From an uncultured Elusimicrobia bacterium (GTDB lineage Bacteria > Elusimicrobiota > Endomicrobiia > Endomicrobiales > CAIRNS01): a stretch of DNA of 64,000 nt. This document shows positions 1-64,000 of the stretch, piece by piece. The stretch is taken from assembly GCA_903880015.1 (NCBI GenBank), contig CAIRNS010000022.1:5544-69543 (forward strand), written 5' to 3'. The position numbers and the translations under genes were made by a program. The notes beneath the pieces were generated by a model. That model saw nothing but the letters and a program-made list of their open reading frames with translations, did no database searches and was not told the origin of the DNA. Within the stretch, counting starts at the first letter, position 1. Each line of letters starts with the position of its first letter.

Positions 1-10
1 CTGCCCACGA

Positions 11-544
11 TTACTGCGCACGGGACTCTTTGGTAAATACCGGGGCCTTCGGATAGGCCTTGTAATAATATTCTTCATCCGGCGATTTTACCATACGGGC
101 ACTCGCCACTCGCGACAGAGTCCGCTTGCCTCCGCTGAAGAAAACCGATTGAGTAAACGGCTGCATCAGCGACGCAAACATGATTCTAACGGTATATTTT
201 ATGCCGACATCGTATTTTTGTACCGCTGCACCGCCGTGATCGCGAATATCCTGACCGGCGATAGTATCATGCCACAAAGTATTGTCGTCAAGAATGATGC
301 TAAGGCGCGTATATGAATGCGGCAACAAAATAGTATCGCTAACTTTTTTGACAACATCACGCATGTCCCGAGCCGGCGTCACGACACCCGCGCGGATCGC
401 CGAAAACGCCGCTTCGTTGCACAACATGTCATCTACAGCCATGATACACAACTGTACTGCCGCAAAAAAAACCGCCGTAATAATGACCGTTATAAACAAA
501 CTCTCAACCAATGCCTGACCGCGGGAACAATCGCGTATTTTCAT
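11..544 (-). CDS. TadE/TadG-like Flp-pilus assembly (pseudopilin-like) protein
   Basis: 177-aa ORF with ATG at 542-544. The N-terminus RGQALVESLFITVIITAVFFAAV is a TadE-type hydrophobic segment. Its ATG overlaps the TGA of the upstream pilin ORF (ATGA). Confidence 0.6.
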   Translation of the reverse strand: MKIRDCSRGQALVESLFITVIITAVFFAAVQLCIMAVDDMLCNEAAFSAIRAGVVTPARDMRDVVKKVSDTILLPHSYTRLSIILDDNTLWHDTIAGQDIRDHGGAAVQKYDVGIKYTVRIMFASLMQPFTQSVFFSGGKRTLSRVASARMVKSPDEEYYYKAYPKAPVFTKESRAQ

Positions 545-708
545 GGGCCAATGCCCGCTACCCCGGACCGGGTATACTGAACTTTGTCAAACTTTGTTTT
601 CCATGCTGAGCCGAACAACCGCACCACGCCATAACTCACCGCCAGAAACACCGCCGCCAGCAGAATATACTCTACGAACACCTGCCCTCGGTTATTACGG
701 TAATTCAT
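541..708 (-). CDS. flp: Flp-family type IVb (Tad) prepilin, 55 aa (below the ORF-track size cut-off)
   Basis: My own translation: MNYRNNRGQVFVEYILLAAVFLAVSYGVVRLFGSAWKTKFDKVQYTRSGVAGIGP. It contains the Flp processing motif G/XXXXEY (G-QVFV-EY) followed by a hydrophobic helix. ATGA overlaps at both ends (705-708 with the secretin, 541-544 with the TadE-like gene). Confidence 0.75.
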   Translation of the reverse strand: MNYRNNRGQVFVEYILLAAVFLAVSYGVVRLFGSAWKTKFDKVQYTRSGVAGIGP

Positions 709-1466
709 TCCAGTATTTTCGGCGTCACGAAGATGAGCACATTGGTTTTCGTCTCAACTTTTGTTTTGTGGGAAAACAAATATCCCAGCACGGGAATATC
801 CATCAAGAGCGGAATGCCAACCACTTTATCATCCTTGCTTGTTTCTATCATGCCCGCAAGAGCGATTGTCTGACCGCTTTTTACCCGCACAGTGGAAGTT
901 GCCATCCGGGTTGCGATAGCGGGATAATCCTTGACCTTGTTGGCCCAGTCGAGACGACTGACCTCGGTCGTCAAAGTTAAATCAATATAATTGTCCGGCA
1001 GTATACGCGGAGTCATTTCCGTTTTAATACCGTACTCTTTCCATTCGATAGTGTTGGTTGTCGGCCCGGCGGCAACAACCGGAAATTCACCACCGACCAG
1101 GAACTTCGCCGAAGTTCCTGAACGGGTCACTAATTTCGGCTTCGACAATATCTGCGCGGCGCCCTTTTGAGCAAGTATCTTTAACTCTCCCGTCAACGCG
1201 GTATAGCGCTTCCAATCGCCCACATTGATTATTGACGGCACATCCGGAAATGTTTCCGGCACGCGGCCGGCTACCGTTGTTGCCACTTCTCCCGCTTGAA
1301 TAGTGTTAAGCCATTGTATGCCCAGCTCGCTAGCTTTAGTATTATTTATTTCAGTTATTTCTACGGCTATTTCCACCATATCGCTGGCGATTACCGGCAT
1401 ACGGCAGACGACCGTCAGCAGCGCCGCACAAACAACCGGCAGGAACAACAATGTCGCCTTATTCAC
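705..1466 (-). CDS. Secretin-domain outer-membrane protein (CpaC/RcpA-like, minimal form)
   Basis: The C-terminal secretin signature is GIPLLMDIPVLGYLFSHKTKVETKTNVLIFVTPKILE. The track start (1637) is a TTG lying deep inside the upstream amidohydrolase gene. A GTG at 1464-1466 gives a signal-peptide-like N-terminus, VNKATLLFLPVVCAALLTVVC. The start position is uncertain. Confidence 0.75.
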   Translation of the reverse strand: MNKATLLFLPVVCAALLTVVCRMPVIASDMVEIAVEITEINNTKASELGIQWLNTIQAGEVATTVAGRVPETFPDVPSIINVGDWKRYTALTGELKILAQKGAAQILSKPKLVTRSGTSAKFLVGGEFPVVAAGPTTNTIEWKEYGIKTEMTPRILPDNYIDLTLTTEVSRLDWANKVKDYPAIATRMATSTVRVKSGQTIALAGMIETSKDDKVVGIPLLMDIPVLGYLFSHKTKVETKTNVLIFVTPKILE

Positions 1467-2631
1467 GCGGCGCTCCCCCGGAAAGATAATCCTGCGCAAT
1501 GCGCGACAACAACAACGAACCGCGCGATAACGCCCGTTCTTCAATGTCAAAACAGGCGTGATGCCAGGGATACGCCTTGCGGGGCGCCGTGCCGAAATAA
1601 ATGAAACACCCGGGGACTTTTTGCAAATACTCGGCAAAATCTTCTCCCCCCATAGAGGGTTTATCCAATACCTTCACTTGAGGCACACCCAAGAACGATT
1701 CACCGGCCAGTTTGCATATCTCAAGAATCGGGCGGGAGTTCTTCAACGCATTTCCTAAATTTTCATACTTAAGCACATAACGCGCCCCATACGCCGCGGT
1801 AATATGTTTAAGTTCCCGTTCCATAAGGGTTTTAACGCGGCGGCGAACAACATCGTTAAGGGTTCTGACAGTGCCTTCCATTCGGACTTGCGAACAAATA
1901 ATATTGTATCGTTCGCCGCCGGTAATCGTTCCGATGGAGACAACCACCGGATCCACCGGGCTTATCTGGCGCGAAACAATGGTCTGAATGGCAGCAACAA
2001 CCTGCGTTGCAACAACGATGGCATCAACGCTGAGATGAGGATACGCTCCATGACCGCCTTCACCCCTTATCTCTATCGTAAAGCGGTCAACAGCCGCCAT
2101 CATTTCATCATATTTTATACCCAATGTCCCTGCCTTCAGCCAGGGGCTGACATGCACCCCGACGATGGCGTCAACGGCAGGACGGATGAGCGCGCCGGCG
2201 GCAATCATTTTTTTGGCGCCGCCCGCTGATTCCTCGTTTGGCTGAAACACTAATTTTACCGTGCCGGAAAATTCGGCCCGTCGCTGAAACAAATCAATGC
2301 CCGCCCCGATAACAATGGCGGTGTTAGCGTCATGGCCGCAGGCGTGCATGATACCCGGCCGGCGTGACGAAAAAGATTTTTTTGTTTGTTCGTGTATCGG
2401 CAGTGCGTCCATGTCGGCCCTAAGCGCGATCGTTTTGCCGCTGCCTTTTTTTCCCTGTATCAAACCAATGACGCCGGTTCCGGCAATGGTTTTGGTTGCA
2501 ATACCCTCAGAACGCAACACCGATGTGATGAACGCCGATGTTTTGTACTCCTGGTTCCCCAGTTCGGGATACTGGTGAATGTGACGGCGGATTTTGACCA
2601 ACTGTTTCTGAAGAGCGTCAGTATTTTTCAT
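1459..2631 (-). CDS. M20D-family amidohydrolase (N-acyl-amino-acid amidohydrolase / hippuricase-like)
   Basis: 390 aa with ATG start. Motifs: IHQYPELGNQEYKTSAFI, ALRADMDALP, MHACGHD. Confidence 0.85.
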   Translation of the reverse strand: MKNTDALQKQLVKIRRHIHQYPELGNQEYKTSAFITSVLRSEGIATKTIAGTGVIGLIQGKKGSGKTIALRADMDALPIHEQTKKSFSSRRPGIMHACGHDANTAIVIGAGIDLFQRRAEFSGTVKLVFQPNEESAGGAKKMIAAGALIRPAVDAIVGVHVSPWLKAGTLGIKYDEMMAAVDRFTIEIRGEGGHGAYPHLSVDAIVVATQVVAAIQTIVSRQISPVDPVVVSIGTITGGERYNIICSQVRMEGTVRTLNDVVRRRVKTLMERELKHITAAYGARYVLKYENLGNALKNSRPILEICKLAGESFLGVPQVKVLDKPSMGGEDFAEYLQKVPGCFIYFGTAPRKAYPWHHACFDIEERALSRGSLLLSRIAQDYLSGGAPRE

Positions 2632-2673
2632 TGTGTGGTTTCCACCCTCATGGACAAGGATTAAGGTGAGAGG

Positions 2674-3588
2674 TCACCGTTTCAATAATTTTTTAAATGC
2701 GTACGGAATAGCGTCAATAATATCGCCGGCAATCATGGCAATCTGCGTTTTTTCTTGTGCCGCGCTATCTCCGGCGCTACCGTGAAGCAACACGGCGAAC
2801 AGAGCCGCATTCAATATTTTTGGCTCGTGTACCTGCGCATAAAGCGCCCCCACCATGCCGGCAAGCACATCACCACTACCGCCCGTTGCCATGCCAGGAT
2901 TGCCGGACACATTGGCATATACTTTTTCACCGTCAGTAATAACCGTTTCATGCCCTTTAAGAACACACACAACGCGATAACGGCGCGCGCACTCGACAGC
3001 TGCGGCAACTCTGTTTTTCCTTACATCAGCCGCCGAACAGCTGAGCAACCGGGCAAGCTCCCCCTCATGAGGAGTCATGACAACCTGCCGAGACATTGTT
3101 AGCAGAGATCTTTGTGCTATGGGCGAGCGAGCCACTGCAGTAAGGGCATCAGCGTCAATCACCATCGGAATATCAACAACGGTGATAAGTTGTTCAATAA
3201 ACTTTTTTAATCCCGCGGCACTGCCTAGCCCGGGCCCGAGAACAAGTGATGAAACTCGCCGAGCAGCACTATACTGCCTCAGCATTTTGACCGCAAGCGC
3301 ACCGAGGACGCCATCCCTGCCGGGAAGTGCCAGCGTCATCACTTCGGGACGCAACCGGCAGACAACATGGTCAATCTCTCCGACCGGCACCGCCAGCGTC
3401 ACCAATCCGGCACCTGCGCGAAGCGCCCCGTGAGCGCACAAAATGGCCGCCCCTGTCATACCCCGAGCACCAGCCACAACCAGCACATGGCCAAAATCGT
3501 ATTTCTGACTATCAGGTTTTCGTGAAACCAACAAACCGCTTACAAACGCCGATGAAATAGCTGTGGCACAGCGCGAGGATTGCCTCAT
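2674..3588 (-). CDS. nnrD: ADP-dependent NAD(P)H-hydrate dehydratase (YjeF C-terminal type)
   Basis: 304 aa. Motifs: KYDFGHVLVVAGARGMTGAAIL, TPHEGELARL, GNPGMATGGSGDVLAG. ATGA overlap with the acpS stop. Confidence 0.85.
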   Translation of the reverse strand: MRQSSRCATAISSAFVSGLLVSRKPDSQKYDFGHVLVVAGARGMTGAAILCAHGALRAGAGLVTLAVPVGEIDHVVCRLRPEVMTLALPGRDGVLGALAVKMLRQYSAARRVSSLVLGPGLGSAAGLKKFIEQLITVVDIPMVIDADALTAVARSPIAQRSLLTMSRQVVMTPHEGELARLLSCSAADVRKNRVAAAVECARRYRVVCVLKGHETVITDGEKVYANVSGNPGMATGGSGDVLAGMVGALYAQVHEPKILNAALFAVLLHGSAGDSAAQEKTQIAMIAGDIIDAIPYAFKKLLKR

Positions 3589-3914
3589 TTTCGTATCGCC
3601 ACCGCTACCGCGTACGCTGCCGTATGCGACAAAGAAATATCTATGTTCAGGGACTTTTTGCCTTTAATATACACTTCCGGTTTACCGCTGGGAAGATTCT
3701 TAATACCAATACTTTTTAAGGGAACTTCACCTGCTCCCAACGACTTAAAAACCGCTTCCTTTGCCGCAAACCTGACCGCATAATGCTGCGCCCTATTTTT
3801 CTTCGGATGGCAATACGCGATTTCTTTGCCGGTAAATACCCGCGCCAAAAAACTCTTATCTTTTATCAGCTTCTCTATCCGCCGTACTTCGACTATGTCT
3901 ATTCCAATGTTCAT
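3585..3914 (-). CDS. acpS: Holo-[acyl-carrier-protein] synthase
   Basis: 109 aa. N-terminal MNIGIDIVEVRRIEKL and FAAKEAVFKSLG are typical AcpS motifs. Confidence 0.9.
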   Translation of the reverse strand: MNIGIDIVEVRRIEKLIKDKSFLARVFTGKEIAYCHPKKNRAQHYAVRFAAKEAVFKSLGAGEVPLKSIGIKNLPSGKPEVYIKGKKSLNIDISLSHTAAYAVAVAIRK

Positions 3915-3918
3915 GTAA

Positions 3919-5748
3919 TTATTCTACCGTTACGGATTTTGCCAGGTTTCTGGGCTGGTCCACATCACAACCGAGTGAAACAGCGACATAATAGGCAAAC
4001 AGCTGCAAAGGGATTACATTTAATATCGGCGAAAAAAGCTCATTAACCGGAGGCACATATATCTGATGGCGTGACTTCGTTTTTATTGCCGTATCGCCCT
4101 CAGTAGCAATGGCTATTATCGTACCGCCGCGCGCTTTGGCTTCTTCTATGTTGCTGACGATTTTGTCGTACACTTTCCCCTGAGTTGCGATAACCATGAT
4201 CGGCATGTTCTCATCAATAAGTGCGATGGGGCCATGTTTCATCTCGCCGGCGGCGTAGCCTTCGGCATGAATATAGGAAATTTCCTTGAGTTTCAACGCC
4301 CCTTCCAGAGCAATGGGGTAATTGAGATTTCTGCCCAGAAACAGGAAATCCTTGTTGTGAAAATACTCTTTCGCCAACGCTTCGATATCGTCTGATTTTT
4401 TGAGAATTTCCTGAATACCAAGCGGCACCTTCCAGAACTCGGTCAGCAACTGCTTGAAAACTGACTTATCTATGCGTTTGCGGCGGTTCGCCAGATCAAG
4501 GGCAAGCAGATATATCGCCGTCAACTGTCCGGTAAACGCTTTTGTGGATGCCACCCCGATTTCAGGTCCGCAATGGGTATAGAGGACATGATCCGCTTCG
4601 CGACTGACGGTCGAGCCTACCGCATTGCAAATGCCCAACACCGGGGATTTCCGCTGTTTGGCAAGGCGCAGAGCTGCCAGAGTGTCCGCTGTTTCTCCCG
4701 ATTGCGAAATAACGATAGTCAGACATGTCTCATCGAGAACCGGATCGCGGTAACGAAATTCCGACGCGATGTCTACCTCAGTCGGTATCCCGGCAAGGTT
4801 CTCAAAAAGAAATTTTCCGACAAGTCCGGCGTGATACGAAGTTCCGCAGGCGACAATATATATTTTTGACAATGACGAAATCAATTGTGCGTTAAACTGG
4901 ACACCATCAAGACATATTTCCCCGTCATCTGGGTACAATCGCCCGCGGAAAGTATCTTGAATAGTTTGCGGCTGCTCAAATATCTCTTTGAGCATAAAAT
5001 GTTTGTAGCCGCCTTTTTCCGCCTGGACCGCGTTCCAGGTAATTGTTTCCGGAACGCGTTTAACCACGGCTCCGGAACGGTCGTAAACCGTGACCGCCGT
5101 CGGCGTCAGGTCTACGAAATCCCCTTCCATAAGAAATATCATCGAGCGGGTGTACGGCAACAGCGCGGGAACATCGGACGCGATAAAATTTTCTCCGTCG
5201 CCTACGCCGACTATCAGAGGCGCATCCTGTCGGGCGGCAATAATCCGGAAAGGTTCATCGGCGCAGATGATACCCAGTGCATACGCACCCCTCACTTGTT
5301 TGAGCGCTGATTTAACCGCAGCCAGCAAATCGCCATGATATTCTTTTTCAACGAGATGGGCAATAACCTCGGTATCTGTCTCAGATTTGAAGCGATGCCC
5401 TGCGTCTGACAAAGATTTTTTGAGTTCTTGATAATTTTCTATGATCCCGTTATGAACAACGACGATTTTCCCCGAACAGTCAGTGTGCGGATGCGCATTT
5501 TCTTCCGAAGGTTTCCCATGGGTCGCCCAGCGCGTGTGGCCGATACCGGTGGTCCCGGCAAGCGGTTTTGTCTTCAAGAGCTCCGTCAACAGATGTAATT
5601 TTCCCACGCTCCGGCGAACATCGATGACGCCGCCGCTCACGGCCGCAATACCCGCTGAATCGTATCCGCGGTATTCCAGGCGGCAGAGACCGTCTCTGAT
5701 TATTTCAGCTGACTGTTTTTTGCCGACATACCCGACAATTCCGCACAT
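3919..5748 (-). CDS. glmS: Glutamine--fructose-6-phosphate aminotransferase
   Basis: 609 aa. N-terminal nucleophile MCGIVGY, two SIS domains, C-terminal AKSVTVE. Confidence 0.97.
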   Translation of the reverse strand: MCGIVGYVGKKQSAEIIRDGLCRLEYRGYDSAGIAAVSGGVIDVRRSVGKLHLLTELLKTKPLAGTTGIGHTRWATHGKPSEENAHPHTDCSGKIVVVHNGIIENYQELKKSLSDAGHRFKSETDTEVIAHLVEKEYHGDLLAAVKSALKQVRGAYALGIICADEPFRIIAARQDAPLIVGVGDGENFIASDVPALLPYTRSMIFLMEGDFVDLTPTAVTVYDRSGAVVKRVPETITWNAVQAEKGGYKHFMLKEIFEQPQTIQDTFRGRLYPDDGEICLDGVQFNAQLISSLSKIYIVACGTSYHAGLVGKFLFENLAGIPTEVDIASEFRYRDPVLDETCLTIVISQSGETADTLAALRLAKQRKSPVLGICNAVGSTVSREADHVLYTHCGPEIGVASTKAFTGQLTAIYLLALDLANRRKRIDKSVFKQLLTEFWKVPLGIQEILKKSDDIEALAKEYFHNKDFLFLGRNLNYPIALEGALKLKEISYIHAEGYAAGEMKHGPIALIDENMPIMVIATQGKVYDKIVSNIEEAKARGGTIIAIATEGDTAIKTKSRHQIYVPPVNELFSPILNVIPLQLFAYYVAVSLGCDVDQPRNLAKSVTVE

Positions 5749-5758
5749 AAAAACCTCA

Positions 5759-6487
5759 CTATCCTTTTTTTAGATTGATGCATGTGTTCATCTCGCGAAC
5801 AGCTGACGACAATCCGACAAACAGCGCACGGGCAATGATAGAAAAACCAATATTCAATTCACACATACCGGCAATACGGGCTACAGGCCCCGCATTGGTA
5901 TAGTCCAGTCCGTGCCCGGCATTTAAAATGAGTCCTTTTTTTTGAGCGAATGCAGCCGCCCGGACAAGTTTTTTGAGTTCCTGTTCCCGTCGCGAACGCA
6001 CCGAAAAAGCATGTGCATACGCGCCGGTATGGAGTTCCACGCAATCAGCCCCTGCCGCAGCTGCCGCAGCGATCTGGCGGGTGTTAGGATCGATAAAAAT
6101 ACTGACGCAAATCCCTGCTTGTTTCAAACAACGGACAATAGCGGTAATTTTCTTACTATTTCCGGCAACATCCAAACCGCCTTCTGTCGTCAACTCGCGG
6201 CGTTTTTCCGGGACCAGACAAACATCATCCGGCCCAATCCTGACCGCTATATCCGCTAGCGCATCAATCGCTGCCATTTCAAGATTTAGTTTAGTAGTGA
6301 TGGCTTGGCGCAGGCGCACCACATCGTCGAGCTGAATATGGCGGCGATCCTCGCGCAAATGAACCGTGATGCCCCGTGCACCCGCTTTCTCACACACCAG
6401 AGCGGCAGTGACCGTATCGGGCACCCCGATCATCCGTGCCTGGCGCAGGGTTGCGACATGATCGATATTAACACCGAGATTTACCAT
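5759..6487 (-). CDS. pdxJ: Pyridoxine 5'-phosphate synthase
   Basis: 242 aa. Motifs: [24 protein letters not shown]. Confidence 0.93.
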
Positions 6488-6489
6488 GA

Positions 6490-7848
6490 TTACGCCTTTC
6501 CCAATTCCATCAGAGCGGTCGCGGCAATGGTACGCGCCATCGCGGTGATAGCGTCTTTATCTTTTCCCTCTATCATGACCCGGATAAGATTCTCTGTCCC
6601 TGAATAACGCACCAGAACCCGTCCTTCCCTGCCGAGCTGCTTTTCAGCGCTCTGCACCGCATTGAGCGTTTTGGGAAGCTGTTCAAGAGGTATTTTATGC
6701 GCAACTCGTTCATTTATCAGCACCTGAGGAAATTTATCCATGGATTGCGCGAGCTCTGAAAACGATTTCCCCGATGACTTCAATATGGATAATATCTGCA
6801 AAGAGCTTAATATCCCGTCGCCCGTTTGCAGAAAATCAGTAAGAATGATATGACCTGACTGTTCACCCCCGATAATCGCGCCGGTCCGTATCATCTCCTC
6901 GTACACATACCGGTCGCCGACAGAAGTTTGTTTCAGTACGATATCTTCCCGTTCCATCGCCAGCGACAAACCCATGTTCGCCATGACAGTACTCACCAGA
7001 GTATTATTGATTAATCGGCCTGCTTTTTTGAAATGTATCGCCAGGATAGCAAGTAAATAATCGCCATCGCGTACAACACCCGTTTCATCGACAAACATAA
7101 CGCGATCCGCGTCTCCATCATAGGATATACCGCAGGCAGCCCCGTTCGCCGTCACGAGCGCGGATATGTTTCCCGGATGTAAAGCACCGCACGCATCATT
7201 GATATTCCTTCCGGTCGGTTGAGCATTGACAATGATTACATCTGCGCCCAGCTCTTTGAACAGGGCTGGGACCACCGACACGGCAGCGCCATGACCGCAA
7301 TCAACAACAATCCGCATGCCCTGCAAGAAACTTTTACCCGGAACAGTAGATGCCAAAAAAGCACCATAGCGTGCAACCATGTGTTTGCCATCTTTGCGAT
7401 TGATCGTTGAGGGCTGTTCCGTCGACGATAATGAATGTTCTATTTCTTGTTCAACCGCATCGGGAAGCTTCGTCCCGGCGTGACTGAAAAATTTTATCCC
7501 ATTATCATCGTAAGGATTGTGGGATGCCGATATAACCACCCCGGCGACCGCTCTACCCATTTTTGTCAGATAGGCAACACCCGGGGTCGTAATAATACCG
7601 CAGTCAACAACCGTCATGCCGCCGCGTGAAAGCCCGGCGATAAGCGATTCACGAATGGACGGACCTGATTCGCGCGTATCCATGCCCAGCATAATAAGGG
7701 GATCAAGACCGGGCGCAAGATGCTTTATAAAAACCCTCGCCGCCGCAAAACCTATCTGCATGACCGTTGCTGAATCGAGAGGGTACTGTCCCGCTTTTCC
7801 CCGCACGCCGTCAGTGCCGAACATTTTTCTTGTTTTGTTTATTGTCAT
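6490..7848 (-). CDS. glmM: Phosphoglucosamine mutase
   Basis: Motifs FGTDGVRG and the phosphoserine loop SASHNP. The track start (7899) is a TTG. The ATG at 7846-7848 gives the canonical N-terminus [17 protein letters not shown]. Confidence 0.93.
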
Positions 7849-8115
7849 AATTTTACCAATCCGTCTCAATCTTGATGTCTTAGCGAAAATACCGATCAAT
7901 CATTGCCGAGATAGTAAGCAAAGACCAGCAAGAAGGAATCTTAACCATTAACCCGATGTAATATGCGGAGATGCGGGCTTACCACAGGAAAATTGGAATT
8001 AACAGCATGCATGAATCTTAGCTGAAATGGATGACGTAGAACCACAGAATGATTGCCAACAACACAGCTATGATCCGCAAATTCCAATTCGTTTTCCATC
8101 CGTTCCATTTTCTCA

Positions 8116-8886
8116 TTACGATGTCCCTTTGACGCGGTAGAGTTCAACCAAACGGTGCCGGAGATCGTCAAAACTAATATTGTTTTCTAATTTTCCGTCG
8201 AAAGCGATGGACACCATGCCGGTCTGTTCTGAAACAACCACAATAAGCGCATCAGAAATCTCACTCAACCCCGCAGCCGCCCGGTGACGCGTCCCGAATG
8301 ATTTGGCAAATGTCTGCTCGTGGCTCAGCGGCAGAACACAGCTGACCGCAGTAATCCGGGCGTTCTGAATCACCATAGCACCGTCATGCAGCGGTGATTT
8401 CTGGTTAAAAATGGTAACAATAAGCTCTTTTGTTATCTTTGCGTCTATAATTATCCCCGTTTCCGCATAGTTGCGCAACCCGGTTGTGCGTTCGATGACA
8501 ATCAGCGAACCGATGAATTTAATCGAGAATTCCCTGACGGCTTCAACTATTTCATCGACAAAGCTGAGATCGTTAGCCAAAATGATTTTCCCCCACCGGT
8601 GACTCCCGAGCTGTGCCAGGGCGGAGCGGATTTCCGGCTGAAAGACAACGGCAAGGATAATTACCGCGGCCAGCCAGAATTTATCGAATAACCAACTAAC
8701 CGTCTGCAGGTGCAGCACTTCACTTGATAAAAAAGTGATAACGACCAGTGTGAGCAGTCCGACGATTATCTGCACCGCGCGCGTACCGCGCACCAGTAGC
8801 ATCACGCGGTAAAATATGTACGACACCAGACCAATGTCAACAACATGCACCAGATAGCGTGACCAGACATACTGAATCAATTCCAT
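8116..8886 (-). CDS. cdaA: Diadenylate cyclase (membrane-anchored, CdaA/DacA type)
   Basis: 256 aa with three N-terminal TM helices. DAC-domain motifs HDGAMVI and GTRHRAAAGLSE. Confidence 0.92.
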   Translation of the reverse strand: MELIQYVWSRYLVHVVDIGLVSYIFYRVMLLVRGTRAVQIIVGLLTLVVITFLSSEVLHLQTVSWLFDKFWLAAVIILAVVFQPEIRSALAQLGSHRWGKIILANDLSFVDEIVEAVREFSIKFIGSLIVIERTTGLRNYAETGIIIDAKITKELIVTIFNQKSPLHDGAMVIQNARITAVSCVLPLSHEQTFAKSFGTRHRAAAGLSEISDALIVVVSEQTGMVSIAFDGKLENNISFDDLRHRLVELYRVKGTS

Positions 8887-10046
8887 AATGACAACGCTCC
8901 CGTTATTTTCAAGGCCGTGCAGGTTTCTTTAACATCGTGCACGCGCACTATAGCAGCTCCGTGATTGACAGCCCACAGACATGCGGCGACGCTTCCGGTA
9001 ACCCGGTCAGCGGGATGAGACACCCCCGTCACGGCGCCGATAAATGCTTTTCGTGATGCGCCCACCATTAGCGGACATCCGAGAGAAGAGAATTCGTTGA
9101 GCCGGCGCAAAATCGTTACATTGTGTTCCGTGGTCTTTCCAAAACCGATGCCTGGATCGAGAATAATGTGCTTCATGGCTATGCCATGCGCAAGTGCAAA
9201 CGCAATCCGTTCTTCAAAAAAGGCATACACATCAGCAACCACATCGGCATACCGCGGATTTTTCTGCATGGTACGCGGCGTCCCCTGCATGTGCATGATA
9301 ACCAGAGGAACTTTTGCCCGCGCAGCGACCAGCGCCATCGCACCTTTTTGATGGCGAAGACCGGTGATGTCATTGATAATATCTGCGCCTGCATCCAGGG
9401 CGGCTTGCGCAACGGACGGTTTGCAGGTGTCTATTGAAATGAGTTTTTTTGTTTTCTTCCGCAGCAACTGTATCACGGGAACGACACGCCGTTGTTCCTC
9501 TTCAGCCGTCACTGCCCGTGCTCCGGGGCGGCTTGATTCGCCCCCCACATCGATAATGTCGGCGCCATCCTTAATCATGGTGAACGCATATTCTACAACC
9601 GCTGCAGAATCATGAAAACGTCCGTCACCGGAAAACGAATCAGGCGTTACATTGAGTATGCCCATAACCCGCGGGGACTTTTCCGAGAGAGATGCATGGC
9701 GACTCAATTCAGCGACAATTGATACGCCGACATCGCGCAATCCAAACGGTTGTTGTGCCAATTTCGGCAGAAGCCGTTCATACTGCGCCGGCGTTGCCAT
9801 TACCAGAACATGCGACTTTCCCTGTTTGAAGGCGGCTACATCCCTGCTCACCGCTGCCTCGCCGCCGCAGGCGAGTATTTCCTGTTTGATAATATTGGCT
9901 GCCCGGTTATCGATTTCCGAAATCAGCAACGGCACCATGAAGGCCTTGCGCGACATGCGACGCACTGAATACGCATCAGCCCCCACACGGCTGACCGCGG
10001 CTCGTGCATCACCTTCAGATTGTAATTCAATTTTCGTTACACGCAT
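8877..10046 (-). CDS. folP: Dihydropteroate synthase with an N-terminal extension of about 120 aa
   Basis: 389 aa. Pterin-binding domain motifs GILNVTPDSFSGDG and DVGGESSRPG. The first ~120 aa lie outside the DHPS core. Confidence 0.9.
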   Translation of the reverse strand: MRVTKIELQSEGDARAAVSRVGADAYSVRRMSRKAFMVPLLISEIDNRAANIIKQEILACGGEAAVSRDVAAFKQGKSHVLVMATPAQYERLLPKLAQQPFGLRDVGVSIVAELSRHASLSEKSPRVMGILNVTPDSFSGDGRFHDSAAVVEYAFTMIKDGADIIDVGGESSRPGARAVTAEEEQRRVVPVIQLLRKKTKKLISIDTCKPSVAQAALDAGADIINDITGLRHQKGAMALVAARAKVPLVIMHMQGTPRTMQKNPRYADVVADVYAFFEERIAFALAHGIAMKHIILDPGIGFGKTTEHNVTILRRLNEFSSLGCPLMVGASRKAFIGAVTGVSHPADRVTGSVAACLWAVNHGAAIVRVHDVKETCTALKITGALSLWN

Positions 10047-10063
10047 AAAAACAAGACGAACTA

Positions 10064-10624
10064 TTATTTTCGTATCAAGGATAACGCTTCAGCCCGGGTC
10101 CGCGCATCTTTCATGAATGTGCCGCGTATGGCCGATGTGACCATGATCGCCCCGGGCTTTCTTACCCCGCGCATTGACATGCACATATGCTCGCACTCCA
10201 TGACCACCATAGCGCCGTGGGGCCGGGCAGTTTTCATGATACCGTCAGCGATCTGCTTGGTCATACGCTCCTGCAGTTGCAACCGGTGCGAAAAAAGCTC
10301 TACCACGCGTACCAGAGCGGACATGCCCAGAAGCCGGTCTTTTTTCGGGATATACGCCACATGGATTTTTCCGAAAAAAGGAAGGAGGTGGTGTTCACAC
10401 AAAGAATACACCTGAATATCTTTTATCAAAACTATTTCTTCGTGATCTTCTTCGCCGTAATGCACGGTCAGCAGATCAAGGGGGTCCGTTCCATACCCGC
10501 TGAGCGCCTCGGCATAAAACTCCGCAACACGACGGGGCGTATGTTTTAACCCTTCGCGGCGGGGATCCTCACCGATTGCCTCAAGCAGGTGTTGTACTGA
10601 CAGCGACAGCTTCTTGTTGTCCAT
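10064..10624 (-). CDS. folE: GTP cyclohydrolase I
   Basis: 186 aa. Motifs EGLKHTPRRVA, CEHHLLPF. The start overlaps the ftsH 3' end by 44 nt. Confidence 0.93.
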   Translation of the reverse strand: MDNKKLSLSVQHLLEAIGEDPRREGLKHTPRRVAEFYAEALSGYGTDPLDLLTVHYGEEDHEEIVLIKDIQVYSLCEHHLLPFFGKIHVAYIPKKDRLLGMSALVRVVELFSHRLQLQERMTKQIADGIMKTARPHGAMVVMECEHMCMSMRGVRKPGAIMVTSAIRGTFMKDARTRAEALSLIRK

Positions 10625-12407
10625 TTATTATCCGTTCTATTTCTTCAGAATCAATTATTTCTTTTTCAATGAGCCGGTCGGCAAGCGCGGTCAGCTTGAC
10701 GGTTTGCTCACGCAGAACTTTCGTCGCCCGGGCGCGCGCTTCTTCCACGATGCGTTTGACTTCTTCATCGATTATTTCGGATGTTTTATCCGAATAGCGC
10801 GGCTCGCGGGTGAAATCGCGGCCCAGGAACACTTCTTCTTCAGGCCGTCGTAACGACAGAGGACCAATCCGCTCGCTCATGCCGAACTCCGTCACCATCT
10901 TCTGCGCCATCTCGGTCGCTTTTGCCAGATCATTCTGAGCGCCGGTAGTGACTTCATTGAAAATGATTTCTTCAGCCGAACGGCCGCCCATAAGCACATC
11001 CAGACGCGAAAGGATTTCCTGGCGCGTGGTAAGGAATTTATCTTCCAACGGCAATTGCAGGGTATATCCCAATGCCGGGCCGCGCGGAATAATCGATACC
11101 TTGTGCACCGGGTCCGTTCCCGCGGTAAACCGGGCGACCAGGGTATGGCCTGCCTCGTGATACGCGATAATCTTTTTCTCCCGGTCAGCTATCACGCGCG
11201 ACTTTCTCTGCGGTCCCGCGATCACTCGGTCTATGGCCTCTTCAAACTCTGGCATTTCAACGGTCTGCTTGCTCTTACGCGCACCCAGAAGCGCGGCTTC
11301 GTTGACCAGATTCGCCAGATCGGCGCCGACAAATCCCGGGGTACGGCGCGCGATGACCATCAAATCAACAGCGGGCGATATTTTGATTCCTCTGGCATGG
11401 ACTTGCAAAATTTCTTCACGGTCTTTTAAGTCAGGATTGGGAACCGCCACATGGCGGTCAAACCTACCGGGACGAAGCAGGGCGGGGTCAAGCACATCCG
11501 GACGGTTAGTCGCCGCAATCAGGATGACGCCTTCCTTAGTGTCAAATCCGTCCATCTCGACAAGCAGTTGGTTGAGCGTCTGTTCCCGCTCGTCGTGACC
11601 GCCACCGATACCGGCAAACCGGTGTCTGCCGACAGCGTCAATCTCGTCAATAAACAAGAGGCAAGGCGCACTGCGCCGCCCTTGGTCAAACAAATCACGC
11701 ACGCGCGACGCGCCGACGCCGACAAACATTTCCACAAATTCCGAACCGCTCGATGAAAAGAATGGGACGCCGGCCTCTCCCGCCACCGCCTTTGCCAAAA
11801 GCGTTTTGCCGGTTCCGGGGGCTCCGTACAACAGTACCCCTTTAGGAATCTTTCCGCCCAATTTCTGAAACTTAGCGGGATCTTTTAGAAATTCTATGAT
11901 TTCCTGCAGTTCTTCCTTTGCCTCGCCGCAGCCGGCAACATCGGAAAAAGTGGTTTTTGTTTTTTTGGTTGCCTGAAGTTTTGCCTTGCTTTTGCCGAAC
12001 TGCATCATCTGCCGTCCGCCTGACTGCATACCCTTAAGCATCCATAACCAGAATCCGATAAGCAGCAGCATCGGCCCCCAGTTCATCAGAAACGGCATCA
12101 ACCAGCCCTTGTCCATATCGCCGGAAAACTGAGAAACATTGTTTATTTCCATTTCCTCGATAAGTTTCGGATCGGCCAGGGGAACGGTCTTAAAGTTCAG
12201 GACCTGTGTATCTTTTTTATACTGTCCCCGTATCATTTCAGGCGAAATAGTCACTTTGACGATATTGCCCGCCTTAAGATTCTGCTTAAACATCGAGTAG
12301 GGCAATTCCTGTTCCGTCCCGCGCCCGCGAACTGACTGAAGAAAATACATCAAGAAAACAAATACAACCAGCCATATGACGAATCCGTAACGATTTTTTT
12401 CTTTCAT
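10581..12407 (-). CDS. ftsH: ATP-dependent zinc metalloprotease FtsH
   Basis: 608 aa. N-terminal TM pair, Walker [15 protein letters not shown] region, zinc motif HEAGH. Confidence 0.97.
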
Positions 12408-12481
12408 CCTGTTTGATTCCTTTCGAAGTTAAAATATACGGGAATTTAGCACAACACGCCTTCGGTCATCACACGACTTGA

Positions 12482-13450
12482 TCAACGACGGGCAAAACAA
12501 AGATTATTGCTTTCCTTGGTGATATTCCATGTGCGGGAAAATTTAATAATCCCGTCATTGCCGGAAAAAATCAGGTGCATCGTCTGTTGTATCTGAGCAA
12601 CCGACTTTTTTTCCGGTAAAATCGATTTTAAAACACGCATTTGAGTGGATTTATTATATCGAAAAAACATATTTAAATCAAGGTGAATTTTATTCGGAGT
12701 GATCCGGGCGCAACGACGCACTGCGGCAGCTGCCCGGCTTCGCAAAACAGCGCTGTCTTGCGTAAACAACTGCGACACGGCCGTCAAGTGTTCCACCAAC
12801 CGCGGATTAAACGATTCCATCATCGGAACAAGATGGTGGCGGATGCGGTTTCGGGTAAACGCATCGCTCGAATTCGATCGATCAGTCCGGAAAGAAAGGC
12901 GTTGGGAACGGATATACGACATGATAGATGTGCGCGGCAACGACAGCAAAGGACGGATTATCGAGCGGCGACCCAGCGGGCGCTCCCGCGGAATGCCGCA
13001 CAACCCATCCGGACCGGTCCCGCGCAACAACCACATAAGCACGGTCTCAGCATTATCGTTAGCAGTATGTCCCGTAGCAATAAGCGAGCATCGCAACCGG
13101 GCGGCGATGGCGGCAAGCGCACGATAGCGCTCATCCCGTCCAGCAGTTTCAAGAGAAATGCTATCACGAGCGGAACAACGCCGGATATCAACATTCTCAA
13201 CAGTAACATCAATCCCCAGCTTCTTCCCCAATAACCGAACAAAATTCGCGTCAGCGTGCGATTCACGGCGCAAACCGTGATCCATGTGCGCGATAAAAAT
13301 CGTCACAGGCATGGTTTTTGATAATCGCCAAAACAGATGCGCCAAGCACACTGAGTCCGGACCGCCGGAAACGGCAAGCAGTATTCTGCTACCCGGTTTA
13401 ATCAGACGATAATGCGCGATATCTTCCTTAAAAGCTGTCCATGTGTCCAT
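12482..13450 (-). CDS. tilS: tRNA(Ile)-lysidine synthase
   Basis: 322 aa. PP-loop LLAVSGGPDS, and the conserved ftsH-adjacent position. Confidence 0.88.
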   Translation of the reverse strand: MDTWTAFKEDIAHYRLIKPGSRILLAVSGGPDSVCLAHLFWRLSKTMPVTIFIAHMDHGLRRESHADANFVRLLGKKLGIDVTVENVDIRRCSARDSISLETAGRDERYRALAAIAARLRCSLIATGHTANDNAETVLMWLLRGTGPDGLCGIPRERPLGRRSIIRPLLSLPRTSIMSYIRSQRLSFRTDRSNSSDAFTRNRIRHHLVPMMESFNPRLVEHLTAVSQLFTQDSAVLRSRAAAAVRRCARITPNKIHLDLNMFFRYNKSTQMRVLKSILPEKKSVAQIQQTMHLIFSGNDGIIKFSRTWNITKESNNLCFARR

Positions 13451-13451
13451 A

Positions 13452-14288
13452 CTATTCCTTTATACTGTACGAAGCACCGTCTTCGCTGAACGACAGGAAA
13501 CCCTCAGTTTGCAGCGCAACGATGCACCGGTCAACGCGGATAGGCGACGCTTTGGTCAGCGCGTACATTCGTTTTTTTGTCACCGACCCTGATTGCGTCA
13601 CTAATCGAATAATCTGCCCGCGGATTTTTCTGTCAGATGCCGCAAACGGCGCCTGGCGAACATACTGCGCACTGCGCCTGCCGGGGTTGGGATGTTTATC
13701 TTTAAGCATCACCCCGTAATCCATCAGGGCGTTGTACCATTTCCATGGATTCTTTTTGTCGAGTGTTTTTTCTACAAACGGTCTGATATCATCATCGGTA
13801 ACATTATTGCGTCCCGCGAAGAATTCATGGATAAAAACTGTCCGGATATTGGTTTCGATAAAAACAACCGGCAGATCAAACGCATACGCGGCAATCGAGC
13901 GGGCTGTTGCAGGGCCGATGCCCGGAAGCGATTCAAGCTCCTCTACGGTGCGCGGGACGGTCCCGTTACCGCGGCGCATCATTTCCTGCGCTGCTTTTTG
14001 CAGAAACAGGGCACGACGGTTATAGCCCATCCCCTGCCACACCGTAAGCACCGCGCTCAACGGTGATTGGGCCAACTTTTTCACCGTCGGAAAAGCTGCA
14101 ATAAAGGCGGGAAATTTTTCTTCAACCCGGCTCGTCTGCGTTTGCTGAAGCATAACCTCGGAAACAAACACATGATACGGATCACGAGTCTTTCGCCATG
14201 AAAATTCTCTTTGATTGTGTTCAAAATACCGATACACCTTTGTCCGCAAAGCTCTGCACGCAGCAGAAGTAACTACCTCTTTTTTCAT
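13452..14288 (-). CDS. HhH-GPD DNA glycosylase (MutY/EndoIII-like) lacking the Fe-S cysteine cluster
   Basis: Motifs FSWRKTRDPYHVFVSEVMLQQTQ and the HhH LPGIGPATARSIAAYAF. The track start (14339) is a TTG inside the terminator tail. The ATG at 14286-14288 (MKKEVV) follows a TTGTATAAT box. Confidence 0.75.
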   Translation of the reverse strand: MKKEVVTSAACRALRTKVYRYFEHNQREFSWRKTRDPYHVFVSEVMLQQTQTSRVEEKFPAFIAAFPTVKKLAQSPLSAVLTVWQGMGYNRRALFLQKAAQEMMRRGNGTVPRTVEELESLPGIGPATARSIAAYAFDLPVVFIETNIRTVFIHEFFAGRNNVTDDDIRPFVEKTLDKKNPWKWYNALMDYGVMLKDKHPNPGRRSAQYVRQAPFAASDRKIRGQIIRLVTQSGSVTKKRMYALTKASPIRVDRCIVALQTEGFLSFSEDGASYSIKE

Positions 14289-14341
14289 ATCTTTAGTATT
14301 ATACAAAAAATATACATTCCTCGCTGTAGTACATGACAAAA

Positions 14342-14379
14342 AAAGAAAGACCTCATTTTTGGAAATGAGATCTTTCTTT
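14342..14379 (-). terminator. Intrinsic terminator-like hairpin downstream of tRNA-fMet
   Basis: 17-bp inverted repeat AAAGAAAGACCTCATTT (14342-14358) / AAATGAGATCTTTCTTT (14363-14379), 16/17 complementary with a 4-nt loop. On the minus strand it is followed by a T run. The stem is A/U-rich. Confidence 0.5.
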
Positions 14380-14382
14380 AAG

Positions 14383-14459
<77 letters not shown>

Positions 14460-14470
14460 ATTATTTAGGT

Positions 14471-14499
14471 AGTATACCATTGAAATCGCATTCTGTCAA
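14471..14499 (-). promoter_or_regulatory. sigma70-type promoter for tRNA-fMet
   Basis: Minus strand: TTGACA (14494-14499), N17, TATACT (14471-14476), with TG at the extended -10 position. The -10 box ends 11 nt before the tRNA 5' end. The -35 box overlaps the stop codon of the upstream gene. Confidence 0.6.
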
Positions 14500-15194
14500 A
14501 TAACACAATGTGAATGAACATCAATGTGATGGTCAGCGATATTGACCATTTTACAACTAAAGACATTGGCAACGGTTGTTGCGGGCTCAAGAAGCGTGAC
14601 CTGATTTTTAAATGCATCCACCAGATGTATATGCCCATGCATCCACATAAGCGGCTTTATGCGTTTAATGAAATGATGAAAACATTGAAAACCGCGATGG
14701 GCCATATCCGGCTGATCATGCACATCAGCCGGAGGCGCATGCGAAATAACAATAACTTCTTTCGATATGCGTCCGCGCAGTTTGTCCTGCAAGCGCATCA
14801 ACAATATTTTCCGTTCAACCTGCTTGACGATGCGCGCCATGGCTTGTTCCGTGTACTGATTGGGTTTCCCGTTATACCATATCGAGCCGCCAAACCCGAC
14901 CATCAAATAATCACCGAACACTTCCGCCCGCCCGTGCAGGTCAGTACTGCCGCCGGCGTAATTGCCGTACTTTCCCCCGATATTCGTCTCGCGGTATTGA
15001 GAGGTCTCAAACTGATGATTGCCAAGGATAAAAAATAGCGGTTTCTTTAAACCATCGACGATAAATTCCAGATATTCACGATCAAGATCACCGCACGATA
15101 CGACGCAATCAATATCAGCGTAGCGTTCCGGCGCAGTTTCCACCAGAGTTTCAAGGCTGAGGCTGGGCACATCGGATACCGCTAAGATTTTCAT
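14496..15194 (-). CDS. Calcineurin-like metallophosphoesterase
   Basis: 232 aa. Ordered motifs: AVSD, CGDLD, GNHQ, ISHAPP, GHIH. Confidence 0.8.
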   Translation of the reverse strand: MKILAVSDVPSLSLETLVETAPERYADIDCVVSCGDLDREYLEFIVDGLKKPLFFILGNHQFETSQYRETNIGGKYGNYAGGSTDLHGRAEVFGDYLMVGFGGSIWYNGKPNQYTEQAMARIVKQVERKILLMRLQDKLRGRISKEVIVISHAPPADVHDQPDMAHRGFQCFHHFIKRIKPLMWMHGHIHLVDAFKNQVTLLEPATTVANVFSCKMVNIADHHIDVHSHCVI

Positions 15195-15201
15195 GTCACC
15201 A

Positions 15202-16065
15202 CTATTTTTTGATAAGGTTCCCTTTTATCTCGCGCATGATATCGGTTACTACCTGGGGCAATAAATCTAAAAATTTAGATTTTCTGTATTTTTGAACAAA
15301 ATCGTCTTTGGTAAAATCAAAACCCACATCATATCCGGCCTTTTGGCTGAGATAGTACTTATGCTGCTGCATCCAGATGTACAAGTCGGTGTATGTCCGG
15401 CGCGGGAATACATTAAGCACGCCTTCATGAACAATAATGCGCACCGCTGGCAGAAATCGCTGCTCATACCATGCAAAACTTGAGTAAATAACTGCGCGTT
15501 TAGCCAATTCACCGTCATTATAGTTTCGGCGGAAAGAATTAATTTCCTCGAACAATTTCCCAAAACTGGTCAAATCGGTTACTTTCAGAGGGAATGCCAA
15601 AATCGCATTGCGCAGAAAAGTTTCCTTTTCAAACGCGTTTTCCTCGAGCTTGATGAGGAACTCTTTGGCTTTATCGGTATCATAACTATATTGCTTTTTC
15701 GGGGAAAGGTCCAGGTCGAATTGGATTTCAATAACTTCAGCGTCTATCTCAGCGGCACCCATTTCATTTTTTGCGACCGTCACGCGGTGATGTCCGTCGA
15801 TAACAAAATAATTATCAAGAACCTTATACACTTTTATCGGCGGCAATATTTTTCCCACCATCATCAACTGCCGCACACTCTCGTATTTCGCGCTGACCCG
15901 ATCTTTGTGCAACAGAAACTCTTCATTAAAATCAGTGTACCGCCCTAAACTGCCGACGATTTTGTCAATAGGTATCGCCAACACGCCCTTGTTAAGCTGA
16001 TGGGCATGCTCAAGATTTTTTTCAATGGAAGAAAATTCTATAAGCGTATCTTTTTGTTCAGGCAT
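15202..16065 (-). CDS. ParB/Srx-fold N-terminal domain protein (non-partitioning type)
   Basis: 287 aa. ParB-like motif VIDGHHRVTVAK after PPIKVYKV. The C-terminal half is unassigned. The gene is A/T-rich. Confidence 0.6.
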   Translation of the reverse strand: MPEQKDTLIEFSSIEKNLEHAHQLNKGVLAIPIDKIVGSLGRYTDFNEEFLLHKDRVSAKYESVRQLMMVGKILPPIKVYKVLDNYFVIDGHHRVTVAKNEMGAAEIDAEVIEIQFDLDLSPKKQYSYDTDKAKEFLIKLEENAFEKETFLRNAILAFPLKVTDLTSFGKLFEEINSFRRNYNDGELAKRAVIYSSFAWYEQRFLPAVRIIVHEGVLNVFPRRTYTDLYIWMQQHKYYLSQKAGYDVGFDFTKDDFVQKYRKSKFLDLLPQVVTDIMREIKGNLIKK

Positions 16066-16126
16066 AATTCCTCAATACCGACACATCCCATTTCGCCTTC
16101 AGCTGCTGTCATAAAACTCTGTGTAA

Positions 16127-16212
<86 letters not shown>

Positions 16213-16230
16213 AGGTGTCAAATTCATTTT

Positions 16231-16259
16231 ATTTTACAACAATTTTTTGGTTTCGTCAA
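16231..16259 (-). promoter_or_regulatory. sigma70-type promoter for tRNA-Leu
   Basis: Minus strand: TTGACG (16254-16259), N17, TAAAAT (16231-16236), 18 nt upstream of the tRNA 5' end. Confidence 0.5.
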
Positions 16260-16299
16260 AAGTGGCTTACGCTGAATATAATATTGTGATGAATGGGAA

Positions 16300-18675
16300 T
16301 CAAATTGGATTTAATATTTCATAAGGCACACGGTTATAAAGTTTCACTAAAGAACATATTTTATCAATACGGCCTGAAAGCAATAATTCTCGATAACGCT
16401 GAATAATCTCACCATTCCATATTATTTCAAAACTACTATTATTTAAATTGCCCACAATATTACCACAATCACAATGTGCTCCCGTTAATACACTACCGTC
16501 AAATCTAACAACTGCTTTTCTCCAAGGCGCAAAACAAGTGTTGCGTTGAGGATTTATGAGCTTCGGTTCAGTTGCATTAATTTCCACAAACTGCTGAGGC
16601 AGTATGTCTTCAGTAACGCGCTGAGCATCGCCCATGTCTACAGAGGAACTGCCTAAAATATATTCGCCGGTAATATTGGTAAAATATTCAATGCCTGAGC
16701 ATTGACAAAGCAATTTAGCTTTATCAAGCATGTCGACAATCCTTTTTCGCTCATTATAATCACATGTCAAAATGTTTTCCGGGTGATCTATTCCGCATAT
16801 TATGTACTTGAATTGAATTGCATCAAATTCATGTTTTTTGGCAAATTCCACAAAATCAATGATTTGATGATAATTAGATTTCATGATAACAACAGCCATA
16901 TTCAGCCCATATTTACTACTCAATGACTTGCGTGCATGTTTAATTATGTTGATTGAATTAAGCATATCCTCAAATCGAGCGCCGCGACGAATAGATTCAT
17001 ATATGTCCTTTGTCGCGCCATCAATTGAAATTTCAAGTTCCACATTGTTTTCAATCAACTTGCGAGCAATTCGATCATCGATTAACAACCCGTTTGTTGT
17101 CACTTTTTGCTTGATGCCGTATTTCCCCGCGGCAACAAACAATTCTTCAAATCCGTCATAAAGGAAAACTTCTCCTCCTAACCAAGAAATATTGTGCAAA
17201 TAAGGCATAATTGCAAGAATTTGCTCTTTCACATAGGGTGATAATTCTACCCCTGTTTTTTTGTCTAAACTACACATAACACATCTTAAGTTGCATTTAG
17301 TAGTAATATGTACATCAATCGAAATCGGCAAAGTAGATATATCGGACCGTCTCTCCCCAATATTACGCTCGCAATCGAGCTGATTACTAATACAATCGGA
17401 CAACGCACAATGGGTCTGCTTGATCCGGCTGATCACAGAAAGCGCGCTATCGTGCCCCCCAACATCATTACAGTAGCGTATAAAATGCAACAAATGCCCA
17501 ATATTATCATGAATGGTTGTAGAATCATTCATGAGAGAAATAATATTTATAGGACTATCATATTTACTCATTGCATTAATTCCAAATCCTTCAGCTAACT
17601 GCTGTAAAGTGTAAACAACCTCAACGCTTTCATCGCTTTGAGGGGTTACTGTATCCATTTCTTGAGCGAATTCGCTCTGCATCAATAATAAATTGCCGAT
17701 TTCTTTGTTCAACTCGACGGATTCCGGATCAATCGCTTGCGCAGCGCGGAACGATAACAATGCTTTTTCATGAAGATTCTCGGCAACATATATTCTGCCA
17801 AGTAGTATGTTATACAATGCTTGTCCGGAAAAACGACTCTTTAAAGACAACAAAAGTAATTTTGCCCTATCACCCAATCCCATATGCAAATAACATTCGG
17901 CAATCTTAAGTTGTATCTCGCCCGGGAATCCTTCCATGTTAGTCGCGGATGAAAATACTGCAAGAGCTTCGGCATAATTGCCCTGCGCCATCTCAATGTC
18001 ACCCAACAACATGCAAGCAAATGATTGATTGTCACCGCAATGCATTCCGGCAGCAATCATTTCGCGAGCCGACACAAAGTCTTGGCTTTGTATGTATATC
18101 TTCGCCAGTTCGAAATACGCTATTGAACATTTTGAATCAATTTGTAAAGCTTTTTTAAAGGCAATCTTTGCATCTTCAATACGATTCTCTCCGCACTCCA
18201 CCAAACCCAGCAAGACATGCCCCAATACGCTGCCGCTTATCTCTATTTCTCGAATTGCCTCGACTCTTCCTTTTTCAAAATCATTCAATTTAATATACGC
18301 TTTACCTATCTCATAATGGAGCTCCGGAGCATTGCCGTCTAATACAACTGCCTTTGTAAATGATGTGATTGCTTTTCTATATTCTGATTGTATTTCATAA
18401 ATCTTCCCTAACAATATATGCGCATACACTATTTTATCATCGATAGCTATTGCTTCAATAAAGAAGTTTTTTGCATTTTCATAATCTTTTTTTAAGTAAA
18501 GTATTTTCCCAATTTCAAAAATACATGCCCCATGCTCCGGGGCTATCCCACGAAGTGTCATAAATATACGCAGAGCTTCTTCAGCATCTCCCGCCTGGAG
18601 CAACTTTTTTCCACTATCCATTAAAGCATCGATTTGACAATTACCCATTATTACAATTCCCTTGAGAAAACACAT
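16300..18675 (-). CDS. TPR-repeat + radical SAM protein with a Cys-poor SPASM/twitch-like C-terminus (paralog A)
   Basis: 791 aa. About 330 aa of TPR, then the radical SAM cluster motif TKCNLRCVMC (CX3CX2C), then the C-terminal CFAPW...HCDCG...IWNG region. An alternative ATG at 18648 (MGNCQ) aligns better with paralog B. Confidence 0.8.
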   Translation of the reverse strand: MCFLKGIVIMGNCQIDALMDSGKKLLQAGDAEEALRIFMTLRGIAPEHGACIFEIGKILYLKKDYENAKNFFIEAIAIDDKIVYAHILLGKIYEIQSEYRKAITSFTKAVVLDGNAPELHYEIGKAYIKLNDFEKGRVEAIREIEISGSVLGHVLLGLVECGENRIEDAKIAFKKALQIDSKCSIAYFELAKIYIQSQDFVSAREMIAAGMHCGDNQSFACMLLGDIEMAQGNYAEALAVFSSATNMEGFPGEIQLKIAECYLHMGLGDRAKLLLLSLKSRFSGQALYNILLGRIYVAENLHEKALLSFRAAQAIDPESVELNKEIGNLLLMQSEFAQEMDTVTPQSDESVEVVYTLQQLAEGFGINAMSKYDSPINIISLMNDSTTIHDNIGHLLHFIRYCNDVGGHDSALSVISRIKQTHCALSDCISNQLDCERNIGERRSDISTLPISIDVHITTKCNLRCVMCSLDKKTGVELSPYVKEQILAIMPYLHNISWLGGEVFLYDGFEELFVAAGKYGIKQKVTTNGLLIDDRIARKLIENNVELEISIDGATKDIYESIRRGARFEDMLNSINIIKHARKSLSSKYGLNMAVVIMKSNYHQIIDFVEFAKKHEFDAIQFKYIICGIDHPENILTCDYNERKRIVDMLDKAKLLCQCSGIEYFTNITGEYILGSSSVDMGDAQRVTEDILPQQFVEINATEPKLINPQRNTCFAPWRKAVVRFDGSVLTGAHCDCGNIVGNLNNSSFEIIWNGEIIQRYRELLLSGRIDKICSLVKLYNRVPYEILNPI

Positions 18676-18863
18676 TCATAAAATTGGTGGCTAAAAATAC
18701 TACAGCATTCACTGTGCAATCTGCTTAATGCAATCAAGTAACCGTGCGGGCTTATGCTGAAACTGTGTGAACTGAACAAAACCATGCGTCATTTTATTGC
18801 TTCTTTTCACAGAATTAAATTTAAGCACTCATTTTTCCTGTTCATGGAGTTAAATAATTGCAA

Positions 18864-20660
18864 TTAAAAATCATTCAATAATTCAAAAGGGACTCGGTTG
18901 TATTGTGGCACCAATAAACATATTTTACTGATATCCCCAGAGAGCAAAAGTGTTCTGTAGCGAAGCATTTTGGCACCGTTCCAGATCTCCCCAAAACCAC
19001 TTTCCAAAAGGTTCCCGACAACAATGCCACAATCACAATGCGCCATTACACTAATAGCGCCATTATATCTAATGCTTGCATTTCTCCACGGTGCAAAACA
19101 CATATTGATCTGAGGATCAACGGGATCTTGGGGATGCGTTTGAGGACCCATTCCTTCAGGCAAACCTATTGGAATCTCTTGATTATCAAAAGCCCGGCTG
19201 AAGATAAATGCACGTGTGATATTGGTATAAAATGATATTTCAATGCCATGACACAGCAATTTTGCTTCTTCAAGCATGTCAATAATATTTTGACGGACAT
19301 CGTAATCACAGGAAAGCAAATCTTCCGGATCATCAAACCGAAAACACTGTATATGCACAAATCGTATCCCTATAAACCCATGAGAGAGTGCGAATTGAAC
19401 AAAGTCAGGAATCTGTTGATAATTGGATTTCATAATAACAACAACCATCTTGAGCCCATATGTCTTGTCCATGCGTTTTTTCATTTGATTAATCAAGTTG
19501 ATTGAACTGAGCAAATTCTCAAATCGGGCACCACGGCGAATATACTCATATATTTCCTTTGTTGCCCCATCAATTGAAATTTCAAGAATTATGTTGTTTT
19601 CTATTAATATTTGTGCCATATGCTCATCAATCAACAAACCATTGGATGTTATGCTTTGTTTTATTCCGTATTTCGCCGCCGTAACCATGAGCTCCTCAAA
19701 TCCGTCATATAAAAATACTTCTCCGCCTAACCAAGTCACTTCACTCAAAAAGGGAAATATTGAAAGTATTTCTTTCTTCATATGCGGAGATATTTCCTCA
19801 ACAATATTCTTATCCTGGCCACACATGCGACATCTCAAATTGCACCTGGTAGTAATATGCACTAAAAGCGCAACTGGGAATGATGTTATTTCTGATCGCC
19901 CCTCCGCTATATTCGTTTCACAAAGGATTTGATTATTTATAGCATCTGAAAATTTTCCCTTGCATTGATTAATCAGTTTAATCATTACAAGAGCAACCTT
20001 ATGGCTCCCCACATCATTGCAATATCGCGCGAAACGAAGCACAAGCTGAACATTAGCTGCAATGCGCAATGGGTCAAGAATAAGCAAATCAATACAACTC
20101 CGATTAAGAAAATCCTTAGCCATCATATGGTCAAAAGCGGCAGACAACTGCCGTAAAGTATACAATACACCATTTGACTCAGCATCTTGAGACACAGCAT
20201 AAACTATATCTTGCTGAAATTGGCCTTGCAAATATAATACATTTGCAATTTCTTGCTGTATCTCGCCGCTCTCGAGCTTAACTTTCTCAGATTTGCTCCT
20301 CATTAATAATATATTGCCCATTTCCGCCTGTATATGAACGCTCGCCGGGTCTATCTTTTCTGCCGCACGCAATGCCTGTAATGCATCCCCATAGTCGTCC
20401 CGTTTCGCATAAATCTTGCCTAATAGTATGTGCGCATGGACAAGCCCTTTCTCAGCAACTATGGCCTTGTTTAAACACTCTTCCGCTTCTCCATATTCTT
20501 TCCGCATGTAATGTATTTTCCCTATTTCGAAAAGACATTCCCCGTTATCAGGAAAACGCTTATACAATGACTTGAAAATACACAGAGCCCCTTCTGCATC
20601 ACCTGCCTGCAGAAGCGTCTTGCCTTTTTCAATCATCATTTCTGTCGACATATCGTTCAT
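18864..20660 (-). CDS. TPR-repeat + radical SAM protein with a SPASM/twitch-like C-terminus (paralog B)
   Basis: 598 aa. Motif TRCNLRCRMC, with long identical runs shared with paralog A (WLGGEVFLYDGFEEL, LEISIDGATKEIYE, CFAPWR). It has a shorter TPR array than A. Confidence 0.8.
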   Translation of the reverse strand: MNDMSTEMMIEKGKTLLQAGDAEGALCIFKSLYKRFPDNGECLFEIGKIHYMRKEYGEAEECLNKAIVAEKGLVHAHILLGKIYAKRDDYGDALQALRAAEKIDPASVHIQAEMGNILLMRSKSEKVKLESGEIQQEIANVLYLQGQFQQDIVYAVSQDAESNGVLYTLRQLSAAFDHMMAKDFLNRSCIDLLILDPLRIAANVQLVLRFARYCNDVGSHKVALVMIKLINQCKGKFSDAINNQILCETNIAEGRSEITSFPVALLVHITTRCNLRCRMCGQDKNIVEEISPHMKKEILSIFPFLSEVTWLGGEVFLYDGFEELMVTAAKYGIKQSITSNGLLIDEHMAQILIENNIILEISIDGATKEIYEYIRRGARFENLLSSINLINQMKKRMDKTYGLKMVVVIMKSNYQQIPDFVQFALSHGFIGIRFVHIQCFRFDDPEDLLSCDYDVRQNIIDMLEEAKLLCHGIEISFYTNITRAFIFSRAFDNQEIPIGLPEGMGPQTHPQDPVDPQINMCFAPWRNASIRYNGAISVMAHCDCGIVVGNLLESGFGEIWNGAKMLRYRTLLLSGDISKICLLVPQYNRVPFELLNDF

Positions 20661-21015
20661 AATCGTAGGTGGCTAACCAAAATTGTATACATTACTGTCA
20701 AACTGCAACTTTACACCATCGAGCACATAGGTACTCATATTTTTTATTATACAATATTTCGCTAAAAGGAGGGGAGCGAAAAAACAAAAGAGAATAATAT
20801 GAAAGGATGTATAGGGCAATGTGCTGCTTCATGGATATCTATAGAACTTGACATGATCGTTCGCAACAGCAATGGTGTGCTCAGCTTGAAATTTTACCAG
20901 TAAAGTGATATGTGTCAAGGGATGTTACGCTGGAAGCAATGACTGGAGGAAGGGCGAAAAATGAAAGCTGAAAGATAGCTTAACTTATGCTAAATTCTTC
21001 CTATGAAATATATTT

Positions 21016-21897
21016 CTAAAATTCAAAGAAACTACCGACGCTTGCTCGGAGGTCGTCGTAGCCGTCTTTCATGGTTATACATTGCGCGCCACCCATCAGA
21101 CCCATGCGTGCGGTAAGCCAGTGACGATGGCGGAGATCGAACGAATCAACATTATTTCTCACCTCTTGTGATGGGAAAACCGTAGTTGCGGTATAGCCGG
21201 TAATGCCGTGTGATATCGTCAGATATGTCCACTGTTTTCCTTCGGCGCCAACCGCTGCCGAGAGCTGATGCGAATAGGTAACCACGCTGCCCGGTTCGCT
21301 TTTATTTTGAAATATCCGGTACCCGCACAACCAGCCGGCGCCATAATATGTGCCGGCAGCCGACAGCAAGAGGTCCTCGTACGGGATGTGGTAGGTTATA
21401 TAACTTACACCGAGTGTCGCAACAATATTTTTGACATGACCCAACTTTACATTGAAATCCGTATCGAGACGGAGTTTTGGCAAATAATCAACGACTGTTC
21501 CTGCTGAAATAGACGAATAAGTATACACCCGTGGAGACCAGTCCCGGTAGCCGCCAATCCCCCCCTGTACCCCATCGCCTTCCTGACGCCTAAACATCCC
21601 CAGCTCGGCAAACCACACAAAGCCCGGCTTATTAAAAGTAAAAAGATCGATGACCACATCTTTCCGGCTGCCGTAAAGAGAATCGGGCGACAGCTGTTCA
21701 TATGAAACCGTCTCCTCAAGCCGGTGAGTCCGGGTAATGAGTCCCTGCACCGCTGTCGGCGCGGTGATCGTTAGCCCGGGTTGATTAACCGGAACCTGGA
21801 CACCGTAAACCTGCGACGCATGCAGAAGAATAAGACAGAACATCACTGCCAAGCCGCTGCTCCCGCCCGCCTGAAACATCACGCGCACTTTGTTCAT
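21016..21897 (-). CDS. Outer-membrane beta-barrel protein (last gene of the EPS operon)
   Basis: 293 aa. Signal peptide, alternating aromatic/Gly-rich strands, C-terminal ...GSFFEF (terminal Phe). ATGA overlap with the upstream gene. Confidence 0.6.
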   Translation of the reverse strand: MNKVRVMFQAGGSSGLAVMFCLILLHASQVYGVQVPVNQPGLTITAPTAVQGLITRTHRLEETVSYEQLSPDSLYGSRKDVVIDLFTFNKPGFVWFAELGMFRRQEGDGVQGGIGGYRDWSPRVYTYSSISAGTVVDYLPKLRLDTDFNVKLGHVKNIVATLGVSYITYHIPYEDLLLSAAGTYYGAGWLCGYRIFQNKSEPGSVVTYSHQLSAAVGAEGKQWTYLTISHGITGYTATTVFPSQEVRNNVDSFDLRHRHWLTARMGLMGGAQCITMKDGYDDLRASVGSFFEF

Positions 21898-23726
21898 GAT
21901 CGCCCCTCAATGAGATTGAGTGTAGCAGTTGTAGCCGTTGTCGATATAAAAGTAAGATAGTAATACTCTTCGTCTTCATGAATACTGCCGGCACCGGAAG
22001 GCGGCCGCATGAAGCGGGAACGCGGAATGGCAAGCGTCATATCGAAGATTCCCTCGGGATTTGAAACGATTGCAGTCATCCCCCCAGGGACGCGCGTAAA
22101 GAGGGAGGATGTCCGAATGAAGCGTTGCAAAAATGCCGCAAAATAACTCATGGAGCGAACCCGCACTGACCCTTCGCTTTGACGCCGTTCGGCGTAATCA
22201 AGGAATTCCTTCAATGCACGGGGATAATCGTACATGTCGTAGGGATGGGAATAGAACAGGCGCACCGTACGATGATCGACGATGTAATCGACAATCCCGC
22301 GCAGCCATGCCGCAACTTCGGGTTCTGGTACACCCGTCACCTTCATTTCATGCAGAGAAGCTTCTTTGCCAAACGGCAGAATGGGAAAAGCAATGACGCT
22401 GGTGGACACCATAACGCCATTGATAAAAGTCCGATTCGGGGAGGACCCGCAGTCCCCGGTATAGTAATATGAGCCCATGCCCAAGCGCTCCAACACCCTG
22501 GTCAGGATTGGCTGGGGATGCACTCCCCGCGGCGCTGAATACTCATCAATCTTGGTGCCGGTTATGTGCGACAGCGTCTCGTTATTCTTATTGACGTATT
22601 GCGTAATCTCCTGTTCACTCAAGGTGTTTGACGATAATTGCTCGGCAAACCAGTTGTGAGCCCATCCGCCGTGGGAACCAATGACGCCGTACGGGCGTAG
22701 CATACGGATAAACGGCGCACCTTTGCCGCCCGCATCGAAACCTAACCCGTCACCGGGCGCATCTCTAAAATCACCGGCGGTGATATGCAGGGAGTAATCC
22801 ATTCCCTGACGGAGATATTTCCGGTCTATCATTGCCGGAATACTCTTCCAATCGATGCTCGAATCAATGTGCCAGTTAATGACTAGTCCGCCTTGCCCTC
22901 CCGGCGCGTTCAGCATGTGAAGAATTCCTACCGTGCGCAACAGAAAAGAACGCAGGATAACCCGCAACGGCAAATCGTCAGAAAACCCTTTAAGAACCCC
23001 CAGCGAGAGATTGACATACATCACCGAACCTTTCCCTATGGACCGCTGTACCAAGCCGGGAAAGCGTGTGTTGCCTATTTCCGCGTAAGCGTACACATCC
23101 CGGTCTTCCAAACGCGGATCAGCAAGGGTGCGCGCCATAGGATATGTCAGCGAACCGTAGGCGTAGCCGCTCAATAAAACCCCCTGAGACGCTTTGCCGG
23201 GCGGGATTTCAAAAGCCCGGGCACTCGCACTGTCTTTGAATTTGAAATAACCGTCACCGTAGGATTTCTCCCGCAATGCCTGATACTGAAGATAGTTGAC
23301 TTGCACGAGATCGGCGAAGAGTGGCTTCTTGAGAAAATGACCGCGCTGGTCGCGGATACCGGGATCAAAGACCACGAGGGCACGACCACCGGCACGGATG
23401 TATGCTTCAATCCAAAACGCCATATCAGAGGGCAACTTCTGGGAAATCGCATCAGGAAGGATGATCGCCGGCGTCATTTCAACGGCAGCGGCGGGATGGA
23501 ATCCAAGTAGCCAGGGGGCATCCACCAGACGATAGGGAATGCCCTCTTCGCGCAGCACACTCTCATACGCCGAGCGCACATTGCGTTCTCCTTGCGTGGG
23601 ACAGTCCCCGCACACAACGAATACCGAGTAATCTTTCGTCAGGCGGTCTGACCGCCAGAGGATTAATCCACCGTACACACCCAGCGCAATGATAAAAAAG
23701 GTGATGATTATCTTTTGCTTGTTCAT
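21894..23726 (-). CDS. Membrane-anchored periplasmic protein with divergent CE4/NodB-like (polysaccharide deacetylase) motifs
   Basis: 610 aa. N-terminal TM, then ordered INWHIDS, IGSHGGWAHNWF and RLFYSHPYD, which resemble the Asp / His-His / His motifs of CE4 enzymes. The assignment is tentative. Confidence 0.4.
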   Translation of the reverse strand: MNKQKIIITFFIIALGVYGGLILWRSDRLTKDYSVFVVCGDCPTQGERNVRSAYESVLREEGIPYRLVDAPWLLGFHPAAAVEMTPAIILPDAISQKLPSDMAFWIEAYIRAGGRALVVFDPGIRDQRGHFLKKPLFADLVQVNYLQYQALREKSYGDGYFKFKDSASARAFEIPPGKASQGVLLSGYAYGSLTYPMARTLADPRLEDRDVYAYAEIGNTRFPGLVQRSIGKGSVMYVNLSLGVLKGFSDDLPLRVILRSFLLRTVGILHMLNAPGGQGGLVINWHIDSSIDWKSIPAMIDRKYLRQGMDYSLHITAGDFRDAPGDGLGFDAGGKGAPFIRMLRPYGVIGSHGGWAHNWFAEQLSSNTLSEQEITQYVNKNNETLSHITGTKIDEYSAPRGVHPQPILTRVLERLGMGSYYYTGDCGSSPNRTFINGVMVSTSVIAFPILPFGKEASLHEMKVTGVPEPEVAAWLRGIVDYIVDHRTVRLFYSHPYDMYDYPRALKEFLDYAERRQSEGSVRVRSMSYFAAFLQRFIRTSSLFTRVPGGMTAIVSNPEGIFDMTLAIPRSRFMRPPSGAGSIHEDEEYYYLTFISTTATTATLNLIEGRS

Positions 23727-24901
23727 GGAATAACTTCCCCATCTCTCTCAGAAAACGCCGTGCCGTATATAATCACTCCCCCCGAAAGAAAAAGCTTATC
23801 TTTTCCGATTACTGAACGCACGGAACCGGGTTCGCCGACAATGGTGCCCGACCCAAGAAGGATTTGATGCTGCGAAAAGATATCCCCCCCTATTCGGCAG
23901 TCCTGCGCAGTCAGCACACCGGATTCGGCAAATATGCTTCCTTCAACAACGGCTCCTGCCTCCAACCCAACCGTTCCGCTCGCAGTAATGCTGCCTCGTA
24001 CGCGGCTGCCGGCACCGACGACAATATTGGTCTTTGCAATGATGTCTTTCTCTACGGTCACCCCCGGAGGCAACGAAAAACCATCGCGGTTGATGTACCA
24101 GGCATGTGAACGGATATCACCGCCGGGTACAATGGCCGGCCGTTCAGAATGAGACGGAGCGATCTGTATGGGCGCTCCTGACAGGGATTTGAAAAGGCAT
24201 CCTTGCCCCAACAAAAGAGTTTTTCCGCTCACTACCTGCACACCCAGAATGCACTCATCCCCCGCGGTAATATCACCATCGGCTCCCGCCCATCGAGAGA
24301 GAGAAGCCCGCCGCCCCAGGGTAAGCGATCCTCTCACCGATATAGCGCGCAGCAAGGTGTCGTGACCCAACTGAGCGGACCCGGCTACGATCAATTCTTT
24401 TTCAAAAACTATGCCAACTCCTGTTTCAATATCGCCGTTAACATACACGATAGTTTCAAATGTCCGCGGATCCATTACGCGCCGGGCACCACTAACCTCT
24501 ATCTTTTCCGTTTTTGAGAGCATCACCACCCGCACATCAGATATCGTCACATCGCCGATTACAGGGCACAGCTTTTCCAGAAAAGCGCGCTCGAAATACC
24601 GAAACTCCTTGGTATACTCCATATCAACGGTTTGCGCCTGTATATCCCGGGGATGGAGTAATTCCCGGATGGCCGCGTAAAATGGCAGTACTATCATGGC
24701 TGCCATGACCAGTACCAGTAACCAAAACAGCTCAGGAACGGTGAAAATATATTGCATAAACTGCAAGAATTTCTCATGGAAGGGCAGCATCTGAGAAGGT
24801 TCTCCATCAGCGGCTATAACACGGGGAACAATAATCGCGAGAAACAGCAGAAATCCTGCTCCAGCCGTTATGATTTTCGGAAGCGTTCTGTTTTTTGCCA
24901 T
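23723..24901 (-). CDS. Membrane-anchored bactofilin-like / beta-helix repeat protein
   Basis: 392 aa with two N-terminal TM helices. These are followed by long runs of short G/V/I-rich repeats (GSITASGTVGLEAGAVVEGSIFAESGVLTA...) typical of polymer-forming bactofilin-like beta-helices. Confidence 0.5.
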   Translation of the reverse strand: MAKNRTLPKIITAGAGFLLFLAIIVPRVIAADGEPSQMLPFHEKFLQFMQYIFTVPELFWLLVLVMAAMIVLPFYAAIRELLHPRDIQAQTVDMEYTKEFRYFERAFLEKLCPVIGDVTISDVRVVMLSKTEKIEVSGARRVMDPRTFETIVYVNGDIETGVGIVFEKELIVAGSAQLGHDTLLRAISVRGSLTLGRRASLSRWAGADGDITAGDECILGVQVVSGKTLLLGQGCLFKSLSGAPIQIAPSHSERPAIVPGGDIRSHAWYINRDGFSLPPGVTVEKDIIAKTNIVVGAGSRVRGSITASGTVGLEAGAVVEGSIFAESGVLTAQDCRIGGDIFSQHQILLGSGTIVGEPGSVRSVIGKDKLFLSGGVIIYGTAFSERDGEVIP

Positions 24902-26124
24902 AGACCCGTCCTTCCAAATAGTATATCGATAATTGCGTCAAATGAGCCGTGCGCCGTGTAGAGCATGTTGAAAAGAAAATTAAACAGTACAAATGGCAGC
25001 AAACGAATGCGATCGGTAAATCCATCCAGAAACGATGCCGTCCCCACCTGATAGAACGGTGCGAAATTCCCAAATATATTAAACATTGCGACCGCTAAAA
25101 AAATAAACATGCTGTCCAAAAGGCGAACCTGGTCAAGAAAAAAGAGTGTTACCGCGTCAGCGATGCCTACCATGAGCAACAACGGCACCAAATAAATAAA
25201 CAACAACAGAACACCGTCGAATTTAGTCACAGGGGATAAGTACGCTGAGCGCAGCATCGCGCCCATATAGCGAAACATGACCTGACAATGCCCCCGTGCC
25301 CAGCGGCGGATCTGCCGGCCCCGGACATCCCAATCCTCCGGCACTTCTTCATAACACTCTATTCGGTTATTATAAAGCACCTGCCACCCGTTTATCAGCA
25401 GCCGGAATGTGAGCTCTGTATCCTCAGTCAAACTGTCCGGACTAAATCCTCCCAGTTCCCGCACTATATCTTTGCGGAATCCGCCAACCGTCCCGCCGAA
25501 CTGAGGTATCAAGTGCATGTTCTGACGCGCCTGCTGATCAACCTGGTACCCGGCGGAACGTTCAAGCGCGAGCAGTTTCGTTAAGAGATTCGTCTGTGCG
25601 TTCTCAGGGATGACTCTGCCCATCACCGCACCGACAACCGGATTCTTAAAACACACCGCGAGCGAACGCACAATGCCCTGCGGTGGAAGATAATCCGCGT
25701 CGAACAAAATGATGATATCCCCCCGCGCCCGAATCAGCGCCTCGTTGAGTGCCGCCGATTTTCCCCGTCGGCCGGAAGACCGGTGCAGCGGACGAATGTA
25801 CGGAAACTTTGCCGCATACTGGTCAAGTATCGCCACCGTCCCATCCGTCGAATGATCATTGATCGGAATAACTTCAAATAAAGATTGAGGATAATCAATG
25901 ACCGACAGAAGATCCAAAATATTCCGGGCGACTTTCTCCTCGTTGTGCATGGGTACCATCACGGTCACCGAGGGAAGATCGGAATCCATTATATCAGGAT
26001 AATGTGTGTATTGAATACCTGAAAGCCGGTTCATACTGAATATAAGATGACGCAGGATATAGATGAGTATCACAACGATGAGGAAAACCATGTACGCTCT
26101 GAGAAGAATCAGGAGCATTGCCAT
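24868..26124 (-). CDS. Processive family-2 glycosyltransferase (PgaC/IcaA/cellulose-synthase-like)
   Basis: 418 aa. Motifs VMVPMHNEE, DHSTDGT, FDADY (DxD), TEDTEL, QIRRWARG (QxxRW). TM helices flank the catalytic domain. Confidence 0.85.
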   Translation of the reverse strand: MAMLLILLRAYMVFLIVVILIYILRHLIFSMNRLSGIQYTHYPDIMDSDLPSVTVMVPMHNEEKVARNILDLLSVIDYPQSLFEVIPINDHSTDGTVAILDQYAAKFPYIRPLHRSSGRRGKSAALNEALIRARGDIIILFDADYLPPQGIVRSLAVCFKNPVVGAVMGRVIPENAQTNLLTKLLALERSAGYQVDQQARQNMHLIPQFGGTVGGFRKDIVRELGGFSPDSLTEDTELTFRLLINGWQVLYNNRIECYEEVPEDWDVRGRQIRRWARGHCQVMFRYMGAMLRSAYLSPVTKFDGVLLLFIYLVPLLLMVGIADAVTLFFLDQVRLLDSMFIFLAVAMFNIFGNFAPFYQVGTASFLDGFTDRIRLLPFVLFNFLFNMLYTAHGSFDAIIDILFGRTGLWQKTERFRKS

Positions 26125-26906
26125 ATATCTGAATCCTTCCGGTAGCGTTTGGAAACGATGCTCATATAGATCGAATAAATACCCACAATATAGATAGTAT
26201 CCAACGGAGGATCAAAAGCAATGAACATCGGCGCCATATATACATAACTGTAGTGGCCGATGATATATAAAAAAATAACATATCTGGCCAATCCGAATAT
26301 AAGCGAATATAATAGCGCCAGGGCGATTATCCCCATGCGCTCCGCCAGCGAGGATGGCAGCATCAGCAGCGACATGGACAGGATCAGCGGGATAGTACAC
26401 CATATCCCCAGCTCCGTCTTGATATACAAATCGGAGAACCCCTCAATATTGTAGGGAAACCGTTCGGGAGTAAATAGAAAGAACAACGAGGATATCAGCG
26501 TGATGAGAAGAACAAAAGAAACATACACCGAAACTGATCGGGCGATACCGCGCATACTCATCAAGACTACAACGCCGATAATGGACACCAACGAGAGTCC
26601 AACGCAGTACAACGGAGTGGGGTATGATCCCATCAGCACGATGAGCGACAAATTACCGAACAGAGGATAAGGCGTATTAACAACCCCCACACTGTTACCA
26701 AATGATAGGCGTAAAAAATGCTGAGCAGCCGCATTAAAAAAATACAGGATGGTCGGTGTAAGAAAAATGATGAGCGCGACAAAGGGGAGTGACATTGCAA
26801 AAAAATCGAACAACTGACGAGAACGGATCCGTTCGCTCAGTTTTCTGTACGCACGATGACAATACATAATATCTTTGGCAATGGTCATAGTGAGCAAAAA
26901 CTCCAT
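26109..26906 (-). CDS. Polytopic integral membrane protein, first gene of the EPS operon
   Basis: 265 aa with about 7-8 hydrophobic helices. I recognise no catalytic motif. It overlaps the GT2 start by 16 nt. Confidence 0.5.
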   Translation of the reverse strand: MEFLLTMTIAKDIMYCHRAYRKLSERIRSRQLFDFFAMSLPFVALIIFLTPTILYFFNAAAQHFLRLSFGNSVGVVNTPYPLFGNLSLIVLMGSYPTPLYCVGLSLVSIIGVVVLMSMRGIARSVSVYVSFVLLITLISSLFFLFTPERFPYNIEGFSDLYIKTELGIWCTIPLILSMSLLMLPSSLAERMGIIALALLYSLIFGLARYVIFLYIIGHYSYVYMAPMFIAFDPPLDTIYIVGIYSIYMSIVSKRYRKDSDIWQCS

Positions 26907-26935
26907 GTTTTCTGAAGTGATGAATAGCCAAATAG

Positions 26936-26944
26936 ATTATACCA
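26936..26944 (-). promoter_or_regulatory. Extended -10 promoter element upstream of the EPS operon
   Basis: Minus strand TGGTATAAT (TGnTATAAT), about 30 nt upstream of the ATG at 26906. No good -35 box. Confidence 0.35.
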
Positions 26945-27166
26945 TTTATAAACAAAAGTGATGCCAATTTTGCGCACAAATCATCTCCCCTGTAGCCGTC
27001 GAATCAGTATCCGAGCATAAGAAAGGAGAAAAAAGAAAAAACAGGATTTCTTGGTAATTTTATCAATATAATCGGCGAGAAGAAGAGCAAAAGATGCACT
27101 TCAGAATATTTCCGTCTTATTGCGGGGAAACAATACCACCCAATGCTATATACTGCGAAAAATATA

Positions 27167-27751
27167 CTACCGCATTGCCTGTACGATCCGCTGGGTGTGC
27201 TGCAAATATGCGGCGCGGTTTTTTTCTGAAGTTGAGGGGACTGAACCAAACCATGCGTGGTTTTTTACTTTCATCTTACAGAACTTGAAAATACCGCCGT
27301 CACTTGTTTTGCTCATGGCGCTTAACACGCGGGTTATACGGTAATATAAGGAAGGGGCCCCGGTTGTTGAGAACAGATAAGCTTCCTTGCCCGCAAGCTT
27401 AAACGACGGCATATCCTTAAAGTCATAGGAATACGCGAAACCAAGAGTCAATACGCGGTCAAAATACCCTTTCAGCAGCGCCGGGATACCTGTCCACCAG
27501 ACGGGATAAATGACAATGACTCTCTCAGCCCAGAGTAAATGGCTTTGTTCCACAGCTATATCGTCAGCAACGCGCTTGTTTTGCAGGTCGATGAAATCCG
27601 CCGGCTGCTTCACCGGGCTAAATCCGATACCATAGAGATCGCGCACCACAATCTCCTGCCCCTTGGCTTTTAGCTGCATCATCACCGTCTCAAGAATTGC
27701 GTGATTAAAACTTTTGGGATTCGGATGACAGTAAATAATGAGATTTCTCAC
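27167..27751 (-). CDS. Flavodoxin-like-fold NAD(P)H oxidoreductase (quinone reductase / azoreductase-like)
   Basis: Motif NLIIYCHPNPKSFNHAI. The track start at 27766 is a TTG that actually forms part of a GAGGAG Shine-Dalgarno (27759-27764), 7 nt upstream of the GTG at 27749-27751. That GTG is the likely true start. Confidence 0.8.
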   Translation of the reverse strand: MRNLIIYCHPNPKSFNHAILETVMMQLKAKGQEIVVRDLYGIGFSPVKQPADFIDLQNKRVADDIAVEQSHLLWAERVIVIYPVWWTGIPALLKGYFDRVLTLGFAYSYDFKDMPSFKLAGKEAYLFSTTGAPSLYYRITRVLSAMSKTSDGGIFKFCKMKVKNHAWFGSVPSTSEKNRAAYLQHTQRIVQAMR

Positions 27752-27818
27752 GATTTTTCTCCTCAACGAGCATTCGTTTACCTTGAAATACTATACATCC
27801 GTCATGATTGTTTTTTTG

Positions 27819-27847
27819 ATTATACAAATATTATTTCTCGACTGCAA
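27819..27847 (-). promoter_or_regulatory. sigma70-type promoter for the oxidoreductase gene
   Basis: Minus strand: TTGCAG (27842-27847), N17, TATAAT (27819-27824). Confidence 0.45.
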
Positions 27848-27922
27848 CATACAATTATCCTTATATTATTGTTGTTGTGCGGATTGGCTTTGGTTAGAGT
27901 TTCTATAATTGACCGGAAGGAA

Positions 27923-37400: not shown

Positions 37401-39639
37401 CACGGGATTCAAAAGTGTTATCGTATGCAGTTACCTGCACTTCATCATCGATGTGTACAATAACCGGTGGCAGAAACGCCTTGCGGGCAATCAACCATCG
37501 ATACAAAGCGGCACCCTTGGTCAGGCCGCTGCGCGGCGGCGCGCTGACGACCCCGTCAAACAGCTCACGGTGGAGAATATAAACAGGGTCTTTTTCTGTC
37601 AATGCGGCATTGCCGGTAGTATTTATAACGATTATTGCTCCGCTTTCCTTGAGTGACTTGAGGCGAGAAATGAACGCGGCATTTTTTTCCAGAAGATTGA
37701 AAGCTGTCATGTCGATTGATATTACATATGGCGATTTATATGCCGTATCCATTAAGCTTGAAAGATCGAATAGAGTGTACAACGGCAATGGTGGCACGGG
37801 TTCCGATTCATGCACTGCCGCGCCGGCATAGGTAACTTCAATACCGGTTCCGCCCTCTTGATTGCTCAGACGAATGCTTGTCACGCTGTCGTGCAGTTTT
37901 TCCTGCACAGCTGTGAGAAACTCCTTAATGGCGCGATCCCGTTCGGGACCGGACGGGCTTGTCTGTTCAATAGCAGCAATCTGCTCGCGGATTGTTGATT
38001 CAAAAAGAGTATAGTTCCCTGCCGATAGCGCATGTGAAAGAGCGATCACAAATGCGGACTGTCCTGATGCACCCGCAATCGTACCGGTGAGCATTTTATC
38101 GTAAACATCTTCGCTGTTGCCGCCTGTTGTCACTGCGGGAGTAATGATGAGCGTGGATATGTTTTTGTTTTGCAGCGATGCAGCGATTGAAGAATGGAAA
38201 CCGCCGGTGACTACTATCGAAACGTCGGTAAAATCGGCGATGTGTCCAATCACCTCGACCGCCGGGCCAACGGCAACCGGGGACGCACTTGCCCGAGTAG
38301 GTGTAACGGCTTGCGCAATACTGTCAACAAATACGGCGTTGCGGTCAAGATTGACGCTGTAATAATCGTTTAACGTTTTCTCATTGAGCAATAGTGCCGC
38401 TTCCATTGCCACATTGTCACCGGCATATTTTGCAAGTAATACGCGATAACGATCTGCACCTGATTGAAACGATTCAAGTTCCTGCGGGGTTATCTTTAAA
38501 TTGGCAAGGTCCCGCAGAGAAAGAGTCATTCGTTCAAGAAACACTATTTCGCGGTCGCGCGGGCTTTGCGCTATGCGATCAATCAATCGGTCTGTATACA
38601 ACCGTGCTTCCTGATACAACTCTATAGGGTTAATTTCCTGGTTGAGACTGACGTACTGCAGGAGTGTCGCCAGATGCGGCCTGCGAAGCGCCAAAGCAGG
38701 CGTATAACGCCGGGCTGTTTCAGCAAGTTGCGCATAGAATACTTCGCCGCCCGAATTGCCGGCATTGAACCGTGAGTTATATTCTTCAAACGGAATGGTT
38801 TTTCTCAGTTCCTCAAGATATTGCTTCTGTTCAATCGCGGCACGGCGGTATGAAAGATGCTTTTTAAGTTGTGCTATCGTTATAGAACGATCAATGTTGG
38901 GATACCATCTGACATTTTCGTTCCATTTCTCGTCACGCTGGTTTATCATCCTGAACCAGCGCTTGCTTCCGGGCTCACCAAGGCGCCTTTCCAAACGCGC
39001 GACCTGTCGGGAAAGATATATTTTCTTCGCCGCGCTAACCGCCGCAGAGATGGCGTCAACCTGACGAAGATTATCCTCTTTATGCAGAGTAAGCGCTCGT
39101 GCCCGCTGGAAGTTCTGGCGATACAGATTCCAGTCCTCAAGACCGACTATTTTCTCTTCCCCGTTAAGCAACGCGTAATATTCCACTCCGGTCAGCACGC
39201 CCCGTTTCATCATGGTCGCGACAAAGGATTTCTTCGCTGCAGGATTGGGCATAATGCCTAATATACCCAAATCAAATTTCCCCGTAGGAGCGCCTTCAAC
39301 CATGATCCGCTGCACACCGCACTGACGGTCTATAGCGCTGATAATATCACAGATGTTCTTCTGGACGGTGGGATTGCAGTGTAGGTCCTGAATACAAACA
39401 ACCAAGGAACGACCGCCCGTATAGCTGCCGCCAGAGATTGTTCCCGCGTTAGCAGGAACGATTGAGAATGAAGCTTTCCGGACCACCGCGCGAATCTCTT
39501 GTGTTTCGTGTGCAAGATCAACAATAGCAAAGAGTGGCTGGAATAGAACGCCGGTATAAAGAAAAGCGATGGCTGTCGTAACAGCCGTCGCTTTATACCA
39601 TGAAGAACCTCTTGCCGTTGATGACGCACTATTAGTCAT
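31414..39639 (-). CDS. Giant 2741-aa membrane-anchored multidomain protein (kinase-like + CPBP/Abi-like + C-terminal deaminase-like motifs)
   Basis: An uninterrupted 8226-nt ORF with ATG at 39637-39639. N-terminal TM helix. Kinase-like motifs IIGAGGNGLVYEV...ALKV...ILMELVSG...IYDLS. CPBP motifs WEELAFN / FSASH / AHMVFD. C-terminal motifs VGAVLV...LHGEYFAV...LYVTMAPCNHCKGLI. Confidence 0.7.
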   Translation of the reverse strand: MTNSASSTARGSSWYKATAVTTAIAFLYTGVLFQPLFAIVDLAHETQEIRAVVRKASFSIVPANAGTISGGSYTGGRSLVVCIQDLHCNPTVQKNICDIISAIDRQCGVQRIMVEGAPTGKFDLGILGIMPNPAAKKSFVATMMKRGVLTGVEYYALLNGEEKIVGLEDWNLYRQNFQRARALTLHKEDNLRQVDAISAAVSAAKKIYLSRQVARLERRLGEPGSKRWFRMINQRDEKWNENVRWYPNIDRSITIAQLKKHLSYRRAAIEQKQYLEELRKTIPFEEYNSRFNAGNSGGEVFYAQLAETARRYTPALALRRPHLATLLQYVSLNQEINPIELYQEARLYTDRLIDRIAQSPRDREIVFLERMTLSLRDLANLKITPQELESFQSGADRYRVLLAKYAGDNVAMEAALLLNEKTLNDYYSVNLDRNAVFVDSIAQAVTPTRASASPVAVGPAVEVIGHIADFTDVSIVVTGGFHSSIAASLQNKNISTLIITPAVTTGGNSEDVYDKMLTGTIAGASGQSAFVIALSHALSAGNYTLFESTIREQIAAIEQTSPSGPERDRAIKEFLTAVQEKLHDSVTSIRLSNQEGGTGIEVTYAGAAVHESEPVPPLPLYTLFDLSSLMDTAYKSPYVISIDMTAFNLLEKNAAFISRLKSLKESGAIIVINTTGNAALTEKDPVYILHRELFDGVVSAPPRSGLTKGAALYRWLIARKAFLPPVIVHIDDEVQVTAYDNTFESRALPSVSTDDGAIADPGFGHGHADSFSIFNRYAVQSSVLNVTAEDRDQLLARFDLELALLSARAVLVPLKQEKLLNKWGQLSPEEQANLLKAIAQEHDPVYLDVLARRYFPSKEESDRFLYSFRRGFDHLFTSDEKGRKAALGLVIELLQQADVNRRNGIGIKNGLSSCCSTYIEEHKSSLKPMYLNYAVDSPNEIAQLFSAMLKKPLFPTVSEVAPDLKYIRIIGAGGNGLVYEVEDKGVRKALKVLQGLGNINGAGAILLRTKAKQKEAISKERTIMRELSGISGIIQVDPVDCDYGILMELVSGPDVANGAMTIPPAQFWEKLESAVVEISKRGYVIDDLQVMIDNKGDPFIYDLSLYEKKNPDAAAYANENIVAKFRGSVETRVRVRQEKAAATGKSGDVRPASIADPIMKRALGAHPWWYAVYTGIAAPVWEELAFNLPYTLALVTGNVPIILAAMLVRAIVFSASHVIVQWIAENKFREKSISEILVYVWQHKKSFLSAAVPSFALSVVFSLVSWSCFVFPMRIPLSFGNPAAAAQIGATVAHMVFDVPLVIGGFIRANFGINPAIANAPPDDQSSRLSSWDTWQGDMMEQNAFPQPVNFSVQEKKYAAAHQPSDNVIQALIKTETGKIMLANKLIQDSQRYAAPLADMNAFLARLRSDDPARQAHLVLFDPDSAFKKELTNRYHVRDVVIVDPYSKTIYIDAGFWESSVTNLVKNQPSSYTMALNVMALLCYAEQTLRAVESLENNSALRRPSLSEQPLSRTEESAIRRQVDASVMTWNGMALDAAVSSYLENMNLRQEGLWFVNAIRTRAPPIKRFIYGLFQYPGWRRIMATQNLLTSILDAYNRRAFDRLPIHELCLRLSAIAGNLNNGTAPHLTAPLMTDLEKTHMQLLAVAEAMKDCLYLRTIAGKNPLGHSGTARQIIMEDTSDIEDMGTIDIVSLSKLITNIEDILDGTYSVHDIEELRIRVNESVKALTVVDETLIESFDQSHQELHDIGLIINKAGKFSGDFRAAIAQKLHQESIDNAAADKFVEQFPGEYQTIREQLQKGNDVLIVVWAMGGGADVASGYRRWQELKSLESKVRREQRALNGSCGKIHVEILSSGEKRIGTADPVLNPEKYVNEQRPLYVKKNGRYEKIVPGVIQREDIGDAIVGPIHPATPTMQLTGAPKRLDEGFVVEGIQRQARLAVAASGNKFLKDYARAGGDSAHLESLTQQISNLKTLSTEMTMLEKNIALERVAVKHMHAVSPTTLGELQERYRIAQRGSLNLLQSLDTMIDEEAARARTQNAVNRQDILDNFSTMVSAGVIPYSMVTIDGTVEETAQALTAHIAAAGVQRKERTGGREQFVLFELYEHGGDAVAGMHARNRKQIVSPANEKFCMMVARRIVQESDPSRFQTFFTLSGLGNDFESHPLWMNEIFKFLLNNGIIKDILPPWAEGTIAGATIALAIAAQVESYANKRGLGQLSAKTWMNTLYRFGAFLDRNPWAGRALERVLKENVFGSRSIFAAIIGYVGVGPVTRRQDFHGGVAYSNSGELPKYTFSMPFELAAMGLDVREAGTFTRLGKRFLTDEQLHEHIGKLMLDAVEPSVTMETIEREYETFGIKTEKGSQDRSHLPAIIDPLPAAMWENRLRDAVAVELTKVSPALSTDEARMVVSELKFSLLGQSSHFLRDDQLMKFTAERVLSDRMNAWFARRSEDMSYRIDYATAEGTNAWMYRLLLGLFQLLRRATLVLTGIMREKITVAVSPQNLSEFISEGSSIFVNRVAEILVVKQGHMRQAIEEGLRGQDEHRGILTPHVGAVLVCEGLEGYGYNLAGNRLHGEYFAVIDLLRKIIDYRLASGAIGQAMMLDMHRTLNRVERISREFNNAENSIDVFGTADTLLLKVSRKLGYPLRRSQLYVTMAPCNHCKGLIEKLEIQGVNYGATVVNDQDTDGQHSRFQRIRLMGGILTLSVEPPSCNGIVLPYTFLAMIICNACIAITVHIHTPAI

Positions 39640-39676
39640 AAATTTTTATTCCATAGCATAATACTGCTCTTATAGA

Positions 39677-39706
39677 ATTATAAGTGGTAATACAGGTTTT
39701 TGTCAA
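39677..39706 (-). promoter_or_regulatory. Consensus sigma70-type promoter upstream of the giant gene
   Basis: Minus strand: TTGACA (39701-39706), N18, TATAAT (39677-39682). Both hexamers match consensus exactly. About 38 nt upstream of the ATG. Confidence 0.55.
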
Positions 39707-39868
39707 TTCTTATTTTATTTGCCTAATACCATCGTTTATCAAGGTCTGCCCTACCAGTAATATGATAGCAATACCGTGTGAATAATTTGAGGAATTCAAA
39801 GCAATATCCTGTGAAAAGCGATTGCGGGGGTCAAGGGGCTGTGAGCATGAATAATTGCTGCAGGGGAA

Positions 39869-40900
39869 TTAGATTTTCAAAGGGTGTTTTTTAAGATATG
39901 TTTCCGTATAAGCGAGGATTTGGTCCATCAGTCGAACGGTCTCAACGGGGTGTTTGCCTACGGCGGTCTCACCGGACAACATCACCATGTCCGTTCCGTC
40001 AAAAACAGCGTTTGAAACATCCGTTACCTCAGCCCGGGTGGGCAGAAGATGTTCAGTCATGCTTTCAAGCATCTGCGTTGCTGTTATAACGACTTTTTTT
40101 CTTTTGTTGCACAAATGTATCAGTTGTTTTTGGACTATGGGAATTTGGTATATGGGTATAGAAACGCCCATATCCCCTCGGGCAATCATGATACCGTCAG
40201 CAACAGAGAGTATCCTATCAGCATTTTCAATACCCTGACGATTCTCTATTTTTGCGATTATTCTGCAGGGCGGACGGCTGGAGGCAACCAGCGTACGGAT
40301 GGGGATGATGTCCGCCGGAGATCTGACAAAGGATTGGGCTATAAAATCAGCCCGAATATCAATGGCGAATGTGATGGCCGTGCGATCTTCACCTGAAAGC
40401 CCGTTGAATTTCAGATTCGCGCTGGGAATGTTGACCCCTTTGCGGGATTTGATGACGCCCGGGACGAGCACTTCCGTGACCAGATAATCCCGGAGGGACC
40501 TTTTCACGGACAAGGCAATAGTTCCATCGTCAATAAAGATGCGGTTACCGGGCTTAATATCACGCAGATTGCCCGCATAATCAAACAACACGCAGCCCGC
40601 TTTTTTTATCGAAGGATTGTTCGTCACATAGAGAGTTTTATTTTTTTTGACCGCACAATCGCCGTGAGGGAGCTCGCCGATACGCACACGGTTGCCTTCA
40701 AGATCTACCAATACTTTAATTTTGTGACTGCCGGATGCGTTAATTTTACGGATGAGACGCACGCGCCGGAGATGATCGGAAAGGGTGCCATGAGAAAAAT
40801 TCAGCCGCGCGACATCCATGCCTGCACGCGCCATTGCCCGCAGAGTCTTTTCATCGCTGCATGCCGGACCGATTGTGCAAATAATCGCTGTTCTTACCAT
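39869..40900 (-). CDS. pyk: Pyruvate kinase, short form lacking the C-terminal regulatory domain
   Basis: 343 aa. Motifs AIICTIGPA, ARLNFSHG, IAKIENRQG, MIARGDMG. The protein ends shortly after the A-domain. Confidence 0.88.
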   Translation of the reverse strand: MVRTAIICTIGPACSDEKTLRAMARAGMDVARLNFSHGTLSDHLRRVRLIRKINASGSHKIKVLVDLEGNRVRIGELPHGDCAVKKNKTLYVTNNPSIKKAGCVLFDYAGNLRDIKPGNRIFIDDGTIALSVKRSLRDYLVTEVLVPGVIKSRKGVNIPSANLKFNGLSGEDRTAITFAIDIRADFIAQSFVRSPADIIPIRTLVASSRPPCRIIAKIENRQGIENADRILSVADGIMIARGDMGVSIPIYQIPIVQKQLIHLCNKRKKVVITATQMLESMTEHLLPTRAEVTDVSNAVFDGTDMVMLSGETAVGKHPVETVRLMDQILAYTETYLKKHPLKI

Positions 40901-40935
40901 TGAAGATTCCTGAGGGACGGGAACTCCCCATGTGC

Positions 40936-41787
40936 TTAAACGAATTTCTGGAGAATTTTTTTTATGCTGTCAATCCGCGGCTGGGGAGTTTCGGGCGGCA
41001 TCGGGAATGACCGTTCGAATGTTTCTCTGATTTGTTTGTAAAATATGCCGAGAGCTATTGGCGATTCGGTATCATAATTCCACTCGCGCGCTTTCACAAC
41101 AGCGGCGTCACGGTTGCCGGCGTCGTGGTCCTTTAGTTCATAGACCTGTTTATTATAAACATCGTAGCGGTTAAAGAAGGTTGCGCACACCTGTAAAACA
41201 TCCACCAAAGCAAACCCCGGATGATTGACCGCATCAGTGATTATTTTCTTGAGTTCATCCATGCTGTTGGAATATCCACGGGCGACAAACGACGCACCGG
41301 CTGCCAAAGCGAGTTCCAAGGGATTAAAGGGCTGTTCATGCTGTCCGAAGGGAGTCGATCTTCCTTTATGTCCCTGCGGCGATGTGGGCGAGGACTGCCC
41401 CGTCGTCAATCCATACACGCGGTTATTATGAACAATCATGGTAATGTCACAGTTGCGTTTAGCGGCGAACAACAAATGCTCCAGTCCCTCTCCATAGGCG
41501 TCGCCGTCACCGGCAAATACAAGAACTTTGCAATCCGGCTTGGCAATCTTGATCGCAGTCGCAACAGGCACTGACCTGCCGTGCAGGCCGTAAAAACTGT
41601 TTATGTTGATATAATCGGCGATCTTGCCGTGACAACCGATTCCATCTACCATTATAATCTTTTCTAGCGGAACTCCACCGTCGACAATCGAACCAATCAC
41701 CGTTTTGACGGTATTGAGTATGGAAAAGTTACCGCATCCGGGACACCAGGTGTTTTTCGCGGAGGCGGATATTCGTTTTAAGTCCAT
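40936..41787 (-). CDS. korB: 2-oxoacid:ferredoxin oxidoreductase, beta (TPP-binding) subunit
   Basis: 283 aa. Motifs WCPGCGNFSIL and the TPP motif FAGDGDAYGEG...HNN. Confidence 0.9.
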   Translation of the reverse strand: MDLKRISASAKNTWCPGCGNFSILNTVKTVIGSIVDGGVPLEKIIMVDGIGCHGKIADYININSFYGLHGRSVPVATAIKIAKPDCKVLVFAGDGDAYGEGLEHLLFAAKRNCDITMIVHNNRVYGLTTGQSSPTSPQGHKGRSTPFGQHEQPFNPLELALAAGASFVARGYSNSMDELKKIITDAVNHPGFALVDVLQVCATFFNRYDVYNKQVYELKDHDAGNRDAAVVKAREWNYDTESPIALGIFYKQIRETFERSFPMPPETPQPRIDSIKKILQKFV

Positions 41788-41788
41788 A

Positions 41789-43471
41789 TTATTTCCCCTC
41801 CCGGCTTAGCATTGCAATTTTTTCCGTTAATTCATCGACAGTAAACGGCCTGCCGTCATATTTCAGAATTTTCTTATCAACCTTAAACCCATAGTGACCG
41901 ATAAGGTTTGCCAGCTGACCGGTGGCGTTATGTTCAACATCAATGAGCGTGTCGACGCCCTTGAGCGCAGCGCGGAATTGCTCTACAGGGAACGGAGCCA
42001 GCACCAGGGGCTGTATTACTTTGAGCCCGCGCTCAAGCGCCAATTCGACGCAAACGGCCTTATTGGAACCCCAGCAGAGAACAGCGACGGATGAATCTTT
42101 GTTGCCGTATACTTTGACCGCTTCATATTTCTCCACATCAGCGGACAGATATTTCTCTTTTTTAAATCGCTTGTCCATCATCGCAATGGTTGTTGCTGCA
42201 TCATCGACAGTAACACCGAATTCGTCATGTTCGTAACTGTTTATTTTAACCAGAGCGCCGGCATCGCCGGGGAACGCCATCGGCGAGACACCCGTCTCGG
42301 TATAGCGATACCGCCCATAGGGCGCGGTTCCATCCCAGATGACTGGATTTTCATCAATAGGTTGCTCGGCAATCGCAATATCCAAATTGTACAATCCTTC
42401 GCAAAGAGTCTTGTCAGACATTATAAAAGCAGGAATCTGATATTTCCAAGCCATTTTTAACGCCCATGCGGACCAGTAGTAGGCCTCTTCAGCGTCTCCG
42501 GGAGCTACGATAAGCCGGGGAAACTCACCCTGCCCTGAATGAAGCACAAAATGGAGTTCGGTTTGCGCCGTATAGCTCGGAAGTCCCGTGCTGGGCCCCG
42601 GGCGCTGTCCGACAACGACAACCACAGGCAATTCCGCCATGCCGGCCAAACTGACGCCTTCGGTCATCAAACAGAATCCTCCGCCTGATGTTCCCACTGC
42701 CGCCTTCTTGCCGGCGTAGGCAAACCCCAGCGCCATGAGCATAACGGCTATTTCGCTTTCCGCATGAACAACATCAAGCGATAATGCTTCCGCATGCTGG
42801 GCAAGAAAATGCAGAACACCCGAAGCGGGTGTCATAGGATAGGCGGCATAGGCCTCAAGTCCCGCTGAAGCAAGACCCAATCCGATAGCGTCATTACCGG
42901 TCACTAAAGGAAGTCTTTCAGTTGCTGCAAAAGCGTCTATTTTAAGGAATGTCGTGCATGCGTCATAACCCCGGCGGGCAACCTGCAAATTCATGTCGGT
43001 CTCTTTGGGAAAACTGTTCCTGAGCACGGGCTCCACAACATCCCACGAAATATCGGCTGCTTTGCAAAGTGCGCCGAGCATGCACGTATTGCGCATTATA
43101 ACCGGGGCAGCGAGTTCTTTGACGACGGCTGCCAGGGGAACCCCGCATCCGGGTAAATCAACTGATTTAATCGAATCCGGATCATAGAGTGCAAACCCGC
43201 TCTTCTTGACTTGCAGTTTATGCACATCAATCGTTTCCTGATTCATGGCAAGTAGAATATCAATGGCGTTGGAGTGCGCGGCAATCCGCTGGCGGGAGAG
43301 GCGGATAATTGAAATGGTGTGCCCTCCCCGGATAAGGGAAGGATAATCGCGATAAATATATGCATGATACCCGATGGCGGCGAACAGGCGTGCGATGACA
43401 ACGCCCGCTGCGTCAATCCCGTCACCGGCAGAACCACCGATTAGAACAGAAAACTCGTTCATAAACTTCAT
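41789..43471 (-). CDS. korA: 2-oxoacid:ferredoxin oxidoreductase, alpha subunit (gamma-alpha fusion type)
   Basis: 560 aa. N-terminal LIGGSAGDGIDAAG...SLIRGGH (gamma-like) followed by the pyrimidine-binding alpha domain. The stop lies 1 nt before the korB start. Confidence 0.88.
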   Translation of the reverse strand: MKFMNEFSVLIGGSAGDGIDAAGVVIARLFAAIGYHAYIYRDYPSLIRGGHTISIIRLSRQRIAAHSNAIDILLAMNQETIDVHKLQVKKSGFALYDPDSIKSVDLPGCGVPLAAVVKELAAPVIMRNTCMLGALCKAADISWDVVEPVLRNSFPKETDMNLQVARRGYDACTTFLKIDAFAATERLPLVTGNDAIGLGLASAGLEAYAAYPMTPASGVLHFLAQHAEALSLDVVHAESEIAVMLMALGFAYAGKKAAVGTSGGGFCLMTEGVSLAGMAELPVVVVVGQRPGPSTGLPSYTAQTELHFVLHSGQGEFPRLIVAPGDAEEAYYWSAWALKMAWKYQIPAFIMSDKTLCEGLYNLDIAIAEQPIDENPVIWDGTAPYGRYRYTETGVSPMAFPGDAGALVKINSYEHDEFGVTVDDAATTIAMMDKRFKKEKYLSADVEKYEAVKVYGNKDSSVAVLCWGSNKAVCVELALERGLKVIQPLVLAPFPVEQFRAALKGVDTLIDVEHNATGQLANLIGHYGFKVDKKILKYDGRPFTVDELTEKIAMLSREGK

Positions 43472-43510
43472 CCCCTTTTTTCGCGGCCGGGTCCATCCGA
43501 TACACAGTGA

Positions 43511-44002
43511 TTAGATATGTTTAAAAAGACCGATAACAAATCCCGCAGCCGACCAGATACCGATAGTCCATATAAAGCAGCCGATAATACTGCCGATACC
43601 TATGAAAATGTAGCTTTTTGCTTTATGTAGTTTCAAGACATGCGCGGTAAAAACGGCAGCAAACATCCCGCCAAAATAAATCGGAAGAAGCGATAATAAC
43701 CCAATCCCGAGATATATCCAGTTATGATGAAAGCGAGTGAGAAGTTCGGGCTTTTTGTAGTCGGTAAACAATTTATTGTTTATAGTCCAGCCAAACCGTA
43801 GTCCCATTCTTGTTTTATTGAGAACATTGTAATAGAGGATCATTTGGGCGAGATCGATTACTACCGCGATAGCGAACGCAAAATATTTACCCAGCCCGGC
43901 AAACAGCGAAATGGGGATATTAACCAGGTGATTGAAAATAAAAGTCATGAGCCGTACGCCGATAAGCTGAATAAAGGTGTCAAGAAAAATCAGCATGCTC
44001 AT
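43511..44002 (-). CDS. Small integral membrane protein (about 4 TM), function unknown
   Basis: 163 aa, strongly hydrophobic. A TTGTATAAT box lies at 44088-44096 upstream. It is 39 nt upstream of korA. Confidence 0.45.
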   Translation of the reverse strand: MSMLIFLDTFIQLIGVRLMTFIFNHLVNIPISLFAGLGKYFAFAIAVVIDLAQMILYYNVLNKTRMGLRFGWTINNKLFTDYKKPELLTRFHHNWIYLGIGLLSLLPIYFGGMFAAVFTAHVLKLHKAKSYIFIGIGSIIGCFIWTIGIWSAAGFVIGLFKHI

Positions 44003-44204
44003 CGTAGTATCCCGTCAGTTGACATAGAAGGTACGTTTCCTTAATAAACAAATAATATTGCCAAACAGTATGGACGCTGACATAACTATTATACAATTTA
44101 TTTTACCAGGGAACAAAAAATAAAATCAAAAAATCAACCATTTTTCCGTTGAATCTACGTGCATTCGGGAGGGACAACGAAATAATGGAGAGTTTTGATA
44201 ATCC

Positions 44205-45155
44205 TTATCGGGGTGCTGCCGGTGAAACCGATGAATCGCTGACCTGAAAAGAATGTTGCAGTGAATTCTGTGGGCCAAATTCCGTGCGGGTAATGGCCCG
44301 GCCTTTGTAATAGGCGGTTATCAACAAAACATTTCCTTGCGGCGAATACAACGTATTGTCACCGTCGAGATTGCCCTCAGTATATGCAGCTGTTTCTTTG
44401 AGTGTGCCGGAATCATAATACTTTCTCGAAGTGCCGTTTAGCGTTCCCAGAAGATAGGTGCTTTCTTCTTTTAAAATACCATTTTCGTAAAAATACTGCG
44501 CCAGCCCATCGCGTTTTGCTCCGTGGTACTGTATCTGGCTCTTCACCACGCCGTTGTCATAATAGTCATGACTTAATCCTTCAGCGGCATACCCCTGATA
44601 ACTGTCATCGCTTTTAAGCATTCCCGAAGAGTAATATTGAAAACCTCGGGAAAGATTGGCCGGAACACCGGTGGAATAAACTGATTCAAAAAGTATTTTA
44701 CCGCTTTTATCGACAACCGTGCAAGAATCTATCAGTTTCCCCTCATGATAATTTCTTGTTTCCCACAGCTCCCCGCTCCGGTAATACGATGTAAACGGAC
44801 CGTCCTTGATTCCGTCCTTGTAATGAGTCAGCGATTTCAAACGCCCGTTATCATAATACATCCTGCTTTCTCCGTTCAATGTATTGTTGAGGTAAGAGGC
44901 ATCTGTGATGACGCGATTGTTCTCTCCATATTCCCGTACGGTACCGTCGGGGATTGAGCCCTTGAGACGGGTTCCATTCCACCGTTTGGAATATGTCTGG
45001 CGGGCGATTTCATCGGAACCCCGATAATACACCGTAATGATGTGCCTGTTTTTGATGGTTGTTTTGCGGATGGTTTCTGTGGCATGTTCGATACTGCGGG
45101 AGTGCGCAGCAAACAATACAACAACGGCAGAAATGAGCAGGAGATTACTCCGCAT
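44205..45155 (-). CDS. Secreted MORN-variant (YwqK-like) repeat protein
   Basis: 316 aa. Signal peptide plus about 8 repeats of the form YYxNGxLKxxxxYxxGxxxG. Confidence 0.75.
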   Translation of the reverse strand: MRSNLLLISAVVVLFAAHSRSIEHATETIRKTTIKNRHIITVYYRGSDEIARQTYSKRWNGTRLKGSIPDGTVREYGENNRVITDASYLNNTLNGESRMYYDNGRLKSLTHYKDGIKDGPFTSYYRSGELWETRNYHEGKLIDSCTVVDKSGKILFESVYSTGVPANLSRGFQYYSSGMLKSDDSYQGYAAEGLSHDYYDNGVVKSQIQYHGAKRDGLAQYFYENGILKEESTYLLGTLNGTSRKYYDSGTLKETAAYTEGNLDGDNTLYSPQGNVLLITAYYKGRAITRTEFGPQNSLQHSFQVSDSSVSPAAPR

Positions 45156-45170
45156 GACCGTAACTCCCGG

Positions 45171-46442
45171 TTAGAAACGGAAACCGGCGCCGAATAGAAT
45201 CATGTTCGTTGACAAGGTGACTGAATCAGTATCGCCGCTGACGCCACCCCGGGTAAAGGAGAACATATTAGTCGTCGGACGGTATTCAGCAAACAACGAC
45301 GCCGTCGGACTAACAACCACCCTGATACCGACGGGAATGCGAAAGAGAAACCCGACCGACATCTCGCTGAACCCCTGACCGTAGGAACCGCTGGTGTAAC
45401 CGTAAATATACGGTGAAGAAATGGTGTTAAGCGTCATCCCGATTCCCAGTCCGACATACGGCTGAACCACCCCTTGCGAAAAGCGCAACAATAAATCGCC
45501 GGAAAGAAGTGTCAAAACGCTGACTTGCAAATAGTCATCGACATAAAAATTAAAATCATTTCCCTTGGAAGCACCGTTATAGTAAGCTTTCACGCCTGTT
45601 TGTTCCGCAAGGTGCTGTGAAAAATAGGATATTTCCATTGCACCGCCAAAATACTTTCCAAACCCGACAAAACGCACGCCAATCGGCATAATTGATTGTT
45701 TTGTCTGCGCACCTTTAAATTCAATCTTATTGTATACATTTCCGTTTAAATTGAGATTCAGGACAGGCCCGGTTATATGCCCGGGATTATTAAACGAAAA
45801 GTCCATAGAACCACTGGCATTCCCCAAGAATACATCAACAAATCCATGAGGTTTTATTTGAGACGGCGATGCTGATTTATATGTCGGCGCCGATTCATAT
45901 TGCTGCACAGGAGCAATTTCCTGTGAGGGCGCGGAGCCCTGAACTGCCGGGGGTAACGCTGTGTCAGACCATGTCTTTTTTACTTCCACTGAACAGGTAT
46001 TGAGCAATTCGGCAGTTTCCGTATTGATGGTTCGCGCATTGACTTCAACTTTTTCCTCGCCCGTTTCCATCAGAGTACCGGTTATGATAGCTTCCACCCC
46101 GAGTATTTTCCCCAGTTTTTTTGTAGTCTCGGCGTCTACTATTCCCGTTGATTCCAAATGCAGTTCCTGCATAACGCTTTCCAGAAGCTGGCGTTCGATT
46201 ACTTTGCAGTTCTTTAATTTAACGATGCGAGTCGTAAGCCGTTCAGCGATTATGACGCCGGCGTCGCTCTTGCGTTTGTCGACATAACTAAAAGGGATTA
46301 TGGCTATTTTGGGGGTTGTTGTAGCAATGTTTATCTCGGAGAGCTCGCGCGCCAGAATATCATATGAATCTTCGCGGGCCCCGGCAAAAGACACTGCGGA
46401 TAAAATAACTGCCAGCCCAATCACCATCCGACGATAATTCAT
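45171..46442 (-). CDS. Outer-membrane protein: FlgO/CsgG/LpoB-like N-terminal domain fused to a C-terminal beta-barrel
   Basis: 423 aa. Signal peptide, then IAIIPFSYVDKRKSDAGVIIAERLTTRIV...VIERQLL...EAIITGTL, then a P/S-rich linker, then a barrel ending GAGFRF. GAGGAG Shine-Dalgarno 5 nt before the ATG. Confidence 0.6.
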   Translation of the reverse strand: MNYRRMVIGLAVILSAVSFAGAREDSYDILARELSEINIATTTPKIAIIPFSYVDKRKSDAGVIIAERLTTRIVKLKNCKVIERQLLESVMQELHLESTGIVDAETTKKLGKILGVEAIITGTLMETGEEKVEVNARTINTETAELLNTCSVEVKKTWSDTALPPAVQGSAPSQEIAPVQQYESAPTYKSASPSQIKPHGFVDVFLGNASGSMDFSFNNPGHITGPVLNLNLNGNVYNKIEFKGAQTKQSIMPIGVRFVGFGKYFGGAMEISYFSQHLAEQTGVKAYYNGASKGNDFNFYVDDYLQVSVLTLLSGDLLLRFSQGVVQPYVGLGIGMTLNTISSPYIYGYTSGSYGQGFSEMSVGFLFRIPVGIRVVVSPTASLFAEYRPTTNMFSFTRGGVSGDTDSVTLSTNMILFGAGFRF

Positions 46443-46556
46443 GAACGCTCCTCAATGGATTGCACGGTAACGTTATAACAATTTTATTGTATCAAATATA
46501 GTAAGTGGAAACAACTTAAACTTGCCGGTTGTCGCGTTAACAAAATATCCGCAGGG

Positions 46557-48470
46557 TTATCCGCCGGACCTCATAAATAGGGCGCCCAAGGGGGGCAAGG
46601 TGAGGTTCAATGAAAAAGGACGATTTTGCACCGAAAAGATATCCGCGTGGAATCCGCCATAATTGCCCCGGTCTTCACCGCCATAGATGCGGGCGTCGCT
46701 GTTGGCGATTTCCCGCCACAGACCGCCGCGCGGGACCCCCACGCGGTAATCCGTTCTCACTATCGGAGCAAAGTTGAGCACACAGAGGACGATTTCTCCA
46801 CTTGTTTTTGCTTTGCGGATAAAACTGATAATGGAATGTTTTTCATCTCTAAAATCTATCCATTCAAAACCGGACACATCGCTGTCAATTTCGTACAGGG
46901 CCGGTTCGCTGCGATACATTCTGTTCAAATCCTGAACCCACCGCTGCATACCGCGGTGGAATGGGAATTCCTGCACATGCCACTCCAAACTTTCATCATG
47001 ATTCCATTCCCGCACCTGCCCGAATTCCGCACCCATAAAAAGTAGTTTTTTCCCAGGATGCCCATACATATACCCCATCAAAAGACGCAGTGTGGCGAAG
47101 CGCTGCCATTCGTCGCCGGGCATCTTGCCGAGCAAAGAACCTTTTCCGTGCGCTACTTCGTCATGCGACAACGGCAGAACGAAGTTTTCGGCAAACGCAT
47201 ACCACAGGCTGAATGTAAGCCGCTGGTGATGATGTTTCCGGAACACGGGATCAATTTTACAATAACTGAGCGTATCGTTCATCCACCCCATGTTCCATTT
47301 CATGCCGAACCCGAGACCGCCGAGATAGGTCGGTTTCGAGACCAGCGGCCAGGCAGTCGATTCTTCCGCGAATGTCTGCACATCGGGATAATTTTCATAG
47401 ACAACATAATTAAACCGTTTGAGGAATTCAACGGCTTCAAGATTTTCATTACCCCCATACTTATTGGGCATCCATTCGCCTGCTTTGCGCGAGTAGTCAA
47501 GATACAGCATGGACGCGACTGCGTCAACTCGGAGCCCGTCGATATGAAACACATCCAGCCAGTACAACGCACTCGAAAGCAGGAAATTTTTGATTTCATG
47601 CCGGCCATAGTTAAAAATACTGCTCTTCCAGTCGGGATGAAATCCCTGTCGGGAATCGGCATGTTCGTACAGATGTGTCCCATCGAAATACGACAACCCA
47701 TGCTGGTCGGTCGGGAAATGCGACGGGACCCAATCGATGATGACCCCGATGTCCGCCTGATGGAGTTGGTCTATGAGATACATAAAATCCTGCGGCGTAC
47801 CGTACCGGCTGGTCGGCGCAAAGTATCCCGTTGTCTGATACCCCCATGAACCGTAAAACGGGTGTTCCATAAGCGGCATGAACTCGATATGCGTAAACCC
47901 CATTTCGCGGCAATAATCGACAAGATATCCTGCCATTTCGCGGTACGAAAGCGACCGGTTTCCCTCTTGCGGCACACGGCGCCATGAACCGAAGTGAACT
48001 TCGTAGATTGACAGAGGACCGTCAATGCGGTTGCGGGTGTGGCGGGATTGCATCCACGAAGCATCAGCCCACTGATACTGCGTGGCCCGCACCAGTGACC
48101 CCGTTTTAGGAGGCGTTTCGCACAAACGAGCGAACGGGTCAGCTTTTTCAACAGAATAATTGTTGTGCTGGGAAACAATCCAGTACTTATAAATAAAATC
48201 TTGACCGACTCCGGCAATAAAACCTTCCCAAATCCCAGAGCCGTCCTGACGGACGAACAGCGCATGAGTATCGCGGTTCCAGCCGTTAAAGTCGCCGATA
48301 ACTGAAACCTGACGGGCATTGGGCGCCCAGACGGCGAAATAAGTGCCCGTAACGCCGTCAACCGTCATCAGGTGAGAACCAAAATGATTGTAGAGGCGGA
48401 AATGACTGCCCTCTTTGAACAGATAAATGTCCTGGTCGGTAAAACGCGAGGCGGGGATAACCGTTAACAT
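46557..48470 (-). CDS. glgB: 1,4-alpha-glucan branching enzyme
   Basis: 637 aa. CBM48 region FAVWAPNARQVSVIGDFNGWN and GH13 catalytic motifs (DGLRVDAV, ESTAWP). Confidence 0.95.
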   Translation of the reverse strand: MLTVIPASRFTDQDIYLFKEGSHFRLYNHFGSHLMTVDGVTGTYFAVWAPNARQVSVIGDFNGWNRDTHALFVRQDGSGIWEGFIAGVGQDFIYKYWIVSQHNNYSVEKADPFARLCETPPKTGSLVRATQYQWADASWMQSRHTRNRIDGPLSIYEVHFGSWRRVPQEGNRSLSYREMAGYLVDYCREMGFTHIEFMPLMEHPFYGSWGYQTTGYFAPTSRYGTPQDFMYLIDQLHQADIGVIIDWVPSHFPTDQHGLSYFDGTHLYEHADSRQGFHPDWKSSIFNYGRHEIKNFLLSSALYWLDVFHIDGLRVDAVASMLYLDYSRKAGEWMPNKYGGNENLEAVEFLKRFNYVVYENYPDVQTFAEESTAWPLVSKPTYLGGLGFGMKWNMGWMNDTLSYCKIDPVFRKHHHQRLTFSLWYAFAENFVLPLSHDEVAHGKGSLLGKMPGDEWQRFATLRLLMGYMYGHPGKKLLFMGAEFGQVREWNHDESLEWHVQEFPFHRGMQRWVQDLNRMYRSEPALYEIDSDVSGFEWIDFRDEKHSIISFIRKAKTSGEIVLCVLNFAPIVRTDYRVGVPRGGLWREIANSDARIYGGEDRGNYGGFHADIFSVQNRPFSLNLTLPPLGALFMRSGG

Positions 48471-48476
48471 ATGCCG

Positions 48477-49436
48477 CTATTCCTTTTGGACTGTATTCTT
48501 TAATTGCACCGTATATTTTTCAATCATCCGCGCCGGCTGATAGGACTCTTTTGCTTTTCGCAAACCCGCAATGCCCATATCTTCCTCGCGGTTGATATAC
48601 CGCACGGCCGGGGGCAGATGAGCGCAGAAAAGCTGATTGATCATCTGGTAGGCACCTTTATACGATACTAAAGCATTTTCGTGATGAACTATGGCCGTCG
48701 ACCAACATCCGTCATCGTAAAGAAATTTATCCGTCACCGTTCCCAGCGTTGCCGCAACCACCACCCCGTCAACCGTCAACATCCCCCCCAGCACATTCAA
48801 ATCTTGGGAATGGTCCAGCAGGCGGCACGCCAGACAATACGCTGCTTCCCCCAGCATTTCGTTTTTCCGGTCGAAATGCCACCGATTGATGAAATCATAT
48901 GCAGCAGCAATGTTCTCGGGCTTCAGCGGTTCGTAGGCATACGCGTAGGCTTTCTTAAACTGCTGGATAAGGTTGCGTTTCGGCGCGTACTTCTGTCCGC
49001 TGAGGGCAACAAGGTCTTCGCGCAAATACACATAGTCAAAACTGTCGCGGTCAGGCGCTATATCGAACGCGTCCAACGGAAAATGTTTGAGATACGCAGC
49101 CGGAACAAAGCGAAATATTACGGTATAATCATTGTCCAACCCGTACTGCGTAAGAACGCACGCCAGGGCAAGAAACGAATGTCCATACTGCGCATCTTCA
49201 AAAGAACCTTCACGGAGCAACGGGGGCAAAAAGACCATGGTGTTGTCTTGCATGTAATAAACCAGCAGGAATTTTTCAAGGGAACAATAATAGTAATTGA
49301 AGTGATTCTGCCAGCCGAACAGAGATGAAAATACCGTATCGCTGGTGGAGGGCGCAGCAGTGCGGTAGGCATCGTCAAAAAAGTGTTTGCTCGCAATATC
49401 AATCAGCGAGAATTGAGGAAAGACAGGGATATTCAT
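48477..49436 (-). CDS. DUF2156-like (MprF C-terminal / GNAT-fold) protein
   Basis: 319 aa. N-terminal FSSLFGWQNHFNYYY, with size and pattern reminiscent of standalone lysyl-PG-synthase C-domain homologs. Assignment by recollection only. Confidence 0.45.
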   Translation of the reverse strand: MNIPVFPQFSLIDIASKHFFDDAYRTAAPSTSDTVFSSLFGWQNHFNYYYCSLEKFLLVYYMQDNTMVFLPPLLREGSFEDAQYGHSFLALACVLTQYGLDNDYTVIFRFVPAAYLKHFPLDAFDIAPDRDSFDYVYLREDLVALSGQKYAPKRNLIQQFKKAYAYAYEPLKPENIAAAYDFINRWHFDRKNEMLGEAAYCLACRLLDHSQDLNVLGGMLTVDGVVVAATLGTVTDKFLYDDGCWSTAIVHHENALVSYKGAYQMINQLFCAHLPPAVRYINREEDMGIAGLRKAKESYQPARMIEKYTVQLKNTVQKE

Positions 49437-49443
49437 AGTTCGC

Positions 49444-52400
49444 TCAAGCGGTCAGTTCTTTTATCAATGTATCGCATTGCTTCCCGCGGGTAATATCCAG
49501 CTCTTTTGCCTTTTTCAGGTTACCTACCGCCGCCTCTTTATCGCCCTTTTTCGCCTGTGCTTCCCCCAGCCCGAAATAGGCAGCGGCATATCGGGGATTG
49601 AGCTCGATAGCTTTTGAAAAATCCTGCATAGCGCGGTCACTATCCTGCCGGGATGAAAAGATGACCCCGCGGTTGTAAAATGCCCCCGCAAAGGAGGGGC
49701 TGATAGCAATCGCGGCATTAAAATCACCGAGAGCTTCTTCAAGCATTTCCTTCTTTTGATAGGCAATGCCGCGATTGATATAGCTTTGGGAATAGCCGGG
49801 GTCAACGGCAATCGCACGGGTAAAACTGACTATCGCCGCATCGGTATCCGATTTCTTCAAACTATTAATGCCAGCATTATAGTGGAACATAACATCTTTT
49901 GATGAGCTCTCTGCCGACTTTGTAAGAACATCTTTTTTCGCCACGAGAGGTACCTGACGGACCGGAAAAACCGGTTTTGCGATTGATGGACCCGGCACTG
50001 AGACAGGATTCACGGCCCCGCTCGGGATGGCGGTCGTCTTCTGCACAACAGCAACGGGGGGCGGTATTTTTTTTATCGGGACAGAAACCGGAACAGATAT
50101 CGCCGGTTTCAGCTGAACAATTTTTTCAGGTGTCTGTTTTACCGGTCGTGACTGAGAGACAGGTTCACTGATTTGCGCATAGAAAGCAACGGCAAAGTCA
50201 GTCGTTGCTATATTGGGATCAAGATTTACAGCTTTATCTATGTCCACTTTCGCTTTTTTCTTTTCATCCATACGGGAATATGCCTGTGCGCGAGAAAAAT
50301 AGCATGCAGCATTTTCCGGTTCACGGTCAATCGCCTTGGCATAATATTTCACCGCTTCGCCATAGGATCCGGCGCGGGAAAACAATCCTGCACGCGCTTT
50401 CAGGGCGTCAACGAGTTTGCTGTCAATTTTTAGTGCGGCGTCATAATCTTTCGCCGCTTCCTCAAATTGATTTATCCGTTCATAAACAACACCGCGACGA
50501 ACATAGCTCTGCGCATCTTTCGCGGCCCCTGTCAACACGCGATTTAAATCGCTTATCGCATTGTCGTTGTCTTGCACAGCTTCATAGCCAGCAGCCCGTG
50601 TTAGGAGGAGTTCGCTGTCTACAAGTCCGGCGGAAAACGCAAGGGAAAGATCTGTAATAGAATCGTTAAAACGCCCGATTTTGAAGTACGACATTCCCCT
50701 GGCCCTCATGAGCGCAGGATCCACCATACCCCGCTGAGACGCAGCATTATAATCGTTCACGGCCCTGATGTCGTCACCGGCTTTTGCATAGGCAATGCCG
50801 CGCTGGTAATAACTTTCCGATTTGCCAGGATCAAGCGATAATGCGCGGGTAAAATCATCAACAGCACTCTGGTAAACACCTGCAGAAAGCTGATAGATAC
50901 CGCGCTGAAAATACGCTTCAGGATCGTCCTTTCCCCACCGTAATGCCTCATCAAGGTCTTTTTGCGCGCCTTTTTTGTCGCCCTTTTTTAGCGCCGCCAT
51001 GCTGCGGGCAAGATACAATCCTGCGTTCTTAGGATCAAGTTTCAATGCGTCGGAAAAATCCCGATGAGCACTGTTAAACCGGCTCTGCATCATATGGATT
51101 TTCCCGCGCGCTTCAAACGCGGCTATGCATTTCTGATTATATTTTATCGCTGCCGCATAGTCGTCGAGGGCATCATTTAGTTTGTTTTTTTGCATATAGA
51201 GCGGCGCGCGCTTTAGGTACAGAGCATAATCTTTGGGTTTATTCTTTATCTCTCTGTCCAATTCATCAAGCCGCTGAGAGATATTTCCGTACAATTCATC
51301 TGGATGAACAATCTTTTGCGATAGGACGACGATTGTGGGGACAGGAGCTGCCGGGTCCGTTGTCGGTTCTGAGACCGGTTCTGAGACCGGCTCTGAAATC
51401 GGGTCCGTTGTCGGTTCTGAGACCGGTTCTGAGACCGGCGCTGAAATCAGTTCCGTTGCTGGTTCCGGGGATGATTCTGAGGCTGGCACAAATGGCGAAT
51501 CTTCCTTGGGCATTTCCGTAGTGGCGGGAGGATGAATGGATATTTTTTCTGCGGGTGGCGCAGAAACCTGAATTTCACCCTGCATCGCCTCAATTTCCGT
51601 CAATGTTTTAGGTACGGGCACCGATGGCTGAGGAGGTGGCACTGCCACAACAACAGGCACCGGCACGGGCACAGGAGCGGGTAGAGGCGTTGGGGGTACT
51701 ATCTGCAACTGAACCGGCGGCGGAACATTGACAACTTGCTGAACAATCACCAAATCTTCAATGTATTTTTTGCATTCGGTGACTGCGGGATTGGCAAGGG
51801 TGAACGCCTCCTGCGGGTCGAGTGCAATGGCGGCATCGTAATCCTTGAGAGCGAGCACATTTTTCCCAGTGTTGCGGTGCCCTAATCCCCGGTAATAAAA
51901 CGCCCGCGCGCTTGCGGGCTGGAGTTCAATCGCCTTGTTTAAATCAGCTATCGCTTTTTCGTTCTCTTCACCGGCAAGAAATATCAGCGACCGCTGAAGA
52001 TAAATTTCAAAATTGTCCGCGTCATAATTGATGGCGCTGTTATAATCGGCTAACGCAAGTTCCATATCGCCGTTAAGCGTATAACATTCGGCACGCCGCA
52101 AATACGAAGGCACATGCGCGGGCTGATATTCAATGCTCTTGGTATAATCGCTCACGGCTTCAGGCATTGTTCCCTGTTTCTGATGGAGAGTTCCCCGCAA
52201 GAAATAGACAGTCCCCAGCCGCGGATCTATCGCCAGCGCATGGGAATAATCCTTTATCGCATCAACGGCCCTTCCCATGTTTTCATATTGGGCACCGCGT
52301 ATTGTGTACTGGCTTGCGTTTTCCGGATCCGCAGCGATAGCCATCGAAAAAGAATTGATGGCGCTGACAGCGTCACCTTTGGCGTTGTGCGCGTATCCCC

Positions 52401-53922
52401 GCGCGATAAACAGATTGGGGTCTTTATATCCAAGATCGAACGCCTGCGACAAATCTGTCAACGCTTCTTCAGTGCTTCCTTTATGTGTCCGCGACAACCC
52501 ACGCAAGTAGTATGCTTCGGCATACTTGTTGTTGAGAGCGATTGCCCGGGTAAAATCAGCTTCGGCTTCAGCGTTCTTTTTCTCCGCGATATAGGACTTG
52601 CCGCGCGCAAGAAGAATTGTTCCGTCGTTTATCCCTCCCGCAATCGCACGGGTGAACTGGATTGCTGCGCGGGCGTGATCGCCCGCCGCTGCATACGCTT
52701 TGCCGAGGTGATGATACGCTTCAATCATTTTGGGATTTATCTCGACCACTTTTGAAAAATCTTCAATAGCGCCCGGAACATCATTTTGATTAACGGCAAT
52801 CAACCCGCGCGCATAATACGCTTCGGCTGATGCAAGGTTGATAGAAATCGCTTTTGCAAAATCACGCACTGCCGACGGTTCATCGCCGCTGACCGCAAGG
52901 ATGATCGCCCGGAAAAGATAGGCGAAAAAGTAGTCGGGCGTCAGGGCAATAGCGTGGCGAACATCTTCAAGCGCGTGAGAAAAATTGTTTTTTTCGAAAT
53001 AACAGTTAGCCCGTGCAAGATATGCAAGGGAAAAACGCGGATTCATATCGATAGCGGCATTATATTCCTTGATGGCTTTTTCATAATGCCCTTCATAACG
53101 GTGAAAATTGGCTAAGTTATAAAATGCAAAAAAATCATTGGGGCAAAGATCTATCGCCGTTTGAAAATCTTCCGCAGCCCGCTCTTCCTCAAGCTTTTTT
53201 CGGTACGCAATACCGCGGTTGTTATAGGCAAACCAGTCATCGGGCTTCAGCGCAATCGCCTGATTGAAATCTTCAATGGCGTTGTCCAGCAAGTTCTTGC
53301 TGCGGTAGGCGATGCCGCGGTTATTGTACGAATAATCATCGCTCGGGTTAAGCTCGATGGATTTCGTAAAATCGACTATTGCGCGGTCGTTGTCCCGCAT
53401 CATGCGGTAGGTGAGCCCCCGCCCGTAATAGGCGGCAGCAAGCTGGGGATTCAATTGCAGGGCTGCGCTGAAGTTATCGAGTGCCTTTTGATAATCTCCC
53501 TGACGGCGATAGGCGGCGCCCAATCCATTAAATGCGGTTGAGTTCTGAGGATTGATTGCAATGGCATCCTTGAAATCGGCTATTGCGGCTTCGCTGCTGC
53601 CTTGCAAAGCATAGCTGTCTCCGCGGGCTATATAGACGAACTGAAAATGACTGTCAATGGACAGCGAACGCGTAAAATCTTTTATGGCATCTTCATAATC
53701 GCCCTGCGAGGAATAAATAAGCCCCCGGTTGTAATAAGCCGATGCGTCTTGCGGGTTCATCAGAATGGCTTTGTCATATTCCCTGATTGCAATGCTCAGC
53801 TCAGCGCGCCGCTGAGCATTCAGGTTTTTCTTAAACGGAATGACAGAATTCTCGGGGTTTAGTTCGATGAATTCTATCTGCTGATCAATGAATTTTTGAA
53901 TGTACTTATGCAATTTTTCCAT
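49444..53922 (-). CDS. Very large TPR-repeat protein (about 1490 aa) with two Pro-rich linkers
   Basis: Dozens of 34-aa TPR units (AxxYYNRGxAY...). The track start at 54033 is a TTG inside csaB. The ATG at 53920-53922 (MEKLHKY) has a GAGGTG Shine-Dalgarno 5 nt upstream. Confidence 0.85.
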   Translation of the reverse strand: MEKLHKYIQKFIDQQIEFIELNPENSVIPFKKNLNAQRRAELSIAIREYDKAILMNPQDASAYYNRGLIYSSQGDYEDAIKDFTRSLSIDSHFQFVYIARGDSYALQGSSEAAIADFKDAIAINPQNSTAFNGLGAAYRRQGDYQKALDNFSAALQLNPQLAAAYYGRGLTYRMMRDNDRAIVDFTKSIELNPSDDYSYNNRGIAYRSKNLLDNAIEDFNQAIALKPDDWFAYNNRGIAYRKKLEEERAAEDFQTAIDLCPNDFFAFYNLANFHRYEGHYEKAIKEYNAAIDMNPRFSLAYLARANCYFEKNNFSHALEDVRHAIALTPDYFFAYLFRAIILAVSGDEPSAVRDFAKAISINLASAEAYYARGLIAVNQNDVPGAIEDFSKVVEINPKMIEAYHHLGKAYAAAGDHARAAIQFTRAIAGGINDGTILLARGKSYIAEKKNAEAEADFTRAIALNNKYAEAYYLRGLSRTHKGSTEEALTDLSQAFDLGYKDPNLFIARGYAHNAKGDAVSAINSFSMAIAADPENASQYTIRGAQYENMGRAVDAIKDYSHALAIDPRLGTVYFLRGTLHQKQGTMPEAVSDYTKSIEYQPAHVPSYLRRAECYTLNGDMELALADYNSAINYDADNFEIYLQRSLIFLAGEENEKAIADLNKAIELQPASARAFYYRGLGHRNTGKNVLALKDYDAAIALDPQEAFTLANPAVTECKKYIEDLVIVQQVVNVPPPVQLQIVPPTPLPAPVPVPVPVVVAVPPPQPSVPVPKTLTEIEAMQGEIQVSAPPAEKISIHPPATTEMPKEDSPFVPASESSPEPATELISAPVSEPVSEPTTDPISEPVSEPVSEPTTDPAAPVPTIVVLSQKIVHPDELYGNISQRLDELDREIKNKPKDYALYLKRAPLYMQKNKLNDALDDYAAAIKYNQKCIAAFEARGKIHMMQSRFNSAHRDFSDALKLDPKNAGLYLARSMAALKKGDKKGAQKDLDEALRWGKDDPEAYFQRGIYQLSAGVYQSAVDDFTRALSLDPGKSESYYQRGIAYAKAGDDIRAVNDYNAASQRGMVDPALMRARGMSYFKIGRFNDSITDLSLAFSAGLVDSELLLTRAAGYEAVQDNDNAISDLNRVLTGAAKDAQSYVRRGVVYERINQFEEAAKDYDAALKIDSKLVDALKARAGLFSRAGSYGEAVKYYAKAIDREPENAACYFSRAQAYSRMDEKKKAKVDIDKAVNLDPNIATTDFAVAFYAQISEPVSQSRPVKQTPEKIVQLKPAISVPVSVPIKKIPPPVAVVQKTTAIPSGAVNPVSVPGPSIAKPVFPVRQVPLVAKKDVLTKSAESSSKDVMFHYNAGINSLKKSDTDAAIVSFTRAIAVDPGYSQSYINRGIAYQKKEMLEEALGDFNAAIAISPSFAGAFYNRGVIFSSRQDSDRAMQDFSKAIELNPRYAAAYFGLGEAQAKKGDKEAAVGNLKKAKELDITRGKQCDTLIKELTA
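51353..51448. repeat. Coding 48-nt tandem repeat (2 copies, 1 mismatch) with an internal 12-nt sub-repeat
   Basis: 51353-51400 and 51401-51448 differ at one base. They encode the (SEPV)n-SEPTTDPI low-complexity linker of the TPR protein. A degenerate third copy follows. Confidence 0.9.
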
Positions 53923-54967
53923 CTGCCACCTCTGCAAACAATAATTCTGCCGACCGACGGGCGCGGTTTTTAAATACGGGTAGAACCTTGCGGGCGTTGG
54001 CGCGGAAATCATCCCGCCATTCCCACACATCAAGAACTACCGCCAGTAAGCTATAGTGGTTATAAGCGTCAAGACAGTCAATATTTTTCTGCCCCATCTC
54101 CCGCAAAAATCGTCCGATCTTCGGATCGTCAGAAATACCGATCTGGGGAATACCGAACAATGCCGATACGATCAATGCATGCAATCGCTGACTGATAACC
54201 ATGTCCGTTTTGGAAAGGATGCCGTACAGTTCACGAAAGTTCTCCCAGCCGACTATTTTTGCCGGAGATCGCATCGCACCCATCACTTGCCGGGCGAATG
54301 GCGCATCGTGGCGCGGATAAAACGGCACAAAGAGTATCTCGGCCGATAAGCGCTGAGCGAGATTATCCGCAAGTTTTGAAAATAATTCTATCGGCAAGGG
54401 CCCCCTCAAAGGCGGCCGCAACACAAAAACGATCCGTGGATGGTCAGCTTTGAGCTTGATGACCGGTAAATCATGCAAAAGGACAGGGTCGGCGGTCACC
54501 TCTATCGGCGCACTGCAGCCCCATGACACAAGCAATTCCCGGGAACTCTCTTCTCGGACAGTAATACTATGCGCCAGCGACAACACTCGGGACGCGGCGA
54601 AGCGGTTGAACCATCTGAGATCATTGACTCCCGCAGCATACACAAACACCTTTTTGCCGAGTAATCGTGCGATTGCGATGATGGTTAGATAATAGTACAG
54701 GCTCCCTGAGCCGGTCCTGTCCTGAAACAGTCCCCCGCCGCCTGAGATGACCACATCAGCGGCAAGTATTGATCGGACTATTGACGCCCAGTGCCATCGG
54801 TCTATGGATTTCACGCCGTGTAACTGCTCTGTTTTTTGCGGATCCCCCGAGAGCACGGTAACAGTACTGCCGGAATCCCGAGCCCGTACTTCGGCAAGGA
54901 TCGATTCCAGTATCATTTCATCGCCGGCATTATTAAACCCATAGTATCCAGAAATAACCACATTCAT
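53906..54967 (-). CDS. csaB: Polysaccharide pyruvyl transferase CsaB
   Basis: 353 aa. N-terminal MNVVISGYYGFNNAGDEMILESIL, GGGGLFQD, QRLHALI. Confidence 0.85.
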   Translation of the reverse strand: MNVVISGYYGFNNAGDEMILESILAEVRARDSGSTVTVLSGDPQKTEQLHGVKSIDRWHWASIVRSILAADVVISGGGGLFQDRTGSGSLYYYLTIIAIARLLGKKVFVYAAGVNDLRWFNRFAASRVLSLAHSITVREESSRELLVSWGCSAPIEVTADPVLLHDLPVIKLKADHPRIVFVLRPPLRGPLPIELFSKLADNLAQRLSAEILFVPFYPRHDAPFARQVMGAMRSPAKIVGWENFRELYGILSKTDMVISQRLHALIVSALFGIPQIGISDDPKIGRFLREMGQKNIDCLDAYNHYSLLAVVLDVWEWRDDFRANARKVLPVFKNRARRSAELLFAEVADGKIA

Positions 54968-56472
54968 AGTTTTTTAAATCTTCTCAGCGCATATGCCAGT
55001 GCCCAGCCGGCAGAACAACCGATTAACATACCGTACATCGTGCGCAGCAGGGAAATGAGGACCGGGGTGTGGGCATGAAGAAATGTATTGATAATGGATA
55101 CCTGTCCGACCATGCCCAACCAAACCAGCCAGGGATTGCCGCTGGCGAACCCCGCAAACAACAATGGCTGACCAAACAAAAACTCTTTGGTGCGCGGGCG
55201 CACAGAAAGAAAACCTTCCAGCCATTGACGCATTCCCGCTTCCGGACGGGCCCAATCGTGGGATACGTTGCCCGTCCGCAACATCAAAATAGAAAAAATA
55301 ATCACTATGAGAGAGAACACCAGAAGATGGCGTACCTGTAATGATTTCCGCCACAGTAGTTTCAGTTCATCCGCCGAAAAAATAATAAGCGGCGACAGCA
55401 GCAGCGGCACCGTCATAGCTATTTTCACAAACGGGATTTCAAAGATCCTTTGCATAAAACTACCGTCAAAAAGCAAACTTGCGATAGCAAGCCCGCCAAA
55501 CAATGTAACGGCATTGACGACGCAAAAACGAACAAACGGAGAGGTGAGAACCCTACTGCATGCGATTGCACCCACAGGAAACACCACAGCGCAAACCAAC
55601 ACCAGAAAGAGCCGCATTGCAGAATGATTACCAAACGGATACAGCGGCGCTGTCACCGGACCGACAACAAATCCTTCAGCACGCACAGCGTTTTGCAACT
55701 GTTCAAGGCGGGCCACATTGCGTGCTACGGTCTCTTCCTCGCGTAGATACACAAGAAGAAACCGATTCCCCCGCTCCCGAACTGCGCGCATCCACCGCGC
55801 TATCCACATTTCATCAGAAGCCATTGTGAACTGCTCAGACGGGAAAATGGCATGGCCAAGAATTATCTGGCGCGGAAAAAAGCGTTTTACTTCATCAATA
55901 CCCATCCCGGAAGCAAATTCAAGAACAACCAGCAGATTGTCCGGCAAATGACTGAAAAGAACTGCCGGTTTCGGATAGCCCGGAACTTCCTTGCCATCCA
56001 GGAGTATTTTTCTGCCGGTTAATTTTTTATCGGCAACGATCCACAGAGGGTCACCCATATTCTGCGGCCGCAGTACGACAGAGAGTCCGGAGGACTCGAT
56101 GCTTTTAATTTTTTCTTGAGAAAATCCGACAGGCAGAGATGCATTCCAATATTCCGGCAGGAAACTGCCGTTGGGGGAAGTTTTTGAAGATATACCATAG
56201 CGGCTTTTCTGGCTATCCGAAAGCTGCACAACCTGACCCAGTGATTCTTCTGATAAGAGCGCGCTGGAGACGCCTTGGTCGTGCGCTGCGGCAAGAACCG
56301 TTGTAATCGGAATGCCACAACGGAGTGCTACTATGTTCGCCGCATTAAAATCAAGACATATTTCGACAGGCGCCACGCGGGATTCGATAGAAATACGCTT
56401 TACTATCGTCGTTCCCACAATAACCGTTGCCGCCAGTATAACACCGAAAAGAGCATAGCGCGCGTAATTCAT
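54964..56472 (-). CDS. Polytopic membrane protein with a large N-terminal extracytoplasmic domain (csaB-associated)
   Basis: 502 aa. One N-terminal TM, a soluble region of about 270 aa, then about 8 TM helices. ATGA-coupled to csaB. It may correspond to the csaB-linked DUF5693-type family (recollection, unverified). Confidence 0.45.
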   Translation of the reverse strand: MNYARYALFGVILAATVIVGTTIVKRISIESRVAPVEICLDFNAANIVALRCGIPITTVLAAAHDQGVSSALLSEESLGQVVQLSDSQKSRYGISSKTSPNGSFLPEYWNASLPVGFSQEKIKSIESSGLSVVLRPQNMGDPLWIVADKKLTGRKILLDGKEVPGYPKPAVLFSHLPDNLLVVLEFASGMGIDEVKRFFPRQIILGHAIFPSEQFTMASDEMWIARWMRAVRERGNRFLLVYLREEETVARNVARLEQLQNAVRAEGFVVGPVTAPLYPFGNHSAMRLFLVLVCAVVFPVGAIACSRVLTSPFVRFCVVNAVTLFGGLAIASLLFDGSFMQRIFEIPFVKIAMTVPLLLSPLIIFSADELKLLWRKSLQVRHLLVFSLIVIIFSILMLRTGNVSHDWARPEAGMRQWLEGFLSVRPRTKEFLFGQPLLFAGFASGNPWLVWLGMVGQVSIINTFLHAHTPVLISLLRTMYGMLIGCSAGWALAYALRRFKKL

Positions 56473-56514
56473 ACAATCGTTTTACGCTCCCAACCGCATG
56501 TCCCGCTCACTGCA

Positions 56515-57510
56515 TCACTCAACATCACGCAGGAACTGCGCAGCTTCTTCGGGCGCGGTCGGATTAATATAAAATCCGCTCCCCCATTCAAAACCAGCCA
56601 CACGGGTCAGTTTAGGGATGATCTCGATATGCCAATGGTAATGCGGCAAATGGGATTCTTTCAACGGGGCGGTGTGGATCAGGTAGTTGTAAGATGGGTT
56701 GTCCAGTGTCCGCATAAGCTTGCCCACGACCGATTTCATCATCACCGCAAGATTAACAACCTGATGTTCTTCAATCTCGTTAAAATCAGAGCTGTGATTC
56801 TTAGGCAGAACCCACACTTCAAAAGGGAATCGGGATGCAAACGGGCACAGAGCCACAAAATCGTCGTTCTCAGCGACAACCCTTTGGCCGAATGAAAGCT
56901 CCTGTTTTATAATGTCACAAAAACCGCACCGCTCTTTGTAATCAAAATAAATCTTGCCACCGTTAACTTCTTCCCGGACGCGTTTAGGAACAACGGGGGT
57001 TGCGATAAGCTGAGAATGAGGGTGCGCCAGCGTCGCGCCGGCCGCCGAACCGTGATTTTTAAAAATTAAAATATACTCAAGCCGTATATCTTTTTTCAGG
57101 TCAAGTATCCGGTCCCGGTACGCCCACAGAATGTTTTCAACATCTTTATCAGAAAGATCAAAAATATCACGGTCATGATGCGGCGATTCTATGATGATCT
57201 CGTGAGCACCCAAGCCATTCATCCGGTCGTACATCCCGTCCCCTTGACGATTGAGTGTTCCTTCGATGGCAAGAGCAGGGAATTTGTTGGGGATGACCCG
57301 CACCCGCCAATTGGCGGCATTGCGCGACCGCCCGGAATCACCATATCCGACTATCTCGGAAGGCGTCATGGCTTCATTGCCTAAACAAAAAGGGCACTTA
57401 TTGCCGGCGGTATTTTCTACACCGCGGGAGAAATCGGACGGGCGTTTTCCCCGGTCTGTCGATATGATAATCCATCTGCCGGTTATCGGATCCCTGCGAA
57501 GCTCTGGCAT
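56515..57510 (-). CDS. galT: Galactose-1-phosphate uridylyltransferase family (HIT-like nucleotidyltransferase)
   Basis: 331 aa. Motifs ELRRDPITGRWIIIS, zinc motif CPFCLGNE, active site HPHSQL. Confidence 0.88.
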   Translation of the reverse strand: MPELRRDPITGRWIIISTDRGKRPSDFSRGVENTAGNKCPFCLGNEAMTPSEIVGYGDSGRSRNAANWRVRVIPNKFPALAIEGTLNRQGDGMYDRMNGLGAHEIIIESPHHDRDIFDLSDKDVENILWAYRDRILDLKKDIRLEYILIFKNHGSAAGATLAHPHSQLIATPVVPKRVREEVNGGKIYFDYKERCGFCDIIKQELSFGQRVVAENDDFVALCPFASRFPFEVWVLPKNHSSDFNEIEEHQVVNLAVMMKSVVGKLMRTLDNPSYNYLIHTAPLKESHLPHYHWHIEIIPKLTRVAGFEWGSGFYINPTAPEEAAQFLRDVE

Positions 57511-57615
57511 GTATCCCCCGTGAAAACCATCGCACTTCTACCGCGGGCCTCTTATTTAAAGTCCCCACCAAATAATCTTGTCTGTAAATACAGGAACACT
57601 TTTTTGATTAATTAC

Positions 57616-59763
57616 CTATTTCATGCGTTCCAGAGCACGCAATGATTCCGACTTATCCGGCTTATAATACAGTGATTTATTGAAACACTCCTTGGCATTT
57701 ACCAGATTGCCTGCCGTATACGCTTTCATTCCCTGCTCATAAAATTGCTGAGACAGGGATTCAGATACGCGCGCCAATTCTTCTCTTGCCGCGGCATGAT
57801 CCATGTTATATGCCAACGCCTTGCGAAAAGCCACTGCAGCGGACTCGAGCTTTTTGTCCTGAAACAGTGCAACGCCGGATTTATATTCTTTCTCTGCGTA
57901 CTGGCTGTTGATGATAGTGATATAGTTTTTGGCATTCATCGCTGTTTTCTCAAACCCGGGATATTTGACAGCGGTGTCGCGGGTGGCAGTAAAGGATTTT
58001 AACGCCTCGTCATAATCGCCGCTCTGGTACTGACTCACCGCCCGCATATATGCAGCGTCAATCTGGTCCTTAACTTTATCCTTAATTTTTTCCTTACTCT
58101 GCTCCTGCTGTGCCGCAGATATCTTTTTTTCTTCACTGGCAATAAGTTTTTGGCATTGATCGGCGTACCATTGAGCGTCAGTGCGCGCAGGCAACGCCAT
58201 CACGACCGCGTTAAAGTATTTAACTGCATCGCGGTATTGTCCCTGATCATAGAGCTCAACACCTTTGACAAAAAGATCATTGGTCTGTAGTAATGTTATT
58301 TTTTGCACCTGCACTTCGATTTCATCGACAAAACGCTGAGCTTCCTTATTAGAAGGATTTAAAACGAGATATTTTTTAAACCCTTCTTTTGCTTCTACAT
58401 AGTTCCCGTTGCGATAATAGGCAATCGATTCGTCCCAGAGTTTGAGCAGTTCAGCCTTTTTACCCACCGTTCCTTGCGCTGACCGCAATTGACGGGCAGA
58501 TTCTTCAATGCGGGACAATCCTTCAACGGCTTCTGTATTTTCAGGATCGACGCCAAGCACATAATTATAATAACGGCGGGCTTGCAAAAGATCATTCCGC
58601 GAGAAAGCGACCCGGGCACGCGTCAGCCAGCGGGAAATTCCTATCATCCGTTGTTTTTCAAAATCGTCCAAGGCCTGACCGATGAGCACCAAATATTCTT
58701 TTGAACCTTGATGATCGGGATACAAAGATAATATCTCTTCCAATTCCTGACGGGCTGCTAAATAATCTTTTTTATTGTATTTGTCTTTGGCGATTTCGAA
58801 ATGGTAGGTAAGATAATGGTTGTACGCAATGTCCGGGCGGACTATTTTCCCGAACGCGATATCAATCCCCCATTGATTAACGAAAGACAAATCCTTCGAC
58901 GGTATCCTTGTGTAATTTAAACTGAAATCATTAAAATCAAGACCGACACCTCCGCCGAATCCTGAAGACATATTGTCAGTTGACTGCTTCCATCCGCCGC
59001 GCAGAGTGACGGGATACACCGGCGAAAAACTGATGCCAGCTCCCGCTCCGGCAGTCCCGTCAGTGAGCAATCGACTCACATCGGCCGTCAAAACCAGGTC
59101 ACTCCATGAGGCCTTTTCATACTTGATTCCCGCGGCAGCGGTCAACGGAAGAGAAACGGACTGTGCGGGAAAGGTAAGCTTCCCGCCGATATTTTTTACC
59201 GCTATACTTGCCGTAAAAGGGGACGAGCCAGACAGGCGCGACAAAATACCGACATCGGCAGCCAGTGATTGAGCGGTATTTCCGCCGACACTCGATTGCA
59301 ACATCTTAACGCTGGCACCTACTGACCCATAATCTTCCGTGACGGGATATTCATGACGGAGCGGCAATGCACCGCTGATAATCGCCTGCATATTTTTGGG
59401 TGAATCTGTTCCTTGATATATGCCGGCAGAATTATTGCCGTAAGAGAAGTAGGAGACAGCTACGCCAAAGCTGGCGCTCTTTGTCGGAAAAGCTATACCG
59501 ATAAAGCGATAATCAACTCCGTCTGAGAGCAGGGTATCGGTCAATGAAAGTTTTGCCTGATAGAGAGATGTTATTGCTGCCGGGTTAGAAACCATCACGG
59601 CAGCCGAAGGCGGCGCATACACGATGGAATCGCCCATTGCTGAGGATTGCGGGTCGGCGACTATACGCGAGAAGTCAGCGCTACCGGTGTCTGAAGCTGC
59701 GGCGTACATGACGCCCGCAGTAAATAGAAGGAGGAGAGCACAAATGGTATGTTTACTTCGCAT
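57616..59763 (-). CDS. Outer-membrane beta-barrel (PorV/UPF0164-like) fused to a C-terminal TPR-like domain
   Basis: 715 aa. Signal peptide, a barrel-like region of about 300 aa (SSAMGDSIVYAPPSAAVMVSNPAAI...), then about 400 aa of TPR-like helical repeats. Confidence 0.55.
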   Translation of the reverse strand: MRSKHTICALLLLFTAGVMYAAASDTGSADFSRIVADPQSSAMGDSIVYAPPSAAVMVSNPAAITSLYQAKLSLTDTLLSDGVDYRFIGIAFPTKSASFGVAVSYFSYGNNSAGIYQGTDSPKNMQAIISGALPLRHEYPVTEDYGSVGASVKMLQSSVGGNTAQSLAADVGILSRLSGSSPFTASIAVKNIGGKLTFPAQSVSLPLTAAAGIKYEKASWSDLVLTADVSRLLTDGTAGAGAGISFSPVYPVTLRGGWKQSTDNMSSGFGGGVGLDFNDFSLNYTRIPSKDLSFVNQWGIDIAFGKIVRPDIAYNHYLTYHFEIAKDKYNKKDYLAARQELEEILSLYPDHQGSKEYLVLIGQALDDFEKQRMIGISRWLTRARVAFSRNDLLQARRYYNYVLGVDPENTEAVEGLSRIEESARQLRSAQGTVGKKAELLKLWDESIAYYRNGNYVEAKEGFKKYLVLNPSNKEAQRFVDEIEVQVQKITLLQTNDLFVKGVELYDQGQYRDAVKYFNAVVMALPARTDAQWYADQCQKLIASEEKKISAAQQEQSKEKIKDKVKDQIDAAYMRAVSQYQSGDYDEALKSFTATRDTAVKYPGFEKTAMNAKNYITIINSQYAEKEYKSGVALFQDKKLESAAVAFRKALAYNMDHAAAREELARVSESLSQQFYEQGMKAYTAGNLVNAKECFNKSLYYKPDKSESLRALERMK

Positions 59764-60490
59764 ATTTTTTTATCAACTGAAGCAGTTCCGGCAGCTTGAA
59801 CGGTTTAGTGACACAATCAACCGCGCCATATTCAAACCAGCCGTCCGCTTCCCCGTCATATTCATCCGTTGCAACCATGATCACCGGAATATGCTTCGTT
59901 GACAAATCACTTTTTAGCCGCCGGCATGCTTCTATTCCTGACGGGGCATCCGCCATCATAATATTGAGAAGCACCAACTGCGGCCGAAACTGAACAGCGA
60001 CTTCAACGATATGAACAGTATCGGTTATATTTTTGACTTCGTATCCCTGTTTTTCGAGAAACTGCAACAATAGCCCGCCGATTTGAATATCATCATCGAT
60101 CCTGAGAACGCGGGCCTTAATGTTTGCCAGCTTCCGTATGCGCAGTATCAGATAATCCATATCCACGGGTTTTAGGATACAATCGTCAGCACCCAGTGCA
60201 AAGCCCCTGTCGATATCCACCGTCTGATCGCCGGTGATAAGAATGATGGGGATATCTTTTGTCTGCGCGTCGCTTTTTGACTCCTTGCAGACTTCAAACC
60301 CGTCTTTCCCCGGCAGGCGTATATCGAGAACCACCAACGCGGGGTTATCCCGACGAATCCGTGCGAGTCCTTCAAATCCGTCAACAGCAGTGATAACTCT
60401 AAATCCGTTTACTTCCAATCCCGCACCCATAGTTTCCAATATCGCAGGATTATCGTCGATGATTAGAATGGTAGCTCTTGTATCTGACAC
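59753..60490 (-). CDS. Tandem receiver protein (REC + pseudo-REC), no output domain
   Basis: 245 aa. GTG start with a GGAGGA Shine-Dalgarno. REC1 has IIDDN...LVVLDIRLPGKDG...ILITG. REC2 has Asn at the phospho-acceptor position (LVLLNIMM). Confidence 0.8.
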   Translation of the reverse strand: MSDTRATILIIDDNPAILETMGAGLEVNGFRVITAVDGFEGLARIRRDNPALVVLDIRLPGKDGFEVCKESKSDAQTKDIPIILITGDQTVDIDRGFALGADDCILKPVDMDYLILRIRKLANIKARVLRIDDDIQIGGLLLQFLEKQGYEVKNITDTVHIVEVAVQFRPQLVLLNIMMADAPSGIEACRRLKSDLSTKHIPVIMVATDEYDGEADGWFEYGAVDCVTKPFKLPELLQLIKKYAK

Positions 60491-60512
60491 AGATCCTCCG
60501 TCCTCCGCAGTT

Positions 60513-61952
60513 TTAATTTGCGGGAAGCATAATAACGGTCATCGGTTTTAATGCCGTTGCTGATTCAACCGTAACAGCAACCGTATCTCTCCGCTCAATC
60601 TTTTCTGATATTATGGAATAGCCGGGATACCGCAGGGTCAACCAATAGGTGCCGCGAGGAACCTTAATGGCCGCACCGTCCGCGTTTGATATTCCTTTGA
60701 ATTCTTCCTTTTCGTTTGAAAGAACAACAATCTGCACATTCTCCAGTGGCTCCGTCAGGCGATCAGATTCCCGCTGCCAGTCCTGCAGCAATTGTAACTT
60801 TTGTATGATATCATCACCTGCATTTTTAAACAATGTCTGCTGTTCAGCGGTTGGCGTCCTGACAAACAACTGTACGCCGGTAATCGCTCCCGAAAGATCA
60901 TTTAGTGCCGTGCTGGGAACATGGCGCGGCTGTTGAGTGACCACATAACCAACTATCAGCAAAAAAACCAAGAACAACACAACCAGCAGTATGGGTTGGT
61001 TGAGCAAGCCGGTTTCACGGGCCGATTTCGGTATTTTTATGCGCACTGCCGAAATGATATTTTTTATCTGTGCATCTTCGCAGGATAATTGCGCAGAAGT
61101 TTCTTCAGGAATAGTCACCACTGCGTCATAATTATCGCCCCCATCAATATTGAATCGGTGCTCGGCAGAGACGATATCGGCTTTCCCTGTCGCCAGCACC
61201 GCGATGACGGTCGTATTATCCTTGCCCCCGGCGGCATTGGCTGATGAAATTAGGTTTTTGACAATATTTTCAGGATTATTTACATTTTGCGATACTATTT
61301 CAGCTATGTCAGTGTCATTGATCTCCCCGTTGAGGCCGTCGCTGCACAAAATAAAACAATCATCCGGACGCACAATGGTCTTGCAATAGTCAATCCTTAC
61401 TCGGGGGCCGGTGCCGATTGCCCGCGTAATCATGCTTTGAATTTCCGCAGATTTTACTTCACCGTATGTCATTTTCCCTTCATCAATCAGCTCGTTAATC
61501 TTCGAATGGTCTTTTGTCAGCGTTTCCAGCCGTCCATTTCTGAACCGGTAAATCCGGCTGTCCCCCACATGATACATATGGGCGATTCCTTCCACATCGT
61601 CTATCAGGATTGCCGCAACCGTCGTGCCCATCCCTGAGAGTTTTGTGTACTTGTCAGAAAAATTATATAGTGCACGGTTAGCAAGGCGAATAGCCGCTGC
61701 GGGTCGCATCGAATATGCCGTCAAGTTCTCAGCATATCCGCCGCAAATTTTAACCGTATCTTTCTCAGCCATGTGTCCGAAAGCATACGCAATGACGCTT
61801 GTCGCGCAGCGGCTGGCAAAATCACCTGCAGCGCCGCCCCCCATACCGTCACAGACAAAATAGAGGTTATCTGATTTTGAAAATCCAAAACTATCCTGAT
61901 TCTCGGTGCGGACTCGGCCTACATCAGTGCGGGCAAAATAGGTAATTTTCAT
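60513..61952 (-). CDS. PP2C-family Ser/Thr phosphatase with a TM helix and an extracytoplasmic PEGA-like domain
   Basis: 479 aa. Motifs RTDVGRVRTENQDSF, CDGMGG, GGKDNTTV. TM segment LLVVLFLVFLLIVGYVV. C-terminal VPRGTYWLTLRYPGY. Confidence 0.85.
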   Translation of the reverse strand: MKITYFARTDVGRVRTENQDSFGFSKSDNLYFVCDGMGGGAAGDFASRCATSVIAYAFGHMAEKDTVKICGGYAENLTAYSMRPAAAIRLANRALYNFSDKYTKLSGMGTTVAAILIDDVEGIAHMYHVGDSRIYRFRNGRLETLTKDHSKINELIDEGKMTYGEVKSAEIQSMITRAIGTGPRVRIDYCKTIVRPDDCFILCSDGLNGEINDTDIAEIVSQNVNNPENIVKNLISSANAAGGKDNTTVIAVLATGKADIVSAEHRFNIDGGDNYDAVVTIPEETSAQLSCEDAQIKNIISAVRIKIPKSARETGLLNQPILLVVLFLVFLLIVGYVVTQQPRHVPSTALNDLSGAITGVQLFVRTPTAEQQTLFKNAGDDIIQKLQLLQDWQRESDRLTEPLENVQIVVLSNEKEEFKGISNADGAAIKVPRGTYWLTLRYPGYSIISEKIERRDTVAVTVESATALKPMTVIMLPAN

Positions 61953-61965
61953 AAATATATGCTCA

Positions 61966-64000
61966 TCATAAATAAATCATGCGCGGCCGCAGGGCTGCTT
62001 TTTTTCTCGAAACGATGAAATAAACAACAATAATACCGCAAATTATCAGAAATCCCGATACGGCCAACCAAACATAAAATGTAGCATCTTCAGAGGCAGA
62101 AGCAACCCCTGTACGCAGATTGTTGCCCAAATAAACCGGCCACAAAAGAGCATTTCTGATAGTTCGGACATTGGTCGTGACTACCTGAACGGCATTGATC
62201 GTGTTGACATCAACCACTTCCACGAGACCATCGCCATTAATGTCGCCGATAACGACCGGTGATGTTATCGCCTCATTGCTGACCTTTAATGACGACATTA
62301 TTTCCATCCCTTTGCGCTTGGGGGAATTTTTTACAAAGAGAAGGGTCCCATCCTCCGTACCAACGACAAATTCTTTAAGCCCATTTTTATCAAAATCATA
62401 CAATGCCGGCGTCGCGACGGTCCGCTTCATGCCGGGCACTTCCATTTTCCACAACAGTTCCCCCGTCGGATAGCCGGTTTTACCCTTTAAAGCATACAGA
62501 TTGCCGTTAGTCGATGTTACCAAGACATCACCCAGACCGTCTCCGTTGAGATCCGTTATCAACGGTGCAGAATGATGCTTGATCCCAGACGGCGGAATCG
62601 GCTCGACAAAATAGGTCCAATTTACATTAAAGCCCATAATATCGATTGAAGAGATATACTGGGGAACATTCGACTCAACGACAACTTCGGGGATCCTGTC
62701 ACCGTTGAGATCGCCTATAGCCGGCGGAACTGACATCAGATGCGCTTTGCCGGTTTTTTCGACAAGATCAACCGTTTTTTTGGTCCGTGTTTTTCCGTCT
62801 ATGAAAAATACTTTACTGTTGTATGAACAGACAACAACCAGCGGTGAAATTTTCTCGGTCGTAACAATGACCGGGGAGGCATACACCGGAGGATCAACGA
62901 ATTGCGTGAACTTCTCCATCTTGCCCGCATATCCGGGCGCATACAGGAAATACACTGTACCTTCCTCGGAACAGACGACCACATCTTGTTTCCCATCACC
63001 ATTGAGATCGCATACACACGGAGACATCTCCGCGATTGAACCCCCAAGAATTTCTTTATAAATGATGCCACCTGACTGTCCATCAATGATATAGAGATTC
63101 GCACCGTTGCCGGTTACGACGATATCAGGGATCCCATCGCCGTTCATGTCCGCCACTGCCGGCGAACATTTACCGGGATTAGGTATTGCCACCGGTGCCC
63201 AGAGCTGCGCGCCTTCCTTGCCATCCCACGCATACAGAAAACCCGTTGCACTTAAAAAAATGATGTCATTAACTCCGTCGTTGTTGAGATCAGCGATGGC
63301 AAGGGCGCCGCCGGCGTCATAATCAGCCGGCACTGCACGCAATGTATTGCCCGACGCCGACCAGGTACGGCTCATATCAAACTGTAGTTTCGCCGGCTTG
63401 GTGGTGAGGAAAAACCCTGTTTTAGCGCCATATATCATCGCAAAGAATCCGGCAAACAACAAAATTATCGTAGAGGCAATAATGAGCGGCTGGCGAATCT
63501 TTAAAAAGAAAATATGGTGTTTTACCGGACTGCTATAATCAAGATTATTTGATTCAACAAACCTGAAAATGGTCCTGCCTATAGCGATTTCATCGCCGGG
63601 ATTTATGGGAACGCTGTTGAACTGTCCCACCTTTTCCCCATTGACCGCAAGCCCGCCGGTACTACCGACATCGCGGGCAAAATTCTTGCCGTTCTGGCAG
63701 GTTATTTTCGCATGCCCCTTGGAAACGGTATTATCTTCACCCAACACAATACCATTCTCAATGCCTTTCGGCGAAATGTTTTCCCTGCCGATATTGGTAT
63801 CGCCGTTGGGAAGATCAAATCGCTTTCCGTAATACTGCCCATATACGCCGAGCAAACTGTACCGGGGAAGAACGTGAGCTTCATCCTCTCCTTCGCGTTT
63901 ACCCATGCGCCGGTCAGGAAGGAACTGCAGAGCTGCGCCGGCAATCGTAATAATATCGCCGAATTGCAGTTCTTTATCAACGACCGTACGGTCATTGACC
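61966..64000 (-). CDS. Tandem-FHA + TM + FG-GAP/VCBS beta-propeller protein (5' end beyond the window)
   Basis: FHA motifs TNIGRE...SKGHAKI...GSTGGLAVNGEKV. About 8 D-x-N-x-D-G repeats (DLNNDGVNDIIF, DMNGDGIPDIVV...). The frame stays open upstream of the track ATG (63906) to nt 64000. That stretch encodes VNDRTVVDKELQFGDIITIAGAALQF, the tail of another FHA domain. Confidence 0.8.
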   Translation of the reverse strand, partial: VNDRTVVDKELQFGDIITIAGAALQFLPDRRMGKREGEDEAHVLPRYSLLGVYGQYYGKRFDLPNGDTNIGRENISPKGIENGIVLGEDNTVSKGHAKITCQNGKNFARDVGSTGGLAVNGEKVGQFNSVPINPGDEIAIGRTIFRFVESNNLDYSSPVKHHIFFLKIRQPLIIASTIILLFAGFFAMIYGAKTGFFLTTKPAKLQFDMSRTWSASGNTLRAVPADYDAGGALAIADLNNDGVNDIIFLSATGFLYAWDGKEGAQLWAPVAIPNPGKCSPAVADMNGDGIPDIVVTGNGANLYIIDGQSGGIIYKEILGGSIAEMSPCVCDLNGDGKQDVVVCSEEGTVYFLYAPGYAGKMEKFTQFVDPPVYASPVIVTTEKISPLVVVCSYNSKVFFIDGKTRTKKTVDLVEKTGKAHLMSVPPAIGDLNGDRIPEVVVESNVPQYISSIDIMGFNVNWTYFVEPIPPSGIKHHSAPLITDLNGDGLGDVLVTSTNGNLYALKGKTGYPTGELLWKMEVPGMKRTVATPALYDFDKNGLKEFVVGTEDGTLLFVKNSPKRKGMEIMSSLKVSNEAITSPVVIGDINGDGLVEVVDVNTINAVQVVTTNVRTIRNALLWPVYLGNNLRTGVASASEDATFYVWLAVSGFLIICGIIVVYFIVSRKKAALRPRMIYL

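Follow-up and report, generated by a model that had tools for sequence, protein, structure and literature searches.

The solved structures closest to the two enzymes described here, in sequence and in fold, are those of SkfB (6efn), SuiB (5v1q), anSME (4k36) and CteB (5why). These enzymes have a partial TIM-barrel AdoMet radical core with a CX3CX2C motif and, C-terminal to the core, a Cys-bearing auxiliary-cluster domain, and both features are present in the products of genes A and B of the window, the 64,000-nucleotide stretch of Elusimicrobia DNA that was analysed. This set gave the best sequence matches (SkfB, E = 3.6e-10) and fold matches with E values of about 1e-11 to 1e-9; however, identity is only 17–20% and the TM-scores are about 0.5–0.6. 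A and B also differ from the set in having a TPR solenoid at the N-terminus, in lacking an RRE match and the full CX2CX5CX3C block, and in standing beside no precursor or substrate gene. Loci rich in radical SAM genes, for which a cofactor function has been proposed, are already on record from Elusimicrobia, and the published nitrogenase-paralog loci encode B12-binding and HemN_C radical SAM proteins (10.1101/765248). For the radical SAM block on the Brachyspira hyodysenteriae plasmid pBHWA1, the reported link is a correlation with virulence only (PMC4267127).

Genes A and B are co-oriented and separated by 188 bp. A Pfam search gave both the same architecture of TPR, Radical_SAM (PF04055) and SPASM (PF13186), laid out as follows.

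18864..20660, minus strand: gene B, 598 aa, with TPR, helical linker, radical SAM core and twitch-like domain (ORF, translation, Pfam)
20286..20660, minus strand: B N-terminal TPR solenoid, residues 1–125 (Pfam TPR_2, TPR_19, TPR_16; AF2 paired helices, pLDDT >90)
19911..20285, minus strand: B linker, residues 126–250, its last part the family-conserved N..L.E..I helix that immediately precedes the core
19341..19886, minus strand: B radical SAM core (PF04055, 63.5 bits; GGE motif, SIDG)
19821–19844, minus strand: B CX3CX2C motif, CNLRCRMC, within the core
18918..19100, minus strand: B twitch-like auxiliary-cluster region, C521...C542xC544...C581 (PF13186 at residues 521–569, model positions 1–52 of 67)
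16300..18675, minus strand: gene A, 791 aa ORF (ORF, translation)
17671..18648, minus strand: A N-terminal TPR solenoid, ∼325 aa (Pfam TPR matches across residues 26–330)
16786..17337, minus strand: A radical SAM core (PF04055, 66.6 bits, residues 456–611)
17272–17295, minus strand: A CX3CX2C motif, CNLRCVMC, within the core
16354..16536, minus strand: A twitch-like region, C714...C735xC737...C774 (PF13186 at residues 714–764, model positions 1–53 of 67)

B is identical to the public protein P0001. The true start of A is likely to be the ATG at 18648, where the NCBI annotation begins, giving a 782 aa product 100% identical to P0002. As the earlier note had it, these are adjacent, diverged paralogs, and they are intact and, as AdoMet radical enzymes of the SPASM/twitch branch, keep their SAM-cluster motifs. 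Protein identity is 46% over 594 aa by BLASTP (E = 6e-171) and 49.5% in the MAFFT alignment, and the peptide runs quoted in that note (WLGGEVFLYDGFEEL, NGLLID, LEISIDGATK.IYE.IRRGARFE and CFAPWR...AHCDCG..VGNL...IWNG) all occur in both proteins. Its estimate of ∼80% DNA identity was too high, since the codon-aligned genes are 60.5% identical overall and at most 72.5% in the best-conserved 85 codons. Identity at the third codon position is only 43–47%, and thus the duplication is old. By region, protein identity is 41% in the TPR, 37% in the linker, 61% in the core and 60% in the twitch region. The TPR of A is ∼190 aa longer than that of B, and Pfam identifies this extra length as TPR, as claimed; B residues 1–131 align to both A 10–140 and A 225–332, and the A solenoid appears to be internally duplicated.

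The CX3CX2C motif, correctly reported for both proteins, is in each the site for the SAM-cleaving [4Fe-4S] cluster. In the family alignment, C273, C277, C280, G312, G313, E314 and D364 of the B core are invariant and N243 and E250 nearly so, and C521, C544 and C581 show no variation among 28 family members. The AF2 model of B (mean pLDDT 80.9) has high confidence in the core and twitch region and is partly of low confidence in the linker, where residues 127–190 have pLDDT <50 and are followed by helices at 188–252. The earlier count of about four C-terminal Cys holds for the four listed above but omits a further one just upstream (B C470, A C657), present in A, B and P0003–P0006. The PF13186 match (27–29 bits, cutoff 21.5) covers only model positions 1–53 of 67. 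The lack of the full CX2CX5CX3C block fits the single-cluster, twitch-type reading made earlier. Judged from the sequence, the shortened C-terminal domain, with 4–5 conserved Cys as presumed ligands, would suffice for one auxiliary cluster.

Classification, proposed as a check in the earlier note, placed A and B in no characterized family: every NCBIfam match was far below its cutoff, leaving both without a curated-family assignment. The top partial matches, NF033640 (N_Twi_rSAM), TIGR04317 (W_rSAM_matur) and TIGR04311 (rSAM_Geo_metal), scored 68–75 bits, where the cutoffs are 170, 380 and 400, and covered mainly the generic core. The same models are among the top matches for array members elsewhere and for the Brachyspira plasmid rSAM genes, which places all of these in the same region of sequence space as A and B. 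Foldseek placed the B model among the SPASM/twitch enzymes SuiB, SkfB, DesII, anSME, viperin, BlsE and MoaA; the solved relatives SuiB, SkfB, DesII, anSME and viperin are all remote.

The surroundings of the pair include a block of unusual composition, a tRNA gene and a promoter-like site.

16250..21000, no strand: low-GC block holding A and B, 34–43% GC (composition profiles)
16126..16213, minus strand: tRNA-Leu(taa), directly downstream of A (ARAGORN, Rfam)
20891..20918, minus strand: promoter-like site TTGACA-16-TAAAAT with extended-10 TG, ∼230 nt upstream of the B start codon

GC3 is 0.34 in A and 0.38 in B, compared with 0.52–0.58 for YaiO, the 610-aa gene, GT2, FtsH and TilS. The pair lies 0.164 below its neighbours, the largest deviation among 19 loci, the mean difference at the other 18 being −0.016. 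This suggests horizontal acquisition, and the pair probably entered the genome by horizontal transfer, already duplicated. It appears to have its own putative promoter, the site listed above being the best consensus match in the region (11/12 positions; a pattern match only). Strain contigs L002 and L003 cease to match the window at about 16170–16172, so that synteny breaks at the tRNA-Leu, where one strain has a SocA/Panacea gene. A comparison of near-identical strain contigs shows a concentration of SNPs in B. Most of these are non-synonymous, including F380S, which alters a residue invariant in an 11-sequence alignment; A has zero SNPs among four strain contigs. The window copy keeps all catalytic motifs and invariant family residues, with ORFs intact over 598 and 791 codons. 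The foreign composition of the pair, like the long tandem arrays of its family, goes beyond the earlier note.

A genome scan with the family gave 61 loci, nearly all in Elusimicrobiota, Omnitrophota or MAGs labelled Planctomycetes, and it is mainly to the first two and a few of these MAGs that the TPR-rSAM family is confined. Its members, some with TPR and some without, typically stand in long tandem rows of paralogs. In Elusimicrobiota and Omnitrophota these arrays run to 10–20 genes or more; the fetched loci reach 7–14 paralogs each, and contig CAZQEY010000008.1 carries at least 20. The gene order of the arrays is common to genomes labelled as different phyla, and paralogs at matching positions cluster together across genera and across such genomes. 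The arrays are flanked by STM4011-like, triple-fused and B12-binding radical SAM genes. An N-terminal extension of ≥100 aa is present in 58% of 171 catalytic cores but the remaining 42% have no TPR extension, so the fusion is recurrent but optional. Stand-alone TPR proteins are present in some arrays. The pair in the window belongs to a small offshoot clade and stands, with its closest relatives, outside the radical SAM clusters. Duplication recurs within lineages of this clade, and three further tandem TPR-rSAM pairs were found, one at L005 and two in a Liberimonas MAG. This family context of distribution, long arrays, common gene order and radical SAM neighbours is new here.

No single non-rSAM neighbour is conserved across the family loci. 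The earlier note had proposed a neighbourhood search for a conserved partner or precursor, and none emerged: across more than 60 related loci no small ORF or precursor is conserved between genomes, neither a protease nor a dedicated exporter recurs among 80 flanking genes, and neither RRE nor PqqD is among the Pfam and NCBIfam matches listed for A or B. Envelope-glycan neighbours occur, scattered, in about a dozen independent loci. They include PMT_2 in six loci, LptF/LptG in three and GDSL in three, GT9, GT4 and GT2 genes at locus L013, an NDP-sugar 4,6-dehydratase and a DegT aminotransferase, and a carbamoyltransferase and a polysaccharide deacetylase. In the window, a PgaC-like GT2 gene and a YaiO operon are found directly upstream of the pair; given the compositional break between them, this adjacency to the EPS operon may be an accident of insertion. 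The glycan association of the family is loose, its enrichment being an estimate and not a statistical test, and every genome has many envelope genes. Unrelated contexts surround several of the nearest relatives, namely genes for Fe-S assembly and oxidative stress, a restriction-modification system, Tex, or a lytic transglycosylase with a protease.

Our preferred reading, given a probability of roughly 0.4, is that A and B are TPR-docked radical tailoring enzymes for a substrate encoded elsewhere, most likely envelope-associated, and are not part of a self-contained RiPP cluster. The catalytic core would take a hydrogen atom from this substrate, and the TPR arm would dock the enzyme on a macromolecular substrate, carrier or assembly machine. 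Duplication and then divergence, strongest in the TPR and linker, may have given A and B different targets or successive steps. The target class would most likely be a cell-envelope glycoconjugate or assembly-line component rather than a locally encoded RiPP peptide. Counted for the envelope-glycan part were the glycan neighbours, the Brachyspira rfb-operon homolog and the missing RiPP signature. Counted against it were the looseness of the association, the unrelated contexts of the closest relatives, the peptide- or protein-modifying activity of SkfB, SuiB and anSME, which head the sequence and fold matches, and the usual binding of TPR domains to proteins or peptides.

These best-matching solved structures, with CteB, could instead indicate protein or peptide maturases like anSME, SkfB and SuiB, with TPR replacing the RRE in substrate recognition and a crosslink, oxidation or epimerization introduced into a protein or peptide encoded elsewhere, e.g. 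a secreted or giant surface protein. A 3904-aa protein is encoded 7 kb upstream of the pair, RRE domains in RiPP radical SAM enzymes lie at the N-terminus, where A and B have TPR, the TPR diverges faster than the core, some arrays include stand-alone TPR proteins, and some of the families that give the best partial NCBIfam matches bear the name of metalloenzyme or cofactor-oxidoreductase maturases. However, all maturase-family scores are far below cutoff, the fold matches to DesII, BlsE, viperin and MoaA are nearly as good, the TPR extension is optional, and the RiPP hallmarks sought (precursor-like ORF, RRE, leader protease, exporter) did not appear. The earlier note took the TPR scaffold to indicate a protein or peptide substrate; the TPR arm alone does not establish one, and we regard maturation as possible but rather unlikely. 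Tailoring of a small molecule, cofactor or lipid (e.g. tetrapyrrole, deazapurine or membrane lipid), with the arrays as a multi-step pathway and TPR serving only complex assembly, would suit arrays made up almost entirely of radical SAM enzymes from several subfamilies, B12-dependent ones included. Their conserved gene order suggests ordered steps, some loci have QueC-like, QueE-like and class V aminotransferase genes nearby, and the known Elusimicrobia loci offer a precedent. We nevertheless consider it improbable, as neither nitrogenase-like genes among the flanking genes scanned nor a conserved scaffold-forming enzyme was found, and the window pair and its closest relatives lie outside such clusters.

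The setting of the pair, compositionally foreign and beside a tRNA-Leu where strains differ and one has SocA/Panacea, is also what an anti-phage or conflict system in a variable island might show, with a TPR sensor fused to a viperin- or MoaA-like radical SAM effector modifying a nucleotide. PADLOC pVip models score 54–72 bits on the N-terminal two-thirds of the core, the duplication is lineage-specific within the subclade, and relatives lie near the restriction-modification system or near a Macro-domain gene with an IS200-type transposase. The pVip match, however, is generic radical SAM similarity (model positions 2–170 of 257): the NCBIfam viperin score is 53–62 bits against a cutoff of 180, and the C-terminal part of viperin is unmatched, A and B having there a Cys-containing twitch-like domain. 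The gene order that large arrays hold across phylum labels points to a stable pathway and not an arms race, viral contigs and phage records contain essentially no members of the family, and no other known defence gene is among the seven flanking genes scanned, making a defence role quite improbable. Foreign composition, the non-synonymous SNPs of B (F380S included) and the lack of a conserved partner gene would also suit a remnant, decaying or functionally redundant, of a horizontally transferred fragment, in which TPR fusion and tandem layout have no specific functional meaning. Against this stand the intact ORFs and preserved motifs of the window copy, the absence of SNPs from A and the recurrence of tandem pairs elsewhere, and we find it very hard to credit.

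The preferred reading, of TPR-docked enzymes for an envelope-associated substrate, can be set beside other known systems. DesII (8hzv), BlsE (7vob), viperin (5vsl, 6q2p) and MoaA (1tv7) reach a comparable Foldseek rank (E = 1e-9 to 1e-7), and their substrates, sugars or nucleotides, would agree with the envelope-glycan genes near which the family occurs; however, A and B have no family-level sequence match to them, the corresponding NCBIfam scores being far below cutoff, and none of the four is known to carry TPR. O-GlcNAc transferase and SPINDLY share with A and B a TPR superhelix N-terminal to the catalytic domain, and match in fold through it. Their glycosyltransferase chemistry is unrelated to that of radical SAM enzymes, and they serve only as a design analogy for substrate or partner docking. 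The B. hyodysenteriae pBHWA1 homolog (139 bits against the family core HMM) differs in having no TPR, ∼23% identity, another phylum and a plasmid location. It has, however, the pre-core N..LN.EE helix and the C..W...C and WNG motifs of the family, and it sits between rfbF and rfbC, adjoined by five tandem rSAM/SPASM genes; the plasmid block resembles the TPR-rSAM family in its tandem rSAM/SPASM paralogs, which are set in a glycan locus with rfb and glycosyltransferase genes.

A and B, the neighbouring TPR-radical SAM paralogs of the window, are intact radical SAM/twitch-like enzymes, each with a TPR arm:

16300..18675, minus strand, A, ORF of 791 aa
18864..20660, minus strand, B, ORF of 598 aa

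The co-oriented ORFs are separated by 188 bp; for A, the NCBI start is the ATG at 18648, giving a 782-aa product. BLASTP aligned A with B over 594 residues at 46% identity (E = 6e-171), in keeping with the earlier note's description of tandem, diverged paralogs, and each of the peptide runs quoted there was found in both proteins. The DNA identity of ∼80% judged there by eye was too high, codon-aligned identity being 60.5% over the full length and reaching 72.5% in the most similar stretch. Third positions are only 43–47% identical, and the duplication is thus old. Many Pfam TPR models match A and B, and the ∼190 extra residues of A are indeed TPR. Since the TPR of B aligned by BLASTP with two separate parts of that of A, the TPR region of A is apparently internally duplicated. 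Identity between the two proteins is 41% in the TPR and 37% in the linker, versus 61% in the core and 60% in the twitch region.

Both proteins carry the expected CX3CX2C SAM-cluster motif (CNLRCVMC at residues 461–468 of A, CNLRCRMC at 273–280 of B) and belong to the radical SAM superfamily, scoring 66.6 (A) and 63.5 (B) bits against PF04055 (Radical_SAM; gathering threshold 29.5). A C-terminal Cys domain matching PF13186 (SPASM) places them in the SPASM/twitch subgroup, with 27.2 and 28.9 bits (cutoff 21.5) over model positions 1–53 of 67 only. The C-terminal cysteines (C714, C735, C737 and C774 in A; C521, C542, C544 and C581 in B) form the same C...CxC...C pattern in both, as had been read from the sequence; the seven-Cys pattern with CX2CX5CX3C of a full SPASM domain with two auxiliary clusters is absent from the two C-termini. 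In this region the family consensus reaches no further than C..PW, CxC and CxxxC. Residue conservation was read from a 28-sequence alignment, using B numbering. The three SAM-cluster cysteines and GGE (G312, G313, E314) are invariant in the 28 homologs, as are D364, Y371, E372 and R375 of the YEYIRRGARFE motif, N413, C521, P524, W525, C544, W560, N561, R569 and C581, and the first Cys of CxC (C542) is kept in most members. A terminal CxxxC is the main clade's feature; A, B and four related proteins (P0003–P0006) lack it and have an extra Cys just upstream instead (C470 in B). Thus, every member has at least four candidate ligands for one auxiliary cluster. The Cys pattern is compatible with, and supports, a putative twitch-type domain, and we infer from sequence that one auxiliary cluster is probably present in A and B.

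HMM classification, which the earlier note had proposed, found no characterised family, every NCBIfam model lying far under its cutoff. N_Twi_rSAM (NF033640) gave 74.5 bits for A and 72.4 for B, below the curated cutoff of 170, W_rSAM_matur (TIGR04317) 68–69 bits (cutoff 380) and rSAM_Geo_metal (TIGR04311) 62–74 bits (cutoff 400). Assignment to a known family was rejected because Pfam, NCBIfam and PADLOC matches pass thresholds at superfamily or subgroup level only. An anaerobic sulfatase or metalloenzyme maturase (TIGR03942, TIGR04311, TIGR04317) was rejected on scores of 62–74 bits against cutoffs of 380–400, and no sulfatase, tungsten or molybdenum oxidoreductase was present among the annotated neighbourhood genes. 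Among solved radical SAM enzymes, SkfB is the closest by sequence (E = 3.6e-10), and SuiB, viperins and anSME come next. B was modelled with AlphaFold2 (mean pLDDT 80.9); the model was confident for the TPR, core and twitch regions, with residues 127–190 and 491–518 disordered. A Foldseek search of the PDB with this model returned SuiB, SkfB, DesII, anSME, CteB, viperin, BlsE and MoaA (E 1e-12 to 1e-7, TM ∼0.5–0.7 relative to the target, 12–20% identity). This ranking places A and B in the SPASM/twitch branch, and the predicted fold cannot separate peptide-acting from sugar- or nucleotide-acting enzymes.

The family was defined by a full-length match to a core HMM built from alignment A1, and its motifs are an N..LNE.EI pre-core helix, GGEVF, TNGLLID, YEYIRRGARFE, C..PW and IWN...YR. 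A and B are members with 404 and 401 bits, array members of other genomes scoring ∼230–470 bits. A word-indexed homolog search gave 69 matches, none with an informative name, and an exhaustive search among 1.84 billion proteins gave 299 representatives (50% identity) at E 1e-30 or better, with highly variable N-terminal lengths and some multi-core fusions. Scanning one genome per species gave 61 loci, with few exceptions from Elusimicrobiota (Elusimicrobia, Endomicrobia), Omnitrophota and MAGs labelled Planctomycetales/Planctomycetia. When all ORFs in the loci were scored with the core HMM, long co-oriented tandem arrays emerged as the typical arrangement, with 11 paralogs in each of loci L010, L018, L012 and L030, 10 in L017 and 7 in each of L011, L015 and L033. 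Contig CAZQEY010000008.1 (loci L006, L008 and L020) carries at least 20, one of them a 1202-aa double-core fusion. Of 171 cores, 58% are extended N-terminally by 100 aa or more; the remainder are bare (∼350 aa). In a neighbour-joining tree, paralogs cluster by array position, across genera and across genomes labelled Elusimicrobiota or Omnitrophota. A block of ∼600-aa TPR-radical SAM, ∼540-aa TPR-radical SAM, ∼355-aa radical SAM and ∼550-aa TPR-radical SAM genes recurs in L037, L010, L017, L018 and L011 and partly in L022, with counterparts in L012 and L006. This grouping by position argues that the large arrays are old, differentiated gene sets rather than recent amplifications.

The A/B family is uncharacterised, confined to a few lineages and prone to form arrays. 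It is undescribed in the searchable literature on TPR-radical SAM fusions, STM4011 and radical SAM arrays of Omnitrophota and Elusimicrobia. A link to the published radical-SAM-rich loci of Elusimicrobia was rejected, as these have nitrogenase paralogs, radical SAM types with B12-binding and HemN_C domains, and another context (10.1101/765248). Phage records and viral contigs held no close relatives, and plasmids carry distant relatives only. The fold and the chemistry class of these proteins are already known; no description was found of the TPR fusion, of such long arrays common to genomes of differently labelled phyla, or of the lack of a linked substrate.

The nearest relative of A is B, and that of B is A. 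Next in closeness is a tandem pair in L005 (645 and 644 aa) with a carbamoyltransferase and PMT_2 on its flanks, and then come three related proteins (P0004–P0006) and the copies from Liberimonas. One Liberimonas MAG carries its copies as two tandem pairs and a singleton, in settings that bear no relation to one another. Core identity within a genome is 56% in the window, 73% in L005 and 45–58% in Liberimonas, and between genomes 35–45%. Either duplication has been lineage-specific and repeated, or gene conversion homogenises the copies. An ancient two-subunit unit (heterodimer) was ruled out, since same-genome paralogs are closer than cross-genome ones. The closest relatives lie variously beside a lytic transglycosylase and a protease, Fe-S assembly and oxidative-stress genes, a restriction-modification system, or a Macro-domain gene and a transposase. 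In a Liberimonas MAG (L076, 4013–9882), one tandem TPR-radical SAM pair is directly downstream of the Fe-S assembly and oxidative-stress block, whose genes include those for Fur, ferritin, cysteine desulfurase, NifU, DsrE, TusA, a flavodiiron protein and desulfoferrodoxin, and a class V aminotransferase is near the L005 pair. These neighbours may reflect the Fe-S demand of the enzymes, or coincidence.

Neighbours of the family loci were compared by clustering 734 ORFs and by a Pfam census of 80 flanking genes. About half of the 734 ORFs fall together in a single component, made up of family members, further radical SAM proteins and TPR-linked proteins. The genome-neighbourhood network suggested in the earlier note as a way to find a partner or precursor brought out neither: no non-radical SAM family occurs in more than six loci in the clustering and census. 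Directly upstream of arrays are STM4011-like small radical SAM genes, a 976-aa triple-radical SAM fusion and another type of TPR-radical SAM; B12-binding radical SAM genes follow some arrays. A set of four to six small radical SAM genes (266–304 aa) with a 433–505-aa TPR-radical SAM gene recurs upstream of large arrays:

L012, 65–7706, upstream radical SAM set
L020, 1–5164, upstream radical SAM set
L037, 401–6605, upstream radical SAM set
L013, 519–6830, upstream radical SAM set

In L012 and L013 a triple fusion of ∼975 aa accompanies the set, and the genes of the set that were scanned (L012, L037) are STM4011-like. With this set, whole loci of 15–25 genes are almost purely radical SAM. Among the remaining neighbours, PMT_2 GT-C glycosyltransferases occur in six loci, LptF/LptG in three and GDSL/SGNH in three, a carbamoyltransferase adjoins two, and an NDP-sugar 4,6-dehydratase occurs together with a DegT aminotransferase. 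L013 has GT9, GT4 and GT2 neighbours, and one locus has a polysaccharide deacetylase. A conserved 65–76-aa membrane protein (...FLVFYIGP.II.SFIYAGV) adjoins the carbamoyltransferase in two unrelated loci (L005, 3449–3679; L059, 5114–5311), and appears to travel with that gene, not with the radical SAM genes.

Among plasmids, tblastn detected a distant relative, carried by pBHWA1 of Brachyspira hyodysenteriae (L073). The order at 11137–21114 is rfbF (glucose-1-phosphate cytidylyltransferase), radical SAM, rfbC, epimerase/dehydratase, glycosyltransferase and five tandem radical SAM/SPASM genes. The first radical SAM protein resembles the family, scoring 139 bits against the core HMM and sharing the pre-core helix and twitch motifs, and is a distant member or sister of it. 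None of the five pBHWA1 radical SAM genes scanned reached an NCBIfam cutoff. The block is reported to correlate with virulence, and a role in LOS biosynthesis or glycosylation has been proposed for it (PMC4267127).

Contig JAPLKM010000008.1, from an Elusimicrobia MAG (GCA_026388035.1), matches the window at 99.95% identity. The genes around A and B are all on the same strand. Downstream of A lie tRNA-Leu(taa) (16126–16213), a DUF4032-like gene, a metallophosphoesterase, tRNA-Met and an HhH-GPD glycosylase, and further on TilS, FtsH, FolE, FolP, CdaA, GlmM and PdxJ. Upstream of B is an operon:

21016–26906, minus strand, operon encoding an unknown 265-aa protein, a PgaC-like GT2, unknown 392- and 610-aa proteins and YaiO

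Three of its five proteins are unmatched in Pfam and NCBIfam, and the GT2 synthase scores 136 bits, under the cutoff. The operon resembles a synthase-dependent system for exopolysaccharide secretion, as yet uncharacterised, with YaiO as the outer-membrane beta-barrel. Beyond it, overlapping minus-strand ORFs of 1180 and 2741 aa (27923–39639) are a single 3904-aa protein according to NCBI; neither of its scanned parts has a Pfam or NCBIfam match. A strong pattern match to a promoter (TTGACA-16-TAAAAT with an extended −10 TG) lies ∼230 nt upstream of B, and an Rfam scan of 14–22 kb for riboswitches gave the two tRNAs only.

A and B are compositionally foreign to the host genome. They lie within a block of 34–43% GC flanked by ∼50% GC, and their GC3 is 0.34 and 0.38, versus 0.52–0.58 in five typical neighbours. 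The family-minus-neighbour GC3 difference averages −0.016 in 18 other loci and is −0.164 in the window, the extreme value. We read this deviation as horizontal acquisition of an already duplicated pair. Integration at a tRNA was rejected, there being no att-like direct repeats around the low-GC block; DNA that varies between sister strains lies on the opposite side of tRNA-Leu from the A/B pair. Near-identical strain contigs lose their match to the window at ∼16170–16172, within tRNA-Leu(taa), and one (L002) ends there. Past the break in L003 (6318–7923), a SocA/Panacea-domain gene (205 aa) and a 147-aa gene replace the DUF4032-like gene, and ARAGORN found no intact tRNA in that contig. The tRNA could be a hotspot for insertions that vary between strains, or the site of an assembly break. 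Single-nucleotide differences between the window and the strain contigs (L001–L004) concentrate in B. Most are non-synonymous (L169F and L324F in L001 and L002, D239Y and F380S in L003 and L004), and two are synonymous. In the 11-sequence alignment A2, F380 does not vary, and A (2.4 kb) has no differences. The pattern, drawn from few SNPs, may reflect relaxed or diversifying selection on B.

As the target of A and B we favour an envelope glycoconjugate or its assembly line, with a probability of about 0.4; this lead comes from the loose recurrence of glycosyltransferase and other envelope-related genes near family loci and from the one distant homolog on pBHWA1. The main rival, that they act on a protein or peptide whose gene lies elsewhere, is only somewhat less probable. 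SuiB and SkfB head the structural matches, and the A/B genes are without any RiPP-type genetic signature. In an all-against-all comparison of more than 60 loci, no small ORF that could be a precursor peptide was conserved between genomes, and the intergenic small ORFs of the window have counterparts only in contigs of the same strain. No PqqD/RRE match was listed for A or B in Pfam or NCBIfam. No leader protease or dedicated exporter recurs among the 80 flanking genes, ABC_tran being found in 3 and no peptidase family repeatedly.

Tailoring of a small molecule or cofactor we consider improbable. A viperin-like role in defence is more improbable still: viperins are among the sequence and fold matches, and the prokaryotic viperin model (NF038283) was rejected at 53–62 bits against 180 in NCBIfam, the PADLOC pVip match being limited to model positions 2–170 of 257 with the viperin-specific C-terminal part unmatched. 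Decay of a transferred fragment would agree with the foreign composition and is very unlikely for two intact genes with complete motifs.

The TPR arm probably docks A and B onto a macromolecular substrate, carrier or machine, and the two enzymes have probably diverged in target. More tentatively, the window pair may be a horizontally transferred minimal module of a so far undescribed multi-enzyme radical system of Elusimicrobiota and Omnitrophota that would tailor a cell-envelope polymer or its protein carrier. In such a system, arrays of 10 to 20 or more TPR-radical SAM/twitch paralogs, with STM4011-like and B12-binding enzymes, would act serially, each TPR arm directing its enzyme to a given site or step of assembly.

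SPASM/twitch radical SAM enzymes are a major source of new chemistry and, to our knowledge, nearly every one characterised is linked either with a peptide encoded beside it or with a defined small-molecule pathway. The TPR-radical SAM clade is without such handles, has a TPR docking arm in most members, and has grown into tandem radical SAM arrays that rank among the longest of this analysis, in two poorly understood, largely uncultured phyla. The window pair is a modest example, of value as a compact and intact entry to the family; being short, intact and self-contained, it is a convenient target for expression. Once known, the substrate would point either to a new modification of the envelope of Elusimicrobiota and Omnitrophota or to a new means of directing radical enzymes, by TPR rather than RRE. 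If the module proposed here is real, it would be a glycan- or envelope-directed counterpart of the multi-radical SAM RiPP pathways.
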